From positions 5,638-69,637 of the forward strand of contig JBFXEX010000002.1 of assembly GCA_050179645.1 (NCBI GenBank): a stretch of DNA of 64,000 bases. Reading direction: 5' to 3'. Positions 1 through 64,000 of the stretch are shown in pieces; the stretch's first letter is position 1; every line of letters begins with the position of its first letter. The notes under the pieces were generated by a model, which was not told the origin of the DNA, ran no database searches, and saw only the letters and a program-made list of their open reading frames with translations. The translations under genes and the position numbers were made by a program. The DNA is from Xanthobacteraceae bacterium (GTDB lineage: Bacteria; Pseudomonadota; Alphaproteobacteria; Rhizobiales; Xanthobacteraceae).

Positions 1-1
1 C

Positions 2-1609
2 GGCTACGTGCTGGTGGCCATCCTGATCGGGCCTTACCTGCGCAAGTTCGGCGCCTATACCGTGCCCGACTTCATGTCGTTCCGGTTTGGCGGCAATCTG
101 GCGCGCTTCATCGCCGTCGTCGTCCTGGTGTGCTGCTCGTTCACCTACGTGACCGCGCAGATCTACGGCACCGGCATCATCGCCTCGCGCTTCCTCGGCA
201 TGCCGTTCGAATGGGCGGTGTTTGCGGGCCTCGCCGGCATTCTCGTCTGCTCGATGCTGGGCGGCATGAAGGCGGTCACCTGGACGCAGATCGCGCAATA
301 CATCGTCCTGATCATCGCCTACCTGACACCGATCGTCATCCTGTCCTACAAGCAATACGGGTTCCCGATCCCGGAACTAACCTATGGCCAGGCGATCGCG
401 GACATCACGGCGCGCGAGAAAGAAATGATCGCCACCGGACTGGCGACGGTGGCGGCGCTCAAACCGCACATCCAGCCGTTCTTCAGCTACAGCCCGCTCA
501 ACTTCTTCGCCATCATGTTCTGCATGATGGTGGGCACCGCCTCGCTGCCGCACATCCTGATGCGTTACTTCACCACGCCGACCGTGCGTGACGCCCGCAA
601 GTCGGTGGCCTGGTCGCTGTTCTTCATCTTCCTCCTGTACTTCTCGGCGCCAGCTTATGCGGCGTTCTCCAAGCTTGAGGTGTACACCAACATCATCGGG
701 CGCGATCTGACCGAGGTCCGACCATGGATGTTCACCTGGGGCGAACTTGGGCTGATCAAGATCTGCGGCAAGGACGCCTCAAGCATCGACGCGATCGTGG
801 CAGCCTGTAAGGCCATTGCCGGTCATCCCGGCGTGGTGCGTCTGCAGGACTTCGTAATCAACACCGACGTGATCGTGCTCTCGACGCCGGAGATCGCGGG
901 CCTGCCCTATGTGATCTCCGGCCTGGTCGCGGCCGGCGGCCTCGCGGCAGCGCTCTCCACCGCCGACGGGCTGCTGCTCGCCATCGCCAACGCGCTCAGT
1001 CACGACATCTATTACAAGATGCTTGACCCGAACGCGCCGACGGTACGCCGGCTCACCGTGGCTCGCATCCTCTTGTTCCTCGTCGCCTTGTGCGCCGCCT
1101 ATCTGGCGTCGACCAAACCGGGTGACATTCTAGCGATGGTGGGGTGGGCGTTCTCGCTCGCCATGGCTGGAAACTTCCCGGCGCTGGTGATGGGCATCTG
1201 GTGGAAACGCGCCACCGCCACCGGGGCCATTTGCGGCATGATCGCCGGATTTGGCCTCTGCCTGTTCTACCTGCTGGTGACGCGATACTTCCCCGGTTTC
1301 GGCGTGAAATACGCTGGGATGACCTCGCTGCTCAATGCCGCGACCGGCGCACCGCTGGTAGATATCTCCAAGGCGATGGCGCTGCCAAACGCCATGGAGG
1401 GATGGACGACACTCGCACACCCGCTGGCCAACAAGGTCGGCTGGTTCAACCTGAACAACATCGCCTGCGGATTGCTCGGGATGCCGCTCGGCTTCCTGGT
1501 GATTTACGTCGTCAGCCTGATGGGCAAGGAGCCTTCCAAGGAGATGCAGGCGTACGTCGACGAGATCCGCAAGCCGCGCGGCGGCACGATCCTCCAAGAG
1601 AAGGCCTGA
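2..1609 (+). CDS. sodium:solute symporter (SSS) family transporter, 5' end cut by window edge
   Basis: The frame is open back to nt 2 and the track start at 8 is an internal GTG. The 533-aa product is polytopic and hydrophobic, with SSS-like segments (GGMKAVTWTQIAQY, TASLPHILMRYFT). Acetate/cation symporter-like large-subunit type. Confidence 0.85.
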   Translation, partial: GYVLVAILIGPYLRKFGAYTVPDFMSFRFGGNLARFIAVVVLVCCSFTYVTAQIYGTGIIASRFLGMPFEWAVFAGLAGILVCSMLGGMKAVTWTQIAQYIVLIIAYLTPIVILSYKQYGFPIPELTYGQAIADITAREKEMIATGLATVAALKPHIQPFFSYSPLNFFAIMFCMMVGTASLPHILMRYFTTPTVRDARKSVAWSLFFIFLLYFSAPAYAAFSKLEVYTNIIGRDLTEVRPWMFTWGELGLIKICGKDASSIDAIVAACKAIAGHPGVVRLQDFVINTDVIVLSTPEIAGLPYVISGLVAAGGLAAALSTADGLLLAIANALSHDIYYKMLDPNAPTVRRLTVARILLFLVALCAAYLASTKPGDILAMVGWAFSLAMAGNFPALVMGIWWKRATATGAICGMIAGFGLCLFYLLVTRYFPGFGVKYAGMTSLLNAATGAPLVDISKAMALPNAMEGWTTLAHPLANKVGWFNLNNIACGLLGMPLGFLVIYVVSLMGKEPSKEMQAYVDEIRKPRGGTILQEKA

Positions 1610-1631
1610 CGGAGGACATCTCACGAACGCG

Positions 1632-1662
1632 AGCGGGGCCCTTGTGGGCCCCGCTTTTTTTG
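1632..1662 (+). terminator. Rho-independent terminator after the symporter gene
   Basis: Perfect 10-bp stem AGCGGGGCCC / GGGCCCCGCT with loop TTGT, followed by a T7 run (1655-1661), 23 nt after the stop codon. Confidence 0.8.
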
Positions 1663-1737
1663 TGACCGGCCGGCCGGCATCTCACTTGCCCGGGCGGGCC
1701 ACTACGGTCATTTTGACGAACCGGGAGCGTAACGGTC

Positions 1738-2046
1738 GTGGACGGTTCGAACGCCTTTCTCGCACATTGGTACTTTCACCTGCCGAACTTCGTTCTGGCG
1801 GCGCTGATGTACACGCTGATCGGCCGGGTTCTGCTGGGCCTGATCGTGCAGCCGGACTCCTCGAACTACATCTGGCGCTTCTTCTGCCGGCTCACCGATC
1901 CGTTCGTCGCGCTGATCGCGCCGATCACTCCCAAGGCGGCTGCGCCGGTGGTCGTCTGGTTGTTCGGCGTGGTCTGGCTGTTCTGGCTCCGGGTTGGATT
2001 GCTCTACCTGTTCCTGCTACTCGGCGCCGTTCCTCGATCGGGTTGA
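1738..2046 (+). CDS. YggT-like small integral membrane protein
   Basis: 102 aa with a GTG start and hydrophobic helices. The central LTDPFVALIAPITPK segment resembles the YggT/Ycf19 signature. Codon bias is consistent with coding. Confidence 0.45.
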   Translation: MDGSNAFLAHWYFHLPNFVLAALMYTLIGRVLLGLIVQPDSSNYIWRFFCRLTDPFVALIAPITPKAAAPVVVWLFGVVWLFWLRVGLLYLFLLLGAVPRSG

Positions 2047-2054
2047 GCCACGCC

Positions 2055-2381
2055 ATGGACCGCAATTTCTATTACATCGCAATCGCCTTCTTCGGCATGG
2101 TCAACGGCCTGTTCAACCAGACTTGGCTGATATTTTCTCTGATCCACATGCAGATCCTTGCGCCCGCGTTGCTGTTCGGCAGCGTGCCGCTGTCGCTGAT
2201 GTTCTCGTCGCTGATGGTATCGACTGCGACAATCATTCTCGCCGGCGTCCCGGCGGCGATCTACGAACGGATCGTCGGCGCCAAGGACGATTCGACCGGG
2301 ACTTCGCTGTGGATCTGGCTCGCCGGTACTGCGCTCCTGACCCTCCCCGCCATCGGCAACTTCTTCGAATACAAGCTATAG
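2055..2381 (+). CDS. hypothetical small membrane protein
   Basis: Internal ATG (MDRNFYYIAIAFFGM...) of track ORF 1644..2381. It has 3-4 predicted TM helices. The N-terminal 137 aa of the track ORF are Arg/Ala-rich and overlap the previous gene. Confidence 0.5.
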   Translation: MDRNFYYIAIAFFGMVNGLFNQTWLIFSLIHMQILAPALLFGSVPLSLMFSSLMVSTATIILAGVPAAIYERIVGAKDDSTGTSLWIWLAGTALLTLPAIGNFFEYKL

Positions 2382-2411
2382 CCGCAGCTCTTCCCTGCCG
2401 AACGCTCGCTT

Positions 2412-2849
2412 TTGATGGCGTCCGGCACCGATTCGCGGCAAAATGCCTCGGCTGGATCGTTGCCTGATACGAGGGGCGACATGGAGCATATGCGACGCAT
2501 TGCGTTCGAGACGGTGCTGCGCGCCGTCGGCTTTGGGTCACTGGCGATTTTCTGCATCATGATCGGGCTGTCGTTTGAGCCACGTGCCGCGTTCCAGGCC
2601 GGCGGCTTCCTGACCATGCTGATGACCGGAGTTCTCGTGCTCAAAGCCTACGAGGCGCGCACCAAGCATTATCACAAGACCGAGATGTGGCTCTACCTGC
2701 CGAAAGAGCTTCGGCCGCCGGCATCCTTTGCGCAGTGGGCGAGCGCCACCGTGTTACGCGAGACCTATCTGACCTTCGCCCGCTGGACCGCCGCGATCGC
2801 GATCGTCATGTGGGTAGCAGCGCTCATCTTTTCGCTGCTGGGCATGTAG
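2412..2849 (+). CDS. hypothetical membrane protein
   Basis: 145-aa ORF with three hydrophobic helices (SLAIFCIMIGLSF, GGFLTMLMTGVLVL, AIAIVMWVAALIFSLL). I recognise no family. Confidence 0.45.
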   Translation: MMASGTDSRQNASAGSLPDTRGDMEHMRRIAFETVLRAVGFGSLAIFCIMIGLSFEPRAAFQAGGFLTMLMTGVLVLKAYEARTKHYHKTEMWLYLPKELRPPASFAQWASATVLRETYLTFARWTAAIAIVMWVAALIFSLLGM

Positions 2850-2853
2850 GCGT

Positions 2854-3444
2854 TCAGCGCTCGCTCATTGCGGCGTCGAGCAGCTTGCGGCACTCGCCGA
2901 GTTCAAGCAGCGCCGTCGTCAGCTTCTGCAATGCCTCCGGGGCAAGGCCGCGCGCCGGCGTTGCAGGCCGTGCCGCTATGTCGGGCTGTGTCGGCGTGGC
3001 AATGGCCCGTGGCAGCAGCGGCGCGCTCGGCTCCGGCGAGCCATCCTCGCGACCGATGATCGAAGGCGCCAGCCGTGGCCCGACGAGTCGCTGCACGTCC
3101 GGTTCGGGCAACCCCTCTGCGGACGCATCGGAGATGTCGTCCGGTTCCGCAGGCTGCGCCGGCCTGGGCGCGCCCGGTTGCCAAACGGTCTGGACAAACC
3201 GCACGCCCTGATCGCGCAGAATGCGCTGGACGCCGCGGATCGTGTAACCTTCTCCATACAATAGATGATGGATGCCGCGCAGCAGGCCGATGTCCTCCGG
3301 CCGATAGTAGCGCCGGCCGCCACCGCGCTTGAGCGGTTTGATCTCGCGGAAGCGACTCTCCCAGAAGCGGAGCACGTGCTGCGGCACGTTGAGTTCCTCC
3401 GCCACTTCGCTGATGGTACGGAACGCGTCCGGCGCCTTGTCCAC
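2854..3444 (-). CDS. MerR family transcriptional regulator
   Basis: N-terminal MerR HTH ([25 protein letters not shown]...[11 protein letters not shown]). Lies directly downstream of ihfA, as is typical for Rhizobiales. Confidence 0.85.
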
Positions 3445-3475
3445 CGTCGCACAAACTCCTCTGCAGCGCGTACGA

Positions 3476-3784
3476 CTAAGTCTTGTCGACGCTTTCCGTA
3501 TTGATGCGATGCTTCAGGATTGCCGACGGTTTGAACACCATCACCCGGCGTGGCGAGATCGGTACTTCCTTGCCGGTCTTGGGATTGCGGCCGACGCGCT
3601 GTCCCTTCTTGCGCACGACGAAGGAACCGAACGACGACAGCTTGACGGTCTCGCCCCGCTCCAAGCAATCGGTAATCTCTTTGAGCACCAGTTCAACCAG
3701 CGCCGCGGATTCGGTGCGAGACAATCCTACCTTCTGGTAGACCGCCTCGCAGAGGTCCGCGCGTGTGATCGTTTTTCCCGCCAT
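3476..3784 (-). CDS. ihfA: integration host factor subunit alpha
   Basis: HU/IHF fold with the DNA-binding arm [23 protein letters not shown]. Start taken at [11 protein letters not shown]; the track ORF starts 4 codons earlier, at 3796. Confidence 0.93.
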
Positions 3785-3897
3785 CGCCAGCCCCACTCTC
3801 GGCGAGCCATTTATCCCTCTGAAATTACACGATATTAGCTTGAAAGGGGGCGGTCAACGGGCGTGCAGCGGGAATCGCCGCCCCCGGGGGGATAGTT

Positions 3898-4875
3898 TCA
3901 CCAGCGCAGCAGGGCCGATCCCCAGGTGAAGCCCCCGCCCATCGCCTCCAACATGACGAGATCGCCCTGCTTGATCCGGCCATCGTCGACGGCGGCCGCA
4001 AGCGCAAGCGGAATCGAGGCGGCGGAGGTGTTGCCGTGACGGTCGACCGTCAACACGACCTTCTCGGGAGCCAGCCCGAGCTTCTTGGCGGTATCGTCGA
4101 TAATTCGCTTGTTGGCCTGATGCGGCACAAACCAGTCAACGTCGGCCGCGCCGTACCCGGTCGCCTTGAAGGCATCCTCGATCACGTCGCTGACCATGGC
4201 GACGGCGTGCTTGAACACCGCCCGTCCCTCCATCCGCAAGAGCCCGACTGTCTGCGTCGAGGAGGGACCGCCATCCACGTAAAGCTTCGATTTATAGCGG
4301 CCATCCGAGCGCAGGTGCGTCGTGAGAATGCCCCGGTCCTCGCGCGTGCCCGGTTGCATCTGGGCATCCAGCACCACCGCACCGGCGCCGTCGCCGAACA
4401 GCACGCAGGTGCCACGATCCTGCCAGTCCAGGATGCGCGAGAAGGTCTCCGAGCCGATCACCAGCGCGCGCGTGAAGCCGCTGGTCTTGAGCAGCCCGTC
4501 GGCGGTCGCAAGCGCGAATACGAAGCCTGAGCAAACTGCCTGCAGATCGAATGCCGCGCCGTGGGTGATGCCGAGCCCGGCCTGCACCGTGACCGCGCTC
4601 GCCGGAAAGGTGTTGTCCGGCGTCGAAGTCGCAAGCACGATCAAGTCGATCGACTGGGCGTCGACGCCCGCGGCGGCGAGCGCCGCCTTCGATGCTGCGA
4701 TCGCCATGTCGGACGTCGTTTCGCCGGCTGCGGCGATGTGCCGCTCGCGGATACCCGTGCGCTGGGTGATCCAGTCGTCGCTGGTATCGACCATCGCCGA
4801 CAGATCGGCATTGCTGAGCACCCGGCTCGGCAGATAGCTGCCGCAGCCGAGGACGACCGAGCGCAGCATCGTCAC
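3898..4875 (-). CDS. fabH: beta-ketoacyl-ACP synthase III
   Basis: 325 aa with active-site Cys context [11 protein letters not shown], plus WFVPHQAN and [12 protein letters not shown]. The start overlaps the plsX stop by 4 nt. Confidence 0.95.
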
Positions 4876-5939
4876 GAAGCCGCCCCCCCGACGAGCCGGG
4901 GCGGTTCAGGCATCGCATCGCGACGATGCCCGGCAAGCGTCTGCTCGATCTTGGCGAGCATGTCGTGCCGGACCAGGTCGTAGCCCACGTTGATCGCATA
5001 AGCGAAGCCTTCGGCGTCGGTGCCGCCGTGGCTCTTGATGACGATTCCATTGAGGCCGAGAAAGACACCGCCATTCGACTTGCTGGGGTCGAGCTTGTCG
5101 GCCAGCGCCTTGAACGCGCGCTTTGCGAACAGATAGCCGAGCCGCGTCCAGATGGTGCGATTGAGCTCGGTCTTGAGGAAGCTAGCCATTTGGCGCGCCG
5201 TTCCCTCCGCCGCCTTGAGCGCGATATTTCCGGCGAAGCCTTCCGTCACAACCACGTCCACTGTCCCCTTGCCGATGTCGTCGCCCTCGACGAATCCCTT
5301 GTATTGAAACTGCGGCCAGTTCTCCTCGCGCAGGATGCGGCCGGCCTCGCGTACCTCTTCCAGCCCCTTGGCCTCCTCGACACCGATGTTGAGGAGCCCG
5401 ACGGTAGGTCGCTCGATCCCGAACAACACCCGCGCCATGGCCGCGCCCATGGCGGCGAGATCCACGAGGTGCGGAGCGTCCGCGCCGATCGAAGCGCCAA
5501 GATCGAGCACGATCGAAGAACCCCGCAAGGTGGGCCATACCGCGGCGATGGCCGGCCGATCAATCCCCGCAATGGTCCGCAGGTTGAATTTTGCCATCGC
5601 CATCAGCGCGCCGGTATTGCCGGCCGACACCGCGACATCGGCTTCGCCCTTCTTCACGGCATCGATGGCGAGCCACATCGACGACTTCCAGCGGCCCTTG
5701 CGCAGGGCTTGGCTCGGCTTGTCGTGCATCTGGACGACCACGTCGCTGTGGACGAACCGGCAAGCCGCCTGCAGCCGCGGGCGGGCGGCGAGCAGCGGGG
5801 CGACTACGGCTTCGTCGCCAAACAGGAGAAACTCGATGTCGGGGTGACGGGACAGCGACAGCTCGGCGCCGGGAACCACCGCTGCCGCTCCACGGTCTCC
5901 CCCCATGGCGTCGAGCGCAATGCGGACTTTTCGGGACAT
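4872..5939 (-). CDS. plsX: phosphate acyltransferase PlsX
   Basis: 355 aa, N-terminus [13 protein letters not shown] and full-length PlsX-like sequence. Conserved plsX-fabH pairing. Confidence 0.93.
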
Positions 5940-5987
5940 GAATGACCTTACCGTCTCAGTGGCACCGGCAACAGGGGGGCAAATCCA

Positions 5988-6533
5988 TCAGCCCGCCTCC
6001 CCGTCCCGCCCTTTCTTCAGCGCGGCCAGCGCGGCGAACGGATGCGCCGCCGCCTCACCCGACAACGGGGACTGGAATTCCGCTCCCGGCTTGCGGGGAT
6101 ACGGATCGATCGCCAGCAACAGGAACTCGGTGGCGATCGCGCCGAGGTCGATGGTCCCGTCCACCAGGGGTTCCGGTCCATCCTCGGCGACCTCTTCGCC
6201 GTCGTCGCCAGCAATGCCCGCCGGCGGACCGTCAAGGGGCGCGAACACAAGCTCGATCGGTTCATCGACCTCATTCTCGATCGGGTCGAGGGTCACCACG
6301 CAGGCCTGCCCCACCGTCGCCCGAACACGACCGGAAACACGCAAACCGCCCTTGCCCTGGAGCGTCACGTCGAAGCTGGCCTCGAGACGCGGCAGATCGC
6401 GCAGCCCCGCGAGCTTGGCCGTGGCGGCGCGGACCGGTCCGTCGGCCACGAGATCGAACTGACGGCCACTATCTGACACGTCACTGACCGCGAGCCGGAC
6501 GCTCCAAGGAAATTCCGATCTGGTGCTGGCCAT
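5988..6533 (-). CDS. DUF177 (YceD-like) protein
   Basis: Start taken at the internal ATG (MASTRSEFPW). The acidic C-terminal half with VTLDPIENEVDEPIELVF is typical of YceD family proteins encoded upstream of plsX. The 64-aa N-terminal extension in the track ORF is Arg/Pro-rich and unlikely to be real. Confidence 0.75.
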   Translation of the reverse strand: MASTRSEFPWSVRLAVSDVSDSGRQFDLVADGPVRAATAKLAGLRDLPRLEASFDVTLQGKGGLRVSGRVRATVGQACVVTLDPIENEVDEPIELVFAPLDGPPAGIAGDDGEEVAEDGPEPLVDGTIDLGAIATEFLLLAIDPYPRKPGAEFQSPLSGEAAAHPFAALAALKKGRDGEAG

Positions 6534-6588
6534 CTCGTTTGCTATCTGCGCGCGTCTCTTTCCGCCCGATTTGGGTATGGGAGTTCGA

Positions 6589-7167
6589 TCACGCCATGGG
6601 GCCCGAACATGCCCCCAGCGCGGGCGAGACCTGCGCCGGATCGGGAAAACGCAGCTCTGATCGGGCGATCGCCTCATTGTTCTGCGTGGCGAATGCGTCA
6701 GCGGCCGCCCGGACATAGCGGGCAAGGCATTCTACCCCCTCCCTTGAAGTGGGCGTTCCACCGAACACATTCTGCGCGAGCACAGCCTCCAGACGCTCGA
6801 AACCGCCTGACGCGAGCGCTTCGCCGTACTCGGTCTGGCGGGCATAGAACGCAGCGCCGACCCGGCGCATTTTTCGCGGCACCGCCAAGTCTCCGACGCC
6901 CATTTCCCGCATGCTGGCGTCCATATCCTCGCAGAACCGGTCGAAAACCTCCTGTCCGAGCCGGCGAAGCGGCAACGGCGCCTCCGCAAGGCGGCGCAGC
7001 AGCAGCACCGTATGCAGCGCAATCATCTCGAAACGCCCATTGACCGTGTCCGGAACGCCATAGTTTCGATAGAACTCCGGGGTTCGCGCCTGCGCCACGA
7101 TCATGCCATAGAGACCGGCAATGCTGGAGGTTCGCGGGGTGCGGCGAAACAGACGCAATATCATCAA
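6589..7167 (-). CDS. ubiquinol-cytochrome c chaperone (Cbp3-like) family protein
   Basis: 192 aa with FEMIALHTVLLLRRL...VFDRFCEDMDASMREMGVGD, which matches my recollection of the Ubiq_cyt_C_chap domain. Confidence 0.65.
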   Translation of the reverse strand: MMILRLFRRTPRTSSIAGLYGMIVAQARTPEFYRNYGVPDTVNGRFEMIALHTVLLLRRLAEAPLPLRRLGQEVFDRFCEDMDASMREMGVGDLAVPRKMRRVGAAFYARQTEYGEALASGGFERLEAVLAQNVFGGTPTSREGVECLARYVRAAADAFATQNNEAIARSELRFPDPAQVSPALGACSGPMA

Positions 7168-7265
7168 GATAGCTCGGCAATCGGAAGCCGCGGATCGGGC
7201 ACCGCGTGGAACCGTCTAGAGTGGCGCCGCCCAGTACGTCAACGTGTGAACGAATGCAACCGAAT

Positions 7266-7733
7266 ATGAGATCCCGTAACCGACAGCCTGTCTCCCGGCC
7301 ACCGCGCCGGCGGCTGGCGTTGGCGGCTCGGACAGCGGCGGCGTTGGTTGCCATCGGCGTATTGCTCGGGGGCTGCTTCGGCGAGACCTTCCAGCGCGGC
7401 TACATCATCCCGGACGGTGCGCTCGAGCAGATCCCGATCGGATCGAGCCAGGAACAGGTCCTGATCGTGCTCGGAACCCCCTCGACCGTGGCCACGGTCA
7501 GCGGCGAGGCCTTCTACTACATTTCTCAGCGCGCCGAACGCAGCGTCGCCTTCCTGCAGCCGAACCTGGTCGATCAACGGGTGGTCGCGGTCTATTTCGA
7601 CCGGAACCGCCGGGTGGAACGGCTCGCAAACTACGGCCTGAAGGACGGCAAGGTGTTCGACTATGTCAGCCGCACGACGCCGACGACCGGCAAGGAAGTG
7701 AATTACATCAACGCGATGTTCAAGATCTTCTAA
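7266..7733 (+). CDS. bamE: outer membrane protein assembly factor BamE (SmpA/OmlA)
   Basis: Lipoprotein signal with lipobox LLGGC, followed by RGYIIPDGALEQIPIGSSQEQVLIVLGTPS, the BamE core. Alternative starts at 7254 or 7206. Confidence 0.8.
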   Translation: MRSRNRQPVSRPPRRRLALAARTAAALVAIGVLLGGCFGETFQRGYIIPDGALEQIPIGSSQEQVLIVLGTPSTVATVSGEAFYYISQRAERSVAFLQPNLVDQRVVAVYFDRNRRVERLANYGLKDGKVFDYVSRTTPTTGKEVNYINAMFKIF

Positions 7734-7801
7734 CGCGAATATCAAAGGAGGGTATCGGGCCGAACGTTCTCCTCAAAGCCCGGCTCCCGGATGGCGAAAC
7801 G

Positions 7802-7835
7802 AAAAGCCCGCGGCGAACCGCGGGCTTTTGTTATT
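7802..7835. terminator. bidirectional intrinsic terminator between bamE and hppA
   Basis: 12-bp stem AAAAGCCCGCGG / CCGCGGGCTTTT with loop CGAA. There is an A-run upstream and a T-run downstream, so it reads as a terminator on both strands. It sits between convergent genes. Confidence 0.8.
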
Positions 7836-7854
7836 GCGCAAGCCCCTGCTCCGA

Positions 7855-9981
<2,127 letters not shown>

Positions 9982-10271
9982 TTGAGGTTACCCCGATTGG
10001 TAAGGCGGCGCCGGCGATAGACCCGGCGGCAGCATATGATTGGCTCGCGAGATCGCTGGACCCCACGGAAAGTGGCGCGGGTATAGCCAAAAATACCGGT
10101 GCGATGCAACGCTTCAGGTACGTTGTTTTTGCTCAATCCCCGGAACGATCAAGGGATTCCAGCCGCTTGCCGCTCCTTGAGCGCTCCCGGCGGCTGGTCC
10201 GTCGCAAACACCCACGGCCGTGTGGGCGCGGCCGCCACGTCTCAGTCAGGACTGCGACCGAAGCGGAGATA

Positions 10272-10583
10272 TCAGGGCGCGCGGCGCCAGAGCGCACCCC
10301 GATCAAACTGCAGGGTGTTGCCATCGGGGGAATAGATCGCCCCTTGATTGGCACGTTCGACCCAGATTCGGCCGGGGTAGTCGACCCAGGCGCGCGACGG
10401 CTCTCCGGCGTCGTTGACGACGTTGAGTTCCCAGCCGTTCTGCGTGATGTAGGCGTAGCTGCCGGGCGGGCCGAGGCAAAGCTCGACGCAGCGCCACCGG
10501 CCGGTCAGGTTCGCGCCTTGCGCCAATACATCGCTCGCGACCATCGTCGCTATTGTCGTAACAACGCCGAACAGCATCCTCAT
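10272..10583 (-). CDS. hypothetical small secreted protein
   Basis: 103 aa with an N-terminal signal-like segment (MRMLFGVVTTIATMVASDVLAQG). The mature part has two Cys. I recognise no family. Confidence 0.45.
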   Translation of the reverse strand: MRMLFGVVTTIATMVASDVLAQGANLTGRWRCVELCLGPPGSYAYITQNGWELNVVNDAGEPSRAWVDYPGRIWVERANQGAIYSPDGNTLQFDRGALWRRAP

Positions 10584-10675
10584 CGTCCACCTCCTCCGTG
10601 ACTATCCGGGCCGCACGTTATGGCCATCTGCAGATCGATCGTCGGCATCGGGTTAGCACCATCCGCTCGGACCGA

Positions 10676-11911
10676 TTACCCCAGCCGTTCGTGCCTGCTT
10701 CGCCAGCTCCACCAAAGCAGCACCACGCACGCGGCAAGAACGAACGGCACCGTCACCTCGTTGACGGTCTCCCAGCCGAAATTTGCCAGCAGCTTGCCGG
10801 AGGAGAACGAACCGATCGCCATCGAGCCAAAGATCAGGAAGTCGTTGAAGGCCTGAACCTTATTGCGCTCGTTGGGGCGGTGGCACTGCGTCACCATCGT
10901 GGTCGCACCGATGAAGGCAAAATTCCACCCGATACCGAGGACCGCGAGCCCGATCCAGAAGTGCCAGAGCGAAATCCCCGCAATGCCGATGCCGGCAGCG
11001 ACCATCAGCAGCAGCAGCCCGAGGCCGGTGACGCGGATGACCCCGAAGCGGTTGATCAGCACCCCGGTGAAGAAGCTTGGCGCGAACATGCCCAGCACAT
11101 GCCATTGGATGCCGAGCGTCGCCTCGGTTACCGAATGATTGCACATGACCATGGCGAGCGGCGCCGAGGTCATCACCATGTTCATCATCGAGTAGCTGAC
11201 GACGCCGCACGCGACTGCCACGAGGAAGCGTGGCTGGCGAGCGATTTCGGCCAACGGCCGGCCCTCGCTGGTCGCGGTAGGCGGCGGCAGCCGGGGAATC
11301 TTCAGCAGCATCAGCACGCCGCCCGCTACGACCGCAAACGCGGACTGGGCGATGTAGCTCGCGGCGAAGAGATACGGCGGCCAAAGGTCTTTGGTGGCAA
11401 TGACGAGTTGCGGGCCGACGACGGCGCCGAAAATGCCGCCGACCAGAACCCAGGAGATCGCCTTCGCCTTGAAGGCATCGGTGGCCGTATCTGTCGCGGC
11501 GAAGCGGTAGGACTGGTGCGCCGCCGCATAGAAGCCGCTGAAGATCGCGCCGATGTTGAACAGCAGGAACGACCCCTGCAGCACCGCAACACAGCAGATG
11601 AGCCCGGTCAGGACGCCCGACACCGTGCCGATCTGCAGCGCGGTGCGCCGACCGAGATTGCGCGCCAGCCACCCCATCGGCAGCGTGCTCATCCACAAGC
11701 CGAGCACGAAGATGCTGATCGGCAGGGTCGCGAGCCCTTTGTCTGGAGCAAGCATGGTGCCGACGATAGCGGCGGTCGAGACCAGGACCGTGTTGTTGCC
11801 GCCGGCAAGCGCCTGCGCAACCGACAGCACCACCGCGTTGCGCCGCGCGAGGCGGTCGCCCGTGACGGTGCCTACTGCCGGTTCGGCCAGCGCCGACATT
11901 GCCTTCTCCAA
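10676..11911 (-). CDS. MFS transporter
   Basis: 411 aa with about 12 TM helices and an MFS loop motif region (GWLARNLGRRTAL). Confidence 0.85.
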   Translation of the reverse strand: MEKAMSALAEPAVGTVTGDRLARRNAVVLSVAQALAGGNNTVLVSTAAIVGTMLAPDKGLATLPISIFVLGLWMSTLPMGWLARNLGRRTALQIGTVSGVLTGLICCVAVLQGSFLLFNIGAIFSGFYAAAHQSYRFAATDTATDAFKAKAISWVLVGGIFGAVVGPQLVIATKDLWPPYLFAASYIAQSAFAVVAGGVLMLLKIPRLPPPTATSEGRPLAEIARQPRFLVAVACGVVSYSMMNMVMTSAPLAMVMCNHSVTEATLGIQWHVLGMFAPSFFTGVLINRFGVIRVTGLGLLLLMVAAGIGIAGISLWHFWIGLAVLGIGWNFAFIGATTMVTQCHRPNERNKVQAFNDFLIFGSMAIGSFSSGKLLANFGWETVNEVTVPFVLAACVVLLWWSWRSRHERLG

Positions 11912-12031
11912 AGGGACTCGCGAGCTGCGATGTGGCCCCTTCTAGCGGCGCCGGGAGGGCATCGCTACCGGGCCGGCGCAGACCAGAGATGCACCCGGCG
12001 TCCCGTGCCCAGGTAGGCAAGTGCCCTGCTT

Positions 12032-13276
12032 TCAGAGCGAATTTCGCGAGAAATCGTAGGCGCCGGGATGGCGGACCACGACCGAGCGGGCATCCTCCGG
12101 CTTGTGCGCGCCGAGCTGCCCGAACGCGGACTTCATCTCGTCCATCAACAGGTCGATGACGTGACCCGGCCCTTCGGCACCGAGCGCCCCGAGGCTCCAC
12201 AGAAAGGCCTTGCCGGCAAACGCAAGGTCGGCGCCGAGCGCGACCGCCCGCGCCACGTCGAGTCCCGAGCGGATGCCGGAATCCATCATCACGGCGGCCC
12301 GGCCGCGCACCGCACCGGCGATCGCCGGCAGCACGTCGATGGCCGCAGGTAATCCCTCGACCTGCCGGCCGCCGTGGTTCGAGACCACGATGCCGTCGAC
12401 GCCCAGCGCCACGGCCTTCTCGGCGTCCGCCGGATGCATGATGCCTTTCACCACCAGCGGGCGCTTCCAGCGTTCCCGGTAACGCGCGACCTCGTCCCAG
12501 GTGAACGCGCCGCCCATTTCACGACGGACAAACGCCGCGACCTCGTTCACGTCGGCGTCGTTCTTGGTGTAGGGCTTGAGATTGCCGAAGCGCGGCTGGC
12601 CGTTCTGCATCAGTGACCTGAGATAGCCCGGCGAGGTGAGGATGCCGGCCAACATCCGCAGATCCGGCTTGAACGGCGTCGTGATCCCGGCCGCCACCTC
12701 GCGCGAGCGCGTGGTGCGAACCGGCACGTCGAGCGTGAGCACCAGTACTTTGACGCCGGCAGCATCGGCGCGCTTGACCAGATCGAAGCCGATCGCGTGT
12801 TCGTTGCGGGAGCAGCGATAAAGTTGAAACCAGAGCACGTCGGGCGCGATTTCGGCGGCCTGCTCGACCGTCATGCCGCCAACCAGCCCGAGTGTATAGG
12901 GCACGTTGGCGCGCTGCGCGGCCGCAGCGAGATACCGGTCGGCGCCCGGAAACACCAGCGACGGGCCCCCCATCGGAGCCACGCCGAACGGCGCGGCATA
13001 ACGATGGCCGAACAATTCGATGTCGACGGGCGGCAACCCTGTCGTGACGCCGTAACGCGGCACCAGTTCGACCGCATTAAGTGCATCCCAGTTGCGCGCG
13101 ATGCCGCCATCGGCCCCTGCCCCGCCATCGCAATATTCGAAGGCAAATTTGGGCAGCGTGCGGCGCGCCTTCTCGCGCAGATACGCGACCGTCGGAAAGC
13201 GGCGCTGCCGCGCGACAAACTGCGTGCTGCTGTTGCTCGATCCCTCCGGACGGCGCAACGCGGTCGTGTCTTGCAT
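12032..13276 (-). CDS. FMN-dependent alpha-hydroxy acid dehydrogenase (L-lactate dehydrogenase-like)
   Basis: 414 aa with FMN_dh hallmarks: VVSNHGGRQ, PLVVKGI and a DSGIRSGLDVARA-type C-terminal segment. Confidence 0.85.
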   Translation of the reverse strand: MQDTTALRRPEGSSNSSTQFVARQRRFPTVAYLREKARRTLPKFAFEYCDGGAGADGGIARNWDALNAVELVPRYGVTTGLPPVDIELFGHRYAAPFGVAPMGGPSLVFPGADRYLAAAAQRANVPYTLGLVGGMTVEQAAEIAPDVLWFQLYRCSRNEHAIGFDLVKRADAAGVKVLVLTLDVPVRTTRSREVAAGITTPFKPDLRMLAGILTSPGYLRSLMQNGQPRFGNLKPYTKNDADVNEVAAFVRREMGGAFTWDEVARYRERWKRPLVVKGIMHPADAEKAVALGVDGIVVSNHGGRQVEGLPAAIDVLPAIAGAVRGRAAVMMDSGIRSGLDVARAVALGADLAFAGKAFLWSLGALGAEGPGHVIDLLMDEMKSAFGQLGAHKPEDARSVVVRHPGAYDFSRNSL

Positions 13277-13334
13277 GAAGTGCCCTTCCCCTTTTCGATG
13301 ATCTTAACGTGCGGCTGCGGACGCCACCAGCCGC

Positions 13335-14345
13335 TCAGAAGTGACTGAACGACGGCCGCGCGAACGCGAGCGTCTTGCCGTGCCGGTCGATGAAGCGCGG
13401 CACGGCGTTCCCCCGGACGACGGTGCCGATCTCAGTCACCGCGACTCCGGCCGTCGCCGCGGCCTTGCGGAACGCCACCACACGACGCGCCGGCATGGTG
13501 TGCAACACCTCGTAGTCGTCGCCGCCCGTGAGGACCGTTTCGATCAATCCCGGCTCCGCCTCGATCGCCTTGCGTGCCGCAGGCGACAACGGAACGCGCG
13601 CGACGTCGATCTCGGCGGACACGCCCGACGCCCGGCACAGCTTGCTCAAATCGCCGACGAGCCCGTCGGAGACGTCCATCGCGGCCGAGGCGTGGGCCCG
13701 CAAGGCACTTGCAATGGCGTTGCGCGGCTGCGGCAACAGATAGCGCTCCGCCAAGTGCCGCGCGGCGCGCGGCGCAAGTCCCCATCGCTTGGCGCGTACC
13801 GGATGCTTGCGCAGCAGCAGGCCGAGTGCCGCATCGCCGATCGTGCCGGTCGTCAGCACCTTCTCACCGGGCTTTGCGGTGCTGCGCAAGACCATCTTGC
13901 CGTGCGGCACCGCACCGAATGCGGCGATGGAAATCGTGATCGGCCCCGGCGTCCGGTCGGTATCGCCGCCGAACAGCGGGCAGCCGTACCGGTCCGCATC
14001 CGTGCCGAGGCCGCGCGCGAAGCGCCGCAGCCATGCGTCGCCGATGTCGTTCGGCAGCGCCAGCGTAAGCAGGAAGCCGACCGGCCGCGCGCCTTTGGCG
14101 GCGAGGTCGGACAGGTTCACGCGCAGGGCCTTCCTGGCCACGGTTTCGGGCGGATCGTCGGGAAAGAAATGGACGCCGCCGATGATGCCGTCGGTCTTGA
14201 GCACGATGTCGCAGCCCTTGGGCGGCGCGATGGCGGCAGCATCGTCGACCAGACCAAACGCCCCGGGATGCTTCGCCAACGGCTTGAAATACCGCGCGAT
14301 GAGACGGTCCTCGGCCGATCCCTGCTTCTTCTGGCTCATGGCCAC
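13335..14345 (-). CDS. thiL: thiamine-monophosphate kinase
   Basis: 336 aa, AIR-synthase-like fold, with EDRLIARYF...DDAA at the N-terminus, GGDT and LTGGDDYE. Location near nusB is typical. Confidence 0.9.
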   Translation of the reverse strand: MAMSQKKQGSAEDRLIARYFKPLAKHPGAFGLVDDAAAIAPPKGCDIVLKTDGIIGGVHFFPDDPPETVARKALRVNLSDLAAKGARPVGFLLTLALPNDIGDAWLRRFARGLGTDADRYGCPLFGGDTDRTPGPITISIAAFGAVPHGKMVLRSTAKPGEKVLTTGTIGDAALGLLLRKHPVRAKRWGLAPRAARHLAERYLLPQPRNAIASALRAHASAAMDVSDGLVGDLSKLCRASGVSAEIDVARVPLSPAARKAIEAEPGLIETVLTGGDDYEVLHTMPARRVVAFRKAAATAGVAVTEIGTVVRGNAVPRFIDRHGKTLAFARPSFSHF

Positions 14346-14443
14346 TTCTTGCTCATGACAATCAATATCCGCTGAGGATCAACATGTAGACCATCCGCCA
14401 AGTGACGGCGCGAAACCGCCATGATAGCAAGTGAGGCGAACCT

Positions 14444-15634
14444 TTGCAGCACAATGCGAGCGATCCGAGCGTGGAAGCCTTCGATCTCTACTCACCCGAA
14501 ATCGACGCCGATCCATTTCCGTACTACGCGGTCCTGCGCGAGCAATACCCGTGCTACTGGAGCGAAGGCGGCAAGCTCTGGATCCTGTCGCGCTACGACG
14601 ACGTGATGCAGGCGGCGCGCGATTGGGAGACGTTCTCGTCCGCACAAGGCAACCTGATTGACGAATTGCCCGGCCGCTCGGGCGCCACCCTGGGCACCAC
14701 CGATCCGCCGCGGCACGATCGCCTGCGCGCCTTGAGCCAGGCGGCCTTCGCGCGCAAGAACATCGAAAACCTGATCGCCCCGACCATCGAGATCGCAGAC
14801 CGCGCCCTCGACAAGATTTGCGCCAATACGACTTTCGAATTTGTCGACGACTTCTCCAGCCAGATCACCGTCGGCCTGTTGTTCCGCATCATGGGACTTC
14901 CCGAGCGGGACCATGCCGACATCCGCCGCAAGGTGATCCTCGCGGTCTCGACCGACAAAACGGTCAAGGGCCGAACCGCCGAGCACATCGCCGCGTTCAA
15001 GGAGCTCAGCGACTTTTTGAGCGCCGAGGTCGCGATCCGCCGCGCCAACCCGACCGACGATCTGATTACGCACCTGGCCGAAGCCGAGATCGACGGCGAC
15101 CGGCTGAGCGAGCGGGAGATTATCATGACCACGGCGACGTTCGTCATGGCTGGCGTGGAATCGCTGTCGAGCTTTATGAGCGTGTTCGCGCTCAACCTGC
15201 ACGACTATCCGGACGCCCGACGTCGTCTCGTCGCCGATCCAACGCTGATCGCCCCCGCGATCGAGGAGTCTCTGCGTTTCAACACCTCGGCGCAGCGATT
15301 CAAGCGGACGGTCGCGCGCGAAGCCGAATTGCATGGCCAGACGCTCCGGGTCGGCGACAAGGTCGTCCTGGCCTACGGCTCGGCCAACCGCGACTGGCGC
15401 AAATTCCCAGAACCCGACGTCTACGACATTGACCGCAAGCCTCTCGGGCATCTCGGCTTTGGCTCCGGCAAGCATTTCTGCCTCGGCAGCCAGATGGCGC
15501 GGCTCGTCACCGAGACGGCGATGCGACGGTTTCTGGCGCGCGTGCCCGATTATCATCTCACCGCCGACAAGCTCGCCTGGAACTCATCGTCGAACTTCCG
15601 CAGCCCCGTCGCGCTGCCGTTCGCGATCGGGTGA
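14444..15634 (+). CDS. cytochrome P450
   Basis: 396 aa with the heme-thiolate loop FGSGKHFCLGSQMA, the EXXR motif (EESLRF) and an I-helix-like FVMAGVESL. Confidence 0.93.
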   Translation: MQHNASDPSVEAFDLYSPEIDADPFPYYAVLREQYPCYWSEGGKLWILSRYDDVMQAARDWETFSSAQGNLIDELPGRSGATLGTTDPPRHDRLRALSQAAFARKNIENLIAPTIEIADRALDKICANTTFEFVDDFSSQITVGLLFRIMGLPERDHADIRRKVILAVSTDKTVKGRTAEHIAAFKELSDFLSAEVAIRRANPTDDLITHLAEAEIDGDRLSEREIIMTTATFVMAGVESLSSFMSVFALNLHDYPDARRRLVADPTLIAPAIEESLRFNTSAQRFKRTVAREAELHGQTLRVGDKVVLAYGSANRDWRKFPEPDVYDIDRKPLGHLGFGSGKHFCLGSQMARLVTETAMRRFLARVPDYHLTADKLAWNSSSNFRSPVALPFAIG

Positions 15635-15658
15635 TTTGTAGTCGTACCTGCGGTCATT

Positions 15659-15810
15659 GTGATTGTGCCCTCTCCCCTTGCGGAAGAGGGCTGCACTGAA
15701 ACCTCACCATACTCGATTGGGTGAGGGGTGATCGCGCGACACCCCTCACCCATTCTTGTCGTTGAAATGCGGCGGCTGCCGTCTCACACAAAGGGAGAGG
15801 GCACAATCAC
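15659..15810. repeat. nested palindromic intergenic element (REP/MITE-like)
   Basis: Perfect 18-bp terminal inverted repeats: GTGATTGTGCCCTCTCCC (15659-15676) and GGGAGAGGGCACAATCAC (15793-15810). Internal hairpins are GCCCTC..GAGGGC (15667-15691) and a perfect 10-bp stem GTGAGGGGTG / CACCCCTCAC (15721-15749). Confidence 0.8.
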
Positions 15811-15827
15811 GGCGACCGTCAATTCCA

Positions 15828-16319
15828 TCAACGCGGTAAGCGCTCGAACTCGGCGGCGCGCAACTGCCGTGCGATCTGGTCGAGCACGGCATTCACCAAT
15901 CCAGTCTCGTCACGATCGACGAAAGCATGAGCCACATCGACATACTCGGACACGACGACACGCGCCGGAACGTCGTTGCGATGACCGAGTTCGTAGGCGC
16001 CCGCGCGCAGCACGGCGCGCAGGATCGCCTCGATGCGCTTGAGTGGCCAGCCCTGCGCCAGCGCAGTGTCGATCAGCGGATCGAGCGTGCGCTGCTCGCG
16101 CACTACCCCTCCCACCACATCGCGAAAGAACGCCGCTTCCGCCGGCAGATATTGTTCGCCCTCGACCTCGCGGCCGATCCAGTGGCGCTCGAATTCAGCC
16201 AGAATGTCGTTCACGCCGGTGCCGGCGATGTCCATCTGGTAGAGCGCCTGGACCGCGGACAGCCGCGCGGCGCCACGGCGATTGGCCTTGCGCTCATCAT
16301 CCGATTTCGGCGCGGCCAT
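15828..16319 (-). CDS. nusB: transcription antitermination factor NusB
   Basis: 163 aa with RRGAARLSAVQALYQMD and a C-terminal NusB fold sequence. Lies immediately downstream of ribH with a 2-nt gap. Confidence 0.93.
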   Translation of the reverse strand: MAAPKSDDERKANRRGAARLSAVQALYQMDIAGTGVNDILAEFERHWIGREVEGEQYLPAEAAFFRDVVGGVVREQRTLDPLIDTALAQGWPLKRIEAILRAVLRAGAYELGHRNDVPARVVVSEYVDVAHAFVDRDETGLVNAVLDQIARQLRAAEFERLPR

Positions 16320-16321
16320 GA

Positions 16322-16813
16322 TCAGTTCCGCGCGAGGCGGCGCTTGATACGGACCAGCGAAAGTGCGGCCCGCGCCGCATCGCCGCCCTTGTCCCCCTCC
16401 TCCGGACGGGCACGCGCCCAGGCCTGAGCGTCGGTGTCCACGGTGAGGATGCCGTTGCCGATCGGAATTCCGCGCCGCACCGACAGCTCGATCAGTGCCC
16501 GCGCCGATTCCTGGGAGACGATCTCGAAATGCAGGGTTTCGCCGCGGATCACGCAGCCAAGCGCCACCGCGCCTTCGATCGGCTTGCCGGCCTTCTCGGA
16601 GGCCTCAACGGCCATCGCAATCGCGGGCGCGATCTCGAGCGAGCCCGGCACGCTGATCTTGTCATAGGCGACCCGCGCTTCGTCCAGAACTCGCGTCGCG
16701 CCCTTGAGCAAGGCGTCGGAGATATCCGCGTAGAACCGCGCTTCGACGACGAGAATGCGCGCGCCCGCGACATCGTCCGATTCTTGTCCGGCGGACCGGC
16801 GCGGCTCAGCCAT
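16322..16813 (-). CDS. ribH: 6,7-dimethyl-8-ribityllumazine synthase
   Basis: Contains ILVVEARFY...VPGSLEIP...[14 protein letters not shown]. Start taken at MAEPRR; the track ORF extends to 16849. Confidence 0.92.
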
Positions 16814-16938
16814 ATGCGATGACCTCCAGAAGTCTGCCCCTCGTACCAAGCGAAGTGGGGACGACGCAAGGGAGCGTCTGGTCTGCGCCGGCCGCGGTGC
16901 GGAATTCGCCGATGTGCGTTAAGTGTCTTCTCCGGGCG

Positions 16939-17544
16939 TCACTTGGTTTCCAAGAGCCTGGCGGCGTAGCGGGCCATCAAATCGACCTCGAGATTGACGC
17001 TGTCGCCCTCCGCGAGCGCACCGATCGTCGTCACGGCGAGCGTATGCGGGATGATCAGCACCGAAAACGCCGAGCCCTCGACCGTGTTCACGGTCAGCGA
17101 TACGCCATCGAGCGCCACCGAACCCTTCTGCGCGACAAACCGCGCCAGTTGGGGCGGCCCCTTGAAGGTCAGCCGCGCCATATCGGTCAGGTCTTCACGC
17201 GCCGCGAGAACGGCCACGCCGTCGGCGTGCCCGGCGACAATATGGCCGCCGAGTTCATCCCCGGCCTTGAGCGAGCGCTCGAGATTGACCTTGCTGCCCT
17301 GCCGCCAGCGGCCCACCGTGGTGAGCCGCAAGGTCTCGGCCGCAGCATCGACATCGAACCAGCCGCGATTGCCCGCGCGGCCGCGCCGCACCACCGTCAG
17401 GCACACGCCGCTGCAGGCAATCGAGGCGCCGATCGCGATCGTATCCGGATCGTAACCGCACGCGATCCGCAACCGCGTGAGCCCTTCGGCCCGCGGCTCG
17501 ACCACGATCACCTCGCCGATATCGGTGACGATTCCCGTGAACAT
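16939..17544 (-). CDS. ribE: riboflavin synthase (alpha chain)
   Basis: 201 aa beginning MFTGIVTDIGEV, with two lumazine-binding repeats (GASIACSGVCLTV / GSVALDGVSLTV). The 492-aa track ORF 16939..18417 is an out-of-frame read-through over ribD. Confidence 0.93.
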   Translation of the reverse strand: MFTGIVTDIGEVIVVEPRAEGLTRLRIACGYDPDTIAIGASIACSGVCLTVVRRGRAGNRGWFDVDAAAETLRLTTVGRWRQGSKVNLERSLKAGDELGGHIVAGHADGVAVLAAREDLTDMARLTFKGPPQLARFVAQKGSVALDGVSLTVNTVEGSAFSVLIIPHTLAVTTIGALAEGDSVNLEVDLMARYAARLLETK

Positions 17545-17546
17545 AT

Positions 17547-18692
17547 TTAGGTCCGCTCGGATGTTTCGACGGTATCGGGCCCGACGGTTTCGCACCCAAT
17601 CGATCTGAACCTCGCCGAATGAGATATCGCAGTCAGCGGCAGACCGTCGAGCGCATCGATGCCGTCCGGGCCGATCGCCTGCGGCGCCCGGAACAGCGCG
17701 ACTTCGTCGACCAGATCGGCGCGCAGGAATGCAGCGGCCAGGATCGGTCCGGTTTCCACCATCAGCCGGGTAATGCCGCGCCCCGCCAAAGCCTTTAGGA
17801 CTGCCGCGAGATCGAGCCGGCCATGCAGCGACGGCACGCGCATCATCTCGGCGCCCAAAGCCAAGAGCGCCTGTTCGCGGTCGCGCGGAGCATCCTCGCC
17901 GGTCACGACCCATAGCGCCGTCTGCCGGGCGCTGGCGACGAGCTTGCTCGTGACCGGCAGCCGCAGCTTGCTGTCGAGCACAATCCGCACCGGCGAGAGG
18001 TGCGCCATGCCGGGCAGCCGGCAGGTCAGCAGCGGATCGTCCGCCAACACGGTGCCGATGCCAGTCACGATCGCATCGCTCATCGCACGCATGAGATGGA
18101 CCCGATCGCGGGCCCGCTCGCCGGTAATCGTCGCCGGCCGGCGGCCGGCGAGAGCGGCCTTGCCGTCGGACGAGGCCGCGAGCTTGAGCATCACGTGCGG
18201 CCGGCCGTCCTGCACGCGCCGGATGTGGCCGGCATGGGCGCGCCGCGCCTCGTCGGCGCCGACACCGACTTCGACCATGATGCCGGCCTCCGCCATGCGC
18301 CAATGGCCCGCGCCCGCCACTTCGGGATTTGGATCGACCAGCGCAGAGACGGCGCGCGCAATTCCGGCGGCGATCACCGCGTCGGCGCAGGGTGGCGACT
18401 TGCCGTGGTGCGAGCATGGCTCCAGCGTGACGTAGAGCGTCGCCCCACGCGCGGCGTCGCCGGCGCGGCGCAGTGCCTCGACTTCGGCGTGCGGACGGCC
18501 GCCGGGCTGCGTCCAGCCGCGTCCGACGATCACCGGACCGTTGCCATCGTTGCGCACGATTACGGCACCAACCGCCGGATTGGGCCAGCTGCGGCCGAGC
18601 CCGCGGCGCCCCAGCGCGAGCGCCAGCGCCATGTAGCGTGCATCCTCTGGATCGGCGCTTGGCGGAATGCCCTGCTGGTTCACGTTCGTCAC
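17547..18692 (-). CDS. ribD: bifunctional diaminohydroxyphosphoribosylaminopyrimidine deaminase / 5-amino-6-(5-phosphoribosylamino)uracil reductase
   Basis: 381 aa with deaminase zinc motifs HAEVEAL and PCSHHGKSPPC, followed by a C-terminal RibD reductase domain. Confidence 0.95.
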   Translation of the reverse strand: MTNVNQQGIPPSADPEDARYMALALALGRRGLGRSWPNPAVGAVIVRNDGNGPVIVGRGWTQPGGRPHAEVEALRRAGDAARGATLYVTLEPCSHHGKSPPCADAVIAAGIARAVSALVDPNPEVAGAGHWRMAEAGIMVEVGVGADEARRAHAGHIRRVQDGRPHVMLKLAASSDGKAALAGRRPATITGERARDRVHLMRAMSDAIVTGIGTVLADDPLLTCRLPGMAHLSPVRIVLDSKLRLPVTSKLVASARQTALWVVTGEDAPRDREQALLALGAEMMRVPSLHGRLDLAAVLKALAGRGITRLMVETGPILAAAFLRADLVDEVALFRAPQAIGPDGIDALDGLPLTAISHSARFRSIGCETVGPDTVETSERT

Positions 18693-18927
18693 GCCATCCG
18701 CGGTTTCGAGCCTCAGTTGCGCCGCTTCAACATGGCCGCGGCTACGCGGTGCCGATCAATATCGGAACGAATTGGGCGGTACCATCGTATAATGTTGCTT
18801 GGAATTGATCGGCGAACCCGAGCGGTCCCGTGCCCGCGTCACCAAGTTTTGATTGATGGCGCTTCCCATCCAGGCCACCATAGTACATTCAGGTTAGGTT
18901 TCGATTCTCAGCACGAGAGTTTGCGTT

Positions 18928-19920
18928 TTGAACACCATTTCCGCTCCGAGCGGGACGCGCATTGACGCTCCCGCACCAGCACCGTCCGCCGGGATGATCT
19001 GGGTTCCGGGTGGCACGTTCCGCATGGGTTCGGACAGGCACTACCCTGAGGAAGCCCCCGCTCACCGCGCCAAGGTGGACGGTTTCTGGATGGATCGCGC
19101 GCCCGTGACGAACCGCGAATTTCGCAAATTCGTCAACGCCACCGGCCACGTCACTTTCGCGGAAATTGCCCCCGATCCGAAGGACTATCCCGGCGCGCTG
19201 CCGCACATGCTCAAGGCCGGCTCGCTGGTCTTCGCGCCGCCCAAGCATCCGGTCGACCTGCGCGACTGGAGCCAGTGGTGGACGTTCAAGTTCGGCGCCA
19301 ATTGGCGGCGGCCCTACGGCCCGCGCAGTTCCATCAGCGGGCTCGACGACCATCCGGTGGTGCATGTCGCCTATCGGGACGCCGAGGCCTATGCCAAGTG
19401 GCTTGGCAAGGAACTGCCGACCGAAGCCGAGTGGGAGTTTGCCGCACGCGGTGCATTGGAGGACGCCGAATTCGCCTGGGGCAATGAGCTCGCACCGGGC
19501 GGGAAGCAAATGGCGAACACCTGGCAGGGGTTGTTCCCCGCCGAGAATCTCAAGCTCGACGGCTACGAGCGCACGTCGCCGGTTGGGGCATTTCCCCCGA
19601 ATGGCTATGGGCTCCACGACATGATCGGCAACGTGTGGGAATGGACTGCCGATTGGTATTCGCCCAAGCACGAGGGCGACGCGCGGAAGGCGTGTTGCAT
19701 TCCAGAGAATCCGCGCGGCGGACTGGAGAGCGCGAGCTACGACCCTTGCCAGCCGAATATCAAGATTCCACGCAAGGTGCTCAAAGGCGGCTCGCACCTC
19801 TGCGCGCCCAATTACTGCCGACGCTATCGACCCGCCGCGCGTCATGCCGAGCCGGTCGATACCTCGACCAGCCACGTCGGCTTCCGTTGCGTCATCCGAA
19901 CACCGCTGACCTCGTCATAA
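18928..19920 (+). CDS. formylglycine-generating enzyme family protein (SUMF1-like)
   Basis: 330 aa with MIWVPGGTFRMGSD...PVTNREFRKFVNATG...GNVWEWTADWY...KGGSHLCAPNYCRRYRPAAR, the FGE-sulfatase domain pattern. No hydrophobic leader. Confidence 0.9.
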   Translation: MNTISAPSGTRIDAPAPAPSAGMIWVPGGTFRMGSDRHYPEEAPAHRAKVDGFWMDRAPVTNREFRKFVNATGHVTFAEIAPDPKDYPGALPHMLKAGSLVFAPPKHPVDLRDWSQWWTFKFGANWRRPYGPRSSISGLDDHPVVHVAYRDAEAYAKWLGKELPTEAEWEFAARGALEDAEFAWGNELAPGGKQMANTWQGLFPAENLKLDGYERTSPVGAFPPNGYGLHDMIGNVWEWTADWYSPKHEGDARKACCIPENPRGGLESASYDPCQPNIKIPRKVLKGGSHLCAPNYCRRYRPAARHAEPVDTSTSHVGFRCVIRTPLTSS

Positions 19921-20022
19921 GTTCCAGGTTCCATCCTGCTCGATTAGACTATTGTCGCACGTCCGTTACATGACTGGACGCCAGTCGGCGACTATCATCC
20001 GTGCCCGGAGGCTGTCGACCGC

Positions 20023-20520
20023 ATGCCTGACCCGGAGAGTCGAACCGCCGTCGCTGTAGGCTGGATCGCGGCCACCCTGCTGGTCGTTTTCAGCGTTCTC
20101 GGCCTGATGTGGTACGGGGTCTCCGACGAAGTCCGCCACCGGTTCTGGACTGACCTCATCGACCGGCCCGGGGGACCGATGACGTTCCGCTTCATCCTGC
20201 AGCCGGTCATGGCCACGGTGGCGGCGCTGCACGACGGCATCAAGGACGCGCGTCTCGGCCGCTCGCCCTATTTCTGGACCATCATGCACGACCCGGCGCG
20301 CCGCGCCCGCCGGCTGCGCGAAGGCCTGATCTCAACCGCGCGCATCATCCTGCTCGGGCTGGCAATGGATGCGATCTATCAATACAAGGAATTCAACACT
20401 TTCTATCCGGCCGAGGCCGTAGTCATCGCGCTGTCGCTCGCCGTCGTGCCGTATTTCATCCTGCGCGGGCCGATCGCGCGCATCGCGCGCCGCCGGCTCT
20501 CCCGCCCCGCCTCTCATTAG
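20023..20520 (+). CDS. hypothetical membrane protein
   Basis: 165 aa with 3-4 TM helices. Same strand as, and tightly spaced with, the sulfatase cluster. Confidence 0.5.
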   Translation: MPDPESRTAVAVGWIAATLLVVFSVLGLMWYGVSDEVRHRFWTDLIDRPGGPMTFRFILQPVMATVAALHDGIKDARLGRSPYFWTIMHDPARRARRLREGLISTARIILLGLAMDAIYQYKEFNTFYPAEAVVIALSLAVVPYFILRGPIARIARRRLSRPASH

Positions 20521-20540
20521 CTGCACGAGCGAGTTCGCCG

Positions 20541-21002
20541 ATGGAAGCCGTTACCGGGAAATCCAGCTCCGACCGCATCTCCGTCGAACTGTCGGCGCGC
20601 CGCACCGGCATGTCGTTCCAGCGCACCCGCATGAGCGCCGACCGCACGCTGATGTCGGTCATCCGCACATCGCTGTCGCTGATCGGATTCGGCTTCACGA
20701 TCTTCCAGTTCTTCGAAAAGCTGCGCGAAGGCAACGTCATCACCGGATCGGCCCATCCGGCGCGGCACTTCGGCATCGCGCTCGTCGCGCTCGGCATTGT
20801 CATGCTGATCGGCGGCATCGGCTTTCACACCAGCTTCATGATCGAACTGCGAAAAGAGCGCGCCCGCATGCGGGACGACGACTTGATCCATGGCGAGAGC
20901 TCGTTTCCGGTCTCGTTGACACTGATGACCGCTCTCCTGCTGCTGCTGCTTGGCATCGCCGCAATCGCGAGCATGCTCTTTAACGCCGGCCCGCTCGGCT
21001 AG
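20541..21002 (+). CDS. DUF202 (YidH-like) membrane protein
   Basis: 153 aa. ELSARRTGMSFQRTRMSADRTLMSVIRTSLSLIGFGF matches the DUF202 signature (ERT..AW.RT). Confidence 0.7.
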   Translation: MEAVTGKSSSDRISVELSARRTGMSFQRTRMSADRTLMSVIRTSLSLIGFGFTIFQFFEKLREGNVITGSAHPARHFGIALVALGIVMLIGGIGFHTSFMIELRKERARMRDDDLIHGESSFPVSLTLMTALLLLLLGIAAIASMLFNAGPLG

Positions 21003-21113
21003 CGATGGAAGAAGGACGAAATCGACAGAGCAAGAGCGGAATGAAAGTTTGCCCCCGTGCATGGGGCTCAAAGCGATCACCGCAAAATCCGCCACAAATC
21101 ATCAGGAGGAAAC

Positions 21114-22685
21114 ATGCCTGATACCGCGAAGAAGCCGAATATTATCCTAATTCTCTCTGACGATTTCGGCTATGGCGACGCCGGCGTCTATGGCGGCGGC
21201 GAAAATCGCGGCATGCCGACACCGAATCTTGATCGGATGGCCGCCGAAGGAATGCAATTCCTTTCTTTTTACGGGCAGCCAAGCTGCACGCCCGGGCGAG
21301 CCGCGATGCTGACCGGGCGAATTCCAAACCGCAGCGGCATGACCACGGTGGCCTTCCAGGGTCAGGGTGGTGGCCTGCCCGCCGCAGAATGGACGCTCGC
21401 CTCCGTGCTCAAGACCGCGGGCTACAACACTTTCTTCAGCGGCAAGTGGCATCTCGGCGAATCTGACTACGCGCTGCCAAACGCACACGGCTTCGACGAG
21501 ATGAGGTATGTCGGCCTCTACCATCTCAACGCCTATACCTATGCGGATCCGACCTGGTTCCCCGATATGGATCCCGAACTGAGGACCATGTTCGAACGCG
21601 TCACCAAAGGCGCCTTGTCCGGCAAGGCCGGCGAGCCCGCGAAGGAGGACTTCAAGGTCAACGGGCAATACGTCAACACGCCCGACAAGGGTGTGGTTGG
21701 CATCCCGTATTTCGACGAATACGTCGAAAGAGCCTCTCTCGACTATCTGGACCGGAATGGGAAGTCGGGACAGCCGTTTTTCATGACCATCAGCTTCATG
21801 AAGGTCCACCAGCCGAACCTGCCGCACCCTGACTTCGAGGGCAAATCGCTCTCGAAGAGCAAGTATGGCGATTCGATTGTCGAGAACGACGCGCGGATCG
21901 GCCGGGTCATGGACAAGCTTCGCGCGCTCGGCCTCGACAAGAACACCTACGTGTTCTGGACCACGGACAACGGCGCCTGGCAGGACGTCTATCCCGACGC
22001 CGGCTACACGCCATATCGCGGCACCAAGGGAACCTGCCGCGAAGGCGGCAATCGCGTTCCCGCCCTGGCCTGGGGTCCGGGGATCAAACCGGGCTCGCGA
22101 AACTCCGACATCGTCGGCGGCCTCGACTACATGGCGACCTTTGCCTCGCTCGCGAGCACGAAGTTGCCCGAGAAAGATCGCGAAGGCGAACCCATCGTCT
22201 TCGACAGCTACGACATGTCGCCGGTTCTGTTCGGCAATGGCAAATCGGAGCGCAAGAGCTGGTTCTACTTCACCGAGAACGAACTGACGCCCGGGGCCGC
22301 GCGGGTCGGTAACTACAAGGCCGTATTCAACCTGCGCGGCGACGACGGCGCACACACGGGCGGTCTTGCCGTCGACTCCAACCTCGGCTGGAAGGGCCCG
22401 AACTCCTACGTCGCAACCGTCCCGCAGGTATTCGACCTCTGGCAGGATCCGCAGGAGCGCTACGACATCTTCATGAACAACTACCCGGAGCGCACTTGGA
22501 CGCTGGTCACGATCAATGCGGCGATCAAGGAACTGATGCAATCCTATCTGAAGCATCCACCGCGGGAGCTACAGAGTGAAGGATACTCGGGACCGATCAG
22601 CATCACGCAATTTCAGCGGTTCCAGAGCCTCCGAGAGCAGCTTGCAAAAGAAGGCTTCAATATTGGATTGCCGACCGGCAACTGA
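21114..22685 (+). CDS. arylsulfatase (Cys-type, no signal peptide)
   Basis: AGGAGG lies 5-10 nt upstream of the ATG at 21114. N-terminus KPNIILILSDDFGYGD. FGly motif SCTPGRAAMLTGR (C-x-P-x-R). Sulfatase core GKWHLG. No hydrophobic leader. Confidence 0.92.
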   Translation: MPDTAKKPNIILILSDDFGYGDAGVYGGGENRGMPTPNLDRMAAEGMQFLSFYGQPSCTPGRAAMLTGRIPNRSGMTTVAFQGQGGGLPAAEWTLASVLKTAGYNTFFSGKWHLGESDYALPNAHGFDEMRYVGLYHLNAYTYADPTWFPDMDPELRTMFERVTKGALSGKAGEPAKEDFKVNGQYVNTPDKGVVGIPYFDEYVERASLDYLDRNGKSGQPFFMTISFMKVHQPNLPHPDFEGKSLSKSKYGDSIVENDARIGRVMDKLRALGLDKNTYVFWTTDNGAWQDVYPDAGYTPYRGTKGTCREGGNRVPALAWGPGIKPGSRNSDIVGGLDYMATFASLASTKLPEKDREGEPIVFDSYDMSPVLFGNGKSERKSWFYFTENELTPGAARVGNYKAVFNLRGDDGAHTGGLAVDSNLGWKGPNSYVATVPQVFDLWQDPQERYDIFMNNYPERTWTLVTINAAIKELMQSYLKHPPRELQSEGYSGPISITQFQRFQSLREQLAKEGFNIGLPTGN

Positions 22686-22778
22686 TCGGCTCAAGATGGC
22701 GCGACTCAGTCGCCCGAATGACGCGGTACGCTCCAATTCGGCGTGCCGTGCGACAACCGTCAGCAAAGGAAACATCGC

Positions 22779-24320
22779 ATGGCGAAACCCGACAAACCGA
22801 ACATCCTCGTCATCTGGGGAGACGATATCGGCATCTCGAACCTGAGCTGCTATTCGCACGGCCTGATGGGCTACAAGACGCCGAACATCGATCGCCTCGC
22901 CAAGGAAGGGATGATGTTCATCGATTCCTACGGCGAGCAGTCTTGCACCGCCGGCCGGTCGTCGTTCATCACCGGCCAGAGCGTGCTGCGTACCGGTCTC
23001 TCCAAGGTCGGGATGCCGGCCGCACCGATTGGCATGAACGAGAAGATCATCACCATCGCGGCGGCGCTGAAGAACCAGGGCTACGCCACCGGGCAGTTCG
23101 GCAAGAACCACCTCGGCGATCTTAACCACATGCTGCCGACCAACCACGGCTTCGACGAATTCTACGGCAACCTCTATCACCTCAACGCCGAAGAAGAGCC
23201 GGAGATGTACGACTATCCGCCGGAGAAAGACTTTCCGAACTTCCGCAAGATGTTCGGACCGCGCGGCGTGATCCACTCCTGGGCGACCGATAAGGACGAT
23301 CCCACCGACGAGCCACGCTGGGGCAAGGTCGGCAAGCAGAAAGTCGAGGATACCGGCCCGCTCACTCGCAAGCGCATGGAGACCTGCGACGACGATTTCG
23401 TCGCGCACGCCAAGCGATTCATGAAAGAGCAGAACGACGCCGGCAAGCCGTTCTTCGTGTGGCTCAACACCACCCACATGCATTTTATAACGCATACGAA
23501 GAAGGAAAGTCTCGGCCAGGCCGGCCGCTGGCAGTCACCCTATCACGACACCATGATCGACCACGACAAGAACGTCGGCGACGTGCTCGACTTTCTCGAC
23601 GAAATGGGCCTGACCGACAATACCTTCGTAATGTATTCGACCGACAACGGCCCGCACCGGAACAGTTGGCCGGACGGCGGCATGACGCCGTTCCGCAGCG
23701 AAAAGAACACCAACTGGGAAGGCGCGTTCCGCGTTCCGATGCTCGTGCGCTGGCCGGGCAAGATCGCCGCCGGCGCGGTGTCGACCGAAATCGTCCAGCA
23801 CCACGACTGGTTCCCGACCTTCCTCGCCATGGCCGGCGATCCGGACGTGGTCGATAAGCTCAAGAAAGGCTACCAGGCGATCGGACGCACCTACAAGAAC
23901 CACATCGACGGCTACAACTTGCTGCCTTACCTGACCGGCCAGGAGAAGGAGAGCCCCCGCAAGCTGTTCGTCTATATCAGCGACGACGGCGACATCCTCG
24001 CGTTGCGCTACGACCACTGGAAGGTCGTGTTTATGGAGCAGCGCTGCAAAGGCACCCTTGAGGTCTGGGCCGAGCCGTTCACCCGGCTGAGAATACCCAA
24101 GCTCTACAATCTAAGGACCGATCCGTATGAGTTCGCGGACATCACGTCGAATACTTACTGGGAGTGGTTCATCGAGCACGACTACATCATCTTCGCGATC
24201 AACTACATCTTCACCCAGTTTGCTGCGACGTTCAAAGAGTTTCCGCCAATTCAAAAACCCAACAGTTTCACGATCAGCGACGCGATCGGCAAAATGCAGG
24301 AAGCGCACGGCGGCGGCTAA
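22779..24320 (+). CDS. arylsulfatase (Cys-type, no signal peptide)
   Basis: Starts MAKPDKPNILVIWGDDIG. FGly motif SCTAGRSSFITGQ (C-x-A-x-R), plus GKNHLGD and STDNGP. Paralogous to the preceding gene. Confidence 0.92.
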   Translation: MAKPDKPNILVIWGDDIGISNLSCYSHGLMGYKTPNIDRLAKEGMMFIDSYGEQSCTAGRSSFITGQSVLRTGLSKVGMPAAPIGMNEKIITIAAALKNQGYATGQFGKNHLGDLNHMLPTNHGFDEFYGNLYHLNAEEEPEMYDYPPEKDFPNFRKMFGPRGVIHSWATDKDDPTDEPRWGKVGKQKVEDTGPLTRKRMETCDDDFVAHAKRFMKEQNDAGKPFFVWLNTTHMHFITHTKKESLGQAGRWQSPYHDTMIDHDKNVGDVLDFLDEMGLTDNTFVMYSTDNGPHRNSWPDGGMTPFRSEKNTNWEGAFRVPMLVRWPGKIAAGAVSTEIVQHHDWFPTFLAMAGDPDVVDKLKKGYQAIGRTYKNHIDGYNLLPYLTGQEKESPRKLFVYISDDGDILALRYDHWKVVFMEQRCKGTLEVWAEPFTRLRIPKLYNLRTDPYEFADITSNTYWEWFIEHDYIIFAINYIFTQFAATFKEFPPIQKPNSFTISDAIGKMQEAHGGG

Positions 24321-24330
24321 AGCATATTCT

Positions 24331-24353
24331 GGGCGGCGGGGTACCCGCCGCCC
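24331..24353 (+). terminator. GC-rich hairpin after the second sulfatase gene (possible terminator or attenuator)
   Basis: GGGCGGCGGG / CCCGCCGCCC perfect 10-bp arms, 11 nt after the stop codon. No U-tract, so its function is uncertain. Confidence 0.3.
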
Positions 24354-24398
24354 GCTCTCGCAGAATCGCGACCTTCCAAATTCGGATAGGATCACGCG

Positions 24399-24758
24399 AT
24401 GAAAGAATGGCTTGTTTTCGCCGCAGAGCAGTCTGTCATCGTTATCGATGCGATGGCCTTGATCATCGTTTTTGTCGGCACGGTCGAGGCCTTCATCTCC
24501 GGCCTGCGCGTGATGTTTTCCTCACCATCCGGACACGAGCGGCGTGACGTGTGGCTCCGCCATGCACGTTGGCTAATTGCCGGACTGACGTTCTTGCTTG
24601 CCGCCGACATCATCGAAACCGCGATTACACCAGACTGGGAAGACATCGGCCGCATTGCGGCGATCGCCGCAATCCGGACGGCATTGAATTGCTTTCTGGA
24701 ACGTGACTTGGACGAAGTTCGGGAACGGCAGCGCCAACCTGCCGAGACTCGCGCTTAG
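24399..24758 (+). CDS. DUF1622-like membrane protein
   Basis: 119 aa. The pattern VIDAMALIIVFVGTVEAF...LLAADIIETAI matches my recollection of DUF1622. Confidence 0.6.
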   Translation: MKEWLVFAAEQSVIVIDAMALIIVFVGTVEAFISGLRVMFSSPSGHERRDVWLRHARWLIAGLTFLLAADIIETAITPDWEDIGRIAAIAAIRTALNCFLERDLDEVRERQRQPAETRA

Positions 24759-24829
24759 CGGGGCTTGCAACTTCCTCCTGGCGCCCTCGGACGGACCAAG
24801 ATCGTCGGCTACAACGAACGGGAGGTGAC

Positions 24830-25075
24830 ATGTCGGCGCTGGATATCTTCGCCTGGATCGTTCTGATCGTCGTCGTCGTCAGCACCGTGGCGGTCGCGCT
24901 GTTCCTGGCGGCCCTCCCTGGTTCTATCGCCAGGAGCCGCAATCATCCGTGGGCCCAGGCCGTCACCGTAGGCGGATGGGTGACGTTTTTCCTTGGCTTC
25001 GTTCTCTGGCCGGTCGTCCTGATCTGGGCCTACGTGGACGTTCCGCCGCCGCAGAAGCGCGAGGCGGCGCCATGA
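24830..25075 (+). CDS. DUF3302-like small membrane protein (YibI/YiaW-like)
   Basis: 81 aa with two TM helices and PGSIARSRNHPWAQAV between them. Its stop overlaps the start of the HlyD-family gene (ATGA), the arrangement seen for yibI-yibH type pairs. Confidence 0.65.
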   Translation: MSALDIFAWIVLIVVVVSTVAVALFLAALPGSIARSRNHPWAQAVTVGGWVTFFLGFVLWPVVLIWAYVDVPPPQKREAAP

Positions 25076-26013
25076 TCGTCTTCCTGATCATGGTCTACCT
25101 CGCCATCCTCTTCACCCTGGCGAAGCTGAAAATCATCCAGTTCAACCTGTTCTGGAAAATCTCCCCCGCCATTGTCTTCGTTCTGCTGCTCGTGGGCCTG
25201 TTCATCCCGATGGGTTGGGGGGCGCCGAGCGGACCGGTGCTGGTCATTCGCCAATCGGTACCGATCGTTCCCGATGTGTCCGGCGAGGTGATCGACGTCC
25301 CGGTGCAGGCCAATGTGCCACTCAAGGCAAACGACGTCCTGTTCCGGATCGACCCGGTGCCGTTCGAGGCAAAGGTCAAGGCCATCGAGGCGCAACTCAA
25401 GTTCCAGGAGTTGCGTCTATCCCAGATGACCCAACTGCAGGAGCGCGGCACCGGGCGCACGTTCGATGTCGAGGAGCGGCAGGCCGAGGTCGATCGCCTG
25501 CGCGCGCAGCTTCAAGGCGCAAAGTGGGATCTCGACAAGACGGTGGTGCGAGCCCCCACCGACGGTTACGTGACCAACCTCGCGTTGCGCAAGGGCGCGC
25601 GCGTCGCGTCGCTGCCGCTCTCGCCGGTGATGGCGTTCATCGATACCGCGGACACCCGCGCGGGCGTCGAAATCTCACAGATCAGCGTGCGTTACGTGGA
25701 ACCGGGGCAGTCGGTGGAGCTCACATTCAAGTTTGCGCCGGGCCAAATCCACACCGGAAAGGTCTTGGCGGTGCTGCAAGCCATCTCGACCGGCCAGGTA
25801 CAGGCTTCGGGACTGGCCATAACGCCGAAGGAGCTGGAGGCCGCGCCGTTCGTTGTCCGGGTCGAATTTGACGACAAAGACTTCGCCCAGCGTCTGCCGG
25901 CAGGAAGCGTCGGCACCGCCGCAATCTTCACCGATCACGTCAAGCCCGCGCACATGATCCGCAAGGTCTTGTTGCGGCAGATCGCGATCCTGAATTACAT
26001 CAATCCGTTCTGA
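25072..26013 (+). CDS. HlyD-family membrane fusion protein (YibH-like)
   Basis: Start MIVFLIMVYL, with an N-terminal TM segment, a lipoyl-like hairpin (VSGEVIDVPVQANVPLKANDVLFRIDP ... VVRAPTDGYVTNL) and a coiled coil in between. Confidence 0.85.
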   Translation: MIVFLIMVYLAILFTLAKLKIIQFNLFWKISPAIVFVLLLVGLFIPMGWGAPSGPVLVIRQSVPIVPDVSGEVIDVPVQANVPLKANDVLFRIDPVPFEAKVKAIEAQLKFQELRLSQMTQLQERGTGRTFDVEERQAEVDRLRAQLQGAKWDLDKTVVRAPTDGYVTNLALRKGARVASLPLSPVMAFIDTADTRAGVEISQISVRYVEPGQSVELTFKFAPGQIHTGKVLAVLQAISTGQVQASGLAITPKELEAAPFVVRVEFDDKDFAQRLPAGSVGTAAIFTDHVKPAHMIRKVLLRQIAILNYINPF

Positions 26014-26057
26014 GGCCGCCCCTTGATGTACGCCGGACACGGCAAGGCGCACGTTCG

Positions 26058-26453
26058 ATGACAAGACTGTTGTTGATCGTGACTGCGGTGTTCGAGGCGG
26101 TAACCGGATTGCTGCTGATGTTTTGGCCGGCCGGGGCGCTGAAGCTGTTGTTCGGACCGGCCACCGCCGCACCCCTCGGACCGGGTGGCGCGCGCGTCGC
26201 AGGCATCGCGCTGCTCGCTCTCGGTATCGCCTGCTGGTTCGCCCGCGAACGTGGGTTGACACCGGCCGGAAGGCGAATGCGCGCGATCATGCTGACGTAT
26301 AACGTGGCCGTGGCCGCCTTGCTGGTGGTGGCGGGCGTCCACTACGCGCCTGTCGGCATTGCCCTGTGGCCGGCCGTCTTCGCGCATTGCGTGCTGGCGG
26401 TCTGGTGCGTGGCGTCGCTCAGGCGGGGCGCACCGGAGCCACCGGCCGGCTAA
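26058..26453 (+). CDS. hypothetical membrane protein
   Basis: 131 aa with four hydrophobic helices. Last gene of the co-directional block. Confidence 0.45.
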   Translation: MTRLLLIVTAVFEAVTGLLLMFWPAGALKLLFGPATAAPLGPGGARVAGIALLALGIACWFARERGLTPAGRRMRAIMLTYNVAVAALLVVAGVHYAPVGIALWPAVFAHCVLAVWCVASLRRGAPEPPAG

Positions 26454-26472
26454 CTCATGAGGCGACCGTATG

Positions 26473-26952
26473 CTACTTTCTTGTAGCGGTCTTGCCTTCC
26501 TCCTCCCCCGACAACTCGTCGAGCAACGTTTCGAAGTCCTTGGCCTCGCGGAAGTTGCGATAGACCGAGGCGAAGCGCACATAGGCGACGTCATCCAGCG
26601 ACCGCAGCGCCTCCATCACCAGTTCGCCGATAGCCTCTGAAGAAATTTCGGCCTCGCCCTGGCTTTCGAGTTCGCGCACGATCTTGGACACCGCCTGTTC
26701 GATCCGCTCCGGCTCGACCGGACGCTTGCGCAGCGCAATCTGGACCGAGCGCAGGAGCTTGTCGCGGTCGAACGGCACGCGCCGGCCGTTGCGTTTGATC
26801 ACCGTCAGTTCGCGCAGCTGCACGCGCTCGAAGGTGGTGAAGCGGAAATTGCACGCGAGGCACACCCGCCGGCGCCGGATGACGGAGCTGTCCTCCGTCG
26901 GCCGGGAATCCTTCACCTGGGTATCGAGGCTGGCGCAATTCGGACAGCGCAT
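26473..26952 (-). CDS. nrdR: transcriptional repressor NrdR
   Basis: [17 protein letters not shown]...[16 protein letters not shown] zinc ribbon plus an ATP-cone. 159 aa. Confidence 0.96.
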
Positions 26953-26984
26953 CTCGCCCTCTCAGCGGTGGCGCTGCATATCGA

Positions 26985-28301
26985 TCACCCCTGATAGATC
27001 GGGAAGCGGCCGACCAGCTTCTTCACCTTCTCGCGCACCGCGGCTTCGACGAGCGAGTCCTCTTCGACGCCTTTCTGCGACAGCACATCCAGCACTTCCG
27101 CGATCAGTTCCCCGACTTCCTGGAATTCGGCGATGCCGAAGCCGCGGGTCGTGCCGGCCGGCGTACCAAGCCGGACGCCCGAGGTGATGGCGGGCTTCTG
27201 CGGGTCGAACGGGATGCCGTTCTTGTTGCAGGTGATGTGGGCGCGGCCGAGCGCCAGTTCGGCGACCTTGCCGGTGAGGTTCTTCGGCCGCAGGTCGACC
27301 AGCATCAGGTGGGTGTCGGTGCCGCCGGAAACGATGTCGAAGCCCTTGGATTTCAGCGTCTCGGCGAGCGCCTTGGCATTGGCGACGACGTTCTTCGCAT
27401 AAATCTTGAACGAGGGCCGCAGCGCCTCGCCGAACGCCACCGCCTTGGCGGCGATCACGTGCATCAGCGGACCGCCCTGGAGGCCCGGGAACACCGCCGA
27501 ATTGATTCTCTTCGCCAGTTCGTCGTCGTTCGTCAGGATGAAGCCCGAGCGGGGGCCGCGCAGCGTCTTGTGCGCCGTCGAGGTGACCACATGCGCGTGC
27601 GGGAATGGCGACGGGTGCGCGCCGCCGGCAACCAGCCCGGCGAAATGCGCCATGTCGACCATCAAGTACGCGCCGACCTTGTCGGCGATCTCCCGGAATC
27701 GCCGGAAATCCAGGATCCGCGGATAGGCGGAGCCGCCGGCGACGATCACCTTCGGCTTATGCTCGCGGGCCAATTTCGCCACTTCGTCCATGTCGATGCG
27801 GTGGTCGTCGCGGTTGACGCCATAGGGCACCGGCTTGAACCAGCGGCCGGACATGTTGACCGGCGAGCCGTGGGTCAGATGGCCGCCGGCGGCGAGATTG
27901 AGCCCCATGAAAACATCGCCCGGCTGCATCAGCGCCATGAACGCGGCGACGTTGGCGGAGGCGCCGGAGTGCGGCTGGACGTTTGCGAATTTGCATCCGA
28001 AAAGCCTGGTAACCCTCTCAATCGCCAGGTTTTCCGCCACGTCCACCCACTGACAGCCGCCGTAATAGCGCCGCCCCGGCAGGCCCTCGGCATACTTGTT
28101 GGTCAGGCACGAGCCCTGCGCCTCCAGCACCGCCCTGCTGACGATATTCTCCGACGCGATCAGCTCGATTTCATCGCGCTGACGCCCGAGTTCCTTGGCG
28201 ATCGCATCGGCGACTTCGGGGTCGGTTTCGGCGAGCGATGCGGAAAACAGGCTGGCCGCGGGCGCCGCGGCGGCGGACGACGTCTGGGTCATGCAATTCA
28301 C
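26985..28301 (-). CDS. glyA: serine hydroxymethyltransferase
   Basis: 438 aa with [10 protein letters not shown] and the PLP-lysine context [16 protein letters not shown]. Conserved glyA-nrdR pairing. Alternative start at 28292. Confidence 0.96.
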
Positions 28302-28558
28302 ACGGGGGTCGAAGGGTCACGGGAGTTCGGCCGGGCGATAGCATACTTGGGTCCGGACCGCCAAGGCGTGGACCGGTGGACATGAACGGATCGGCCGCTT
28401 TTCCCGCTTGTTAGGCGTTCTTAGCGTCCTGTGCGGCGCTTCTTCGCGTCCTTTCCCGCCCTTCCCGGCCTCTTCCCGGACGCTTCTGTGCCCGCAGAAA
28501 AACGCGCACCACTTCCCGCCGCTGGACAGCATCGCGGCCGCTCTGCCAGTCTCATTTC

Positions 28559-29965
28559 ATGACCAAAACCACATTCGACGTCCGCGCAATCCTCGCCGGC
28601 GAGGCGCCCGCCGACACCCCCGTCACCGTCAAGGGCTGGGTGCGCACCCGGCGCGACTCCAAGGCCGGAATCTCGTTCGTCCATCTCTCGGACGGCTCGT
28701 GCTTCCATCCGGTGCAGGTGGTGGCGCCCAACACGCTGCCGAACTACACCGACGAAATCCTCAAGCTCACCGCGGGCTGCGCCATCGCGGCGACCGGCAC
28801 CATCGTGCCCTCGCCCGCCAAAGGCCAGCCGTTCGAGATGCAGGCCACGAGCATCGAGGTAATCGGCTGGGTCGACGACCCCGACACCTATCCGATCTCG
28901 CCCAAGCACCACACCATGGAATATCTGCGCGAGGTCGCGCACCTGCGACCGCGCACCAACGTCATCGGTGCGGCGACGCGCGTGCGCCACACGCTGGCGA
29001 AGGCGATCCACCGCTACTTCGACGACAACGGATTCCTCTGGGTCAACACCCCGATCATCACCTCGTCGGACGCCGAGGGCGCGGGCGCCCTCTTTCGCGT
29101 CTCGGCGCTCGACTTCGCCAACCTGCCGCGCACGCGCGACGGCAAGGTGGACTTCGCGCAAGACTTCTTCGGCCGCGAGTCGTTCCTCACGGTGTCGGGC
29201 CAGCTCAACGTCGAGGCCTACTGCCTCGCGCTCAGCAAGGTCTACACCTTCGGCCCGACTTTTCGTGCTGAGAATTCCAATACCAGCCGGCACCTCGCCG
29301 AGTTCTGGATGATCGAGCCGGAGATCGCGTTCGCCGATCTGTCCGACGACGCCACCTTGGCCGAGGGCCTGCTCAAGTCGGTGTTCGCGACGCTGCTCAA
29401 GGAGCGCGCCGAAGATCTCGCATTCTTCGACGAGCGGGTCGAGAAAGGCCTCGTCGCCAAGCTCGAAGGCATCGCCTCATCCGAGTTCGTGCGCATGGAC
29501 TACGGCGAGGCGATCAAGGTTTTGGAGAGCGCGAAGCAGAAATTCGAATTTCCGGTGAAGTGGGGCATCGACCTGCAATCCGAGCACGAGCGCTATCTCA
29601 CCGAGACGCACGCCAAGAAGCCCGTGATCGTGATGAACTACCCCAAGGACATCAAGGCTTTCTACATGCGCGTCAACGACGACGGCAAAACCGTCGCGGC
29701 GATGGACGTGCTGGCGCCGGGCATCGGCGAGATCATCGGCGGCAGTCAACGCGAGGAACGCCTCGATGTGCTCGACGCGCGCATGGACGAGCACCAGATC
29801 GACAAGGAGCACTACGGTTGGTACCGCGACCTGCGCCGCTACGGCACCGTGCCGCACGCGGGATTTGGCTTAGGCTTCGAGCGCACGCTCGCCTATGTGA
29901 CGGGACTGGCCAACGTGCGGGATGCGATTCCGTTTCCGCGGGTGCCGGGGAACGCGAGGTATTGA
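28559..29965 (+). CDS. asnS: asparagine--tRNA ligase
   Basis: 468 aa with an N-terminal OB fold ([26 protein letters not shown]), class II motifs ([21 protein letters not shown]) and motif 3 ([15 protein letters not shown]). Confidence 0.93.
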
Positions 29966-30008
29966 GAACGGCCTATCGGGCCTACTTCACTGGTTTGTGT
30001 GCAGTCAC

Positions 30009-32474
30009 TCATCGCCAAGTAGCTTCATCCCGAGGATTGATTCCGTAGTCTTGGAGCAAGGCGGCAGCTTCCTCGACACGGCCTAGGCGATGAAGTGCCT
30101 CGGCGACATTCATAGCGTCACTCTTGGTTGCTCTGTGCGTTGGTCCCAGCACTTCTTTAGAGATAGCGAGCGCTGTTTTACCGATGGCGAGTGCGTCACT
30201 CGGCTGTCCAGCCGCGAGCATTAACCGCGCAATCTGATAACGAGCGACATTCGTGTTGGGGTGCTTCGGGCCCAAGACCTTCTCGTAGATGGCCAGCGCA
30301 CCCTCCAGAAGAGACCGTGACTCCGCGAATTTGCCCAGATCCTTGAAAAGACAGCCCAGATTATGCATCGTTTGCGCTGTATGATGATGGTATTCACCCC
30401 ATATGGCCTGTTGAATTGCGAGAGCGCGTTGGTAGTGCACCTCTGCCTCAGAAAGCTCGCCCTGCATGTGCAACTGATAGCCAAAATTGTTTAAGCTCAT
30501 CGCTGTGTCCGGATGATCCGGGCCGAGCGCGTCTAGACGGATGTCCAATGCTCGTTTCATCATTGGCCGTGCAGCTGCAAAATCGTCTTGCCGCTGCGCC
30601 AAGTAACCAAGATTGGTCAGAGCCGTAGCAGTGCTCTCGTGCTTAGGACCGCTGACGGTCTCCTCTATCGCTAAAGAACGTTCCAAAAGTTGGCGAGCTT
30701 CGGAAAATTCGCCTTTCTTGGAGAGCAGATGACCAAGATTGCCGAGAGCGATCGTGGTCTCAGCATGCGCGGGACCGATATGCTCCCAGATGGATAATGA
30801 ATCTCGCATCAGCGGTTCGGCTTCGGCGTAGGAGCCACACCCGAGGAGATACCCTGCGGCCAGCTTGAGAAGTTTCGGCCAATGTACGGCATTCAAAGCT
30901 CGGGGCCCGTTGGCTTCCCGAAGTGCCATGACATGCGATGTGAGCTGTGCGCAGAGCGTCCACTCACTGGAATCATCAAAGCGCGTCTTCGGGTAAATTG
31001 TTGCGAGGCGCGTGATGAGACGCTCTACGGCGTCATTCGCTGTACCTCTTTCCTCCGATCGTTCTCGCGCAACGGCTTGAACAATCCGATGCACTGTCAC
31101 CGCTGGCGTGCCATCGGGAAACGGGTCATGCTTGATAAGAGATATCTCGGCAAGCGCCGCGAGGGCTTGCGCCCGTTCCGCTTCATTATCGATTGCCCCC
31201 TCAACCAGAAAAACAGGGATGCGTTCCGGCGCGCAACAAGCGAGATAGTCCATCAGTTGCTTCGAAGTTGCGCATTGCTCTGTGGCCTGGCTGATGGCAA
31301 GTTCAAACGTCGCCGCAACACTAATTGGGTAGGTCACACCGCGCGGTACAGCAGCCATGAGACTCGACGACCTCGCCGCATAGTCAATGAAACTCATTTG
31401 CGTGCGTCTGCAATAGGCGGCAGCATGATCGAGCGCGAGTGGCAGACACCCCAATGTCTCCGCTAGCCTCCCTGCACCCGATGCCTCGTCGCGATCGGCG
31501 CGTATCTGAAGGAAGGCGACTGCCTCCTCGAGCGAGAGAACATCAAGTTGAAGCTCGTCCGCCCATTCCTTCCAGTCCGAGAACCTCGATGTGATGAGAA
31601 CTCGCGCCCCGGTGGATGGAAGAAGATCAGCAATTTCATTTGGAGTGGACACGTTATCATACACCAACAACCAAGTAGCACGTTGTTCAGCCAACTGTCG
31701 CAAGGCCGCTTTGGCGTTTTGTTCCAAGTCAGCTTGATCTACTTTCTTGACGCCAAGCCTAACAGAAAGCGCCGCAAGGCTGCCCAGAAGCGTGGAGCGT
31801 GTCTCGGCAGGACACCAGCAGACCCCCGCATAAAGCTTGTGATACCGATACGCATATTCTGTCGCGAGCGATGTCTTGCCGACCCCGCCCAGACCCTGAA
31901 CAGCAACGCGCCCGACCGGCTGTGTTACCACAGCAGGCTTGTCGTGCATTAGGATCGCATCGAGCCTGTCGAGTTCTATATCGCGACCCAAGAACGTCGC
32001 GATGCGAGGCGGCACCCCGATGAACGGAAGAGGTGGCGGTTTCGATGCTTGCGAGCGACCTTCAACCGCCGCCATGATGCGGCTTTTTCGTACTTCCGGA
32101 TCATTAGTATCAAACAGATTCTGATAGACACTGTCGGCAAGTAATCCCTCCGGCGTAACATCCTCACAGCGTAGGATAGCGATGCGGCGCTCCTCCGGTT
32201 GGCGCAGTCTCTGGGCCTCAAAGCTACTGAATTCCTTCCGGGTGTAAGCAGATTGCTCATAATCACGTGTCAGCAAGATGATCAAGTCGCGCGAATTCTT
32301 GATACCCTGGTGCATCCGCTCGATCAGGTTCGCATTGAGCGGAATATCGTAGTCTTGGACGAATACCTTGTATCCCTTCGCGGCAAGCATGTCGGTGACC
32401 TCGCGAGCAACGGCAGCCACTGAGCCGCGACGACTCAGGAAGAAATCGTACCGTTCCTCGGAACTGGCAATCAT
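30009..32474 (-). CDS. TIR domain / NB-ARC-type STAND NTPase / TPR-repeat protein
   Basis: 821 aa. TIR pattern at aa 8-140 (YDFFLSRRGS, DLIILLTRDYEQSAYTRKEF). NB-ARC motif series: Walker A GLGGVGKTS (aa 194-202), Walker B WLLVYDNV, then RVLITSR and LGCLPLAL. Six or more KLC-type TPRs at aa ~520-810. The gene is clearly AT-richer than its neighbours. Confidence 0.9.
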   Translation of the reverse strand: MIASSEERYDFFLSRRGSVAAVAREVTDMLAAKGYKVFVQDYDIPLNANLIERMHQGIKNSRDLIILLTRDYEQSAYTRKEFSSFEAQRLRQPEERRIAILRCEDVTPEGLLADSVYQNLFDTNDPEVRKSRIMAAVEGRSQASKPPPLPFIGVPPRIATFLGRDIELDRLDAILMHDKPAVVTQPVGRVAVQGLGGVGKTSLATEYAYRYHKLYAGVCWCPAETRSTLLGSLAALSVRLGVKKVDQADLEQNAKAALRQLAEQRATWLLVYDNVSTPNEIADLLPSTGARVLITSRFSDWKEWADELQLDVLSLEEAVAFLQIRADRDEASGAGRLAETLGCLPLALDHAAAYCRRTQMSFIDYAARSSSLMAAVPRGVTYPISVAATFELAISQATEQCATSKQLMDYLACCAPERIPVFLVEGAIDNEAERAQALAALAEISLIKHDPFPDGTPAVTVHRIVQAVARERSEERGTANDAVERLITRLATIYPKTRFDDSSEWTLCAQLTSHVMALREANGPRALNAVHWPKLLKLAAGYLLGCGSYAEAEPLMRDSLSIWEHIGPAHAETTIALGNLGHLLSKKGEFSEARQLLERSLAIEETVSGPKHESTATALTNLGYLAQRQDDFAAARPMMKRALDIRLDALGPDHPDTAMSLNNFGYQLHMQGELSEAEVHYQRALAIQQAIWGEYHHHTAQTMHNLGCLFKDLGKFAESRSLLEGALAIYEKVLGPKHPNTNVARYQIARLMLAAGQPSDALAIGKTALAISKEVLGPTHRATKSDAMNVAEALHRLGRVEEAAALLQDYGINPRDEATWR

Positions 32475-32570
32475 GCGTCACAGGTATCGCGAGTTCCACT
32501 AAAGGGTCAAGAAAATGACTTTACGGCCTCTGGAGAAATTCGGGCATTGAGCGAATATCAAGTTGAGCGC

Positions 32571-32654
32571 GTAGGATGGGTTGAGCTCCTGCGAAACCCA
32601 TCGCTTTCCTATCCTCGCAAGGTGATGGGTTTCGCTGCGCTCAACCCATCCTAC
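32571..32654. repeat. REP-like palindromic element, copy 1
   Basis: Arms GTAGGATGGGTTGAGCTCCTGCGAAACCCATC (32571-32602) and GATGGGTTTCGCTGCGCTCAACCCATCCTAC (32624-32654) are inverted repeats of each other. Confidence 0.9.
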
Positions 32655-32904
32655 AATCCTGCCCTATCGCCGGCGGCCGGAGATCGGATCGAGGCGCGGC
32701 GGGGCGACCGCCTCGATCGCACGCCAGAATTTCTCGTTGCCCTTCCTGGTGATGCAGACCTTGATGCGGTGCGGCGGCGGCCCGTGCTCGCAGCGGTGCG
32801 AGAGTTCGCCCGCGATCATGCCGTCGCACCAGACATAGGCGTGGAGATAGTGCCGGTTGGCGCGATGCTGCAGCCCGCCGCTGATGTCGGACCAATGCCA
32901 GCGC

Positions 32905-32986
32905 GTAGGATGGGTTGAGCCCTTGCGAAACCCATCACTTCGCCGGCTTCGACCATTGATGGGTTTCGCTGCGCTCAACCCATCCT
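32905..32986. repeat. REP-like palindromic element, copy 2
   Basis: GTAGGATGGGTTGAGCCCTTGCGAAACCCATC (32905-32936) and GATGGGTTTCGCTGCGCTCAACCCATCCT (32958-32986). Near-identical to copy 1, which lies 334 bp away. Confidence 0.9.
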
Positions 32987-33091
32987 TACCAGATGTTTCA
33001 GCTCCTGCATCGATCGGCGGACGCCTGTCGCCGGCAAAATCTGCTATTCGTTTGCCACTATCCCGGTTCAGTTGGGGAATGCCCACCTCAC

Positions 33092-34012
33092 ATGCGCGCC
33101 AGCTTCAAGGCCAAGTTCGTATTGCCCACATTGGCGTTCTGCGCGTCGCTTGCGCTCCTGCCGGCCGGCGCGGGAGCGCAGACACCGGGCGACCGCGTCC
33201 TGGCTGCCGCCTCGCAGGCCCGCGATCTCGATCTGCCGCAATCGCCGTCGCCGCTGCCGGCCGTTCCGCGCATGGGCCTGTTCAAGCCGGATGGCGCCGG
33301 TCCCTTCCCTGCCCTGGTGCTGCATCATCAATGCGGGGGTCTCCGCCGGGGAAAATGGCAGAACGAGTCGATGCTCGAATGGGCGCGGGAGGCCGTCAAG
33401 CGCGGCTATGTCGTGCTCCTGCTCGACAGCCTGAGCGCGCGCGGCGTCGATACGGTCTGCATGGGGCCGAAGAGCGGCGTGAACCCGCATCGCGGGGCGC
33501 GCGATGCGCTGCAAGCCGCGACGCACTTGCGCAAGTTCGATTTCGTCGATCGCAATCGCATCGCGCATGCCGGATATTCCTGGGGCGCGATGGTCGGTCT
33601 GCTTGCCAACACCGCGCTCTACCGATCGACATTGAACGCCGGCGAGGGCTTCAACGCGCATGCGTCGTTTTATCCGGGCTGCTTCACGATCAAGCCGCCG
33701 AAGGGCCCATCGTTCGAGATCGTGCGGCCCGATATCCGGCGCGCACATCTCGTGTTGATGGGTGACAAGGACACCGAAACGCCGGCCGCCGAATGCGTGG
33801 CCAAGCTGTCGGGCGCCAAGGCCAAAGGCTCGCCGGTCGAGTGGCATGTCTATCCCGACGCGACGCATTGTTGGGACTGCAAGAATCTCGACGGACGTTC
33901 CAAGACCGACATTCGCGGTAATCACGTCGTCTACCGTTACGACGCGAAGGTCACTGCCGACTCGGCGAAGCGGATGTTTGAATTTCTCGACCGGACGTGG
34001 CGCGGCAACTGA
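33092..34012 (+). CDS. dienelactone hydrolase family protein (exported alpha/beta hydrolase)
   Basis: Start at MRASFKAKFVLPTLAFCASLALLPAGAGAQ (signal peptide). Nucleophile elbow HAGYSWGA. C-terminal DKDTETP...YPDATHCW matches the DLH pattern. The first 33 aa of the track ORF read out of REP copy 2. Confidence 0.8.
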   Translation: MRASFKAKFVLPTLAFCASLALLPAGAGAQTPGDRVLAAASQARDLDLPQSPSPLPAVPRMGLFKPDGAGPFPALVLHHQCGGLRRGKWQNESMLEWAREAVKRGYVVLLLDSLSARGVDTVCMGPKSGVNPHRGARDALQAATHLRKFDFVDRNRIAHAGYSWGAMVGLLANTALYRSTLNAGEGFNAHASFYPGCFTIKPPKGPSFEIVRPDIRRAHLVLMGDKDTETPAAECVAKLSGAKAKGSPVEWHVYPDATHCWDCKNLDGRSKTDIRGNHVVYRYDAKVTADSAKRMFEFLDRTWRGN

Positions 34013-34396
34013 AGCCGGTTGCTGGTCTGCTGCCGGCGCGCGGCAAGGCTCGACTTCTACCGAGGCTGGACTAATTTCCGGATTTTTTATGCGCGCAAGC
34101 AGCGAGCGGCCCGGATGAACTGCCGCTCCACCCATCCTGCGGCGATGGGCTCCATTCACATCGCCGTGATCCTAGCCGAATGGCGGATTGACGAAGGAGA
34201 GCCGCCGGAAAACGAGCGCGCCGAGCCCGGCAATGGCCGGTTTTCCATGGGTTCTCGGGCGCGCCGCTCATGCGGGCTGCGCGCTCCGCGTCGGCAAAAT
34301 CGCCGGTGCTTCGTCGCCCGTCCCACTACGCGTCGTCATCTCGATCGGATATCATGCGTGGTGACGGATTGACTGAAAGACGGGCGACGACAAGCA

Positions 34397-34690
34397 ATGC
34401 CGGATGACCGGTCGGACCTCGACCACGAAGCTGCACGCATCAAGCAATGGGCGGAATTTCTGGTCGTGCTGTTCTGCACGAGCACGGTTCTCGCCCTGCT
34501 CTATTGGAACCTGGTGGTTCTCGCCGCGATCGCGACCATCTTTGCCTGGGGCATGTGGACCCTGCACAAGGACGCAGCCGTTCTCGACCAGGCCCGCGAG
34601 ACCGAACGCCGCTACAGCGCATGGCGGGAGTTGCAGCGGCAGGAGCGGGAGCGCCACCGGACCGACAACGAAGCACGCCGGGCGCAATAG
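34397..34690 (+). CDS. hypothetical small membrane protein
   Basis: 97 aa with two TM helices, followed by a charged C-terminal tail rich in R/E. Confidence 0.4.
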   Translation: MPDDRSDLDHEAARIKQWAEFLVVLFCTSTVLALLYWNLVVLAAIATIFAWGMWTLHKDAAVLDQARETERRYSAWRELQRQERERHRTDNEARRAQ

Positions 34691-34701
34691 CAGAGACGTC
34701 C

Positions 34702-35946
34702 CTACCGCAGCGCCGCCGCGAGCCGATAAGCGCCGCGCTCGAACGCATCCAGGACGGCGAGCGCCTTGGGATCGGCGAACGGCAGGAACTGCATCAGGAT
34801 CACGCCGGCGAGGCCCTGCGCCGGGTCGATCCAGAAATAGGTGTTGTTGATGCCGCCCCAGCTGAGACTGCCGGGCGCGCGCTTGCCCGGGGCCTGGTCG
34901 GCGGTGATCAGGAAGCCGAGGCCGAAGGTGTCGCGGCCGTCGGCGACGAAGGTGAAGTCATGGCTGCGCGGCAGCGCGCTCTTCAGCGCCGGCACCGTGA
35001 CGGCGCCGATGTGGTTCTCACCCATCAGCTTCACGGTCTCCGCCTTGGCGACGCGGGCGCCGTCGAGCATGCCGCCGTTGAGCATCATGCGCAGGAAGCG
35101 GCCGTAGTCGCTCGCGGTCGAGGCAAGTCCGCCGCCGCCGCCCGGCGATGGATTGGTCAGCTCCGGTTGCGGCGACTGCAGCACCACGGCGCCGTCCATG
35201 CGCGCGCCGGCGCGCTGCTGCGCGGCGGCAAGACGGTCGGCCATCTGCTGCGGCACGTTGTAGAACGTGTCGGACATCTTGAGCGGCGCGAAGATGTGCT
35301 GGCGAAAGTAGTCGTCGAGCTTCTGCCCGGACACCGTCTCGACCAGCCGGCCGACGACGTCGGTGCTGGTGCTGTACTGCCAGCGCTCGCCCGGATCGAA
35401 CAGCAGCGGTCCGCCGAACGGAAACGTCTCGCCGGCGCGCGGCTTGAAATCCCGCCAGATTGCGCTGGTGAACGGGTAGGCGAGCCCGGAGGTGTGGGTG
35501 AGGAAATGCCGCACCGTCGGCTGTCGTGCGGCCAGCCGTAGTCTGTAGGCGCCCGTCGTGGCGTCAAAGTCTTCGATCACCTGCAGGCGGGCGAGCTCCG
35601 GCAGGTATGTCTCTCCCGGATCGTCGAGCGCGATGCGACCCTGCTCGACCAGTTGCATCAAGGCGAGCGAGGTGATCGCCTTGGTCATGGACGCGATGCG
35701 GAACACCGCGTCGGCGTCAAACGGGCGGCTGGTTGCAACGTCCGCGACGCCGAATGCGCCAGTGTAGAGCACCCGCTCCCGGCCGGTGACCAGCGCGACC
35801 ACGCCCGGTACGTCCTGGCGTTCGACGGCGGCGCGCAGGCTCGCGTCGATCGCTGCACGTACGCTCTGTTCCTGCGCAAGCGCTGCGCGCGACGCGACGT
35901 CCGCGGTCATGCCCGAGGTGACAGCCATGATGCCCCTTCGATTCAT
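34702..35946 (-). CDS. serine hydrolase, beta-lactamase (class C / esterase EstB-like) family
   Basis: 414 aa with an S-x-x-K motif in FRIASMTKAITSLALMQL and a YSTS tyrosine motif region. Confidence 0.85.
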   Translation of the reverse strand: MNRRGIMAVTSGMTADVASRAALAQEQSVRAAIDASLRAAVERQDVPGVVALVTGRERVLYTGAFGVADVATSRPFDADAVFRIASMTKAITSLALMQLVEQGRIALDDPGETYLPELARLQVIEDFDATTGAYRLRLAARQPTVRHFLTHTSGLAYPFTSAIWRDFKPRAGETFPFGGPLLFDPGERWQYSTSTDVVGRLVETVSGQKLDDYFRQHIFAPLKMSDTFYNVPQQMADRLAAAQQRAGARMDGAVVLQSPQPELTNPSPGGGGGLASTASDYGRFLRMMLNGGMLDGARVAKAETVKLMGENHIGAVTVPALKSALPRSHDFTFVADGRDTFGLGFLITADQAPGKRAPGSLSWGGINNTYFWIDPAQGLAGVILMQFLPFADPKALAVLDAFERGAYRLAAALR

Positions 35947-36115
35947 CGATGCCTCCCCCCTGCTTACAGCCCCGGCCGCGTCTGCGCACCGTCCCGGCGC
36001 CGGATTTTTTGACTTCGTCGATCGCGGGCGCGATCGCTGCCGATTTTAGGAGAATGGCACGGGAGATGTGGGCAAGCCGAATCTGAGCGAGCCCCGGCGA
36101 CCCCGCGGCCGCGGA

Positions 36116-37303
36116 TTACCCGGCGAGTGCCGGCGCGATCACCTGCAGCGGCTTGCGCTCGACTTCGACGCGATTGCGACCCTTGGCCTTGGCGCGGTAG
36201 AGCGCGCGGTCGGCGGCGGCGAACAATGCCTGCAGCGACGGCCCGGTTTCGTTGGACATCGCCACGCCGACGCTCACCGTCACCTGCCGCTGCTCGTCAC
36301 CGAGATCGAGCGGCGTCGCGGCGACCGCGGCGCGGATGCGCTCCGCCACCGCCAGCGCCTCGCCGATCGACACTTGCGCGATCAGGCAGCCGAATTCCTC
36401 GCCGCCGAACCGGCCGAACAGTTCGCCCGGCCGCAGCATCGGCTGCACCATCTCGCAGAATTCCGCCAGTACGCGGTCGCCGGCCTGGTGGCCGTAGGTG
36501 TCGTTGACATCCTTGAATCGGTCGAGATCGAACAGCAGCAGTGCCGATTCATAGCCATCGGCGTTCGTGCGCCGCAAGAGCTTGGCGCCGCGCTCGAAGA
36601 ACGCCCGACGGTTGGCAATGCCGGTCAGCGGATCGAGCAGCGAGTGCTGGCGCTGCTGCAGCTCGGCGCGTTCCTTCGCCATGTTCACCAGCAGCACTGA
36701 CATGCCGAACGTGAAGAACAGAAGTTCGAACACGCCGGCCGGAAACCAGCTCGCGTCGGGCGGCAGGACGCCGCCAGGAAACGGCAGGACGTAGACCAGC
36801 GGCGCGCGCAGCAGGAACATCGAGCCGTGGACCAGCAGCAAGATGATCGCGGGCCAGCGCGACATCAGATGCTCGCCCTCATTCGCACGCCAGATTTCGG
36901 CCGCGCACAGCACCAGATAGATGCCTACGACCATGGTGGTATAGATCATGCGCGCGGCCAGCGAGGCATAGAAGCTCTCGAACTGGCAGGCCACGATGAA
37001 GATCAGCGCGCCCGCCAATGTCAGGATGAGCGGCGTGCGGCGCCCCTCGAAGCTGCGCGCTGCCGTCCACATCACGCCGTGGGCCGTAAGCCAAAGCATG
37101 GTGGCCAGCGTGAACGAGGAAGCATCGGGCCTGATGCCACCCGCGAGGAGCAGCGACATGGCGGCGCTACCCATGAAAAACGCCGAGCTCCACAGGCCGA
37201 GCGCGACGATCGTCGTGTTCTGCCGCCACGCGAACAGAAGGAGCAGCCCGGCTACCCCCAGAATGAACATCGTCACGACAAACAGCGTGTGAAAATCGAA
37301 CAT
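36116..37303 (-). CDS. membrane-anchored diguanylate cyclase (GGDEF domain)
   Basis: Seven or so N-terminal TM helices, then a GGDEF domain (DPLTGIANRRAF ... FGRFGGEEFGCLI ... SVGVA). Start taken at MFDFHTLF; the track ORF extends to 37384. Confidence 0.88.
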   Translation of the reverse strand: MFDFHTLFVVTMFILGVAGLLLLFAWRQNTTIVALGLWSSAFFMGSAAMSLLLAGGIRPDASSFTLATMLWLTAHGVMWTAARSFEGRRTPLILTLAGALIFIVACQFESFYASLAARMIYTTMVVGIYLVLCAAEIWRANEGEHLMSRWPAIILLLVHGSMFLLRAPLVYVLPFPGGVLPPDASWFPAGVFELLFFTFGMSVLLVNMAKERAELQQRQHSLLDPLTGIANRRAFFERGAKLLRRTNADGYESALLLFDLDRFKDVNDTYGHQAGDRVLAEFCEMVQPMLRPGELFGRFGGEEFGCLIAQVSIGEALAVAERIRAAVAATPLDLGDEQRQVTVSVGVAMSNETGPSLQALFAAADRALYRAKAKGRNRVEVERKPLQVIAPALAG

Positions 37304-37814
37304 AACGCTTTGACCCGGCGTCGCCCGCGAGCGCGATTGCTCGCCATCCCGCGGGTGTTCTAGATGGAACCCATAACGGACCACTTTCGGGATTGATTAG
37401 AGTCTTAGGGAACGCATCCCCTCCGGATTGAAATCGCTAAAGAGATCAAGAACATTTCTGAACGGCTGTTCAACTCGTTCGGTCGAGAGCGCCGGTACTG
37501 CGGCTCGCGTGATCAATGCGCCGCCGCGTTCACCCCTGACGATCTGGTGGTTGATGCGTCAGTGGGGCGGCGGCCGGCACATGCGGGCCAAGTCGTTGGC
37601 GAAATCTCACGCATTCCACCATGGGCGCGTTCGGGCCATGCCGCTGTGCCCGAACTGAGCTGCGCGGTGCGCGTGGCTGGCTGCGGAGAATATTCGTCGA
37701 GAACGCGGCGACCTCGCTCGAAGTTCGAGCCCCGCCGAGCAGTGCCAAATTTTGCCGCAATCGAAATGCCGGATGGCGGGATCCAGTACGATGTTGCGAG
37801 ATTGGCAACCCCGC

Positions 37815-37901
37815 TTAGAGCGCCCCCACCGCGAACGCAAACACCAAGGCTACGGCTGCAACCAGCAACGCGGTCTCGAGCGTCGTCAATTTGCTGATCA
37901 T
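37815..37901 (-). CDS. candidate 28-aa hydrophobic micropeptide (unannotated, below the track size cut-off)
   Basis: ATG at 37899-37901 is preceded by GGGGGA 6 nt upstream. It encodes MISKLTTLETALLVAAVALVFAFAVGAL, ending at TAA, which is a single TM helix. There is no homology evidence, so this is speculative. Confidence 0.2.
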   Translation of the reverse strand: MISKLTTLETALLVAAVALVFAFAVGAL

Positions 37902-38008
37902 CGCAGTCCCCCATCCCACGGGGAGTACAATGTTGGCAGGACGGACTTAGGACAATGCGACCATGCGTCGCCCTGCGGCAGGACTCCGTTTGCCCGAACT
38001 CAATTCGC

Positions 38009-38452
38009 TTACCGCTTGACCCGGCTCATCTCGTAGCAGGTCAAGACGATCGACCGTGACGGGCTCGTGCCGTTATGTACATAGCACTTCTCCATGCGGT
38101 CGGGCGCCAGCAGGGTGATGCGGAAATAGCCGTCCATATCGGCGCCGACGATCGACCGGTTGTCGCTCGAAATTGCCCAGGCGAACGGCTCCTTGGTGTC
38201 GGCAACCGCGGACGACGAACGCCCCCAGGCGACGCGACCGTCCTGCCCCTCCACGGTATGCGTGGCCTCGATCTCCCGCAGCCGCGGCGGGTCGGTGGGA
38301 GTTTGCGAACCGGGATGATGCGCGTGAGTACCGAACACGAACACCTTACCCTTTCCGGTCCAGGTCCCTTTGAGGTCGGGGATCGCGTTCTGCGCCGGTG
38401 CGGACGTTACCGTTGCGCCGAACAGCATCATCGCGACGATCAGGTGTTTCAT
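38009..38452 (-). CDS. hypothetical secreted protein
   Basis: 147 aa with signal peptide MKHLIVAMMLFGATVTSAPAQN, followed by a beta-rich sequence. I recognise no family. Confidence 0.55.
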   Translation of the reverse strand: MKHLIVAMMLFGATVTSAPAQNAIPDLKGTWTGKGKVFVFGTHAHHPGSQTPTDPPRLREIEATHTVEGQDGRVAWGRSSSAVADTKEPFAWAISSDNRSIVGADMDGYFRITLLAPDRMEKCYVHNGTSPSRSIVLTCYEMSRVKR

Positions 38453-38487
38453 TTCATCATCTCCATAAAATGCCAGAGGTCGAACAT

Positions 38488-39681
38488 CTAATTTCTAAGA
38501 AATTCTCTCATTTCGTCGAACAAACGCTGCCAGCTCGGGTCGCCTTCCAGAATCACGTGATTGCGGCCTTCGAGCGCCACGAAACGCGCGCCGGGAATTC
38601 CTGCCGCAAGAATGCGGCCCTCATCGAAAGGTTGAACGGCATCGTTGCGGCAATGCAGAACGAGGGTCGGAGTCCGGACCTGCGGAAGCAAGTCAGTCAC
38701 ATCGATATCGTCGGAAATGTACCGCATCCGCACGGCATTCTCCGGCGATGTGGTGAGTTTCTGCAAGTCATTGTACCACCGCATCTGCTCCAACGTTCCG
38801 CCGGGAATGAATAACGATGTGAATATTTGCCGGAAGGCTGGGTTATCCTGGCCCCATCCCTCACGCATCAGGATCGCGATGGCATCCGAGCTCTGCAGTT
38901 CCTGCAGCGATCCGCGCCGCCGCCGGCCGCGCGCAAACCCGCCGTACAGCACCAGGTGGCTCACCCGTTCCGGATGGCGCAACGCATAGACGATGGACAC
39001 GGAACAACCCTGCGACATGCTAAATAGCGGGAAGCGCTCGATCCGGGCAGCGTCGACCACCGTCTCAAGATCTCGGACCCGCGCTTCGAACGACAGATCA
39101 TCGACCTCCCAGTCCGACAGGCCGTTGCCGCGGGTATCGTAGCGGATCAGCCGATATTCGGCCGCGAGCGCGCGCAGATGGGGGGCCCAGACCGGGCTGT
39201 CCCAATCATGTTCGAGATGCGTGAGCCAGTGGCCGGTCTTCACCAGCGGCGGCCCCGCTCCGACCCCCGCATACGCGATCCGCACGCCGTCCGAAGCAGT
39301 GCAGAACTTAACCTCCTGCCGCAGATGTGACCCCGGCGACCGGATTGCGGCCGGCTCTGGGGCGGGCACGGTCGGCTGATCGACGTCCGCGATGAAGCGG
39401 ATGCCCTTTCGTGAAATGGTACGGATCAGGCGCTGCTCCCTGCCGCTGTCGCCGATCGCCTTTCGCGCCGCGTTGATGCGGCTGGTGACCGTCGAGTCGG
39501 AGACGATGCGTCCACCCCAGATATCGGCGATCAGGTCATCCCGGCTGACCACGCGATCGCGATTCTGCACCAGGTAAACCAGCAGGTCGAAAACCTGCGG
39601 TTCGACATCGATGGGCTTGGCGCCGCGGCACAGCTCGCGTCGGTCGGTATCAAGCACCAGATCGGCAAAGCGAAATTGCAT
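38488..39681 (-). CDS. winged-helix (OmpR/CadC-type) DNA-binding domain fused to alpha/beta hydrolase
   Basis: Start MQFRFADLVLDTDRRELCRGAKPIDVEPQVFDLLVYLVQN...IRTISRKGIRF (trans_reg_C). The C-terminal 270 aa have an alpha/beta-fold pattern (FSMSQGCSV nucleophile elbow; NHVILEGDP). The 156-aa N-terminal extension in the track ORF was rejected. Confidence 0.8.
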   Translation of the reverse strand: MQFRFADLVLDTDRRELCRGAKPIDVEPQVFDLLVYLVQNRDRVVSRDDLIADIWGGRIVSDSTVTSRINAARKAIGDSGREQRLIRTISRKGIRFIADVDQPTVPAPEPAAIRSPGSHLRQEVKFCTASDGVRIAYAGVGAGPPLVKTGHWLTHLEHDWDSPVWAPHLRALAAEYRLIRYDTRGNGLSDWEVDDLSFEARVRDLETVVDAARIERFPLFSMSQGCSVSIVYALRHPERVSHLVLYGGFARGRRRRGSLQELQSSDAIAILMREGWGQDNPAFRQIFTSLFIPGGTLEQMRWYNDLQKLTTSPENAVRMRYISDDIDVTDLLPQVRTPTLVLHCRNDAVQPFDEGRILAAGIPGARFVALEGRNHVILEGDPSWQRLFDEMREFLRN

Positions 39682-39890
39682 CGACGCACCAGACCGGATC
39701 GCGGGGCCGGTTCTCAAGAAATAATCAAGACATTCTCCAGAACAAATCAAGCACCCCGCAAAGTCTTTCAGCTGCCCGGCAGGCACCCTCCGGCGCAATT
39801 CGACGCCCCGTGATCGTCCAGTGGAGGAACGATGCCGAGCTGGAACCCGATGGCGGAGTTGATCGCTGCGGCAATGCATCGGCCGATGGC

Positions 39891-40181
39891 ATGGCAGGCC
39901 GCAATCCCGATGGCTCCATCGACTATGGCTACTACCGGCGACAGGCGAGCAAGCTCCGTCGCGCCAAGCTGCGTGAATCGTTGAACCGAACCGCGCGCTA
40001 CGGAGCGCCGCTGATCGCCGTCGCGATTGCCGCTTTGGCGATGCTCGCCATCTCGGCTGGCGGACGTCAGTTGCCGCTCGAACATGCCGATGTGGCGAGT
40101 TTTTGGATGGACGACATTTCCCAACGCATCGTCGGTTCGTCCACTCGTCCATTCAAAGCCAATGACCAACGCAAAATTTGA
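39891..40181 (+). CDS. hypothetical small single-pass membrane protein
   Basis: Internal ATG of track ORF 39810..40181. N-terminal IDYGYYRRQASKLRRAKLRE is followed by a TM helix (PLIAVAIAALAMLAI). This resembles small proteins common in alphaproteobacteria. Weak evidence. Confidence 0.3.
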   Translation: MAGRNPDGSIDYGYYRRQASKLRRAKLRESLNRTARYGAPLIAVAIAALAMLAISAGGRQLPLEHADVASFWMDDISQRIVGSSTRPFKANDQRKI

Positions 40182-40188
40182 GGGTGTC

Positions 40189-40983
40189 ATGACCAAGATC
40201 GTTGCATTTCTCTACGGACTCGTGGCCTACGCCATCTTCTTCGTCACGTTTCTCTATGCCATCGGCTTCGTCGAAGGCCTGTTCGTGCCGAAAACAATAG
40301 AAACCGGCGCGGTGGCGCCGCTGGCCGAGGCACTCGTCGTCAATCTCCTGTTGATGGCGCTGTTTGCCATGCAGCACAGCGTGATGGCGCGGCCAGCGTT
40401 CAAGGAATGGTGGACGCACTACGTGCCGAAATCGGTCGAACGCAGCACCTACGTGCTGTTTACCTGTCTCGCGCTTATCCTGTTGTTCTGGCAATGGCGG
40501 CCAATCCCGACGGTTGTCTGGCACGTCGCCAATCCGGCAGCGGCCTACGCCATCATGGGCCTGTCGTTCGTCGGCTGGCTTCTGGTGCTGACCTCAACCT
40601 TCCTGATCAACCATTTCGAACTGTTCGGACTGCATCAGGTCACCAATAATCTCGCCGGCCGCGACATGCCGCCGCCGCGGTTCAAGACGCCGGTGCTCTA
40701 CAAGGTCGTGCGCCATCCGATCTATCTCGGGTTCATCATCGCGTTCTGGGCGGCGCCGACGATGACCGTGGGGCATCTGTTGTTTGCCGCGGTCACGACG
40801 GCCTACATCTTCGTCGGAATCTGGCTCGAGGAGCGCGACCTCGTGGCGCTCTTCGGCGACGAATACCGCCGCTACCGGCAACGCGTGTCGATGCTCATCC
40901 CGTGGGGCAAGTCCGCAGGCGCCGTGCGTACCGAGAACGCCGTAAGCACCCCGAGGCTCACACCCGCCGACGGACGCCGTTAA
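40189..40983 (+). CDS. ICMT-family membrane methyltransferase, MddA-like (candidate methanethiol S-methyltransferase)
   Basis: Starts MTKIVAFLYGLVAYAIFFVTFLYAIGFV, with FAMQHSVMAR, INHFELFGLHQV, LYKVVRHPIYLGFIIAFW and EERDLVALFGDEYRRY. This is the isoprenylcysteine carboxyl methyltransferase-like signature, as seen in MddA. Alternative start at 40162. Confidence 0.7.
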   Translation: MTKIVAFLYGLVAYAIFFVTFLYAIGFVEGLFVPKTIETGAVAPLAEALVVNLLLMALFAMQHSVMARPAFKEWWTHYVPKSVERSTYVLFTCLALILLFWQWRPIPTVVWHVANPAAAYAIMGLSFVGWLLVLTSTFLINHFELFGLHQVTNNLAGRDMPPPRFKTPVLYKVVRHPIYLGFIIAFWAAPTMTVGHLLFAAVTTAYIFVGIWLEERDLVALFGDEYRRYRQRVSMLIPWGKSAGAVRTENAVSTPRLTPADGRR

Positions 40984-41093
40984 CCGCCCGGCCGCATCAT
41001 CGGCCACCGTCACGTCAGGCGGCCGATCGATCCGGCGCATTCCCGACCGCGCCATTCCGGCGCCCACTCTCTCAACCTGAAAGGAAAACTCCC

Positions 41094-41645
41094 ATGAACT
41101 CGCTCTCAAAGTCCGGCTGCGTCTTCGCCGCCGTCCTGCTGCACGCCTCCGCCGCGAACGCCGAAGCGCCCGACGCGATCGCGGCGCGCGGCGAAACCCA
41201 CGTCGCGACCGTCCACGCGCAGGGCGCTCAAGTATACGAGTGCAAGGCCGACGCCGCCGGCAAGCTCGCCTGGCAATTCCGCGAGCCGATCGCCACGCTG
41301 TTCGAACACGGCAAGACTGTCGGCCGCCACTATGCCGGGCCGAACTGGGAGTTCGCCGACGGCAGTGCGATCGTCGGCAAGGTGGTCGCCCGCGCGCCAG
41401 GCGCGACCGACAACGACATCCCGCTGCTGAAGCTCGAAGTGACGTCGCGGCGCGGGACCGGCCGGCTCGCGGAAGTGACTACCATCCAGCGGATCAATAC
41501 CAAGGACGGTGTTACCGAAGGATCCTGCCCCAAGGCCGGCGCGTTCCTGAGCGTGCCGTACGCGGCGGACTATGCCTTCTATCGCAAGTCGCGCCAGTCA
41601 GCCGCTCCAGACTCCACACGGACCGCCGAGCGCGGCCCGAGATGA
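41094..41645 (+). CDS. DUF3455-like secreted protein
   Basis: Signal peptide MNSLSKSGCVFAAVLLHASAANA, then GAQVYEC...GKLAWQF.EP.A.L...GRHYAGPNWE..DGS and VPYAADYAFY. Matches my recollection of DUF3455. Confidence 0.65.
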   Translation: MNSLSKSGCVFAAVLLHASAANAEAPDAIAARGETHVATVHAQGAQVYECKADAAGKLAWQFREPIATLFEHGKTVGRHYAGPNWEFADGSAIVGKVVARAPGATDNDIPLLKLEVTSRRGTGRLAEVTTIQRINTKDGVTEGSCPKAGAFLSVPYAADYAFYRKSRQSAAPDSTRTAERGPR

Positions 41646-41791
41646 GGTCGCCGGACAGCCGCGTCGCGAGGGGTTCAAGCCCGCCTGCGACGCGACGGCC
41701 GCCGATCCAGCCCGTCAAGATTTCCTTGCTCCCACCATGGGAACATGCCGAATACGATGCTGTCGATGCGCTGACCGTATCCAAGTGGCGT

Positions 41792-43075
41792 CTAGCCCGG
41801 CGAGGTCGCGGCAACCGGCCCGCCAAGTCCATCGCGTCCGTAGATGTCGTCGCGGAATTGCAGCACGCCGTCGGCGGTCGCCCAGCCGGTGACATAGACC
41901 CAGTGCAGCGGCACCGGCTTGGCCAGCTTGGCGTCCTTGCGTTCGGCATCCTTGATGACGCGGTCGACCTCGACCCGTGGCCAGGCCGGCGTCTCCGACA
42001 ATATCCAGTAGACCAGTTCGCGCACGTTCTGGATGCGCACGCAGCCTGAAGAATGGAAACGAAACTCCTCGCCGAACAGGTTCTTGAGCGGCGTGTCGTG
42101 CATGTAGACCTGGTGCTGGTTGGGAAAATTGATCTTGATCGCACCCAGCGAATTCAGTTCGCCCGGGTCCTGCTTGAACATGTAATGCACCGCCTCGTTG
42201 GTTTCCCAGTTGACGTCGGTCGGCTGCAGCTCGCGGTTCTTGCGGTCGAAAATGCGGATACGGTTCTTGGTGAGATAGTCCGGCTCCGACTGCATCTTCG
42301 GAATGAGATCGCGCCGCACGATCGACACCGGCACCGTCCAGTACGGATTGAAGTTGATCTCAATGATGCGGCTGTTGAGCTCGGGCGACGGCCGGTCGGG
42401 CTTGCCGACCACGCCGATATGGCGCGACACGCAGACGCCGTGCTCGATCGCCTCGACTTGCGCGGCCGGAATGTTGACGGTGACGAAGCGGGGCGCGAGG
42501 TGACCGCTCAGCGCGCGCAGGCGCGGGAGGTTGACGCGAAGCTGCGCGAGGCGCTGCTCTGCCGAGACGTTCAACGCCTTGTAGGTCGGCTCACGCACGA
42601 TGCCGTCGATGGTGATGCCGTGCCGGGCCTGAAACCGGCGCACCGCGGCCTCGACATAGGAATCGAAGATGTCGCTGGTGCCAGACGCGGTATCGAGGTC
42701 GCCCGACGCTAGCAGGCGCTTGCGCAGCGCCATGACGCTGGCATGGCGGTGGCCGATCCGTAGCCGCTCGATCACCGGCACCGTCGGCCAGCCGCCCCGC
42801 GTCACGATCGCTTCGTAGCGGGCGACCGCCTGTTCGGTGGCCTGCGCGGTCGCCGGCGACAACGTCGGTAGCGACGCCTTCGGCAGCAGGATGGTGCGGG
42901 ACGTCGAGTCGAAGCCCTGGCCGAACTCGCTCTGCTGGCCCTGCCGGATGAGCGCTTGCAGCAGCGGATCTTCGGCGGCGAGCGCGGCGTGCCCGAGCGC
43001 GCAACCGGCCGCGCCGCCGGCCATGCGGCCGAGCAGTTCTCTGCGGGTCACCCTGGATCGGCTGCGGTCCACCAT
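41792..43075 (-). CDS. L,D-transpeptidase with peptidoglycan-binding domain (YcbB-like)
   Basis: Start at MVDRSRSRVTRRELLGRMAGG (twin-arginine-like leader). PG_binding_1 segment (VEAAVRRFQARHGITIDGIV). YkuD catalytic region ending in HSSGCVRIQN (His/Cys). Confidence 0.88.
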   Translation of the reverse strand: MVDRSRSRVTRRELLGRMAGGAAGCALGHAALAAEDPLLQALIRQGQQSEFGQGFDSTSRTILLPKASLPTLSPATAQATEQAVARYEAIVTRGGWPTVPVIERLRIGHRHASVMALRKRLLASGDLDTASGTSDIFDSYVEAAVRRFQARHGITIDGIVREPTYKALNVSAEQRLAQLRVNLPRLRALSGHLAPRFVTVNIPAAQVEAIEHGVCVSRHIGVVGKPDRPSPELNSRIIEINFNPYWTVPVSIVRRDLIPKMQSEPDYLTKNRIRIFDRKNRELQPTDVNWETNEAVHYMFKQDPGELNSLGAIKINFPNQHQVYMHDTPLKNLFGEEFRFHSSGCVRIQNVRELVYWILSETPAWPRVEVDRVIKDAERKDAKLAKPVPLHWVYVTGWATADGVLQFRDDIYGRDGLGGPVAATSPG

Positions 43076-43239
43076 CGTCCCACACATTACGCGACAGCAC
43101 GAGCCGACACCTAACATGTGGCAGTACGGTGACCAACCCCGGAACCGAGACAAGCCGCCCTCGAGGAACGAGCCCCGGAAATGCGAAAGCGCGACCCAGC
43201 GATGCCGGGCCGCGCTTTGCATGGCGCCATCGTGCGCGA

Positions 43240-43755
43240 TTACAGCCGGTAGAGAATCTGGTCGGTCCAGAACCGCTCGAGCCGGTGCAGCGACTTGTTG
43301 AGCGAGGCGAACTCCTCGGCGTTGATGCCGCCGACCTGCTCCACCGTGCGCACGTGCTTCTGGTAGAGCGTGTCGACGATGTTGCGCACCTCGCGGCCCT
43401 TTTCGGTGAGCTTGATGCGCACCGAGCGCCGGTCGACCCGCGAACGTTGGTGATCGAGGAATCCCATCTCGACGAGCTTCTTCAGATTGTACGAGACGTT
43501 CGAGCCGAGATAGTAGCCGCGCGTGCGCAGCTCGCCCGCCGTCAGTTCCTTCTCGCCGATATTGTAGAGCAGCAGAGCCTGGACCGAGTTGATGTCGGCG
43601 CGGCTGCGCCGATCGAACTCGTCCTTGATGACGTCGAGCAACCGGCGATGCAGCCGTTCGACCAAGGTGAGAGCTTCGAGGTAGAGCGGGCGGACCTGCT
43701 CAAAGCGCACTTCGCGCTCAGCCGGCTCCGCCGTCTTGACAACGGCTTTCATCAT
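43240..43755 (-). CDS. MarR family transcriptional regulator (LdtR-like, upstream of the L,D-transpeptidase gene)
   Basis: Winged-helix region (ELTAGELRTRGYYLGSNVSYNLKKLVEMGFLDHQRSRVDRRSVRIKLTEKG). Same strand as, and immediately upstream of, the transpeptidase gene. Start at MMKAVV. Confidence 0.8.
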   Translation of the reverse strand: MMKAVVKTAEPAEREVRFEQVRPLYLEALTLVERLHRRLLDVIKDEFDRRSRADINSVQALLLYNIGEKELTAGELRTRGYYLGSNVSYNLKKLVEMGFLDHQRSRVDRRSVRIKLTEKGREVRNIVDTLYQKHVRTVEQVGGINAEEFASLNKSLHRLERFWTDQILYRL

Positions 43756-43998
43756 GACGCCTTTTCCTGTGATCTTAGTTTTGTCACGGCGAGGCCCTGT
43801 TCCCCCGCTCTTCGCCAACCATAAGCCGCAGGGTCTAAAATCGGTTTAAACAACACGATAAAAATAGGGTTTATTTGCCACGGTGAATGATCGATTGATG
43901 CGATAATACGAGCCGTTCTCGCAACGCTTCATTCACGCTGAAGATTGTGTTGCAACGCGCAGCGCCGCCTCCGTGAGCGTCGATAGATCGAACGTTTC

Positions 43999-44658
43999 TC
44001 ATGCCCTGGGCAGCGTTCGCGCGGCCGCAAGAATTTCATCGGTGGATGGAAACCTCCCGATCCCGGCCAGGCCCTCGGCGCATTCGATATTGGCCCATCG
44101 CACGATGCCGTCGCGATCGACCAGGAACTGGCCTTTGAGCTGCGGCCATTGCCGTCCCACATCGGCCGCATCGGCTTCGTTCATCGCGTAGCCGTCAAAT
44201 TGTTTTCCAGCGACTTCGGCGGCCTCCTCGATGGTCAACGGCGCGGGCAAATCGCCCTCGGGATTGATCCGCACCGTCGCCCACTCGTGAAGGAATTCCG
44301 GAGTCGCAGCCGGCTTCGGCAGGCCATAGGCACGATGCGTCGAGAGTTCCGGGTCTGCACCCAGGCGCAGACGGCACGGTCGATACTTGAAGTAGAGGCG
44401 GGCATTTTCCGGAGCGGTCGCCACCACTCCGATCGTTTCCACGCCGAGAGCCTTGAGCTTGTTCTCGTTCGCAGCGACCTGTGCGATTGCACGCCGGCAG
44501 AACGGGCACCACAGCCCGACGAACAGCGCAAGGAATACCGATTTCCTGCCGCGATAATCGGCGAGCGAAACGGTGCCGCTGCCGTCGATTGCGGGAAGCC
44601 GAAAATCGGGCGCCGCTTCGCCGAGCGAGACCGGCGGACGAAGCTCGGTTGTCGACAT
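43999..44658 (-). CDS. peroxiredoxin-like / AhpC-TSA family thiol-disulfide oxidoreductase
   Basis: 219 aa. APDFRLPAIDGSGTVSLADYRGRKSVFLALFVGLWCPFCRR is a thioredoxin-fold redox motif. Confidence 0.8.
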   Translation of the reverse strand: MSTTELRPPVSLGEAAPDFRLPAIDGSGTVSLADYRGRKSVFLALFVGLWCPFCRRAIAQVAANENKLKALGVETIGVVATAPENARLYFKYRPCRLRLGADPELSTHRAYGLPKPAATPEFLHEWATVRINPEGDLPAPLTIEEAAEVAGKQFDGYAMNEADAADVGRQWPQLKGQFLVDRDGIVRWANIECAEGLAGIGRFPSTDEILAAARTLPRA

Positions 44659-44689
44659 GAAGAGCCTCCTTCGTCGCCCGCTGTACTCC

Positions 44690-47600
44690 CTACGTCAGAA
44701 ACGGCAGAACCATGAGAGCATCGGGCTCGATCCCGGCGCGCGCGCACACCTCCTGCGACTTCGCCAGGTAGATCTCGGCCCGCGCATGATCGCCGGCATC
44801 GAGATACAGGGTCGCGAGGCCATCGTAGCACGGGAACAGAAGTTGCGGCTCGCCGATCTGTTCGGCGAGACCGAGCGCTTCCTGGTAGGACGCCAGGGCC
44901 TGCGCATGATCGCCATGACATTGATGGATCTGCCCGAGCACGATCAGCGGCACCGCGAGATGGTCGAGCAATCCCAGCCGGCGATCGAGATCGGCCGCCA
45001 CCTGCGCCGCCTCCATTCCTTCCGCCTCGCAACGATCCGTCAACGCGCAATATGCCACGGCCAGGTTGGCGTAGAGCCGCGACTGGAAACCGAGATCGCC
45101 CACCTTCTTCGCGGTCTCGAGTCCGCGCAGGCACGTCTCGATGCTGCGGGGCGGATCGAGCGAACTGTAGAGTACGCCCAGGTTGGTGTAGCCGCGGCAG
45201 GCCGCCTGCAATAACTCCCGAGCTTCGGCGAGCGAGATGCTCCGTTCGATATGCGTGACCGCCTCGCCGAGACGGCCGGTCCGTGCCAGCGCCACGCCCA
45301 GGGTATTGTAAGCCTGCGCCCGCGTGACCGCGATATCCCGCGCCCGTTCGGTGTCGGCGACGTCGCCCCCTTCCCCCGCTTCGGCCAACGCGCGCTCAGC
45401 CCAGGCGATGGCGCCCGCATTGTCGCCGTCGCGAAAGGCGAGCCGTCCGATTTCCTGGAACAGCTGCGCCCGCTCGACGGCATGGCCGTTGTGGCCAAGG
45501 CGTTCGAGGCCCGCTTCGAAGCAGCCGCCGGCGCGCTTGCGGTCGCCGGCTTCCCAATGCAGTCCGCCGACCTTGCGATAGAGGCGCGCGGCGCCGGCGA
45601 AATCGGACGCCGCTTCGCATTCCTGGCGCACCGCTTCGTAGTGCGCGAGCGCCTCGTTCCGCCGCCCTGTAAGCGCAAAGAGATCGGCGAGCCGCTCCCG
45701 CGCCGCCTGCACCTGGTCGCGGCAATCCCTGCAATCGGCGAGTGTGCGCAGCGCCCGCTCGTAATGACGGATCGCATCCTCGTTGGCGTACACGGCCCGC
45801 GCCCAGTCGCCGCCCGCGATGAGGTAGCGCGCACCCTTGAGCTGGTCGGATGACAGGCTCCAATGGTGACCGAGCGCTTCGATGTCGCCCAGCCGTTGCG
45901 GATGCGGCCCGACGGCTCGTTCGAGTGCGCGACCGGCACGCTCGTGCAATTCGGTCCGTCGCGTAAGAAGAAGATTCTGGTAGACGGCTTCATGCACAAG
46001 GGCGTGGGTAAATTCATAGCGCCCGCACGCGCCGCCGTGATCGGGCCGCCGAAGGAGATCGGCCTCGACGAGGCGATCGAGACCCTGCGCGATGCCATCC
46101 GCGTGGGTTGCCACGCCACGCAGCAGCGCCTCGTCGAACGCGGCGCCCAGGACGGCCCCTTCCTGCAGAAGACGCCGGGTGTCCGCGGAAAGCCGGTCGA
46201 CGCGGGAGAGCAGCAAGCCGTGCAGCGTGGGAGGAATGTCCACGGCCTCGCAGGTCGTCGTACACGCCCAATGTTCGCCATCGCGTACCAGCACCCCCTT
46301 CCCCACCAGGCTGCGAATGATCTCCTCGACGAACAGCGGGTTGCCGCCGGCCTTGGTCGCCACGAAATCCTGGAGATGAGGCAGCATGTCGCCGGCCGCT
46401 GCGCCGAACAAGCTGCCGACCAGGGCCCGCGTCTGGTCGGGCGTGAGAGCAGTGAGCCGGATGATCGTCTGCGCGGCCTGCAGGACTTTCGGCGGAGCTG
46501 CGTCGGCGCGATGCGACAGCAGCAGCATCAGCGGCCGGTCGACCAGTTGATCGACGACATAGCGCAACAGCTCGATCGACGCGGCGTCGGCCCAATGCAA
46601 GTCCTCGATGACGATCAGCAAGGGAGAATGATGCAGCCGCCGTTCGAGCAGAGCGCGCGCGGCAAGCGCGATCTGCCGCCGAAGCTGCTCGGGCTCGACT
46701 TCGCGCAGCCGCGCCTCCTCCATGCCGAGCACGTAGCTCAGCAATGGGGCCATGGTCTCCGCCTCCCTGGCATCGGCCCCGAGCGTCCTGAGCCCGCTCT
46801 CGAGCTTTTGCCGCGCGACGTCGAGCGTATCCGTCGCCGCGACGTGATACGCCTCACGGAACAGCGCGCTGAAGACGCCGTAGGTCGGCTCGCCCAGTGA
46901 CGAACAGCTGATCCGGCGCAGCGTGATCCGGGAGAGGCTGCCGTCGGCATCGAGTCGCGCCAGGAATTCGGCGATCACCCGCGACTTGCCGACGCCCGCC
47001 TCGCCGACCAAGCTGACGACCTGCGCCCGGTGATCCATCTCGTCGAACAGCGCGCGCAGTTGCTCGAGTTCGTCGGCGCGGCCGATCAGCGGCGTCGCAA
47101 GCCCATGGGCCGAGAGCCCGCGCGCCGATCCGGGCTCGGCAAGCGCGCCGACGAGGCTGTGAACCACCACCGGCTCCGACTTGCCGCGCAACGCCAGCTC
47201 GCGGGGCGGATCGAAGGCGAAGCGATGCGACGTCAACGCATAGGTGGCGTCCGAGACCAAGACCGCGCCCGAGGCAGCAGCAAGCAGGCGGGCCGTGGTG
47301 TTGACGGTGTCGCCGGTGACCGCATAGGCGGCGCCCGCGGCGCTGCCGAGACTGCCGGCGACGACCGGGCCGGTGTGGACGCCGATGTGCAACGTGACCG
47401 GCTGGCCGAGGCGCTGCGCCCATTGCTCGCTCAGCACGGCGCTGCGGGCGAGCATGTCGAGCGCGGCGTGGAGCGCGCGCTCCGGATCGTCCTCGTGCGC
47501 AATCGGCGCGCCGAACACCGCCAGTACCGCATCGCCGACGAACTTCTCGACGAAGCCATCGTATCGCGCGATGGCCTGCGCCAGCGCCTCGAACAGCGCA

Positions 47601-47818
47601 TTCTGGAACGCGCGGACGTCCTCGGGATCGAGCCGTTCGGAGAGTGTGGTGAAACCGGTGACGTCGGCAAACAGCACGGTCACCTGCCGCCGGTCGGCAT
47701 CCGGCTCGGCGGCGATTGGCGCGGGCGCGGCCGCAGGCGCATCAGCCCGGCGCCGTCCACAGCGCGGGCAGAATGCGAAGTCCGGCGACAGCTCGAAACC
47801 ACAGCCGATGCATGCCAT
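44690..47818 (-). CDS. zinc-ribbon / class III adenylate-guanylate cyclase / AAA(STAND) ATPase / TPR protein
   Basis: 1042 aa. N-terminal CIGCG..x..CPRCG. Cyclase core with metal-binding Asp residues in VTVLFADVTGFT and FVGDAVLAVFGAP. Walker A VGEAGVGKSRV (aa 271-281). Walker B-like LLIVIEDLHWAD. C-terminal ~400 aa are TPR-like repeats. Confidence 0.9.
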   Translation of the reverse strand: MACIGCGFELSPDFAFCPRCGRRRADAPAAAPAPIAAEPDADRRQVTVLFADVTGFTTLSERLDPEDVRAFQNALFEALAQAIARYDGFVEKFVGDAVLAVFGAPIAHEDDPERALHAALDMLARSAVLSEQWAQRLGQPVTLHIGVHTGPVVAGSLGSAAGAAYAVTGDTVNTTARLLAAASGAVLVSDATYALTSHRFAFDPPRELALRGKSEPVVVHSLVGALAEPGSARGLSAHGLATPLIGRADELEQLRALFDEMDHRAQVVSLVGEAGVGKSRVIAEFLARLDADGSLSRITLRRISCSSLGEPTYGVFSALFREAYHVAATDTLDVARQKLESGLRTLGADAREAETMAPLLSYVLGMEEARLREVEPEQLRRQIALAARALLERRLHHSPLLIVIEDLHWADAASIELLRYVVDQLVDRPLMLLLSHRADAAPPKVLQAAQTIIRLTALTPDQTRALVGSLFGAAAGDMLPHLQDFVATKAGGNPLFVEEIIRSLVGKGVLVRDGEHWACTTTCEAVDIPPTLHGLLLSRVDRLSADTRRLLQEGAVLGAAFDEALLRGVATHADGIAQGLDRLVEADLLRRPDHGGACGRYEFTHALVHEAVYQNLLLTRRTELHERAGRALERAVGPHPQRLGDIEALGHHWSLSSDQLKGARYLIAGGDWARAVYANEDAIRHYERALRTLADCRDCRDQVQAARERLADLFALTGRRNEALAHYEAVRQECEAASDFAGAARLYRKVGGLHWEAGDRKRAGGCFEAGLERLGHNGHAVERAQLFQEIGRLAFRDGDNAGAIAWAERALAEAGEGGDVADTERARDIAVTRAQAYNTLGVALARTGRLGEAVTHIERSISLAEARELLQAACRGYTNLGVLYSSLDPPRSIETCLRGLETAKKVGDLGFQSRLYANLAVAYCALTDRCEAEGMEAAQVAADLDRRLGLLDHLAVPLIVLGQIHQCHGDHAQALASYQEALGLAEQIGEPQLLFPCYDGLATLYLDAGDHARAEIYLAKSQEVCARAGIEPDALMVLPFLT

Positions 47819-47896
47819 GGAATTGAATCATCCGACCTTGCGGGCCGTAACCAGTATAGCGCCAAACGCAGGCGCTGGCGCCGCTGCGCCGCTAGA

Positions 47897-48784
47897 CTAG
47901 GCGCCGCGCAGGAAGCGAATGATGCCGGAGAAGTCGACGCCGGGATCGGCATTCTCGACGAACTGCTCGTAGACCGCGGCAGCGCCGGCGCCGAGCGGCG
48001 TGCGGGCGTGGCTCGCCTTCGCAGCCGCCTGCGCGAGCTTCAGGTCCTTCAGCATCATCGCCGCGGTGAAGCCCGCCTTGTAATCGCGGTTGGCGGGCGA
48101 ACTCGGCACCGGCCCGGGCACCGGGCAATAGCTCGTCATCGACCAGCACTGTCCTGACGATTTCGACGAAATGTCGAACAGCTTCTGCGCATCGAGGCCG
48201 AGCTTTTCAGCCAGCAGAAAAGCTTCGGACACCACGATCATCGAGGCGCCGAGCACCATGTTGTTGCAGATCTTCGCCGCCTGGCCGTTCCCTGCCCCAC
48301 CGGCATGCACGATGGTCTTGCCCATCGCTTCGAGGAGCGGCAACGCACGAGCGAAGGCGGTCTCCGGTCCGCCGACCATGAACGTGAGCGTCGCGGCCTG
48401 CGCACCGGTGACCCCGCCCGAAACCGGAGCGTCGACCATGTCGAGCCCGCGCTCGGCCGCGGCCGCCGCAATCGCGCGCGCCGTCTCGACGTCGATGGTG
48501 GAGCAATCGATCAGCAGCGTACCGGCCTCGACCGACGCCAGCACGCCATCCGCAGCGAGATACACGTCGCTCACGTGTTCGCCTGCCGGCAGCATGGTGA
48601 TGACGACGTCCGCACCGGTGCAGGCCTCCGCGATCGAGTGCGCCGCCGTGCCCCCACTCGCGGCCAGGTTCTCGACCGCCGCCGCGCTGATGTCGAAGCC
48701 GCGCACCGTATGCCCGGCCTTGATCAGGTTCTGCGCCATTGGCAGTCCCATATTGCCGAGCCCGATGAAAGCGATCGTGGACAT
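47897..48784 (-). CDS. mmsB: 3-hydroxyisobutyrate dehydrogenase
   Basis: 295 aa with Rossmann motif IAFIGLGNMGLPMA and a full-length HIBADH-like sequence. Sits in a valine-catabolism gene context. Confidence 0.88.
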   Translation of the reverse strand: MSTIAFIGLGNMGLPMAQNLIKAGHTVRGFDISAAAVENLAASGGTAAHSIAEACTGADVVITMLPAGEHVSDVYLAADGVLASVEAGTLLIDCSTIDVETARAIAAAAAERGLDMVDAPVSGGVTGAQAATLTFMVGGPETAFARALPLLEAMGKTIVHAGGAGNGQAAKICNNMVLGASMIVVSEAFLLAEKLGLDAQKLFDISSKSSGQCWSMTSYCPVPGPVPSSPANRDYKAGFTAAMMLKDLKLAQAAAKASHARTPLGAGAAAVYEQFVENADPGVDFSGIIRFLRGA

Positions 48785-48883
48785 GGAGGGTCCCTCCTCA
48801 GTTTACAGTCATCGTAATGTGAAATTGCGGGCGGCGAAATCCGGCGCGATGCCGAAATCCATCCGGTGAAAAGATCGGCCCGC

Positions 48884-49324
48884 TCAGTTCGGCTGCTCGC
48901 GCGCCGCCAGAATGGCCAGCACGATGTACGCCACAAGCAGGACGAGTTCGACCCCGATCACCACGATGCTGCCGCCATAGATCTGCGGAAACATGATCTC
49001 GACCGCCGCCATTGAGACCACCGAGGTCAGCCAGATCACCGCGCCCCACGGCGCGGCCAGCCACAGGCCGACCGCCGCGACCAGGTCGATCACGCCGAAG
49101 AACGCGGTCGCGACCTGATAGGGCGCCGGATAGGATTCGAACCCGCTATGCGGCGGCGCACCAAAACCGCAGATGACCGCCCAATGATAGAGTCCTTTGA
49201 GCAGCGACAGGCCAGCCATCACCCGCAGGAACACGACCAGCCAGAACGGCCACTGCGGACCTTGCGCTTCGTGTTCGCCGGCATGGACCGGCTCGAGCGT
49301 GCGGACTTGTTCGATGTCCCTCAT
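48884..49324 (-). CDS. hypothetical membrane protein
   Basis: 146 aa with four TM helices. Its start overlaps the stop of the upstream hydrolase gene by 4 nt. Confidence 0.55.
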   Translation of the reverse strand: MRDIEQVRTLEPVHAGEHEAQGPQWPFWLVVFLRVMAGLSLLKGLYHWAVICGFGAPPHSGFESYPAPYQVATAFFGVIDLVAAVGLWLAAPWGAVIWLTSVVSMAAVEIMFPQIYGGSIVVIGVELVLLVAYIVLAILAAREQPN

Positions 49325-50379
49325 GACACCTGCAGTTCGTTCTCGACCGGAGCAAAGTGCCGCTCGACCTCATCCGCGTCCACCGCTTCCAGCGTCGCCG
49401 GCTGCCAGCGTGGCGTCTGATCCTTGTCGACGATCACGGCCCTGATGCCCTCGTAGAGATCGTGGCCGCGCACGATGCGGGACACGATGCGGAATTCCAT
49501 CCGCATGCATTGGTCGAAATCGCACGATTTGCCAAGCAGCATTTGCCGGAGCGTGACCTTCAGGCTGAGCGGCGACTTGGTCCGGATCGTGGCCGCGGTC
49601 TTGCGACCAAATTCGGCCCCCGGGCCGGTCCCTTCCCCAGCCCGATCGAGGGCGGCGAGAATTTTCTCCACCCCGTCCCCGGCGAACAGGCGGTCGATCA
49701 CCGGCCTCAGCGCCGCAACCGGCGCGTCGCCGACAGGCTCGGCGAAGGCGCCGAGCACGGCATCGACCGGCACGTTGCCGCACAGCGCCTCGGTCAGTTC
49801 GGCAAATCGCGACGAGGATACCCGGTGGGTGGCAATTCCGGTCTCGACGCCATCGGCGGCGTTGAGGCGCTCGCCGGTGAGCGCGCCATAGAGGCCAAGC
49901 TTGCCGGGCATGCGGGTGAGAAACCAGGTCGCGCCGATGTCGGGGAAGAAGCCGATGCCGACCTCCGGCATCGCGAACAAGAACTTGTCACCCGCCACAC
50001 GGCGCGAGCCATGCACCGAAATGCCGGCGCCGCCACCCATCACGATGCCGTCGATCAGCGAGACGTAGGGCTTGCGACAATGCTTGATCTGCGCATTGAG
50101 CCGATATTCCTCGCGGAAGAAGCTGAGCGCCTCATCGTAGCGCCCGGCCTGCCCCAGGTCGTAGAGGCCGCGCAGGTCGCCGCCCGCCGAGAAGGCGCGC
50201 CCGCCGCGCGCGGTGAGAACGACGCGGGTGACAGAGCCGTCGTCCTGCCACTCGGCAAGCTGGGCGGCCAGGGCGCGCACCATGCCGAGGCTCACCGCAT
50301 TGAGCGCCTGCGGGCGATTGAGCGTCACGATACCGGCCGCGCCCCGCCGGTCGAACAGAATGTCGGGCTCTGCGGTCAT
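49321..50379 (-). CDS. enoyl-CoA hydratase/isomerase family protein, 3-hydroxyisobutyryl-CoA hydrolase-like
   Basis: Start MTAEPDILFDRRGAAGIVTLNRPQALNA, with crotonase-fold FSAGGDL. The ~352-aa length and the position between acyl-CoA dehydrogenase and mmsB fit HIBCH. Confidence 0.82.
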   Translation of the reverse strand: MTAEPDILFDRRGAAGIVTLNRPQALNAVSLGMVRALAAQLAEWQDDGSVTRVVLTARGGRAFSAGGDLRGLYDLGQAGRYDEALSFFREEYRLNAQIKHCRKPYVSLIDGIVMGGGAGISVHGSRRVAGDKFLFAMPEVGIGFFPDIGATWFLTRMPGKLGLYGALTGERLNAADGVETGIATHRVSSSRFAELTEALCGNVPVDAVLGAFAEPVGDAPVAALRPVIDRLFAGDGVEKILAALDRAGEGTGPGAEFGRKTAATIRTKSPLSLKVTLRQMLLGKSCDFDQCMRMEFRIVSRIVRGHDLYEGIRAVIVDKDQTPRWQPATLEAVDADEVERHFAPVENELQVS

Positions 50380-50383
50380 CGCT

Positions 50384-51523
50384 TCAATTTTGCAAAAGAT
50401 CGCGGCTGACGATGTGCCGCATGATCTCATTGGTGCCTTCGAGAATCTGGTGCACCCGCAGGTCGCGCAGCACTCGCTCGAACGGATGGTCGCGCAAATA
50501 ACCATAGCCGCCGTGGAGCTGCAGGCAGCCGTTGACGACGTCGAAGCCGGTGTCGGTGGCCAGGCGCTTGGCCTGCGCGCAAAGCCGCGCCGCCGGGGGT
50601 TCGCCGCGGTCGAGCGCAACGGCGGCGCGCCACAGCAGCAGCCGCGCGGATTCGATCGCGGTGGCAAAGTCGGCGATACGAAACGCCAACGCCTGGAAGT
50701 CGGCAAGCCGCGTGCCGAATTGCCGGCGCTCGCGCATATAGCCGATGGTGCGATCGAGGCAGAACTGGGCGCCGCCGAGCGAGCAGGCCGCGATGTTGAG
50801 CCGCCCGCCGTCGAGTGCGCGCATGGCGATCTTGAAACCCTCGCCCTCGGCGGCGAGCCGGTTGGCAGCCGGCACCCGGCAGCCCTCGAACATCACCATG
50901 GCGGTCGGCTGCGACTTCCAGCCGAGCTTCTTCTCCTGCGCGCCGAACGTGAGACCCGGCGTGCCATTCTCGACCACGAAGCACGAGATGCCGCGCGGCC
51001 CGCCCTCCCCGGTGCGCGCCATTACCACGTAGATGTCGGCGACGCCGCCGCCGGAGATGAACGCCTTGGTGCCGTCGAGCACATAGTGGTCGCCCTCGCG
51101 CACCGCCCGGGTCTTCAGGCTCGCGGCGTCCGAGCCGCTGTCGGGCTCGGTGAGACAATAGCTGCCGAACTGCTGCATGGTGCAGAGCGTCGGCAGGTAA
51201 CGGCGGCGCTGTGCGTCGCAGCCGTAGCTGTCGATCATCCAGGCCACCATGTTGTGAATCGAGATGTAGGCGGCGGTGGACGGACAGCCTTGCGCCAGCT
51301 CTTCGAAAATGATCGCGGCATCGAGGCGCGACAGCGCCGAGCCGCCGACCTCGGCATCGACATAGATGCCCGCGAAGCCGAGCGCGGCGGCCTGCCGCAG
51401 CGTTTCGACCGGGAAATGCTCGGCCTCGTCCCATTCGCGCGCGTGCGGCAGCATCTCGGCGACGGCGAATGCACGCGCAGTGGCTTGAACGGCGCGCTGT
51501 TCTTCGGTGAGGTCGAAATCCAT
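50384..51523 (-). CDS. acyl-CoA dehydrogenase (isobutyryl-CoA dehydrogenase-like)
   Basis: 379 aa with MDFDLTEEQ..., LTEPDSGSDA, and C-terminal QLHGGYGY and ILEGTNEIM. Confidence 0.9.
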   Translation of the reverse strand: MDFDLTEEQRAVQATARAFAVAEMLPHAREWDEAEHFPVETLRQAAALGFAGIYVDAEVGGSALSRLDAAIIFEELAQGCPSTAAYISIHNMVAWMIDSYGCDAQRRRYLPTLCTMQQFGSYCLTEPDSGSDAASLKTRAVREGDHYVLDGTKAFISGGGVADIYVVMARTGEGGPRGISCFVVENGTPGLTFGAQEKKLGWKSQPTAMVMFEGCRVPAANRLAAEGEGFKIAMRALDGGRLNIAACSLGGAQFCLDRTIGYMRERRQFGTRLADFQALAFRIADFATAIESARLLLWRAAVALDRGEPPAARLCAQAKRLATDTGFDVVNGCLQLHGGYGYLRDHPFERVLRDLRVHQILEGTNEIMRHIVSRDLLQN

Positions 51524-51540
51524 CAGGCGCGATCACGCCT

Positions 51541-54540
51541 TCACTTGCGCACAACCGCGATCGGGAAGTCCGGCACGGTGTCGGGCTTGGTCATCACCGG
51601 GTGCTGGCGCCCGCCGGTCAACTGCTTGACCCGCTCGGCGACGAACACGTCGAGCATCGAGGCGGTGATCTTGCCGGTGTCGAGCAGATTGGCCTTGCCC
51701 TCGTGCAGTCCTTCGATCACCGCCTTGGTGAAGGCGCCGTTCTGCCAGTCGTCGCGCTCGAGCGACACTTCCTTGCCTTTCGACGAGGCGAACACCACGA
51801 CGCCGTTCTCCGCGGTGACGAAGTCGTTGATCACGCCGTCGATGTCGACGTTGCCGCGCCGCAATGCGGTATCCGCCATCGCCTGCCCGGCGTGGCAGGT
51901 ATCGAGGAAGAGCACGGCCTTGCCGGCGAGATTGCGCAGCGTGCGACGGATGTCGTCCTGCGGCACGCCGCGCACCCGCACACGTTCGGGCGTCGCGTTC
52001 GCCGGCAGGAACCAGTAGGCATTCTTCTCGTCGGTCCAGCCGTGACCGGCGAGGAACACGACGCCGACATCGCGGCTGGTGACCTCTTTCTCAAGCCATT
52101 CTAGCCCCTCGGCGATGGAGTCGCGCGTGACCTCTTGATCGCGGAGCAGCCGGACCGTGACGTCGCCGTACATCAATCCGCGCTGCGCCTCGAGGGCCTT
52201 GGCAAAATCGGTCGCATCCTTGGCGGCGTAGCGCAGCTCCCAGGCGCGCTCGTTGTGCTTGCTGACGCCGACCACCAGGGCGTAGAGCTTCGGCTTGAGC
52301 AATTGCTCGCCGGTGAGCTGGCGTCCGCCCCAGGTCAGCTTGATGCGCGACGGCTCGCTCGCCACGTCACCCGACCAGGCGATCAGCGAGACTTCGACAT
52401 CCTGCCGCGGCAGCTTCACCTTCACTTCATCGGACGGCGCGGCGATGGCGCCGCGCTCCTGCTGCAGGCGGCCGTCGATGAACACCTCGATCCGGTCGAC
52501 CTTCGTGCCGGACGGCGAGCGCAATTCGTAGCCGAGCGTGACTTCGTCGCCCGAGAAGCGCGTGCCTTCGACCGGGCTGGTGATCCGCAGCACCGGTGGC
52601 AGGGCACTGAGCAGGGGTTTGGTCTCCTGCTTGCGCTTGGCGGTTTCGTTGGCGCTCTTGACCGCCTCGTCCTCGTCCAGCGTCTGCAGCACCAGACGGA
52701 CGATGTCGGGCCGATTGAAGCGTTCGCGGAAGCGAGAGGCCGGGAAGAAGTCGGCCGATTGCTCCCAGCCGCGATTGATGTGCCAGCCGATCAGGCCTTC
52801 GCCGCCCGGCGAGGCCATGTAGTAGCCGGTCGGCGTCCACGCGACCCAGCGCTTGTCTTCCTTGTAGATGAACAGCGTCAGCAGGACCCGGCCATCGGAC
52901 CAGCGATGCCAGCGGATGGTGCCGTCGGCGTAGGCCACGGCCGCCAATTCGCCGTCGCGTGCCAGGTTGATGCCCCAGGCGGTGCCCGGCACGTCCATGC
53001 GCCAGCGCTGCTTGCCGTCGGCCTCGAACGAACGCAGCGACCAGTCGGCGCCGAGCAGGAAACCGCTCGCGTCGGGACGGATCGCCAGGCTGCGTGCTTC
53101 CTCCAGGGTGGCGAGTTGCAGCGGTTTGTCGTTCAGCGTCGGCTTGGTGTTGTGCAGCCAGTCGGCGATCTTCAGGGCGCTGACATTCGCCGGCATCAGG
53201 TCCGGCAGTTGCTCGGGCGCGTCCTGCAGCGTGCCGGCCGCCAGATCGAACACCACGGGCTCCGACGCGAAGGTCTCCAGCCCGAACCGCAGCCGCGTCC
53301 CGTCCGGCGAAATCATGAAGCTGCTGTCGCGCTTGCCGCGCATGTCCGGGATCGGCGGCAGACCGATCTTGGTCACCGTCCCGTCCAGCGGATCGATCCG
53401 GCCATAAACCGGCCCGTGCGCGACGTAATAGACCGAGTCGCCGCATGGCATCATGTGGAGGACGGTATTGTCCGCCACCATCACCTCATTCACCTGGCGG
53501 CCATTGGCATCCCAGATACGAACCGGATACTGCCATTCCCCGTCGACGAAGCGCTGATAGCGGCCGCCGCCCAGGACGTACTTGCCGTCCGACGTCCACG
53601 ACACCGCCAAGAGGTTCCCGCTCGCGATGTCGGAATTGTCGGCCACCGCGACGCGCTCGAGCGTCCTGGCGTCGAAAATCTCCACGGTACGCGCGTCGTC
53701 GTAGCCCACGGCAACGCGTTTGCCGGTCGGATCGACGGCCACCGAGTGCGGCCGCTGGCCGCCCGGGGTCTTCACCTTGTGGGTGCGCTTGAAGTTGCGG
53801 CTATAGTGGCGAAGGTAGCCATCATAGGCCACAGCGTAGAGCGTGTCGTCCGGACCGAAGGCGAGTCCCCGGCTGCGTTCGGCATAGTCGCGATCAGCCA
53901 GAAGTACCTTGCCGGTTTTGGCATCGATGATCCGCACGCCATTCTTGCCGTCAAGCGACGCCGCGAGCTTGCTGCCGTCCGAGGTGAATGCCAGATGGTG
54001 GATGACCTGGTCGGACACCGAGTAGCGTCGCAGCGCGCCGTCGGTCGCGCTGTCGAACAGGTAAGCGCCGTTCTCATTCTGCTTGTAGTAGGCGTCCCAG
54101 CCGCCGACGGCGATCCGCTTGCCATCAGGTGTTATTGCCGTTGCATAGATCTTGCCGAAGTCGCCATCGCCGAGTGGTGGCCGGAAGGTCCGGATCAGCT
54201 TGCCCTCCGGTAACGACCATGTGCGCACGGTCTTGTCTTCGCTGCCGGTCACCAAGGTCTTGCATTCCCGGTCGATCCCGAGCCGGTACATGACCGCGGT
54301 GTGCATGTTGGTTTCGATGCGCAGCACCGGTTCCTGGTTCGGACAGACCTTGACGGCCTCCACCAGCGCGGGTGTCGCCGCGCCGTCGACTGCCCCCTTG
54401 TAGCAGCCGGCGTCGCGCAAGCGTTGCTGCAGCGACCGGATCTCGTCCGGGCCGAGCGACGCAAGATCTCGAGCGGCCGCAGACTGCGCCGCCAAGCCAA
54501 TTGCCAGAAACATCGAGACGGCGAGTGCGCGGACGCTCAT
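51541..54540 (-). CDS. exported PG-binding / WD40 beta-propeller / caspase-fold (peptidase C14) protein
   Basis: Start at MSVRALAVSMFLAIGLAAQSAAA (signal peptide). PG_binding_1-like segment (IRSLQQRLRDAGCYKGAVDG). WD repeats (TGSEDKTVRTWSL and others). The C-terminal 249 aa are a caspase domain with His in VFLAGHG and Cys in LFLDTCHAGQ (Cys codon at 51895-51897). Confidence 0.88.
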   Translation of the reverse strand: MSVRALAVSMFLAIGLAAQSAAARDLASLGPDEIRSLQQRLRDAGCYKGAVDGAATPALVEAVKVCPNQEPVLRIETNMHTAVMYRLGIDRECKTLVTGSEDKTVRTWSLPEGKLIRTFRPPLGDGDFGKIYATAITPDGKRIAVGGWDAYYKQNENGAYLFDSATDGALRRYSVSDQVIHHLAFTSDGSKLAASLDGKNGVRIIDAKTGKVLLADRDYAERSRGLAFGPDDTLYAVAYDGYLRHYSRNFKRTHKVKTPGGQRPHSVAVDPTGKRVAVGYDDARTVEIFDARTLERVAVADNSDIASGNLLAVSWTSDGKYVLGGGRYQRFVDGEWQYPVRIWDANGRQVNEVMVADNTVLHMMPCGDSVYYVAHGPVYGRIDPLDGTVTKIGLPPIPDMRGKRDSSFMISPDGTRLRFGLETFASEPVVFDLAAGTLQDAPEQLPDLMPANVSALKIADWLHNTKPTLNDKPLQLATLEEARSLAIRPDASGFLLGADWSLRSFEADGKQRWRMDVPGTAWGINLARDGELAAVAYADGTIRWHRWSDGRVLLTLFIYKEDKRWVAWTPTGYYMASPGGEGLIGWHINRGWEQSADFFPASRFRERFNRPDIVRLVLQTLDEDEAVKSANETAKRKQETKPLLSALPPVLRITSPVEGTRFSGDEVTLGYELRSPSGTKVDRIEVFIDGRLQQERGAIAAPSDEVKVKLPRQDVEVSLIAWSGDVASEPSRIKLTWGGRQLTGEQLLKPKLYALVVGVSKHNERAWELRYAAKDATDFAKALEAQRGLMYGDVTVRLLRDQEVTRDSIAEGLEWLEKEVTSRDVGVVFLAGHGWTDEKNAYWFLPANATPERVRVRGVPQDDIRRTLRNLAGKAVLFLDTCHAGQAMADTALRRGNVDIDGVINDFVTAENGVVVFASSKGKEVSLERDDWQNGAFTKAVIEGLHEGKANLLDTGKITASMLDVFVAERVKQLTGGRQHPVMTKPDTVPDFPIAVVRK

Positions 54541-54630
54541 TCCGTACTCCAGGTGGACCACCTCAATCTGCACCAGAACCGATTTCGAGAAAAGGCGGCC
54601 TTGCGTCGCCGTGGTGGCGGCTCCGATTGA

Positions 54631-55728
<1,098 letters not shown>

Positions 55729-55735
55729 CGACCGG

Positions 55736-58225
55736 CTACGGGGCCGGTTCGCTGGCCATGTTGGCGACGGCGCGGCGCAAGGCCGCGATCAGTTCCTGGC
55801 TGTGGATGAGGTGCGCCTCCTCGTGGTCGAGGATCTTGTTGAATCCCCGCTGCTTCAGCGCCGTAATGTCGACGCGGCCCTGCAGCGCCTCGCCGCCGGC
55901 AGCATCGCAGACGATGTCGATCACCCGGTCGAGCGCATGCAGGCGGCCGAGCAGGTAGTCGTTCTCGCGGTAGGCGCGCGAGAAGAACGCCGCGAAGTGG
56001 CCGAGCCCGATACCTTTGAGACTCCGGATGCCGTCGAAGCCGCGTAGCGCATGGGCGTCCTGCGGACTGATGCGGTCGATCAGGATTTCGTTGAGTTCGC
56101 CCATCTCGCGGCCGGTGGTGACCGGGAACGTCAGCACGTCCCAGAACGGAAATCCGAGGTAGTTGATGATCACCTCGCGCCGCGCATCCGCATGCCAGGC
56201 CGCCGGATCGAGACTGGCCAGCAGTTCGTCGAGATTATGCGTGCTGGCGTCGAGGTCGATCTCGGTCGCCAGCTGCTCGATCAGCCGGTCGAGCCGCGCG
56301 GCGTTGCGCTCGACGAAGTCCTGCGCGAAGGCGTGCAGGTTCTTGATTTCGCCGGCGGACGGCTCGGCCGGGAAAATCTCCGCGACCATGGCTTTGACTT
56401 CGGCGCTGTAGAAGTCCGCCTCTTCGCGCCGGCGAAGCCTCTCGAGATGACCGTAGAACTCGCCCTTCAGACGATCGACGACACGCGGATCAAGCCCGGC
56501 GAAGCGCTCCTGTCCGATCAACTCATAGAGCCGGTTCTGCCCCTCGATCAGAAAATGCAATCGGCGCTCGCGGTACTTGACGTCGAACGCCAGCAGGTAT
56601 CGCACCCACTGCGGCAAATGCGCCGCATCCTGCGGCTCGAACTCGAGCGCGGCGCTGTCGGCGCGCTCGTACACGATGCCCTTGTGCACCGCCCAGACGT
56701 CGATGATCTCGCTGACCACACGGGCCAACGGCGAACGGGCGGCGGCGCCGCGCAGTTGCACGATCAGTTCCGCACCGAAGGCCCGCACCGACGCGAGCTT
56801 GAGCCGCACGTAGGACTGGTAGGCAAAGCCCGCATCCTGCGCGACATGATCGTTGACCTGCTTGCGCGAGGTGCGCAGCTCGGCGGTCGTCATCGCCCGG
56901 TCGAACTCGCTCGTAATGACCCTGGCGACGAGCTCGCTGACATGCGGCCGGGCGCTGTCGATGATCGCCCGCAGCCGACGCACCCGCTCGTTGAAATCGA
57001 TGACCCAGCCGAGTTCGTCGGTGACCGGTTGCGAGCTCGGGATATCGGAGAGCGCGCCGCGCAGGGTCGCGAAGAAGCCCGGGACATTGAGCCGACGGCC
57101 TGCGACCGGCGGCGCCGGGTGCGGGTCGATATAGACCAGCCGCCGATCGACCTCGCGGTAGGCGGCGCGGCCGTGGATCGCCGAGATCGCCTGCTGGAAC
57201 GGCCGGTTGTTGAGCACCGAGCCGTCGATGAACGACGCCGTCGCCGGATCGACGCCCGCCTGCAGGTGCTTGGGAAATTCCTTTGCGAGGAATTCCGAGC
57301 GTCGCGGCCACGTACCCAGGCGCTGCGCTACCACCTCGTCCATTTCGACCACGCGAGCCGGCGGAAATGCGCCGGGGAACGACGACGTGGCCCTGGCGGC
57401 GAACGCCAACCCCGGCGCGTTGTCCATCGCAAAGTCGCTCTCCACCTCGCCGCTCGGATGCCGGCGATAGGCGAACTGCAGGACGTGGTGGTGGTCGAGT
57501 TCGTGGATCAGCGGCGGATCGTGGATCTGCACGAGCTGGTAGTAGCCGTGATAGTCGGTCACGGTGACGAATAGATCGAGCGAATGGCCGGTCGGCAGCA
57601 GGGACGACCGGCCAGGCTCGCGCGGCTCCATCAGGGTCACGGCGTCGTACATCAGCGCCGCCATCACCTGGCCGTCGAGCGGCGGCTTGAACCAGCGCGA
57701 GCGCACGAACAGCGACAGTTTGCGGCGCACCTCCAGATCCTGGAACAGGCTGAACTTGCCGGACTTCGCCGCGCCCCAGAGAAGCGGCCGCAGGAACCAC
57801 TTGCTCCATTGTCCAGCGCGCGCGTCGGGAGCCAGCAGGACCGAGACGTCGGCGTTGTCGAGCCACAGGTCGCGCAGCACCTCCATCGGCAGGTCGTGCG
57901 CCAAGGCGCGCGCCAGCATCGCACCGTTGATACCGCCGGCGGAGGCGCCGGCGACGATGTCGACGATCACCCGCAGTTCGACGCTGTGGCCGATCTCGCG
58001 TAGCAGTTCGAAATAGACCTGTTCGGTATCATGGCCGGGAGCGGCGACGCGATCAGGCCGGTCGGAATACGCGGCGCGGGCCCGCAGATCGCGATCCGGG
58101 ATGGCGTGCAGCGCGCTCGAGGCGCGGACCAGCTTGAGAATTTCCTTCGTGATGCCGTACATGTAGACGGCGAGCGAGACGCCTCCGAAGCAGACCAGCG
58201 CAATTCGCAGTTCCTTCTCGCGCAC
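55736..58225 (-). CDS. large patatin-like phospholipase family protein
   Basis: 829 aa with oxyanion-hole CFGGVSLAVY, nucleophile elbow GASAGGING and catalytic Asp in FIDGSVLNNRPF. The long C-terminal extension of about 350 aa is of unknown function. Confidence 0.88.
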   Translation of the reverse strand: MREKELRIALVCFGGVSLAVYMYGITKEILKLVRASSALHAIPDRDLRARAAYSDRPDRVAAPGHDTEQVYFELLREIGHSVELRVIVDIVAGASAGGINGAMLARALAHDLPMEVLRDLWLDNADVSVLLAPDARAGQWSKWFLRPLLWGAAKSGKFSLFQDLEVRRKLSLFVRSRWFKPPLDGQVMAALMYDAVTLMEPREPGRSSLLPTGHSLDLFVTVTDYHGYYQLVQIHDPPLIHELDHHHVLQFAYRRHPSGEVESDFAMDNAPGLAFAARATSSFPGAFPPARVVEMDEVVAQRLGTWPRRSEFLAKEFPKHLQAGVDPATASFIDGSVLNNRPFQQAISAIHGRAAYREVDRRLVYIDPHPAPPVAGRRLNVPGFFATLRGALSDIPSSQPVTDELGWVIDFNERVRRLRAIIDSARPHVSELVARVITSEFDRAMTTAELRTSRKQVNDHVAQDAGFAYQSYVRLKLASVRAFGAELIVQLRGAAARSPLARVVSEIIDVWAVHKGIVYERADSAALEFEPQDAAHLPQWVRYLLAFDVKYRERRLHFLIEGQNRLYELIGQERFAGLDPRVVDRLKGEFYGHLERLRRREEADFYSAEVKAMVAEIFPAEPSAGEIKNLHAFAQDFVERNAARLDRLIEQLATEIDLDASTHNLDELLASLDPAAWHADARREVIINYLGFPFWDVLTFPVTTGREMGELNEILIDRISPQDAHALRGFDGIRSLKGIGLGHFAAFFSRAYRENDYLLGRLHALDRVIDIVCDAAGGEALQGRVDITALKQRGFNKILDHEEAHLIHSQELIAALRRAVANMASEPAP

Positions 58226-58358
58226 GACCCTGCCCTTCGGCCCCGATGATTCCCAGCGTCCCCGCGATCATGGAGTGGGAATCCAACAGGCGAAAGGGGC
58301 GCTCCCTGGATTGATCGGTCGCTCCTCAGCATGAGGCCGGAGCGATCCGTCTCATCGG

Positions 58359-58420
58359 TTACCCGATCGCAGCCTTGGTCTCGATATGCACCGGCGCATA
58401 GTCGTCGGCGTCGAGCGCGA
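58359..58420 (-). pseudogene. 62-bp relic copy of the 3' end of the threonine dehydratase gene
   Basis: About 54 of 61 nt are identical to 59621-59682, including an in-frame stop. It would encode ...DADDYAPVHIETKAAIG, versus ...AADGYAPVRIETKAAIE in the intact gene. Confidence 0.75.
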
Positions 58421-58442
58421 TGCGCCGTGCACGACGCCTTGC

Positions 58443-59507
58443 TCAACCGCCCCGGTTGTCGCCGACTTCGCCAATGATCGTTTGCAAGCGGCCAGCGAGC
58501 GGCTTCGGCATGCTGACGATTTCCTGCACGATCGACTGCAGTTGCTGGCCCGCGACCGGATCGATGTCGAAATGTTCCTTTTTCGCATCGGACAGGAAGC
58601 CCGGGTCCTTCGTCATCCGGTCGAAAGCCTCGCGCAAAGCCCTGACGCGATCGGCCGGAACGTCCGGCGTGGTGAAGATCGGACGGCCGATCGCCGTCGA
58701 GGCCGACAGAACTTTCAGCAGACTTCGGTCTTCCGGGTTGCTCGCAAGATCCATCAGCAGCGGTACATCCGGGAGATCGGGCGCCTTCTTCAAGCCGATC
58801 TGGACCAGGATATTGATCTTCTTTTCCGACAGCCAAAGCGGACGCGTCGACTTCCAGGCGCCCCAGGCGTTCGAGCCGCGGCCGTCGACCTCGCCGCGTT
58901 CCATCGCGAGGTTGATATCATTGCCGCCCGGATATCCCACGATGATCTTGAATTTGGTGCCGACCAGCGCGTTCATCGCTTTGGGATACTGCGACGACGT
59001 GCTGCCGCCGGTCGCGCCCATCACGACCTGCCTGCGGCGGGCGTCCTCAATGGTACGGACTCCTGACGTGTGCCACGTCACCGTCGTATTGTTGTCTTCG
59101 TTCGGATTGCCGATGTAGATGAACTTCGTCGTGTCGATCGCGAGGTGCCTGTCGCCGAGCGCCTGCCCGATCGACAAGGACTGATCGGCCGTCGCGATTA
59201 CAAGGCCGTTTCTGGGCGCGACCTTGTACACCCAGGTGGCGGCAGCACGGCTTCCCGCACCGGGCATATTGCGCGGCACGATTCGCGGCTTGCCGGGTAT
59301 GAAATTGCCGAGATGTCGCGCCACCAGCCGCGCATACAGGTCGTAGGTTCCACCGGACGAATATCCGATGACGAGGTCGATTTGCTTGCCGCGGTAAAAT
59401 TCCTCGACCGCTTGCGCCGGGGCGACCAAGCCAAGCAACGTCGCAACGATGGCACAAACCAGCGACGGACCTGGAAGAAGCCGGGATGGAGGGCGAATTC
59501 GCACCAT
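58443..59507 (-). CDS. Bug-family (TctC-like) tripartite tricarboxylate transporter substrate-binding protein
   Basis: Start MVRIRPPSRLLPGPSLVCAIVATLLGLVAPAQA (signal). Mature part has KQIDLVIGYSSGGTYDLYARLV and a PGAG motif region typical of TctC/Bug. No tctA or tctB gene is adjacent. The upstream part of the track ORF (to 59945) was rejected. Confidence 0.85.
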   Translation of the reverse strand: MVRIRPPSRLLPGPSLVCAIVATLLGLVAPAQAVEEFYRGKQIDLVIGYSSGGTYDLYARLVARHLGNFIPGKPRIVPRNMPGAGSRAAATWVYKVAPRNGLVIATADQSLSIGQALGDRHLAIDTTKFIYIGNPNEDNNTTVTWHTSGVRTIEDARRRQVVMGATGGSTSSQYPKAMNALVGTKFKIIVGYPGGNDINLAMERGEVDGRGSNAWGAWKSTRPLWLSEKKINILVQIGLKKAPDLPDVPLLMDLASNPEDRSLLKVLSASTAIGRPIFTTPDVPADRVRALREAFDRMTKDPGFLSDAKKEHFDIDPVAGQQLQSIVQEIVSMPKPLAGRLQTIIGEVGDNRGG

Positions 59508-59620
59508 GAAATCGTTCGCCTCCGGGTTATCGTTGCGGCTGGGGTACCAACCAGCGTCTGTTCTTGCAGGCCTCGCTATCGTATTCGGATAGCATACCGT
59601 CCTCAACACCGGTCGTATTG

Positions 59621-60844
59621 TCACTCGATCGCGGCCTTGGTCTCGATACGCACCGGCGCATAACCGTCGGCGGCGAGCGCGTGCATGATCTCCTCGGCGT
59701 GGGTCCGGTCGCGGGTCTCTACCGTAATGTCGAGCTTGGCGCCCTTCGCCGGCACGTCGAGGAACAGCCGGCGGTGGTCGACCTCCAGGATATTGACGCC
59801 GAGCTGCCCGAGCCGGGTCGCGATCAGCCCAAGCACGCCGGGCCGGTCCGGGATTGCCAGGCGGAACGAGACGATGCGGTCCTCGCGCTCGAGTTCCCGG
59901 ACCATCACCGAGGCGAGAATGCGCGGATCGATGTTGCCGCCGCACAGGACGAGCCCGACCTTGCGGCCGACAAACCGATCGGGCTTCACCAGCATCGCCG
60001 CCAGCCCGGCGGCGCCCGCTCCCTCCGCCATCGCCTTCTGCAGCGTCAGGAAGGCGTAGACCGCGCGCTCCAGGTGCGCCTCGTCGACCAGTACGATCTC
60101 GGCAACCAGTTCGCGCACCACCGGCAGCGTCAGCGCGCCGACGTTCTTCACCGCGATGCCTTCCGCGAGCGTCGCGCCGCCGAGCGGCAGATGTTCGCCA
60201 TGCAGCGCGTTCCAGAACGAGGGATAGAGCGTCGCCTCGGCGCCAACCACCTCAATCGACGGCTGCTTGGCGCGCGCCGCGATGGCATTGCCGGCGATCA
60301 GGCCACCGCCGCCGATCGGAATGACGAGGGTATCGAGGTCCGGCACCTCCTCGAGCATTTCGAGCGCGATGGTGCCCTGTCCGGCGATCACTCGCGCGTC
60401 GTCGTAAGGGTGTACGAAGGTGAGACCGCGCTCTGCAGCAATGGTTTCGGCACGAACCTGCGCTTCCGAAACGCTCTCTCCGTCGAGCGCCACCTCGGCC
60501 CCACAGTTTCGCGTCGCCTCGACCTTCACGAACGGGGTCGTCACCGGCATCACGATGGTCGCCGGGATGCCGAGGCGCTGCGCGTGATAGGCGACCGCCT
60601 GCGCATGATTGCCGGCGGACATCGCGATCACGCCGCGTTCGCGCTCCGCTGGCAATAGCGAGGCGAGCTTGTTGAGCGCGCCGCGCTCCTTGAACGAGTT
60701 GGTGACCTGTAGGTTCTCGTATTTGACGAACACCTCGGCGCCGGTCAGCGCCGATAGCTTGGGCGCCGGAAGCATGGGCGTACGCAACACGTGGCCGGCG
60801 ATGACCCGGCGCGCCGCCTCGATGTCGGAGAGTGTCACCGTCAC
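59621..60844 (-). CDS. threonine ammonia-lyase (threonine dehydratase) with C-terminal ACT-like domain
   Basis: PLP-lysine context (ENLQVTNSFKERGA) and GGGGLIAG. The C-terminal regulatory domain ends in VRIETKAAIE. A GTG start at 60844 is proposed (VTVTLSDIEAARR); the track ORF runs to 60901. Confidence 0.88.
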   Translation of the reverse strand: MTVTLSDIEAARRVIAGHVLRTPMLPAPKLSALTGAEVFVKYENLQVTNSFKERGALNKLASLLPAERERGVIAMSAGNHAQAVAYHAQRLGIPATIVMPVTTPFVKVEATRNCGAEVALDGESVSEAQVRAETIAAERGLTFVHPYDDARVIAGQGTIALEMLEEVPDLDTLVIPIGGGGLIAGNAIAARAKQPSIEVVGAEATLYPSFWNALHGEHLPLGGATLAEGIAVKNVGALTLPVVRELVAEIVLVDEAHLERAVYAFLTLQKAMAEGAGAAGLAAMLVKPDRFVGRKVGLVLCGGNIDPRILASVMVRELEREDRIVSFRLAIPDRPGVLGLIATRLGQLGVNILEVDHRRLFLDVPAKGAKLDITVETRDRTHAEEIMHALAADGYAPVRIETKAAIE

Positions 60845-60962
60845 CCCGCACCCCTGGTCCTGCCTGTGCAGGGCCCGTCGGCCCCGTGCCACTTGCGCCA
60901 AATCAGTCTAACCTCCATCTGCGCGGTGGATTCGCAGACAGCATAGCAAGGAAATCCTGGCC

Positions 60963-61517
60963 ATGGCCGAGAACGAGCCGCGACGGATCGGCGTTTCGAT
61001 CGAGCTCAAGCCCCACGCCTATGATCCCTTGGCCAATCCGGAGCTGTTCGACGGCGTGATGGCGCGCCGGGTGATCGCGTTCGTCATCGACCTCGTCATC
61101 CTGTCGATCCCGGTGATCCTGGGCGGCCTGTTCATGCTGGCCACCACCATCGCCACGCTCGGCATTGCGGCCTTCCTGTTCGCGCTGCTTTCGCCGCTGT
61201 ACTGGCCGCTGATCGTGGTCTGGGCGATCTGCTACTACGGCTTCACCTTCGGCAGCTCAGCCTCGGCGACGCTCGGCATGCGTTTCATGGACCTCGAGAT
61301 GCGCACCTGGTACGGCGCGCCGGCCTATTTCGTCTTGGGCTGCGCCCACGGGCTGTTGTACTGGCTCACCGTCTCATTTCTCACGCCGTTCGTGCTCTTG
61401 GTCGGCTTTTTCAACCATCGCGGCCGGCTGCTGCACGACATCCTGCTTGGAACGGTTGTCATCAACAATCCTGCCCGCGCGCAGGCGCTGCGCCGCCCCG
61501 GGCCAGGTGCTCCTTGA
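60963..61517 (+). CDS. RDD family membrane protein
   Basis: 184 aa. [17 protein letters not shown] is followed by hydrophobic helices and [15 protein letters not shown], the RDD domain pattern. Confidence 0.75.
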
Positions 61518-61605
61518 GCAACTCAACAAGGGATTTGACGGAACGCCCCGCTCCGCGCAATCCTGTTTCGGCCGGATCGGACGAATCTGCCCGGTTGAGA
61601 ATGCC

Positions 61606-62355
61606 GTGACCCAGCACTCGCGAAATACACCGCAGTTCTACCTGACCGCGCCCTCGCCCTGCCCCTATCTGCCGGGCCAGGAGGAGCGCAAGGTGTTTAC
61701 CCATCTGGTTGGCGAACGCGCGGGCGAGCTCAACGATCTGCTCACCCATGGCGGCTTCCGCCGCAGCCAGTCGATCGCTTACCGGCCGGCCTGCGAAGCC
61801 TGCCGATGCTGCGTGTCAGTGCGGGTGGTGGCGGAGGATTTCCAGCCGACCCGCAGCATGCGCCGCATCCAGGAACGCAACGCCGATCTGATCGGCGAAA
61901 TGCGGGTGGCGGTGCCGACCTCGGAGCAATATTCGGTGTTCCGCTCCTATCTGGATTCGCGGCATCGCGACGGCGGCATGGCGGACATGACGGTGCTCGA
62001 CTACGCCATGATGGTCGAGGACAGCCATGTCGAGACCCGCATGGTGGAATACCGCCGCCGCGGACCCGACAGCAGCATGAACGGACGTGGCACCGGCATG
62101 CTGATGGCGGTCGCGCTGACCGACGTGCTGAAAGACGGGCTATCGATGGTCTATTCGTTCTTCGAGGCCGACGAGGCGCCGCGCTCGCTCGGCACCTTCA
62201 TGATCCTCGACCACATCGACCGCGCGCGGCGCATGGGGCTGCCCTACGTCTACCTCGGCTACTGGGTGCAGGGCTCCCGCAAGATGGACTACAAAGGCCG
62301 TTTCCTGCCGCAGGAACGGCTCAGCGCCGAGGGCTGGAAGCGGGTGGAAGGTTAA
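61606..62355 (+). CDS. bpt: arginyltransferase / aspartate-glutamate leucyltransferase (Bpt)
   Basis: GTG start giving (M)[33 protein letters not shown], then [12 protein letters not shown] and YVYLGYWV. This is the N-end-rule ATE/Bpt signature. The track ORF start at 61447 overlaps the RDD gene. Confidence 0.88.
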
Positions 62356-62541
62356 CTTCCCAAAGTATCCGTGCTGGTGTCCCGGGCGCAGCGCAGGCCC
62401 CCGCGACACAGAAGAATGACATCGCTTTGGCCAGCCGCGCCTAAGATAAATCTCGAACGGTCGCAGCGTTCCTGGCGCCGCTGCTGTTGCATCAGCCGGA
62501 ACCAACGGTCGGGACGGGGAATTGGTGCGCGGGGCATATTC

Positions 62542-64000
62542 ATGCGATTTCAGAGACTTATCGCAGAATTCTGGCCTGCATTCGCAACCGCGGCGGTCCT
62601 GATCGTCGCGGCCGCCCTGCCCGCCTCCGCGGCCGAACCCGGCGACACCCCCTCTGAGGTGGTGTTTCTCGGCCAGCTCGTGATCCTGATGCTGGTCGGG
62701 CGGCTGCTTGGCGAGGCGATGCAGCGGATCGGCCAGCCCTCGGTCATGGGCATGCTGCTGTCCGGCATCCTGCTCGGTCCTTCGGTGCTGGGGGCGCTGT
62801 GGCCCGATGCACAGCACGCCCTGTTCCCGCCCAGCAAGGACCAGAAGGCGATGCTGGACGCCATCTCGCAGTTTGGCATTCTGCTGCTGCTGCTGCTGAC
62901 CGGGATGGAAACCGACCTGAAGCTCGCGCAGCGGGTCGGCCGCGCCGCAATCAGTATTTCGCTTATGGGCGTCGCGGTGCCGTTCGCCTGCGGGCTCGCG
63001 CTAGGGCTGCTGATGCCGGAATCGCTACTGCCGGCGGCCGACCAGCGCCTCCTCACCGCTCTTTTCCTCGGCACCGCGCTGTCGATCTCCTCGATCAAGA
63101 TCGTCGCGGCGGTCGTGCGCGAGATGAACTTTACCCGCCGCAACCTCGGCCAGATCATCGTGTCGTCGGCCATCATCGAGGACACCATCGGCTGGATCAT
63201 CATCGCCATCACGCTCAGCCTCGCGCAGGCCGGCGAAATCGACGTGATGAGCGTGACCCAAAGCCTGGTCGGGACCGCGGTATTCCTGGCTGTGAGCTTC
63301 ACGATCGGCCGGCGGGTCGTGTCCTACCTGATCCGGTGGTCGAACGACTCCTTCGAGACCGAGTTTCCCGTGATCACCACGATCCTCGTGATCATGGGCG
63401 CGATGGCGCTGATCACGCATTATATCGGCGTTCACACCGTGCTCGGCGCGTTCGTCGCGGGCGTACTGATCGGCCAGTCACCGATCCTGACCGGGCATAT
63501 TGACGAACAGCTGCGCGGCCTGATCGTTGCGTTCTTCATGCCGGTGTTCTTCGGCGTCGCCGGTCTCTCGACCGACCTCACCGTGCTCGGCGACACGCAC
63601 CTGCTCGCGCTGGCCATGGGGCTGATCGCGATCGCGAGCTTCGGCAAGTTCGGCGGCGCCTTCGTCGGCGGCTGGATGGGCGGCCTCGACCGGCGCGAGG
63701 CGCTGGCGCTCGGATGCGGCATGAATGCGCGCGGTTCGACCGAGGTGATCGTCGCCACCGTCGGCCTGTCGATGGGCGCCCTCACCCAGAACCTGTTCAC
63801 CATGATCGTCGCCATGGAGTTCGTCACCACCATGGCAATGCCGCCGATGCTGCGCTGGGCGCTGGCGCGGGTGCCGATGACGGACGAGGAGCGCGAACGG
63901 CTGGCGCGCGAGGAATTCGAGGAGAAGGGCTTCGTCTCCAACATCGAGCGCCTTCTGCTCGCCGTCGACGACAGCCCGAACGGCAAGTTCGCGGCGCAAC
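62542..64000 (+). CDS. cation:proton antiporter (CPA2 / Kef-type Na+/H+ exchanger family), 3' end beyond the window
   Basis: Not in the supplied ORF track because no stop codon falls inside the window. I translated nt 62542 to 64000 by hand and the frame stays open. Product begins MRFQRLIAEF..., with a signal-like leader, about 12 TM helices, LGQLVILMLVGRLLGEAMQRIGQPSVMGMLLSGILLGPS and GMNARGSTEVIVA. The last residues (ERLLLAVDDSPNGK) look like the start of a universal-stress domain. Confidence 0.85.
   Translation, partial: MRFQRLIAEFWPAFATAAVLIVAAALPASAAEPGDTPSEVVFLGQLVILMLVGRLLGEAMQRIGQPSVMGMLLSGILLGPSVLGALWPDAQHALFPPSKDQKAMLDAISQFGILLLLLLTGMETDLKLAQRVGRAAISISLMGVAVPFACGLALGLLMPESLLPAADQRLLTALFLGTALSISSIKIVAAVVREMNFTRRNLGQIIVSSAIIEDTIGWIIIAITLSLAQAGEIDVMSVTQSLVGTAVFLAVSFTIGRRVVSYLIRWSNDSFETEFPVITTILVIMGAMALITHYIGVHTVLGAFVAGVLIGQSPILTGHIDEQLRGLIVAFFMPVFFGVAGLSTDLTVLGDTHLLALAMGLIAIASFGKFGGAFVGGWMGGLDRREALALGCGMNARGSTEVIVATVGLSMGALTQNLFTMIVAMEFVTTMAMPPMLRWALARVPMTDEERERLAREEFEEKGFVSNIERLLLAVDDSPNGKFAAQ

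Follow-up and report, generated by a model that had tools for sequence, protein, structure and literature searches.

In this work we asked what kind of protein is encoded by a solitary gene of a soil Xanthobacteraceae bacterium, an alphaproteobacterium, in which a TIR domain, an NB-ARC switch and an array of TPR units are joined in one polypeptide. Could such a protein be an immune receptor that is complete in itself, or is it one part of a larger system? The gene lies in a stretch of DNA of 64,000 nucleotides, here called the 64-kb window. An initial annotation, made from the letters of this stretch, had read it as a fusion resembling plant NLRs and had assigned it to an established class of abortive-infection proteins.

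The gene and its surroundings

The features of the locus are as follows.

30009..32474, minus strand: TIR-NB-ARC-TPR STAND gene, a complete 821-aa ORF with an ATG start and its stop codon at 30009-30011
29966..30008, no strand: convergent spacer of 43 bp from the asnS stop to the stop of the TIR-STAND gene; the low-GC block begins here
32475..32565, minus strand: 5' leader and putative promoter region, AT-rich (47% GC)
32566..32652, no strand: REP-like nested palindrome, copy 1, 87 nt, adjoining the low-GC block
32900..32986, no strand: REP-like nested palindrome, copy 2, 87 nt, directly before the DLH gene

The ORF call agreed with the initial annotation on this frame and on its convergent position 43 bp from asnS, which ends at 29965; a small hairpin in the spacer was not significant. 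The 821 codons are uninterrupted and the frame matches the family consensus at both its N- and C-terminal ends. Within 10 kb on either side are asnS, glyA, nrdR, a DLH-family hydrolase gene and a beta-lactamase-family gene, which are surroundings of a housekeeping type, and this copy lies outside any defence island. The same protein, identical in sequence, occurs in two NCBI MAGs and two Logan runs, and the GenBank entry MGE0034159.1 is an exact match which carries the name 'FxSxx-COOH system tetratricopeptide repeat protein [Xanthobacteraceae bacterium]'.

The gene has a foreign composition and was acquired horizontally. Its GC content is 0.558, compared with 0.644 for the window, and the difference is larger at third codon positions, where a GC3 of 0.578 stands against 0.868 for glyA, 0.887 for asnS and 0.882 for the beta-lactamase-family gene. 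The AT-rich composition had been proposed earlier from hand counts, and these were accurate: we counted 200 G+C in the 360 nucleotides of 30061-30420 (199 had been reported), 41 of 60 in 29701-29760, and 24-27 in the lowest lines of 60 nucleotides. The departure is in fact stronger than had been claimed (GC3 0.578 vs about 0.87). The two REP hairpins that had been placed on the 5' side of the gene are also real; the copies are 84% identical, have the same orientation, and each forms a single long hairpin (dG -34 kcal/mol, z = -9.6). They are the only flanking repeats and both lie on one side of the gene. As had been noted for the surroundings of the gene, a tRNA, an integrase and a partner gene are lacking: no tRNA occurs anywhere in the 64-kb window, and the 10 kb on either side contain neither an integrase or transposase nor a partner gene. 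Thus the usual hallmarks of mobility, namely an integrase, a tRNA target and flanking direct repeats, were not found. The gene was present in all four records of this species. The nearest relatives of asnS (at most 86%) and of the DLH gene (at most 76%) are not syntenic, and no empty site was found among the relatives compared. For the islet that had been described, no boundaries, integrase or empty site were found, so the term refers to its foreign composition.

Domain architecture

Pfam, the profile match to Roq1 and the Foldseek comparison all agreed with the fusion of TIR, NB-ARC and TPR modules, and TIR_2 and NB-ARC each scored above their cut-offs. The N-terminal module comprises two features.

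32064..32450, minus strand: TIR domain, aa 9-137, with a flavodoxin-like beta-alpha fold (pLDDT about 80-90)
32232..32234, minus strand: codon of E81, the putative catalytic Glu, in the motif SAYTRKE, equivalent to WxxxE by alignment

The TIR pattern which had been recognized by eye gave 57.5 bits with Pfam TIR_2 over aa 11-124 (cut-off 28) and 30 bits with Pfam TIR (cut-off 21.3), and beta and alpha elements alternate in the secondary structure taken from the predicted models. The phmmer matches of this domain were TcpB/BtpA (4lzp, 4lqc) and AbTir (7uxr, 8g83), and it is nearest, by sequence, to these bacterial TIRs, unlike the TIRs of plant NLRs. The AbTir/TcpB type is part of a group of TIRs known to make cADPR isomers. 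E81, already proposed as the catalytic residue, aligned with the Glu of 'WPARE' in TcpB/BtpA and with that of 'WTEYE' in AbTir. It was invariant in 54 homologs and nearly invariant in a set of 65 sequences which includes one non-TIR cyclase variant, so that both the alignment and the invariance bear out the assignment. The Glu at the WxxxE position of TcpB/BtpA and AbTir is catalytic (PMC9806590). Judged by its sequence, the TIR of the 821-aa protein probably cuts NAD+ once triggered.

Is this TIR a Thoeris-like generator of a signal, which makes a cADPR isomer or a related nucleotide and so activates an effector encoded elsewhere? A TIR with a catalytic Glu is common to both, the nearest solved TIRs are from the group making such isomers, and there are weak profile matches to ThsB (17 bits, PADLOC) and ThcB4 (21 bits, with a family cut-off of 220). 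However, the TIR and effector genes of Thoeris (ThsB with a ThsA-type effector) are adjacent by definition, whereas the TIR of the 821-aa protein shares one polypeptide with its sensor and switch. Neither the 10 kb on either side nor the larger ORFs of the 64-kb window include a ThsA/SLOG/Macro-type or other known Thoeris effector, or another signalling effector. TIRs fused to STAND proteins, as in Avs, and those of stand-alone proteins are also treated as NAD+-depleting effectors (bioRxiv 10.64898/2025.12.03.692087), and we regard a Thoeris-like role as quite improbable.

The central module carries the ordered series of NB-ARC motifs.

30975..31913, minus strand: NOD module, aa 188-500, NB-ARC with helical and winged-helix ARC subdomains
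31869..31895, minus strand: Walker A (P-loop) GLGGVGKTS, aa 194-202, with K200; aligned with GMGGVGKT of Roq1
31650..31673, minus strand: Walker B WLLVYDNV, aa 268-275; aligned with LVVLDDV of Roq1
31584..31604, minus strand: RNBS-B (sensor-1) RVLITSR, aa 291-297, with R297; aligned with RIVITTR of Roq1
31431..31454, minus strand: GLPL-type LGCLPLAL, aa 341-348; aligned with GGLPLAL of Roq1
31083..31094, minus strand: VHRI at the MHD position, aa 461-464, with the invariant H462

The Pfam NB-ARC match (PF00931, aa 188-332) exceeded its cut-off by a small margin (26.2 bits, cut-off 23.5). Pfam also found AAA_16 and nSTAND5 in the protein, and a match to DUF7779 over aa 402-472 was below its cut-off. 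The initial annotation had given all of these motifs and their positions, together with E81, correctly, and its assignment of K200 as the P-loop lysine is supported by the invariance of G194, G196, G197, G199 and K200 in the 54 homologs (about 58% identity). D273, R297, the GLPL motif and H462 are likewise invariant in these homologs, and across the sets of 54-65 homologs all the quoted NOD motifs are invariant or nearly so. The second acidic position of Walker B is Asn (N274) in every family sequence compared, which may make the ATPase cycle atypical. Roq1 was the only solved structure found by the NOD profile, which it matched motif by motif (E = 3e-5), and this match supports the NB-ARC assignment despite the narrow Pfam margin. 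A model of TIR and NOD together (aa 1-520) had a pLDDT of 81; in the full-length model the confidence for the NOD was low, about 60. With the TIR and NOD model, Foldseek returned as its best match the core of the RPP1 tetramer (E = 3e-12, about 530-545 columns), followed by Apaf-1 (5e-12), CED-4 (3e-11) and NRC2 (2e-10), and also NRC3 and Dark. The likeness to plant NLRs that had been proposed is therefore seen with Roq1 in sequence and with RPP1 in fold. The NTPase belongs, by sequence and fold, to the NB-ARC/AP-ATPase clade of STAND proteins: the profile score is above threshold, the motifs follow in order and the fold is that of NBD-HD-WHD.

The C-terminal module is the sensor.

30012..30890, minus strand: seven 42-aa TPR units of the kinesin-light-chain (KLC) type, aa 529-821 (pLDDT above 90)

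At least six TPRs of this type had been claimed, and the count is seven helix-pair units of 42 aa, beginning at aa 529. Pfam TPR_12 gave 235 bits in 6 stretches and TPR_10 gave 177 bits, and the array matched KLC1 both in sequence (E = 2e-27) and in fold (E = 1e-10). The kinesin-light-chain TPR is a peptide-binding fold in which the peptide is held in a groove. The units of the array share a mean identity of 27% with one another. When 735 units from the homologs were stacked, entropy peaked at repeat positions 7, 10, 17, 20 and 39, and these variable positions fall on one face of helix A. The number of matched units per homolog ranges from 0 to 11.

Could the gene be a leftover of a past transfer, intact in appearance but silent or decaying? 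Its seven units are fewer than in most homologs, its repeats lie further from the family consensus, and no match to the sigma-70 consensus was found upstream of it. Nevertheless, the frame of 821 codons is unbroken and aligned with the family consensus at both termini, all the invariant functional residues are kept, and the identical sequence is present in two MAGs and in two independent sequencing runs. We consider loss of function very improbable.

A large family with exchangeable heads

The protein is a member of a very large family, which comprised 2,187 cluster representatives at E<=1e-30 and has already been described as TIR + AP-ATPase + TPR proteins (PMC7159879; also PMC9806590). The initial annotation had missed this family, covered by the NCBIfam equivalog NF040586 (FxSxx_TPR), and had spoken of an established class of abortive-infection proteins, although the immune role of the family is inferred; we found no experimental characterization of any member in the searchable literature. 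The protein shares the NOD-TPR chassis, the N-terminal TIR and the domain order with the proteins described by Aravind and colleagues (eLife 2020, PMC7159879). In actinobacteria, the TIR + AP-ATPase + TPR gene lies downstream of an FxSxx-type peptide-processing module which is coupled to vWA-MoxR-VMAP ternary systems (PMC7159879).

The GenBank name leaves out the TIR. Is the protein an orphaned or trans-acting part of an FxSxx-COOH / vWA-MoxR-VMAP conflict system, one which, as proposed for actinobacteria, senses a processed peptide set free by a peptidase encoded elsewhere and does not act autonomously? NF040586 matches it with 397.6 bits (cut-off 300) over aa 154-809 and also matches 54 of 54 homologs; the name, the position of the actinobacterial genes and the peptide-binding fold of KLC-type TPRs all point the same way. 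However, neither the 10 kb on either side nor the larger ORFs of the 64-kb window include a partner of such a system (MoxR, vWA, VMAP, zincin peptidase, radical-SAM protein or small precursor), and the gene came as a single, compositionally distinct block. The conserved FxSxx-type gene set was also absent from three of three homolog neighbourhoods, so that, in contrast to the actinobacterial systems, the context of the module is missing both here and at these loci. Our host is an alphaproteobacterium, a class in which NB-ARC/TPR proteins resembling NLRs are reported to be rare. Dependence on an FxSxx system appears unlikely to us.

Caspase-like, trypsin-like and other TIR heads occur on the same NOD-TPR chassis, and so do adenylate/guanylate cyclase (Guanylate_cyc) and SARP (Trans_reg_C+BTAD) heads, the latter two at 43-62% identity over the NOD. 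In the three homolog neighbourhoods that we examined we found a casposon-like Cas1+PolB arrangement with an AAA-TIR neighbour, an integrase with IS elements, and C14 peptidases. Perhaps the protein is a signalling STAND with no immune role, whose TIR responds to an endogenous or environmental cue by adjusting NAD+ or by producing a second messenger, derived from ADPR, for the regulation of physiology. Such a role would accord with the cyclase and SARP heads (the homolog P0085 carries a cyclase), with the position of the gene among housekeeping genes and with the interspersion of defence and non-defence STAND clades (PMC13581612). On the other hand, bacterial TIR heads whose catalytic Glu is intact are, in the literature, overwhelmingly tied to conflict systems; siblings bear caspase-like and trypsin-like peptidase heads, homologs lie in mobile or conflict contexts, and foreign composition with a patchy distribution is typical for accessory defence genes. 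We therefore think a non-immune signalling function unlikely.

Comparison with known defence systems and NLRs

Kinship with Avs, bNACHT and Thoeris had been implied, and it was not borne out: PADLOC matched no Avs or bNACHT model to the protein or its close homologs and no complete Thoeris model, ThsB reached 17 bits only and a ThsA-type neighbour is lacking. No Avs model of PADLOC-DB v2, a library of 2023 which does not contain the newer Avs6-24, matched the protein at E<=0.01 or its homologs P0009 and P0001 at E<=0.001. Pfam found no NACHT domain, and no PADLOC defence model covers this protein family. Solved Avs structures were absent from the sequence search (E<=1), and none was recognized among the best 50 fold matches. 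The general plan is nevertheless that of Avs (AVAST; Avs1-24, Gao 2022; Nature 2026, PMC13581612), in which one polypeptide begins with the effector, continues with a STAND NTPase and ends with a TPR-like sensor, and the expected logic of binding, oligomerization and effector activation would be shared. TIR is among the known effector heads of Avs (bioRxiv 10.64898/2025.12.03.692087; PMC13581612), and STAND-TPR sensors bind phage proteins and tetramerize (PMC13581612). The analysis of Avs sensors in PMC13581612 was, however, limited to those of at least 400 aa, and these envelop their targets, whereas the array described here is regular, with a 42-aa period, and about 290 aa in length.

The TIR-NB-ARC order is common to our protein and to the plant TIR-NLRs that form resistosomes (RPP1, Roq1, WRR4A), and Roq1 aligns with the ordered motifs from the P-loop through Walker B and RNBS-B to GLPL. 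The plant sensor, however, is an LRR with a post-LRR domain, and here it is a TPR array. We know of no downstream pathway of the EDS1 type in bacteria. The order TIR-NB-ARC-TPR is identical to that of the plant TNPs, and the similarity of bacterial proteins to TNPs is reported to concern the NB domain only (PMC9806590). Fungal NB-ARC-TPR NLRs (PLP-1, PNT1 and the Podospora protein of PDB 4y6c) also combine NB-ARC with 42-aa TPRs of the KLC type, and resemble the present family in their variable number of repeats, their variable surface positions and their exchangeable N-terminal death or signalling heads. In place of the TIR head found here, the fungal proteins carry patatin, HET, HeLo or amyloid motifs, and they act in allorecognition. 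Fungal arrays are also highly conserved internally, whereas the repeats of our protein are old and diverged (27% identity).

A proposed mechanism

We favour, as fairly probable, the reading that the protein is a self-contained NLR-like receptor of the AP-ATPase/NB-ARC clade, acquired horizontally, in which a ligand would bring about oligomerization, NAD+ cleavage by the TIR and growth arrest. Its observed basis is the architecture, the intact and conserved catalytic and switch residues, the structural kinship, the foreign composition and the absence of a local partner. By analogy with the family, the resting protein would be a monomer whose ADP is held by K200 of the P-loop, R297 of sensor-1 and His462 at the MHD position. 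The ligand would bind to the concave face of the seven-unit TPR array and, because homolog variation concentrates on one face of TPR helix A, it is most likely a protein or a peptide which arises in an attack by a phage or another mobile element. Binding would free the NOD for nucleotide exchange and oligomerization, as in Apaf-1, plant TIR-NLR resistosomes and Avs tetramers. The oligomer may then gather the TIR domains and complete the active sites around E81, leading to NAD+ cleavage. Since the vicinity of the gene encodes no effector that responds to cADPR, the likeliest consequence would be NAD+ depletion accompanied by growth arrest or by abortive infection, rather than signalling. The immune role is likely but not certain, because the same chassis also bears cyclase and SARP heads. 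The solitary copy might also need distant genes, as the actinobacterial family forms multi-gene vWA-MoxR/FxSxx systems (PMC7159879).

Could stand-alone TIR-NB-ARC proteins with KLC-type TPR arrays form a distinct branch of bacterial immunity, one whose TPR groove reads a short peptide motif, in contrast to the Avs sensors that envelop a folded phage protein, and which is the prokaryotic counterpart of the plant TNPs? We regard this as rather unlikely. No report of a TNP trigger was found in the literature that we examined; if the idea is true, the compact 821-aa version could be a tractable model for the class of ligand that TNP-type receptors recognize. The find is solid yet unsurprising, because the large bacterial family is already described, and it leaves current concepts unchallenged. 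It is a further clear case in which an NLR-like TIR sensor has spread laterally into Alphaproteobacteria, a group for which such architectures are reported to be rare. The public annotation as an FxSxx-COOH system TPR protein conceals a probable NADase effector of death or defence and names a system which is absent from the 64-kb window. Thousands of diverged proteins belong to the family, which has the domain order of the plant TNP receptors, and a short, single-gene member such as this one is a reasonable candidate for learning what receptors of this kind sense.

The TIR-STAND protein and its conserved residues

The gene under study is a single open reading frame:

30009..32474, minus strand: TIR-STAND ORF, 821 codons, ATG start

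Its stop codon lies 43 bp from that of the convergent asnS. The initial annotation had read the product as a fusion of TIR, NB-ARC and TPR modules, and a Pfam profile search bore this out: TIR_2 on aa 11-124 (57.5 bits vs 28), NB-ARC on aa 188-332, which passed narrowly (26.2 bits vs 23.5), and a strong repeat array (TPR_12, 235 bits; TPR_10, 177 bits). The motifs which it quoted were all found where it had placed them, and its hand counts of G+C were correct within one base. In an alignment of 54 homologs (about 58% mean identity), E81, the putative catalytic glutamate of the TIR domain, was invariant, as were G194, G196, G197, G199 and K200 of the P-loop, W268-L269-L270 and Y272-D273-N274 of Walker B, T295-S296-R297 of RNBS-B, the GLPL motif from L344 to L348 and H462 at the MHD position; the result was broadly repeated with 65 sequences. 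The Walker B motif (31650-31673, aa 268-275) is of the form hhhhDN and not hhhhDD/DE, N274 being present in 65/65 aligned family members. An invariant Asn at the second acidic position suggests an atypical or slow ATPase cycle, and the switch may be driven by nucleotide binding more than by hydrolysis. Identical copies of the protein, in unchanged surroundings, are present in two NCBI MAGs and two Logan sequencing runs. That the gene is a silent remnant is very improbable, given its intact frame, the retention of the invariant residues and the identity across these four records.

Seven regular TPR units of 42 residues each (aa 529-821, pLDDT >90) make up the sensor, which is closest to kinesin light chain, both by sequence (E = 2e-27) and by fold (E = 1e-10). 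When 735 units of 120 homologs were stacked in register, the scaffold positions were nearly fixed and the entropy exceeded 3 bits at positions 7, 10, 17, 20 and 39, the first four of which are spaced i, i+3/4 on helix A; the proteins of this set had between 0 and 11 matched units each. Such variation is the pattern which would be expected for a diversifying binding surface, a reading drawn from the stacked sequences and not from a selection test.

Relatives by sequence and fold

By sequence, the TIR domain most resembles TcpB/BtpA and AbTir, which are bacterial TIRs, and E81 shares an alignment column with their WxxxE glutamate. The profile of the nucleotide-binding module (NOD, aa 188-500) matched a single solved structure, that of the plant TIR-NLR Roq1, with which P-loop, Walker B, RNBS-B and GLPL align in the same order. 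A fold search with the full-length model was swamped by TPR matches and was repeated with aa 1-520 (predicted model, pLDDT 81, pTM 0.62). The best match was then the RPP1 resistosome core (E = 3e-12), in an alignment of about 530-545 columns spanning both TIR and NOD, followed by Apaf-1, CED-4, NRC2/3, Dark and WRR4A; a prokaryotic STAND-TPR protein (6mfv) and MalT ranked lower, and no Avs or bNACHT structures were recognised among the top 50 matches. The TM-scores were low (0.22-0.35), as expected where inter-domain angles differ. What we claim from the predicted model is a kinship of fold class between TIR+NOD and the RPP1/Apaf-1 group, not the same conformation.

This large family has been described before, and its architecture has long been known. 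Bacterial TIR-NB-TPR proteins (PMC9806590) and AP-ATPase-TIR fusions (PMC7159879) have been noted, a preprint by Dyrka reports NB-ARC/TPR NLR-like proteins to be common in Actinobacteria and Cyanobacteria but rare among Proteobacteria, and the 2026 STAND census (PMC13581612), with 589 STAND clades, gives names to Avs1-24 and covers the AP-ATPase clade as well. No experimental work on the TIR-NB-ARC-TPR family was found in the searchable literature. Our full-protein search gave 1,265 of 8,000 scored candidates at E<=1e-10, the top 120 having 50-64% identity, while TIR+NOD alone matched 30,759 cluster representatives (E<=1e-3), 2,187 of them with E<=1e-30. No match exceeded 64% identity despite the exact protein being on record, because a 56-aa fragment (P0272) stands for its cluster in the 90%-identity collection. 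What makes the case of interest is that the gene apparently reached an alphaproteobacterium by lateral transfer, that its public annotation misleads, and that this candidate receptor of a plant-TNP-like class is compact and encoded by a single gene.

The annotation deserves comment. GenBank labels the exact protein 'FxSxx-COOH system tetratricopeptide repeat protein [Xanthobacteraceae bacterium]', and NCBIfam NF040586 matches it on aa 154-809 (397.6 bits vs a cut-off of 300), as it does 54/54 homologs. In actinobacteria, a TIR + AP-ATPase + TPR gene lies downstream of an FxSxx-type peptide-processing module, which is coupled to vWA-MoxR-VMAP ternary systems (Kaur et al., PMC7159879). Could our protein be an orphan from an FxSxx/VMAP system whose genes are dispersed? 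By its sequence it belongs to the FxSxx TPR protein family, but the "system" itself is not seen in the window: FxSxx and vWA-MoxR-VMAP partner genes were absent within +/-10 kb and among the larger ORFs of the 64 kb, and we consider such an origin unlikely. The public name thus leaves out the TIR domain and implies a context which is missing from the window.

The NOD-TPR chassis (43-62% identity over NOD) also bears other N-terminal heads: adenylate/guanylate cyclase, trypsin-like peptidase, caspase-like C14 peptidase, SARP (Trans_reg_C + BTAD) and divergent TIRs. The siblings headed by cyclase and SARP, together with the housekeeping neighbourhood of the gene, speak for a signalling STAND protein with no immune role, which we regard as rather unlikely. 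Three homolog neighbourhoods were mobile or conflict-like, without any common partner gene. One holds an integrase, a PriCT domain protein and IS elements, and another C14 and S8 peptidases; in the third (L086, 1-7866 and 11360-12823), the homolog P0033 adjoins a casposon-like block of Cas1, family-B DNA polymerase and helicase and an SRAP gene, and a separate 487-aa AAA + TIR_2 gene follows. The initial annotation had proposed a PADLOC search, in which the TIR-STAND protein and its close homologs gave only weak TIR matches (ThsB, 17 bits; PDC-S66, 28 bits) and no whole-protein model.

Proposed mechanism

We propose, and largely infer, a mechanism in five steps modelled on Apaf-1, plant TIR-NLRs (PMC9806590) and Avs (PMC13581612). 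The protein would rest as an ADP-bound monomer in which K200, R297 and H462 hold the nucleotide. The concave face of the TPR array would bind the ligand, and nucleotide exchange and oligomerisation would follow. The TIR domains would then come together and E81-dependent NAD+ cleavage would start, and the depletion of NAD+ would result in growth arrest. All residues needed by this scheme are present and conserved in the protein, and both STAND-fused and stand-alone TIRs have been treated as NAD+-depleting effectors (bioRxiv 10.64898/2025.12.03.692087). Is it possible that the TIR is instead a Thoeris-like signal generator whose effector is encoded at a distance? No signalling effector gene was found nearby (+/-10 kb and the larger ORFs of the window), and we think this quite unlikely.

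Composition and acquisition of the locus

The TIR-STAND gene has a GC content of 0.558, in a window of 0.644, and lies in a low-GC block which begins in the asnS spacer, ends at about 32565 and includes a 47% GC leader. The initial annotation called it an islet, and the foreign composition was upheld (GC3 0.578 vs 0.87-0.89 in the well-called neighbours glyA, asnS and a beta-lactamase-family gene). Three homologous genes have a high GC3 in their own contigs (0.77-0.88), so the low value is particular to the window copy and is no family trait. It suggests that the gene was acquired fairly recently, from a donor of lower GC content. There are no tRNA genes in the whole 64-kb window and no integrase or transposase within +/-10 kb. 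When GTDB representative genomes were scanned with asnS as the anchor (best match 86%), 0 of the 12 closest loci had glyA, the DLH-family hydrolase gene or the TIR gene beside asnS, and an exact-protein look-up of asnS returned the same context as the window and no other. A DLH-anchored scan of metagenome contigs gave 70 loci (best 76%), none of which has asnS or the TIR gene as a neighbour. The nearest asnS (<=86%) and DLH (<=76%) relatives being non-syntenic, no empty site was obtained, and the term islet therefore rests on composition alone, for which the evidence is strong. A promoter/terminator scan and an Rfam scan of the locus gave nothing significant.

The best matches of asnS (28559-29965; 78-86%) were in MAGs labelled Alphaproteobacteria and Burkholderiales, without common synteny, and one fetched locus (L001) carries a second asnS-like fragment of 52 aa (81%) at 12395-12550, about 2.7 kb downstream of its asnS; in the lineage of the window, asnS may itself have been laterally transferred. 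A second GC dip (0.546, window 24000-24500) covers the 3' end of a sulfatase gene (22743-24320) and the sequence downstream.

Two nested palindromes of 87 nt, with 84% identity and a common orientation, are found 5' of the gene:

32566-32652: nested palindrome, first copy
32900-32986: nested palindrome, second copy

Each folds into one long hairpin (z = -9.6). As both lie on the 5' side, we rejected them as islet borders and take them for REP-like elements of the species. Among 160 loci fetched, the motif was confined to those of the window's species and is therefore uninformative on mobility. A degenerate third arm is seen at 34125-34140. The 247-bp segment bracketed by the palindromes has ORFs on both strands without a Pfam match; the small ORFs which lie between and across them, at 32547-32918 (+) and 32664-33086 (-), likewise without a match, are probably spurious and were rejected as partner genes.

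Other genes of the window

44690-47818, minus strand: second STAND protein, 1042 aa, adenylate/guanylate cyclase (aa 44-215) + AAA_16 + TPR
51541-54573, minus strand: 1010-aa protein, N-terminal WD40 beta-propeller and C-terminal caspase-like Peptidase_C14
55736-58225, minus strand: 829-aa patatin-like phospholipase + DUF3376 protein

The patatin-DUF3376 gene is host-like in composition and its product had no PADLOC match. The cyclase-STAND-TPR gene is also host-like (GC3 0.815), and its cyclase matches the PADLOC Pycsar PycC models with 80 bits; it was rejected as a paralog of the TIR-STAND gene, the two sharing weak TPR and P-loop similarity and nothing more. The WD40-C14 gene, host-like as well (GC3 0.864), matches PADLOC 'caspase' with 33 bits and has an architecture of the conflict-system type.
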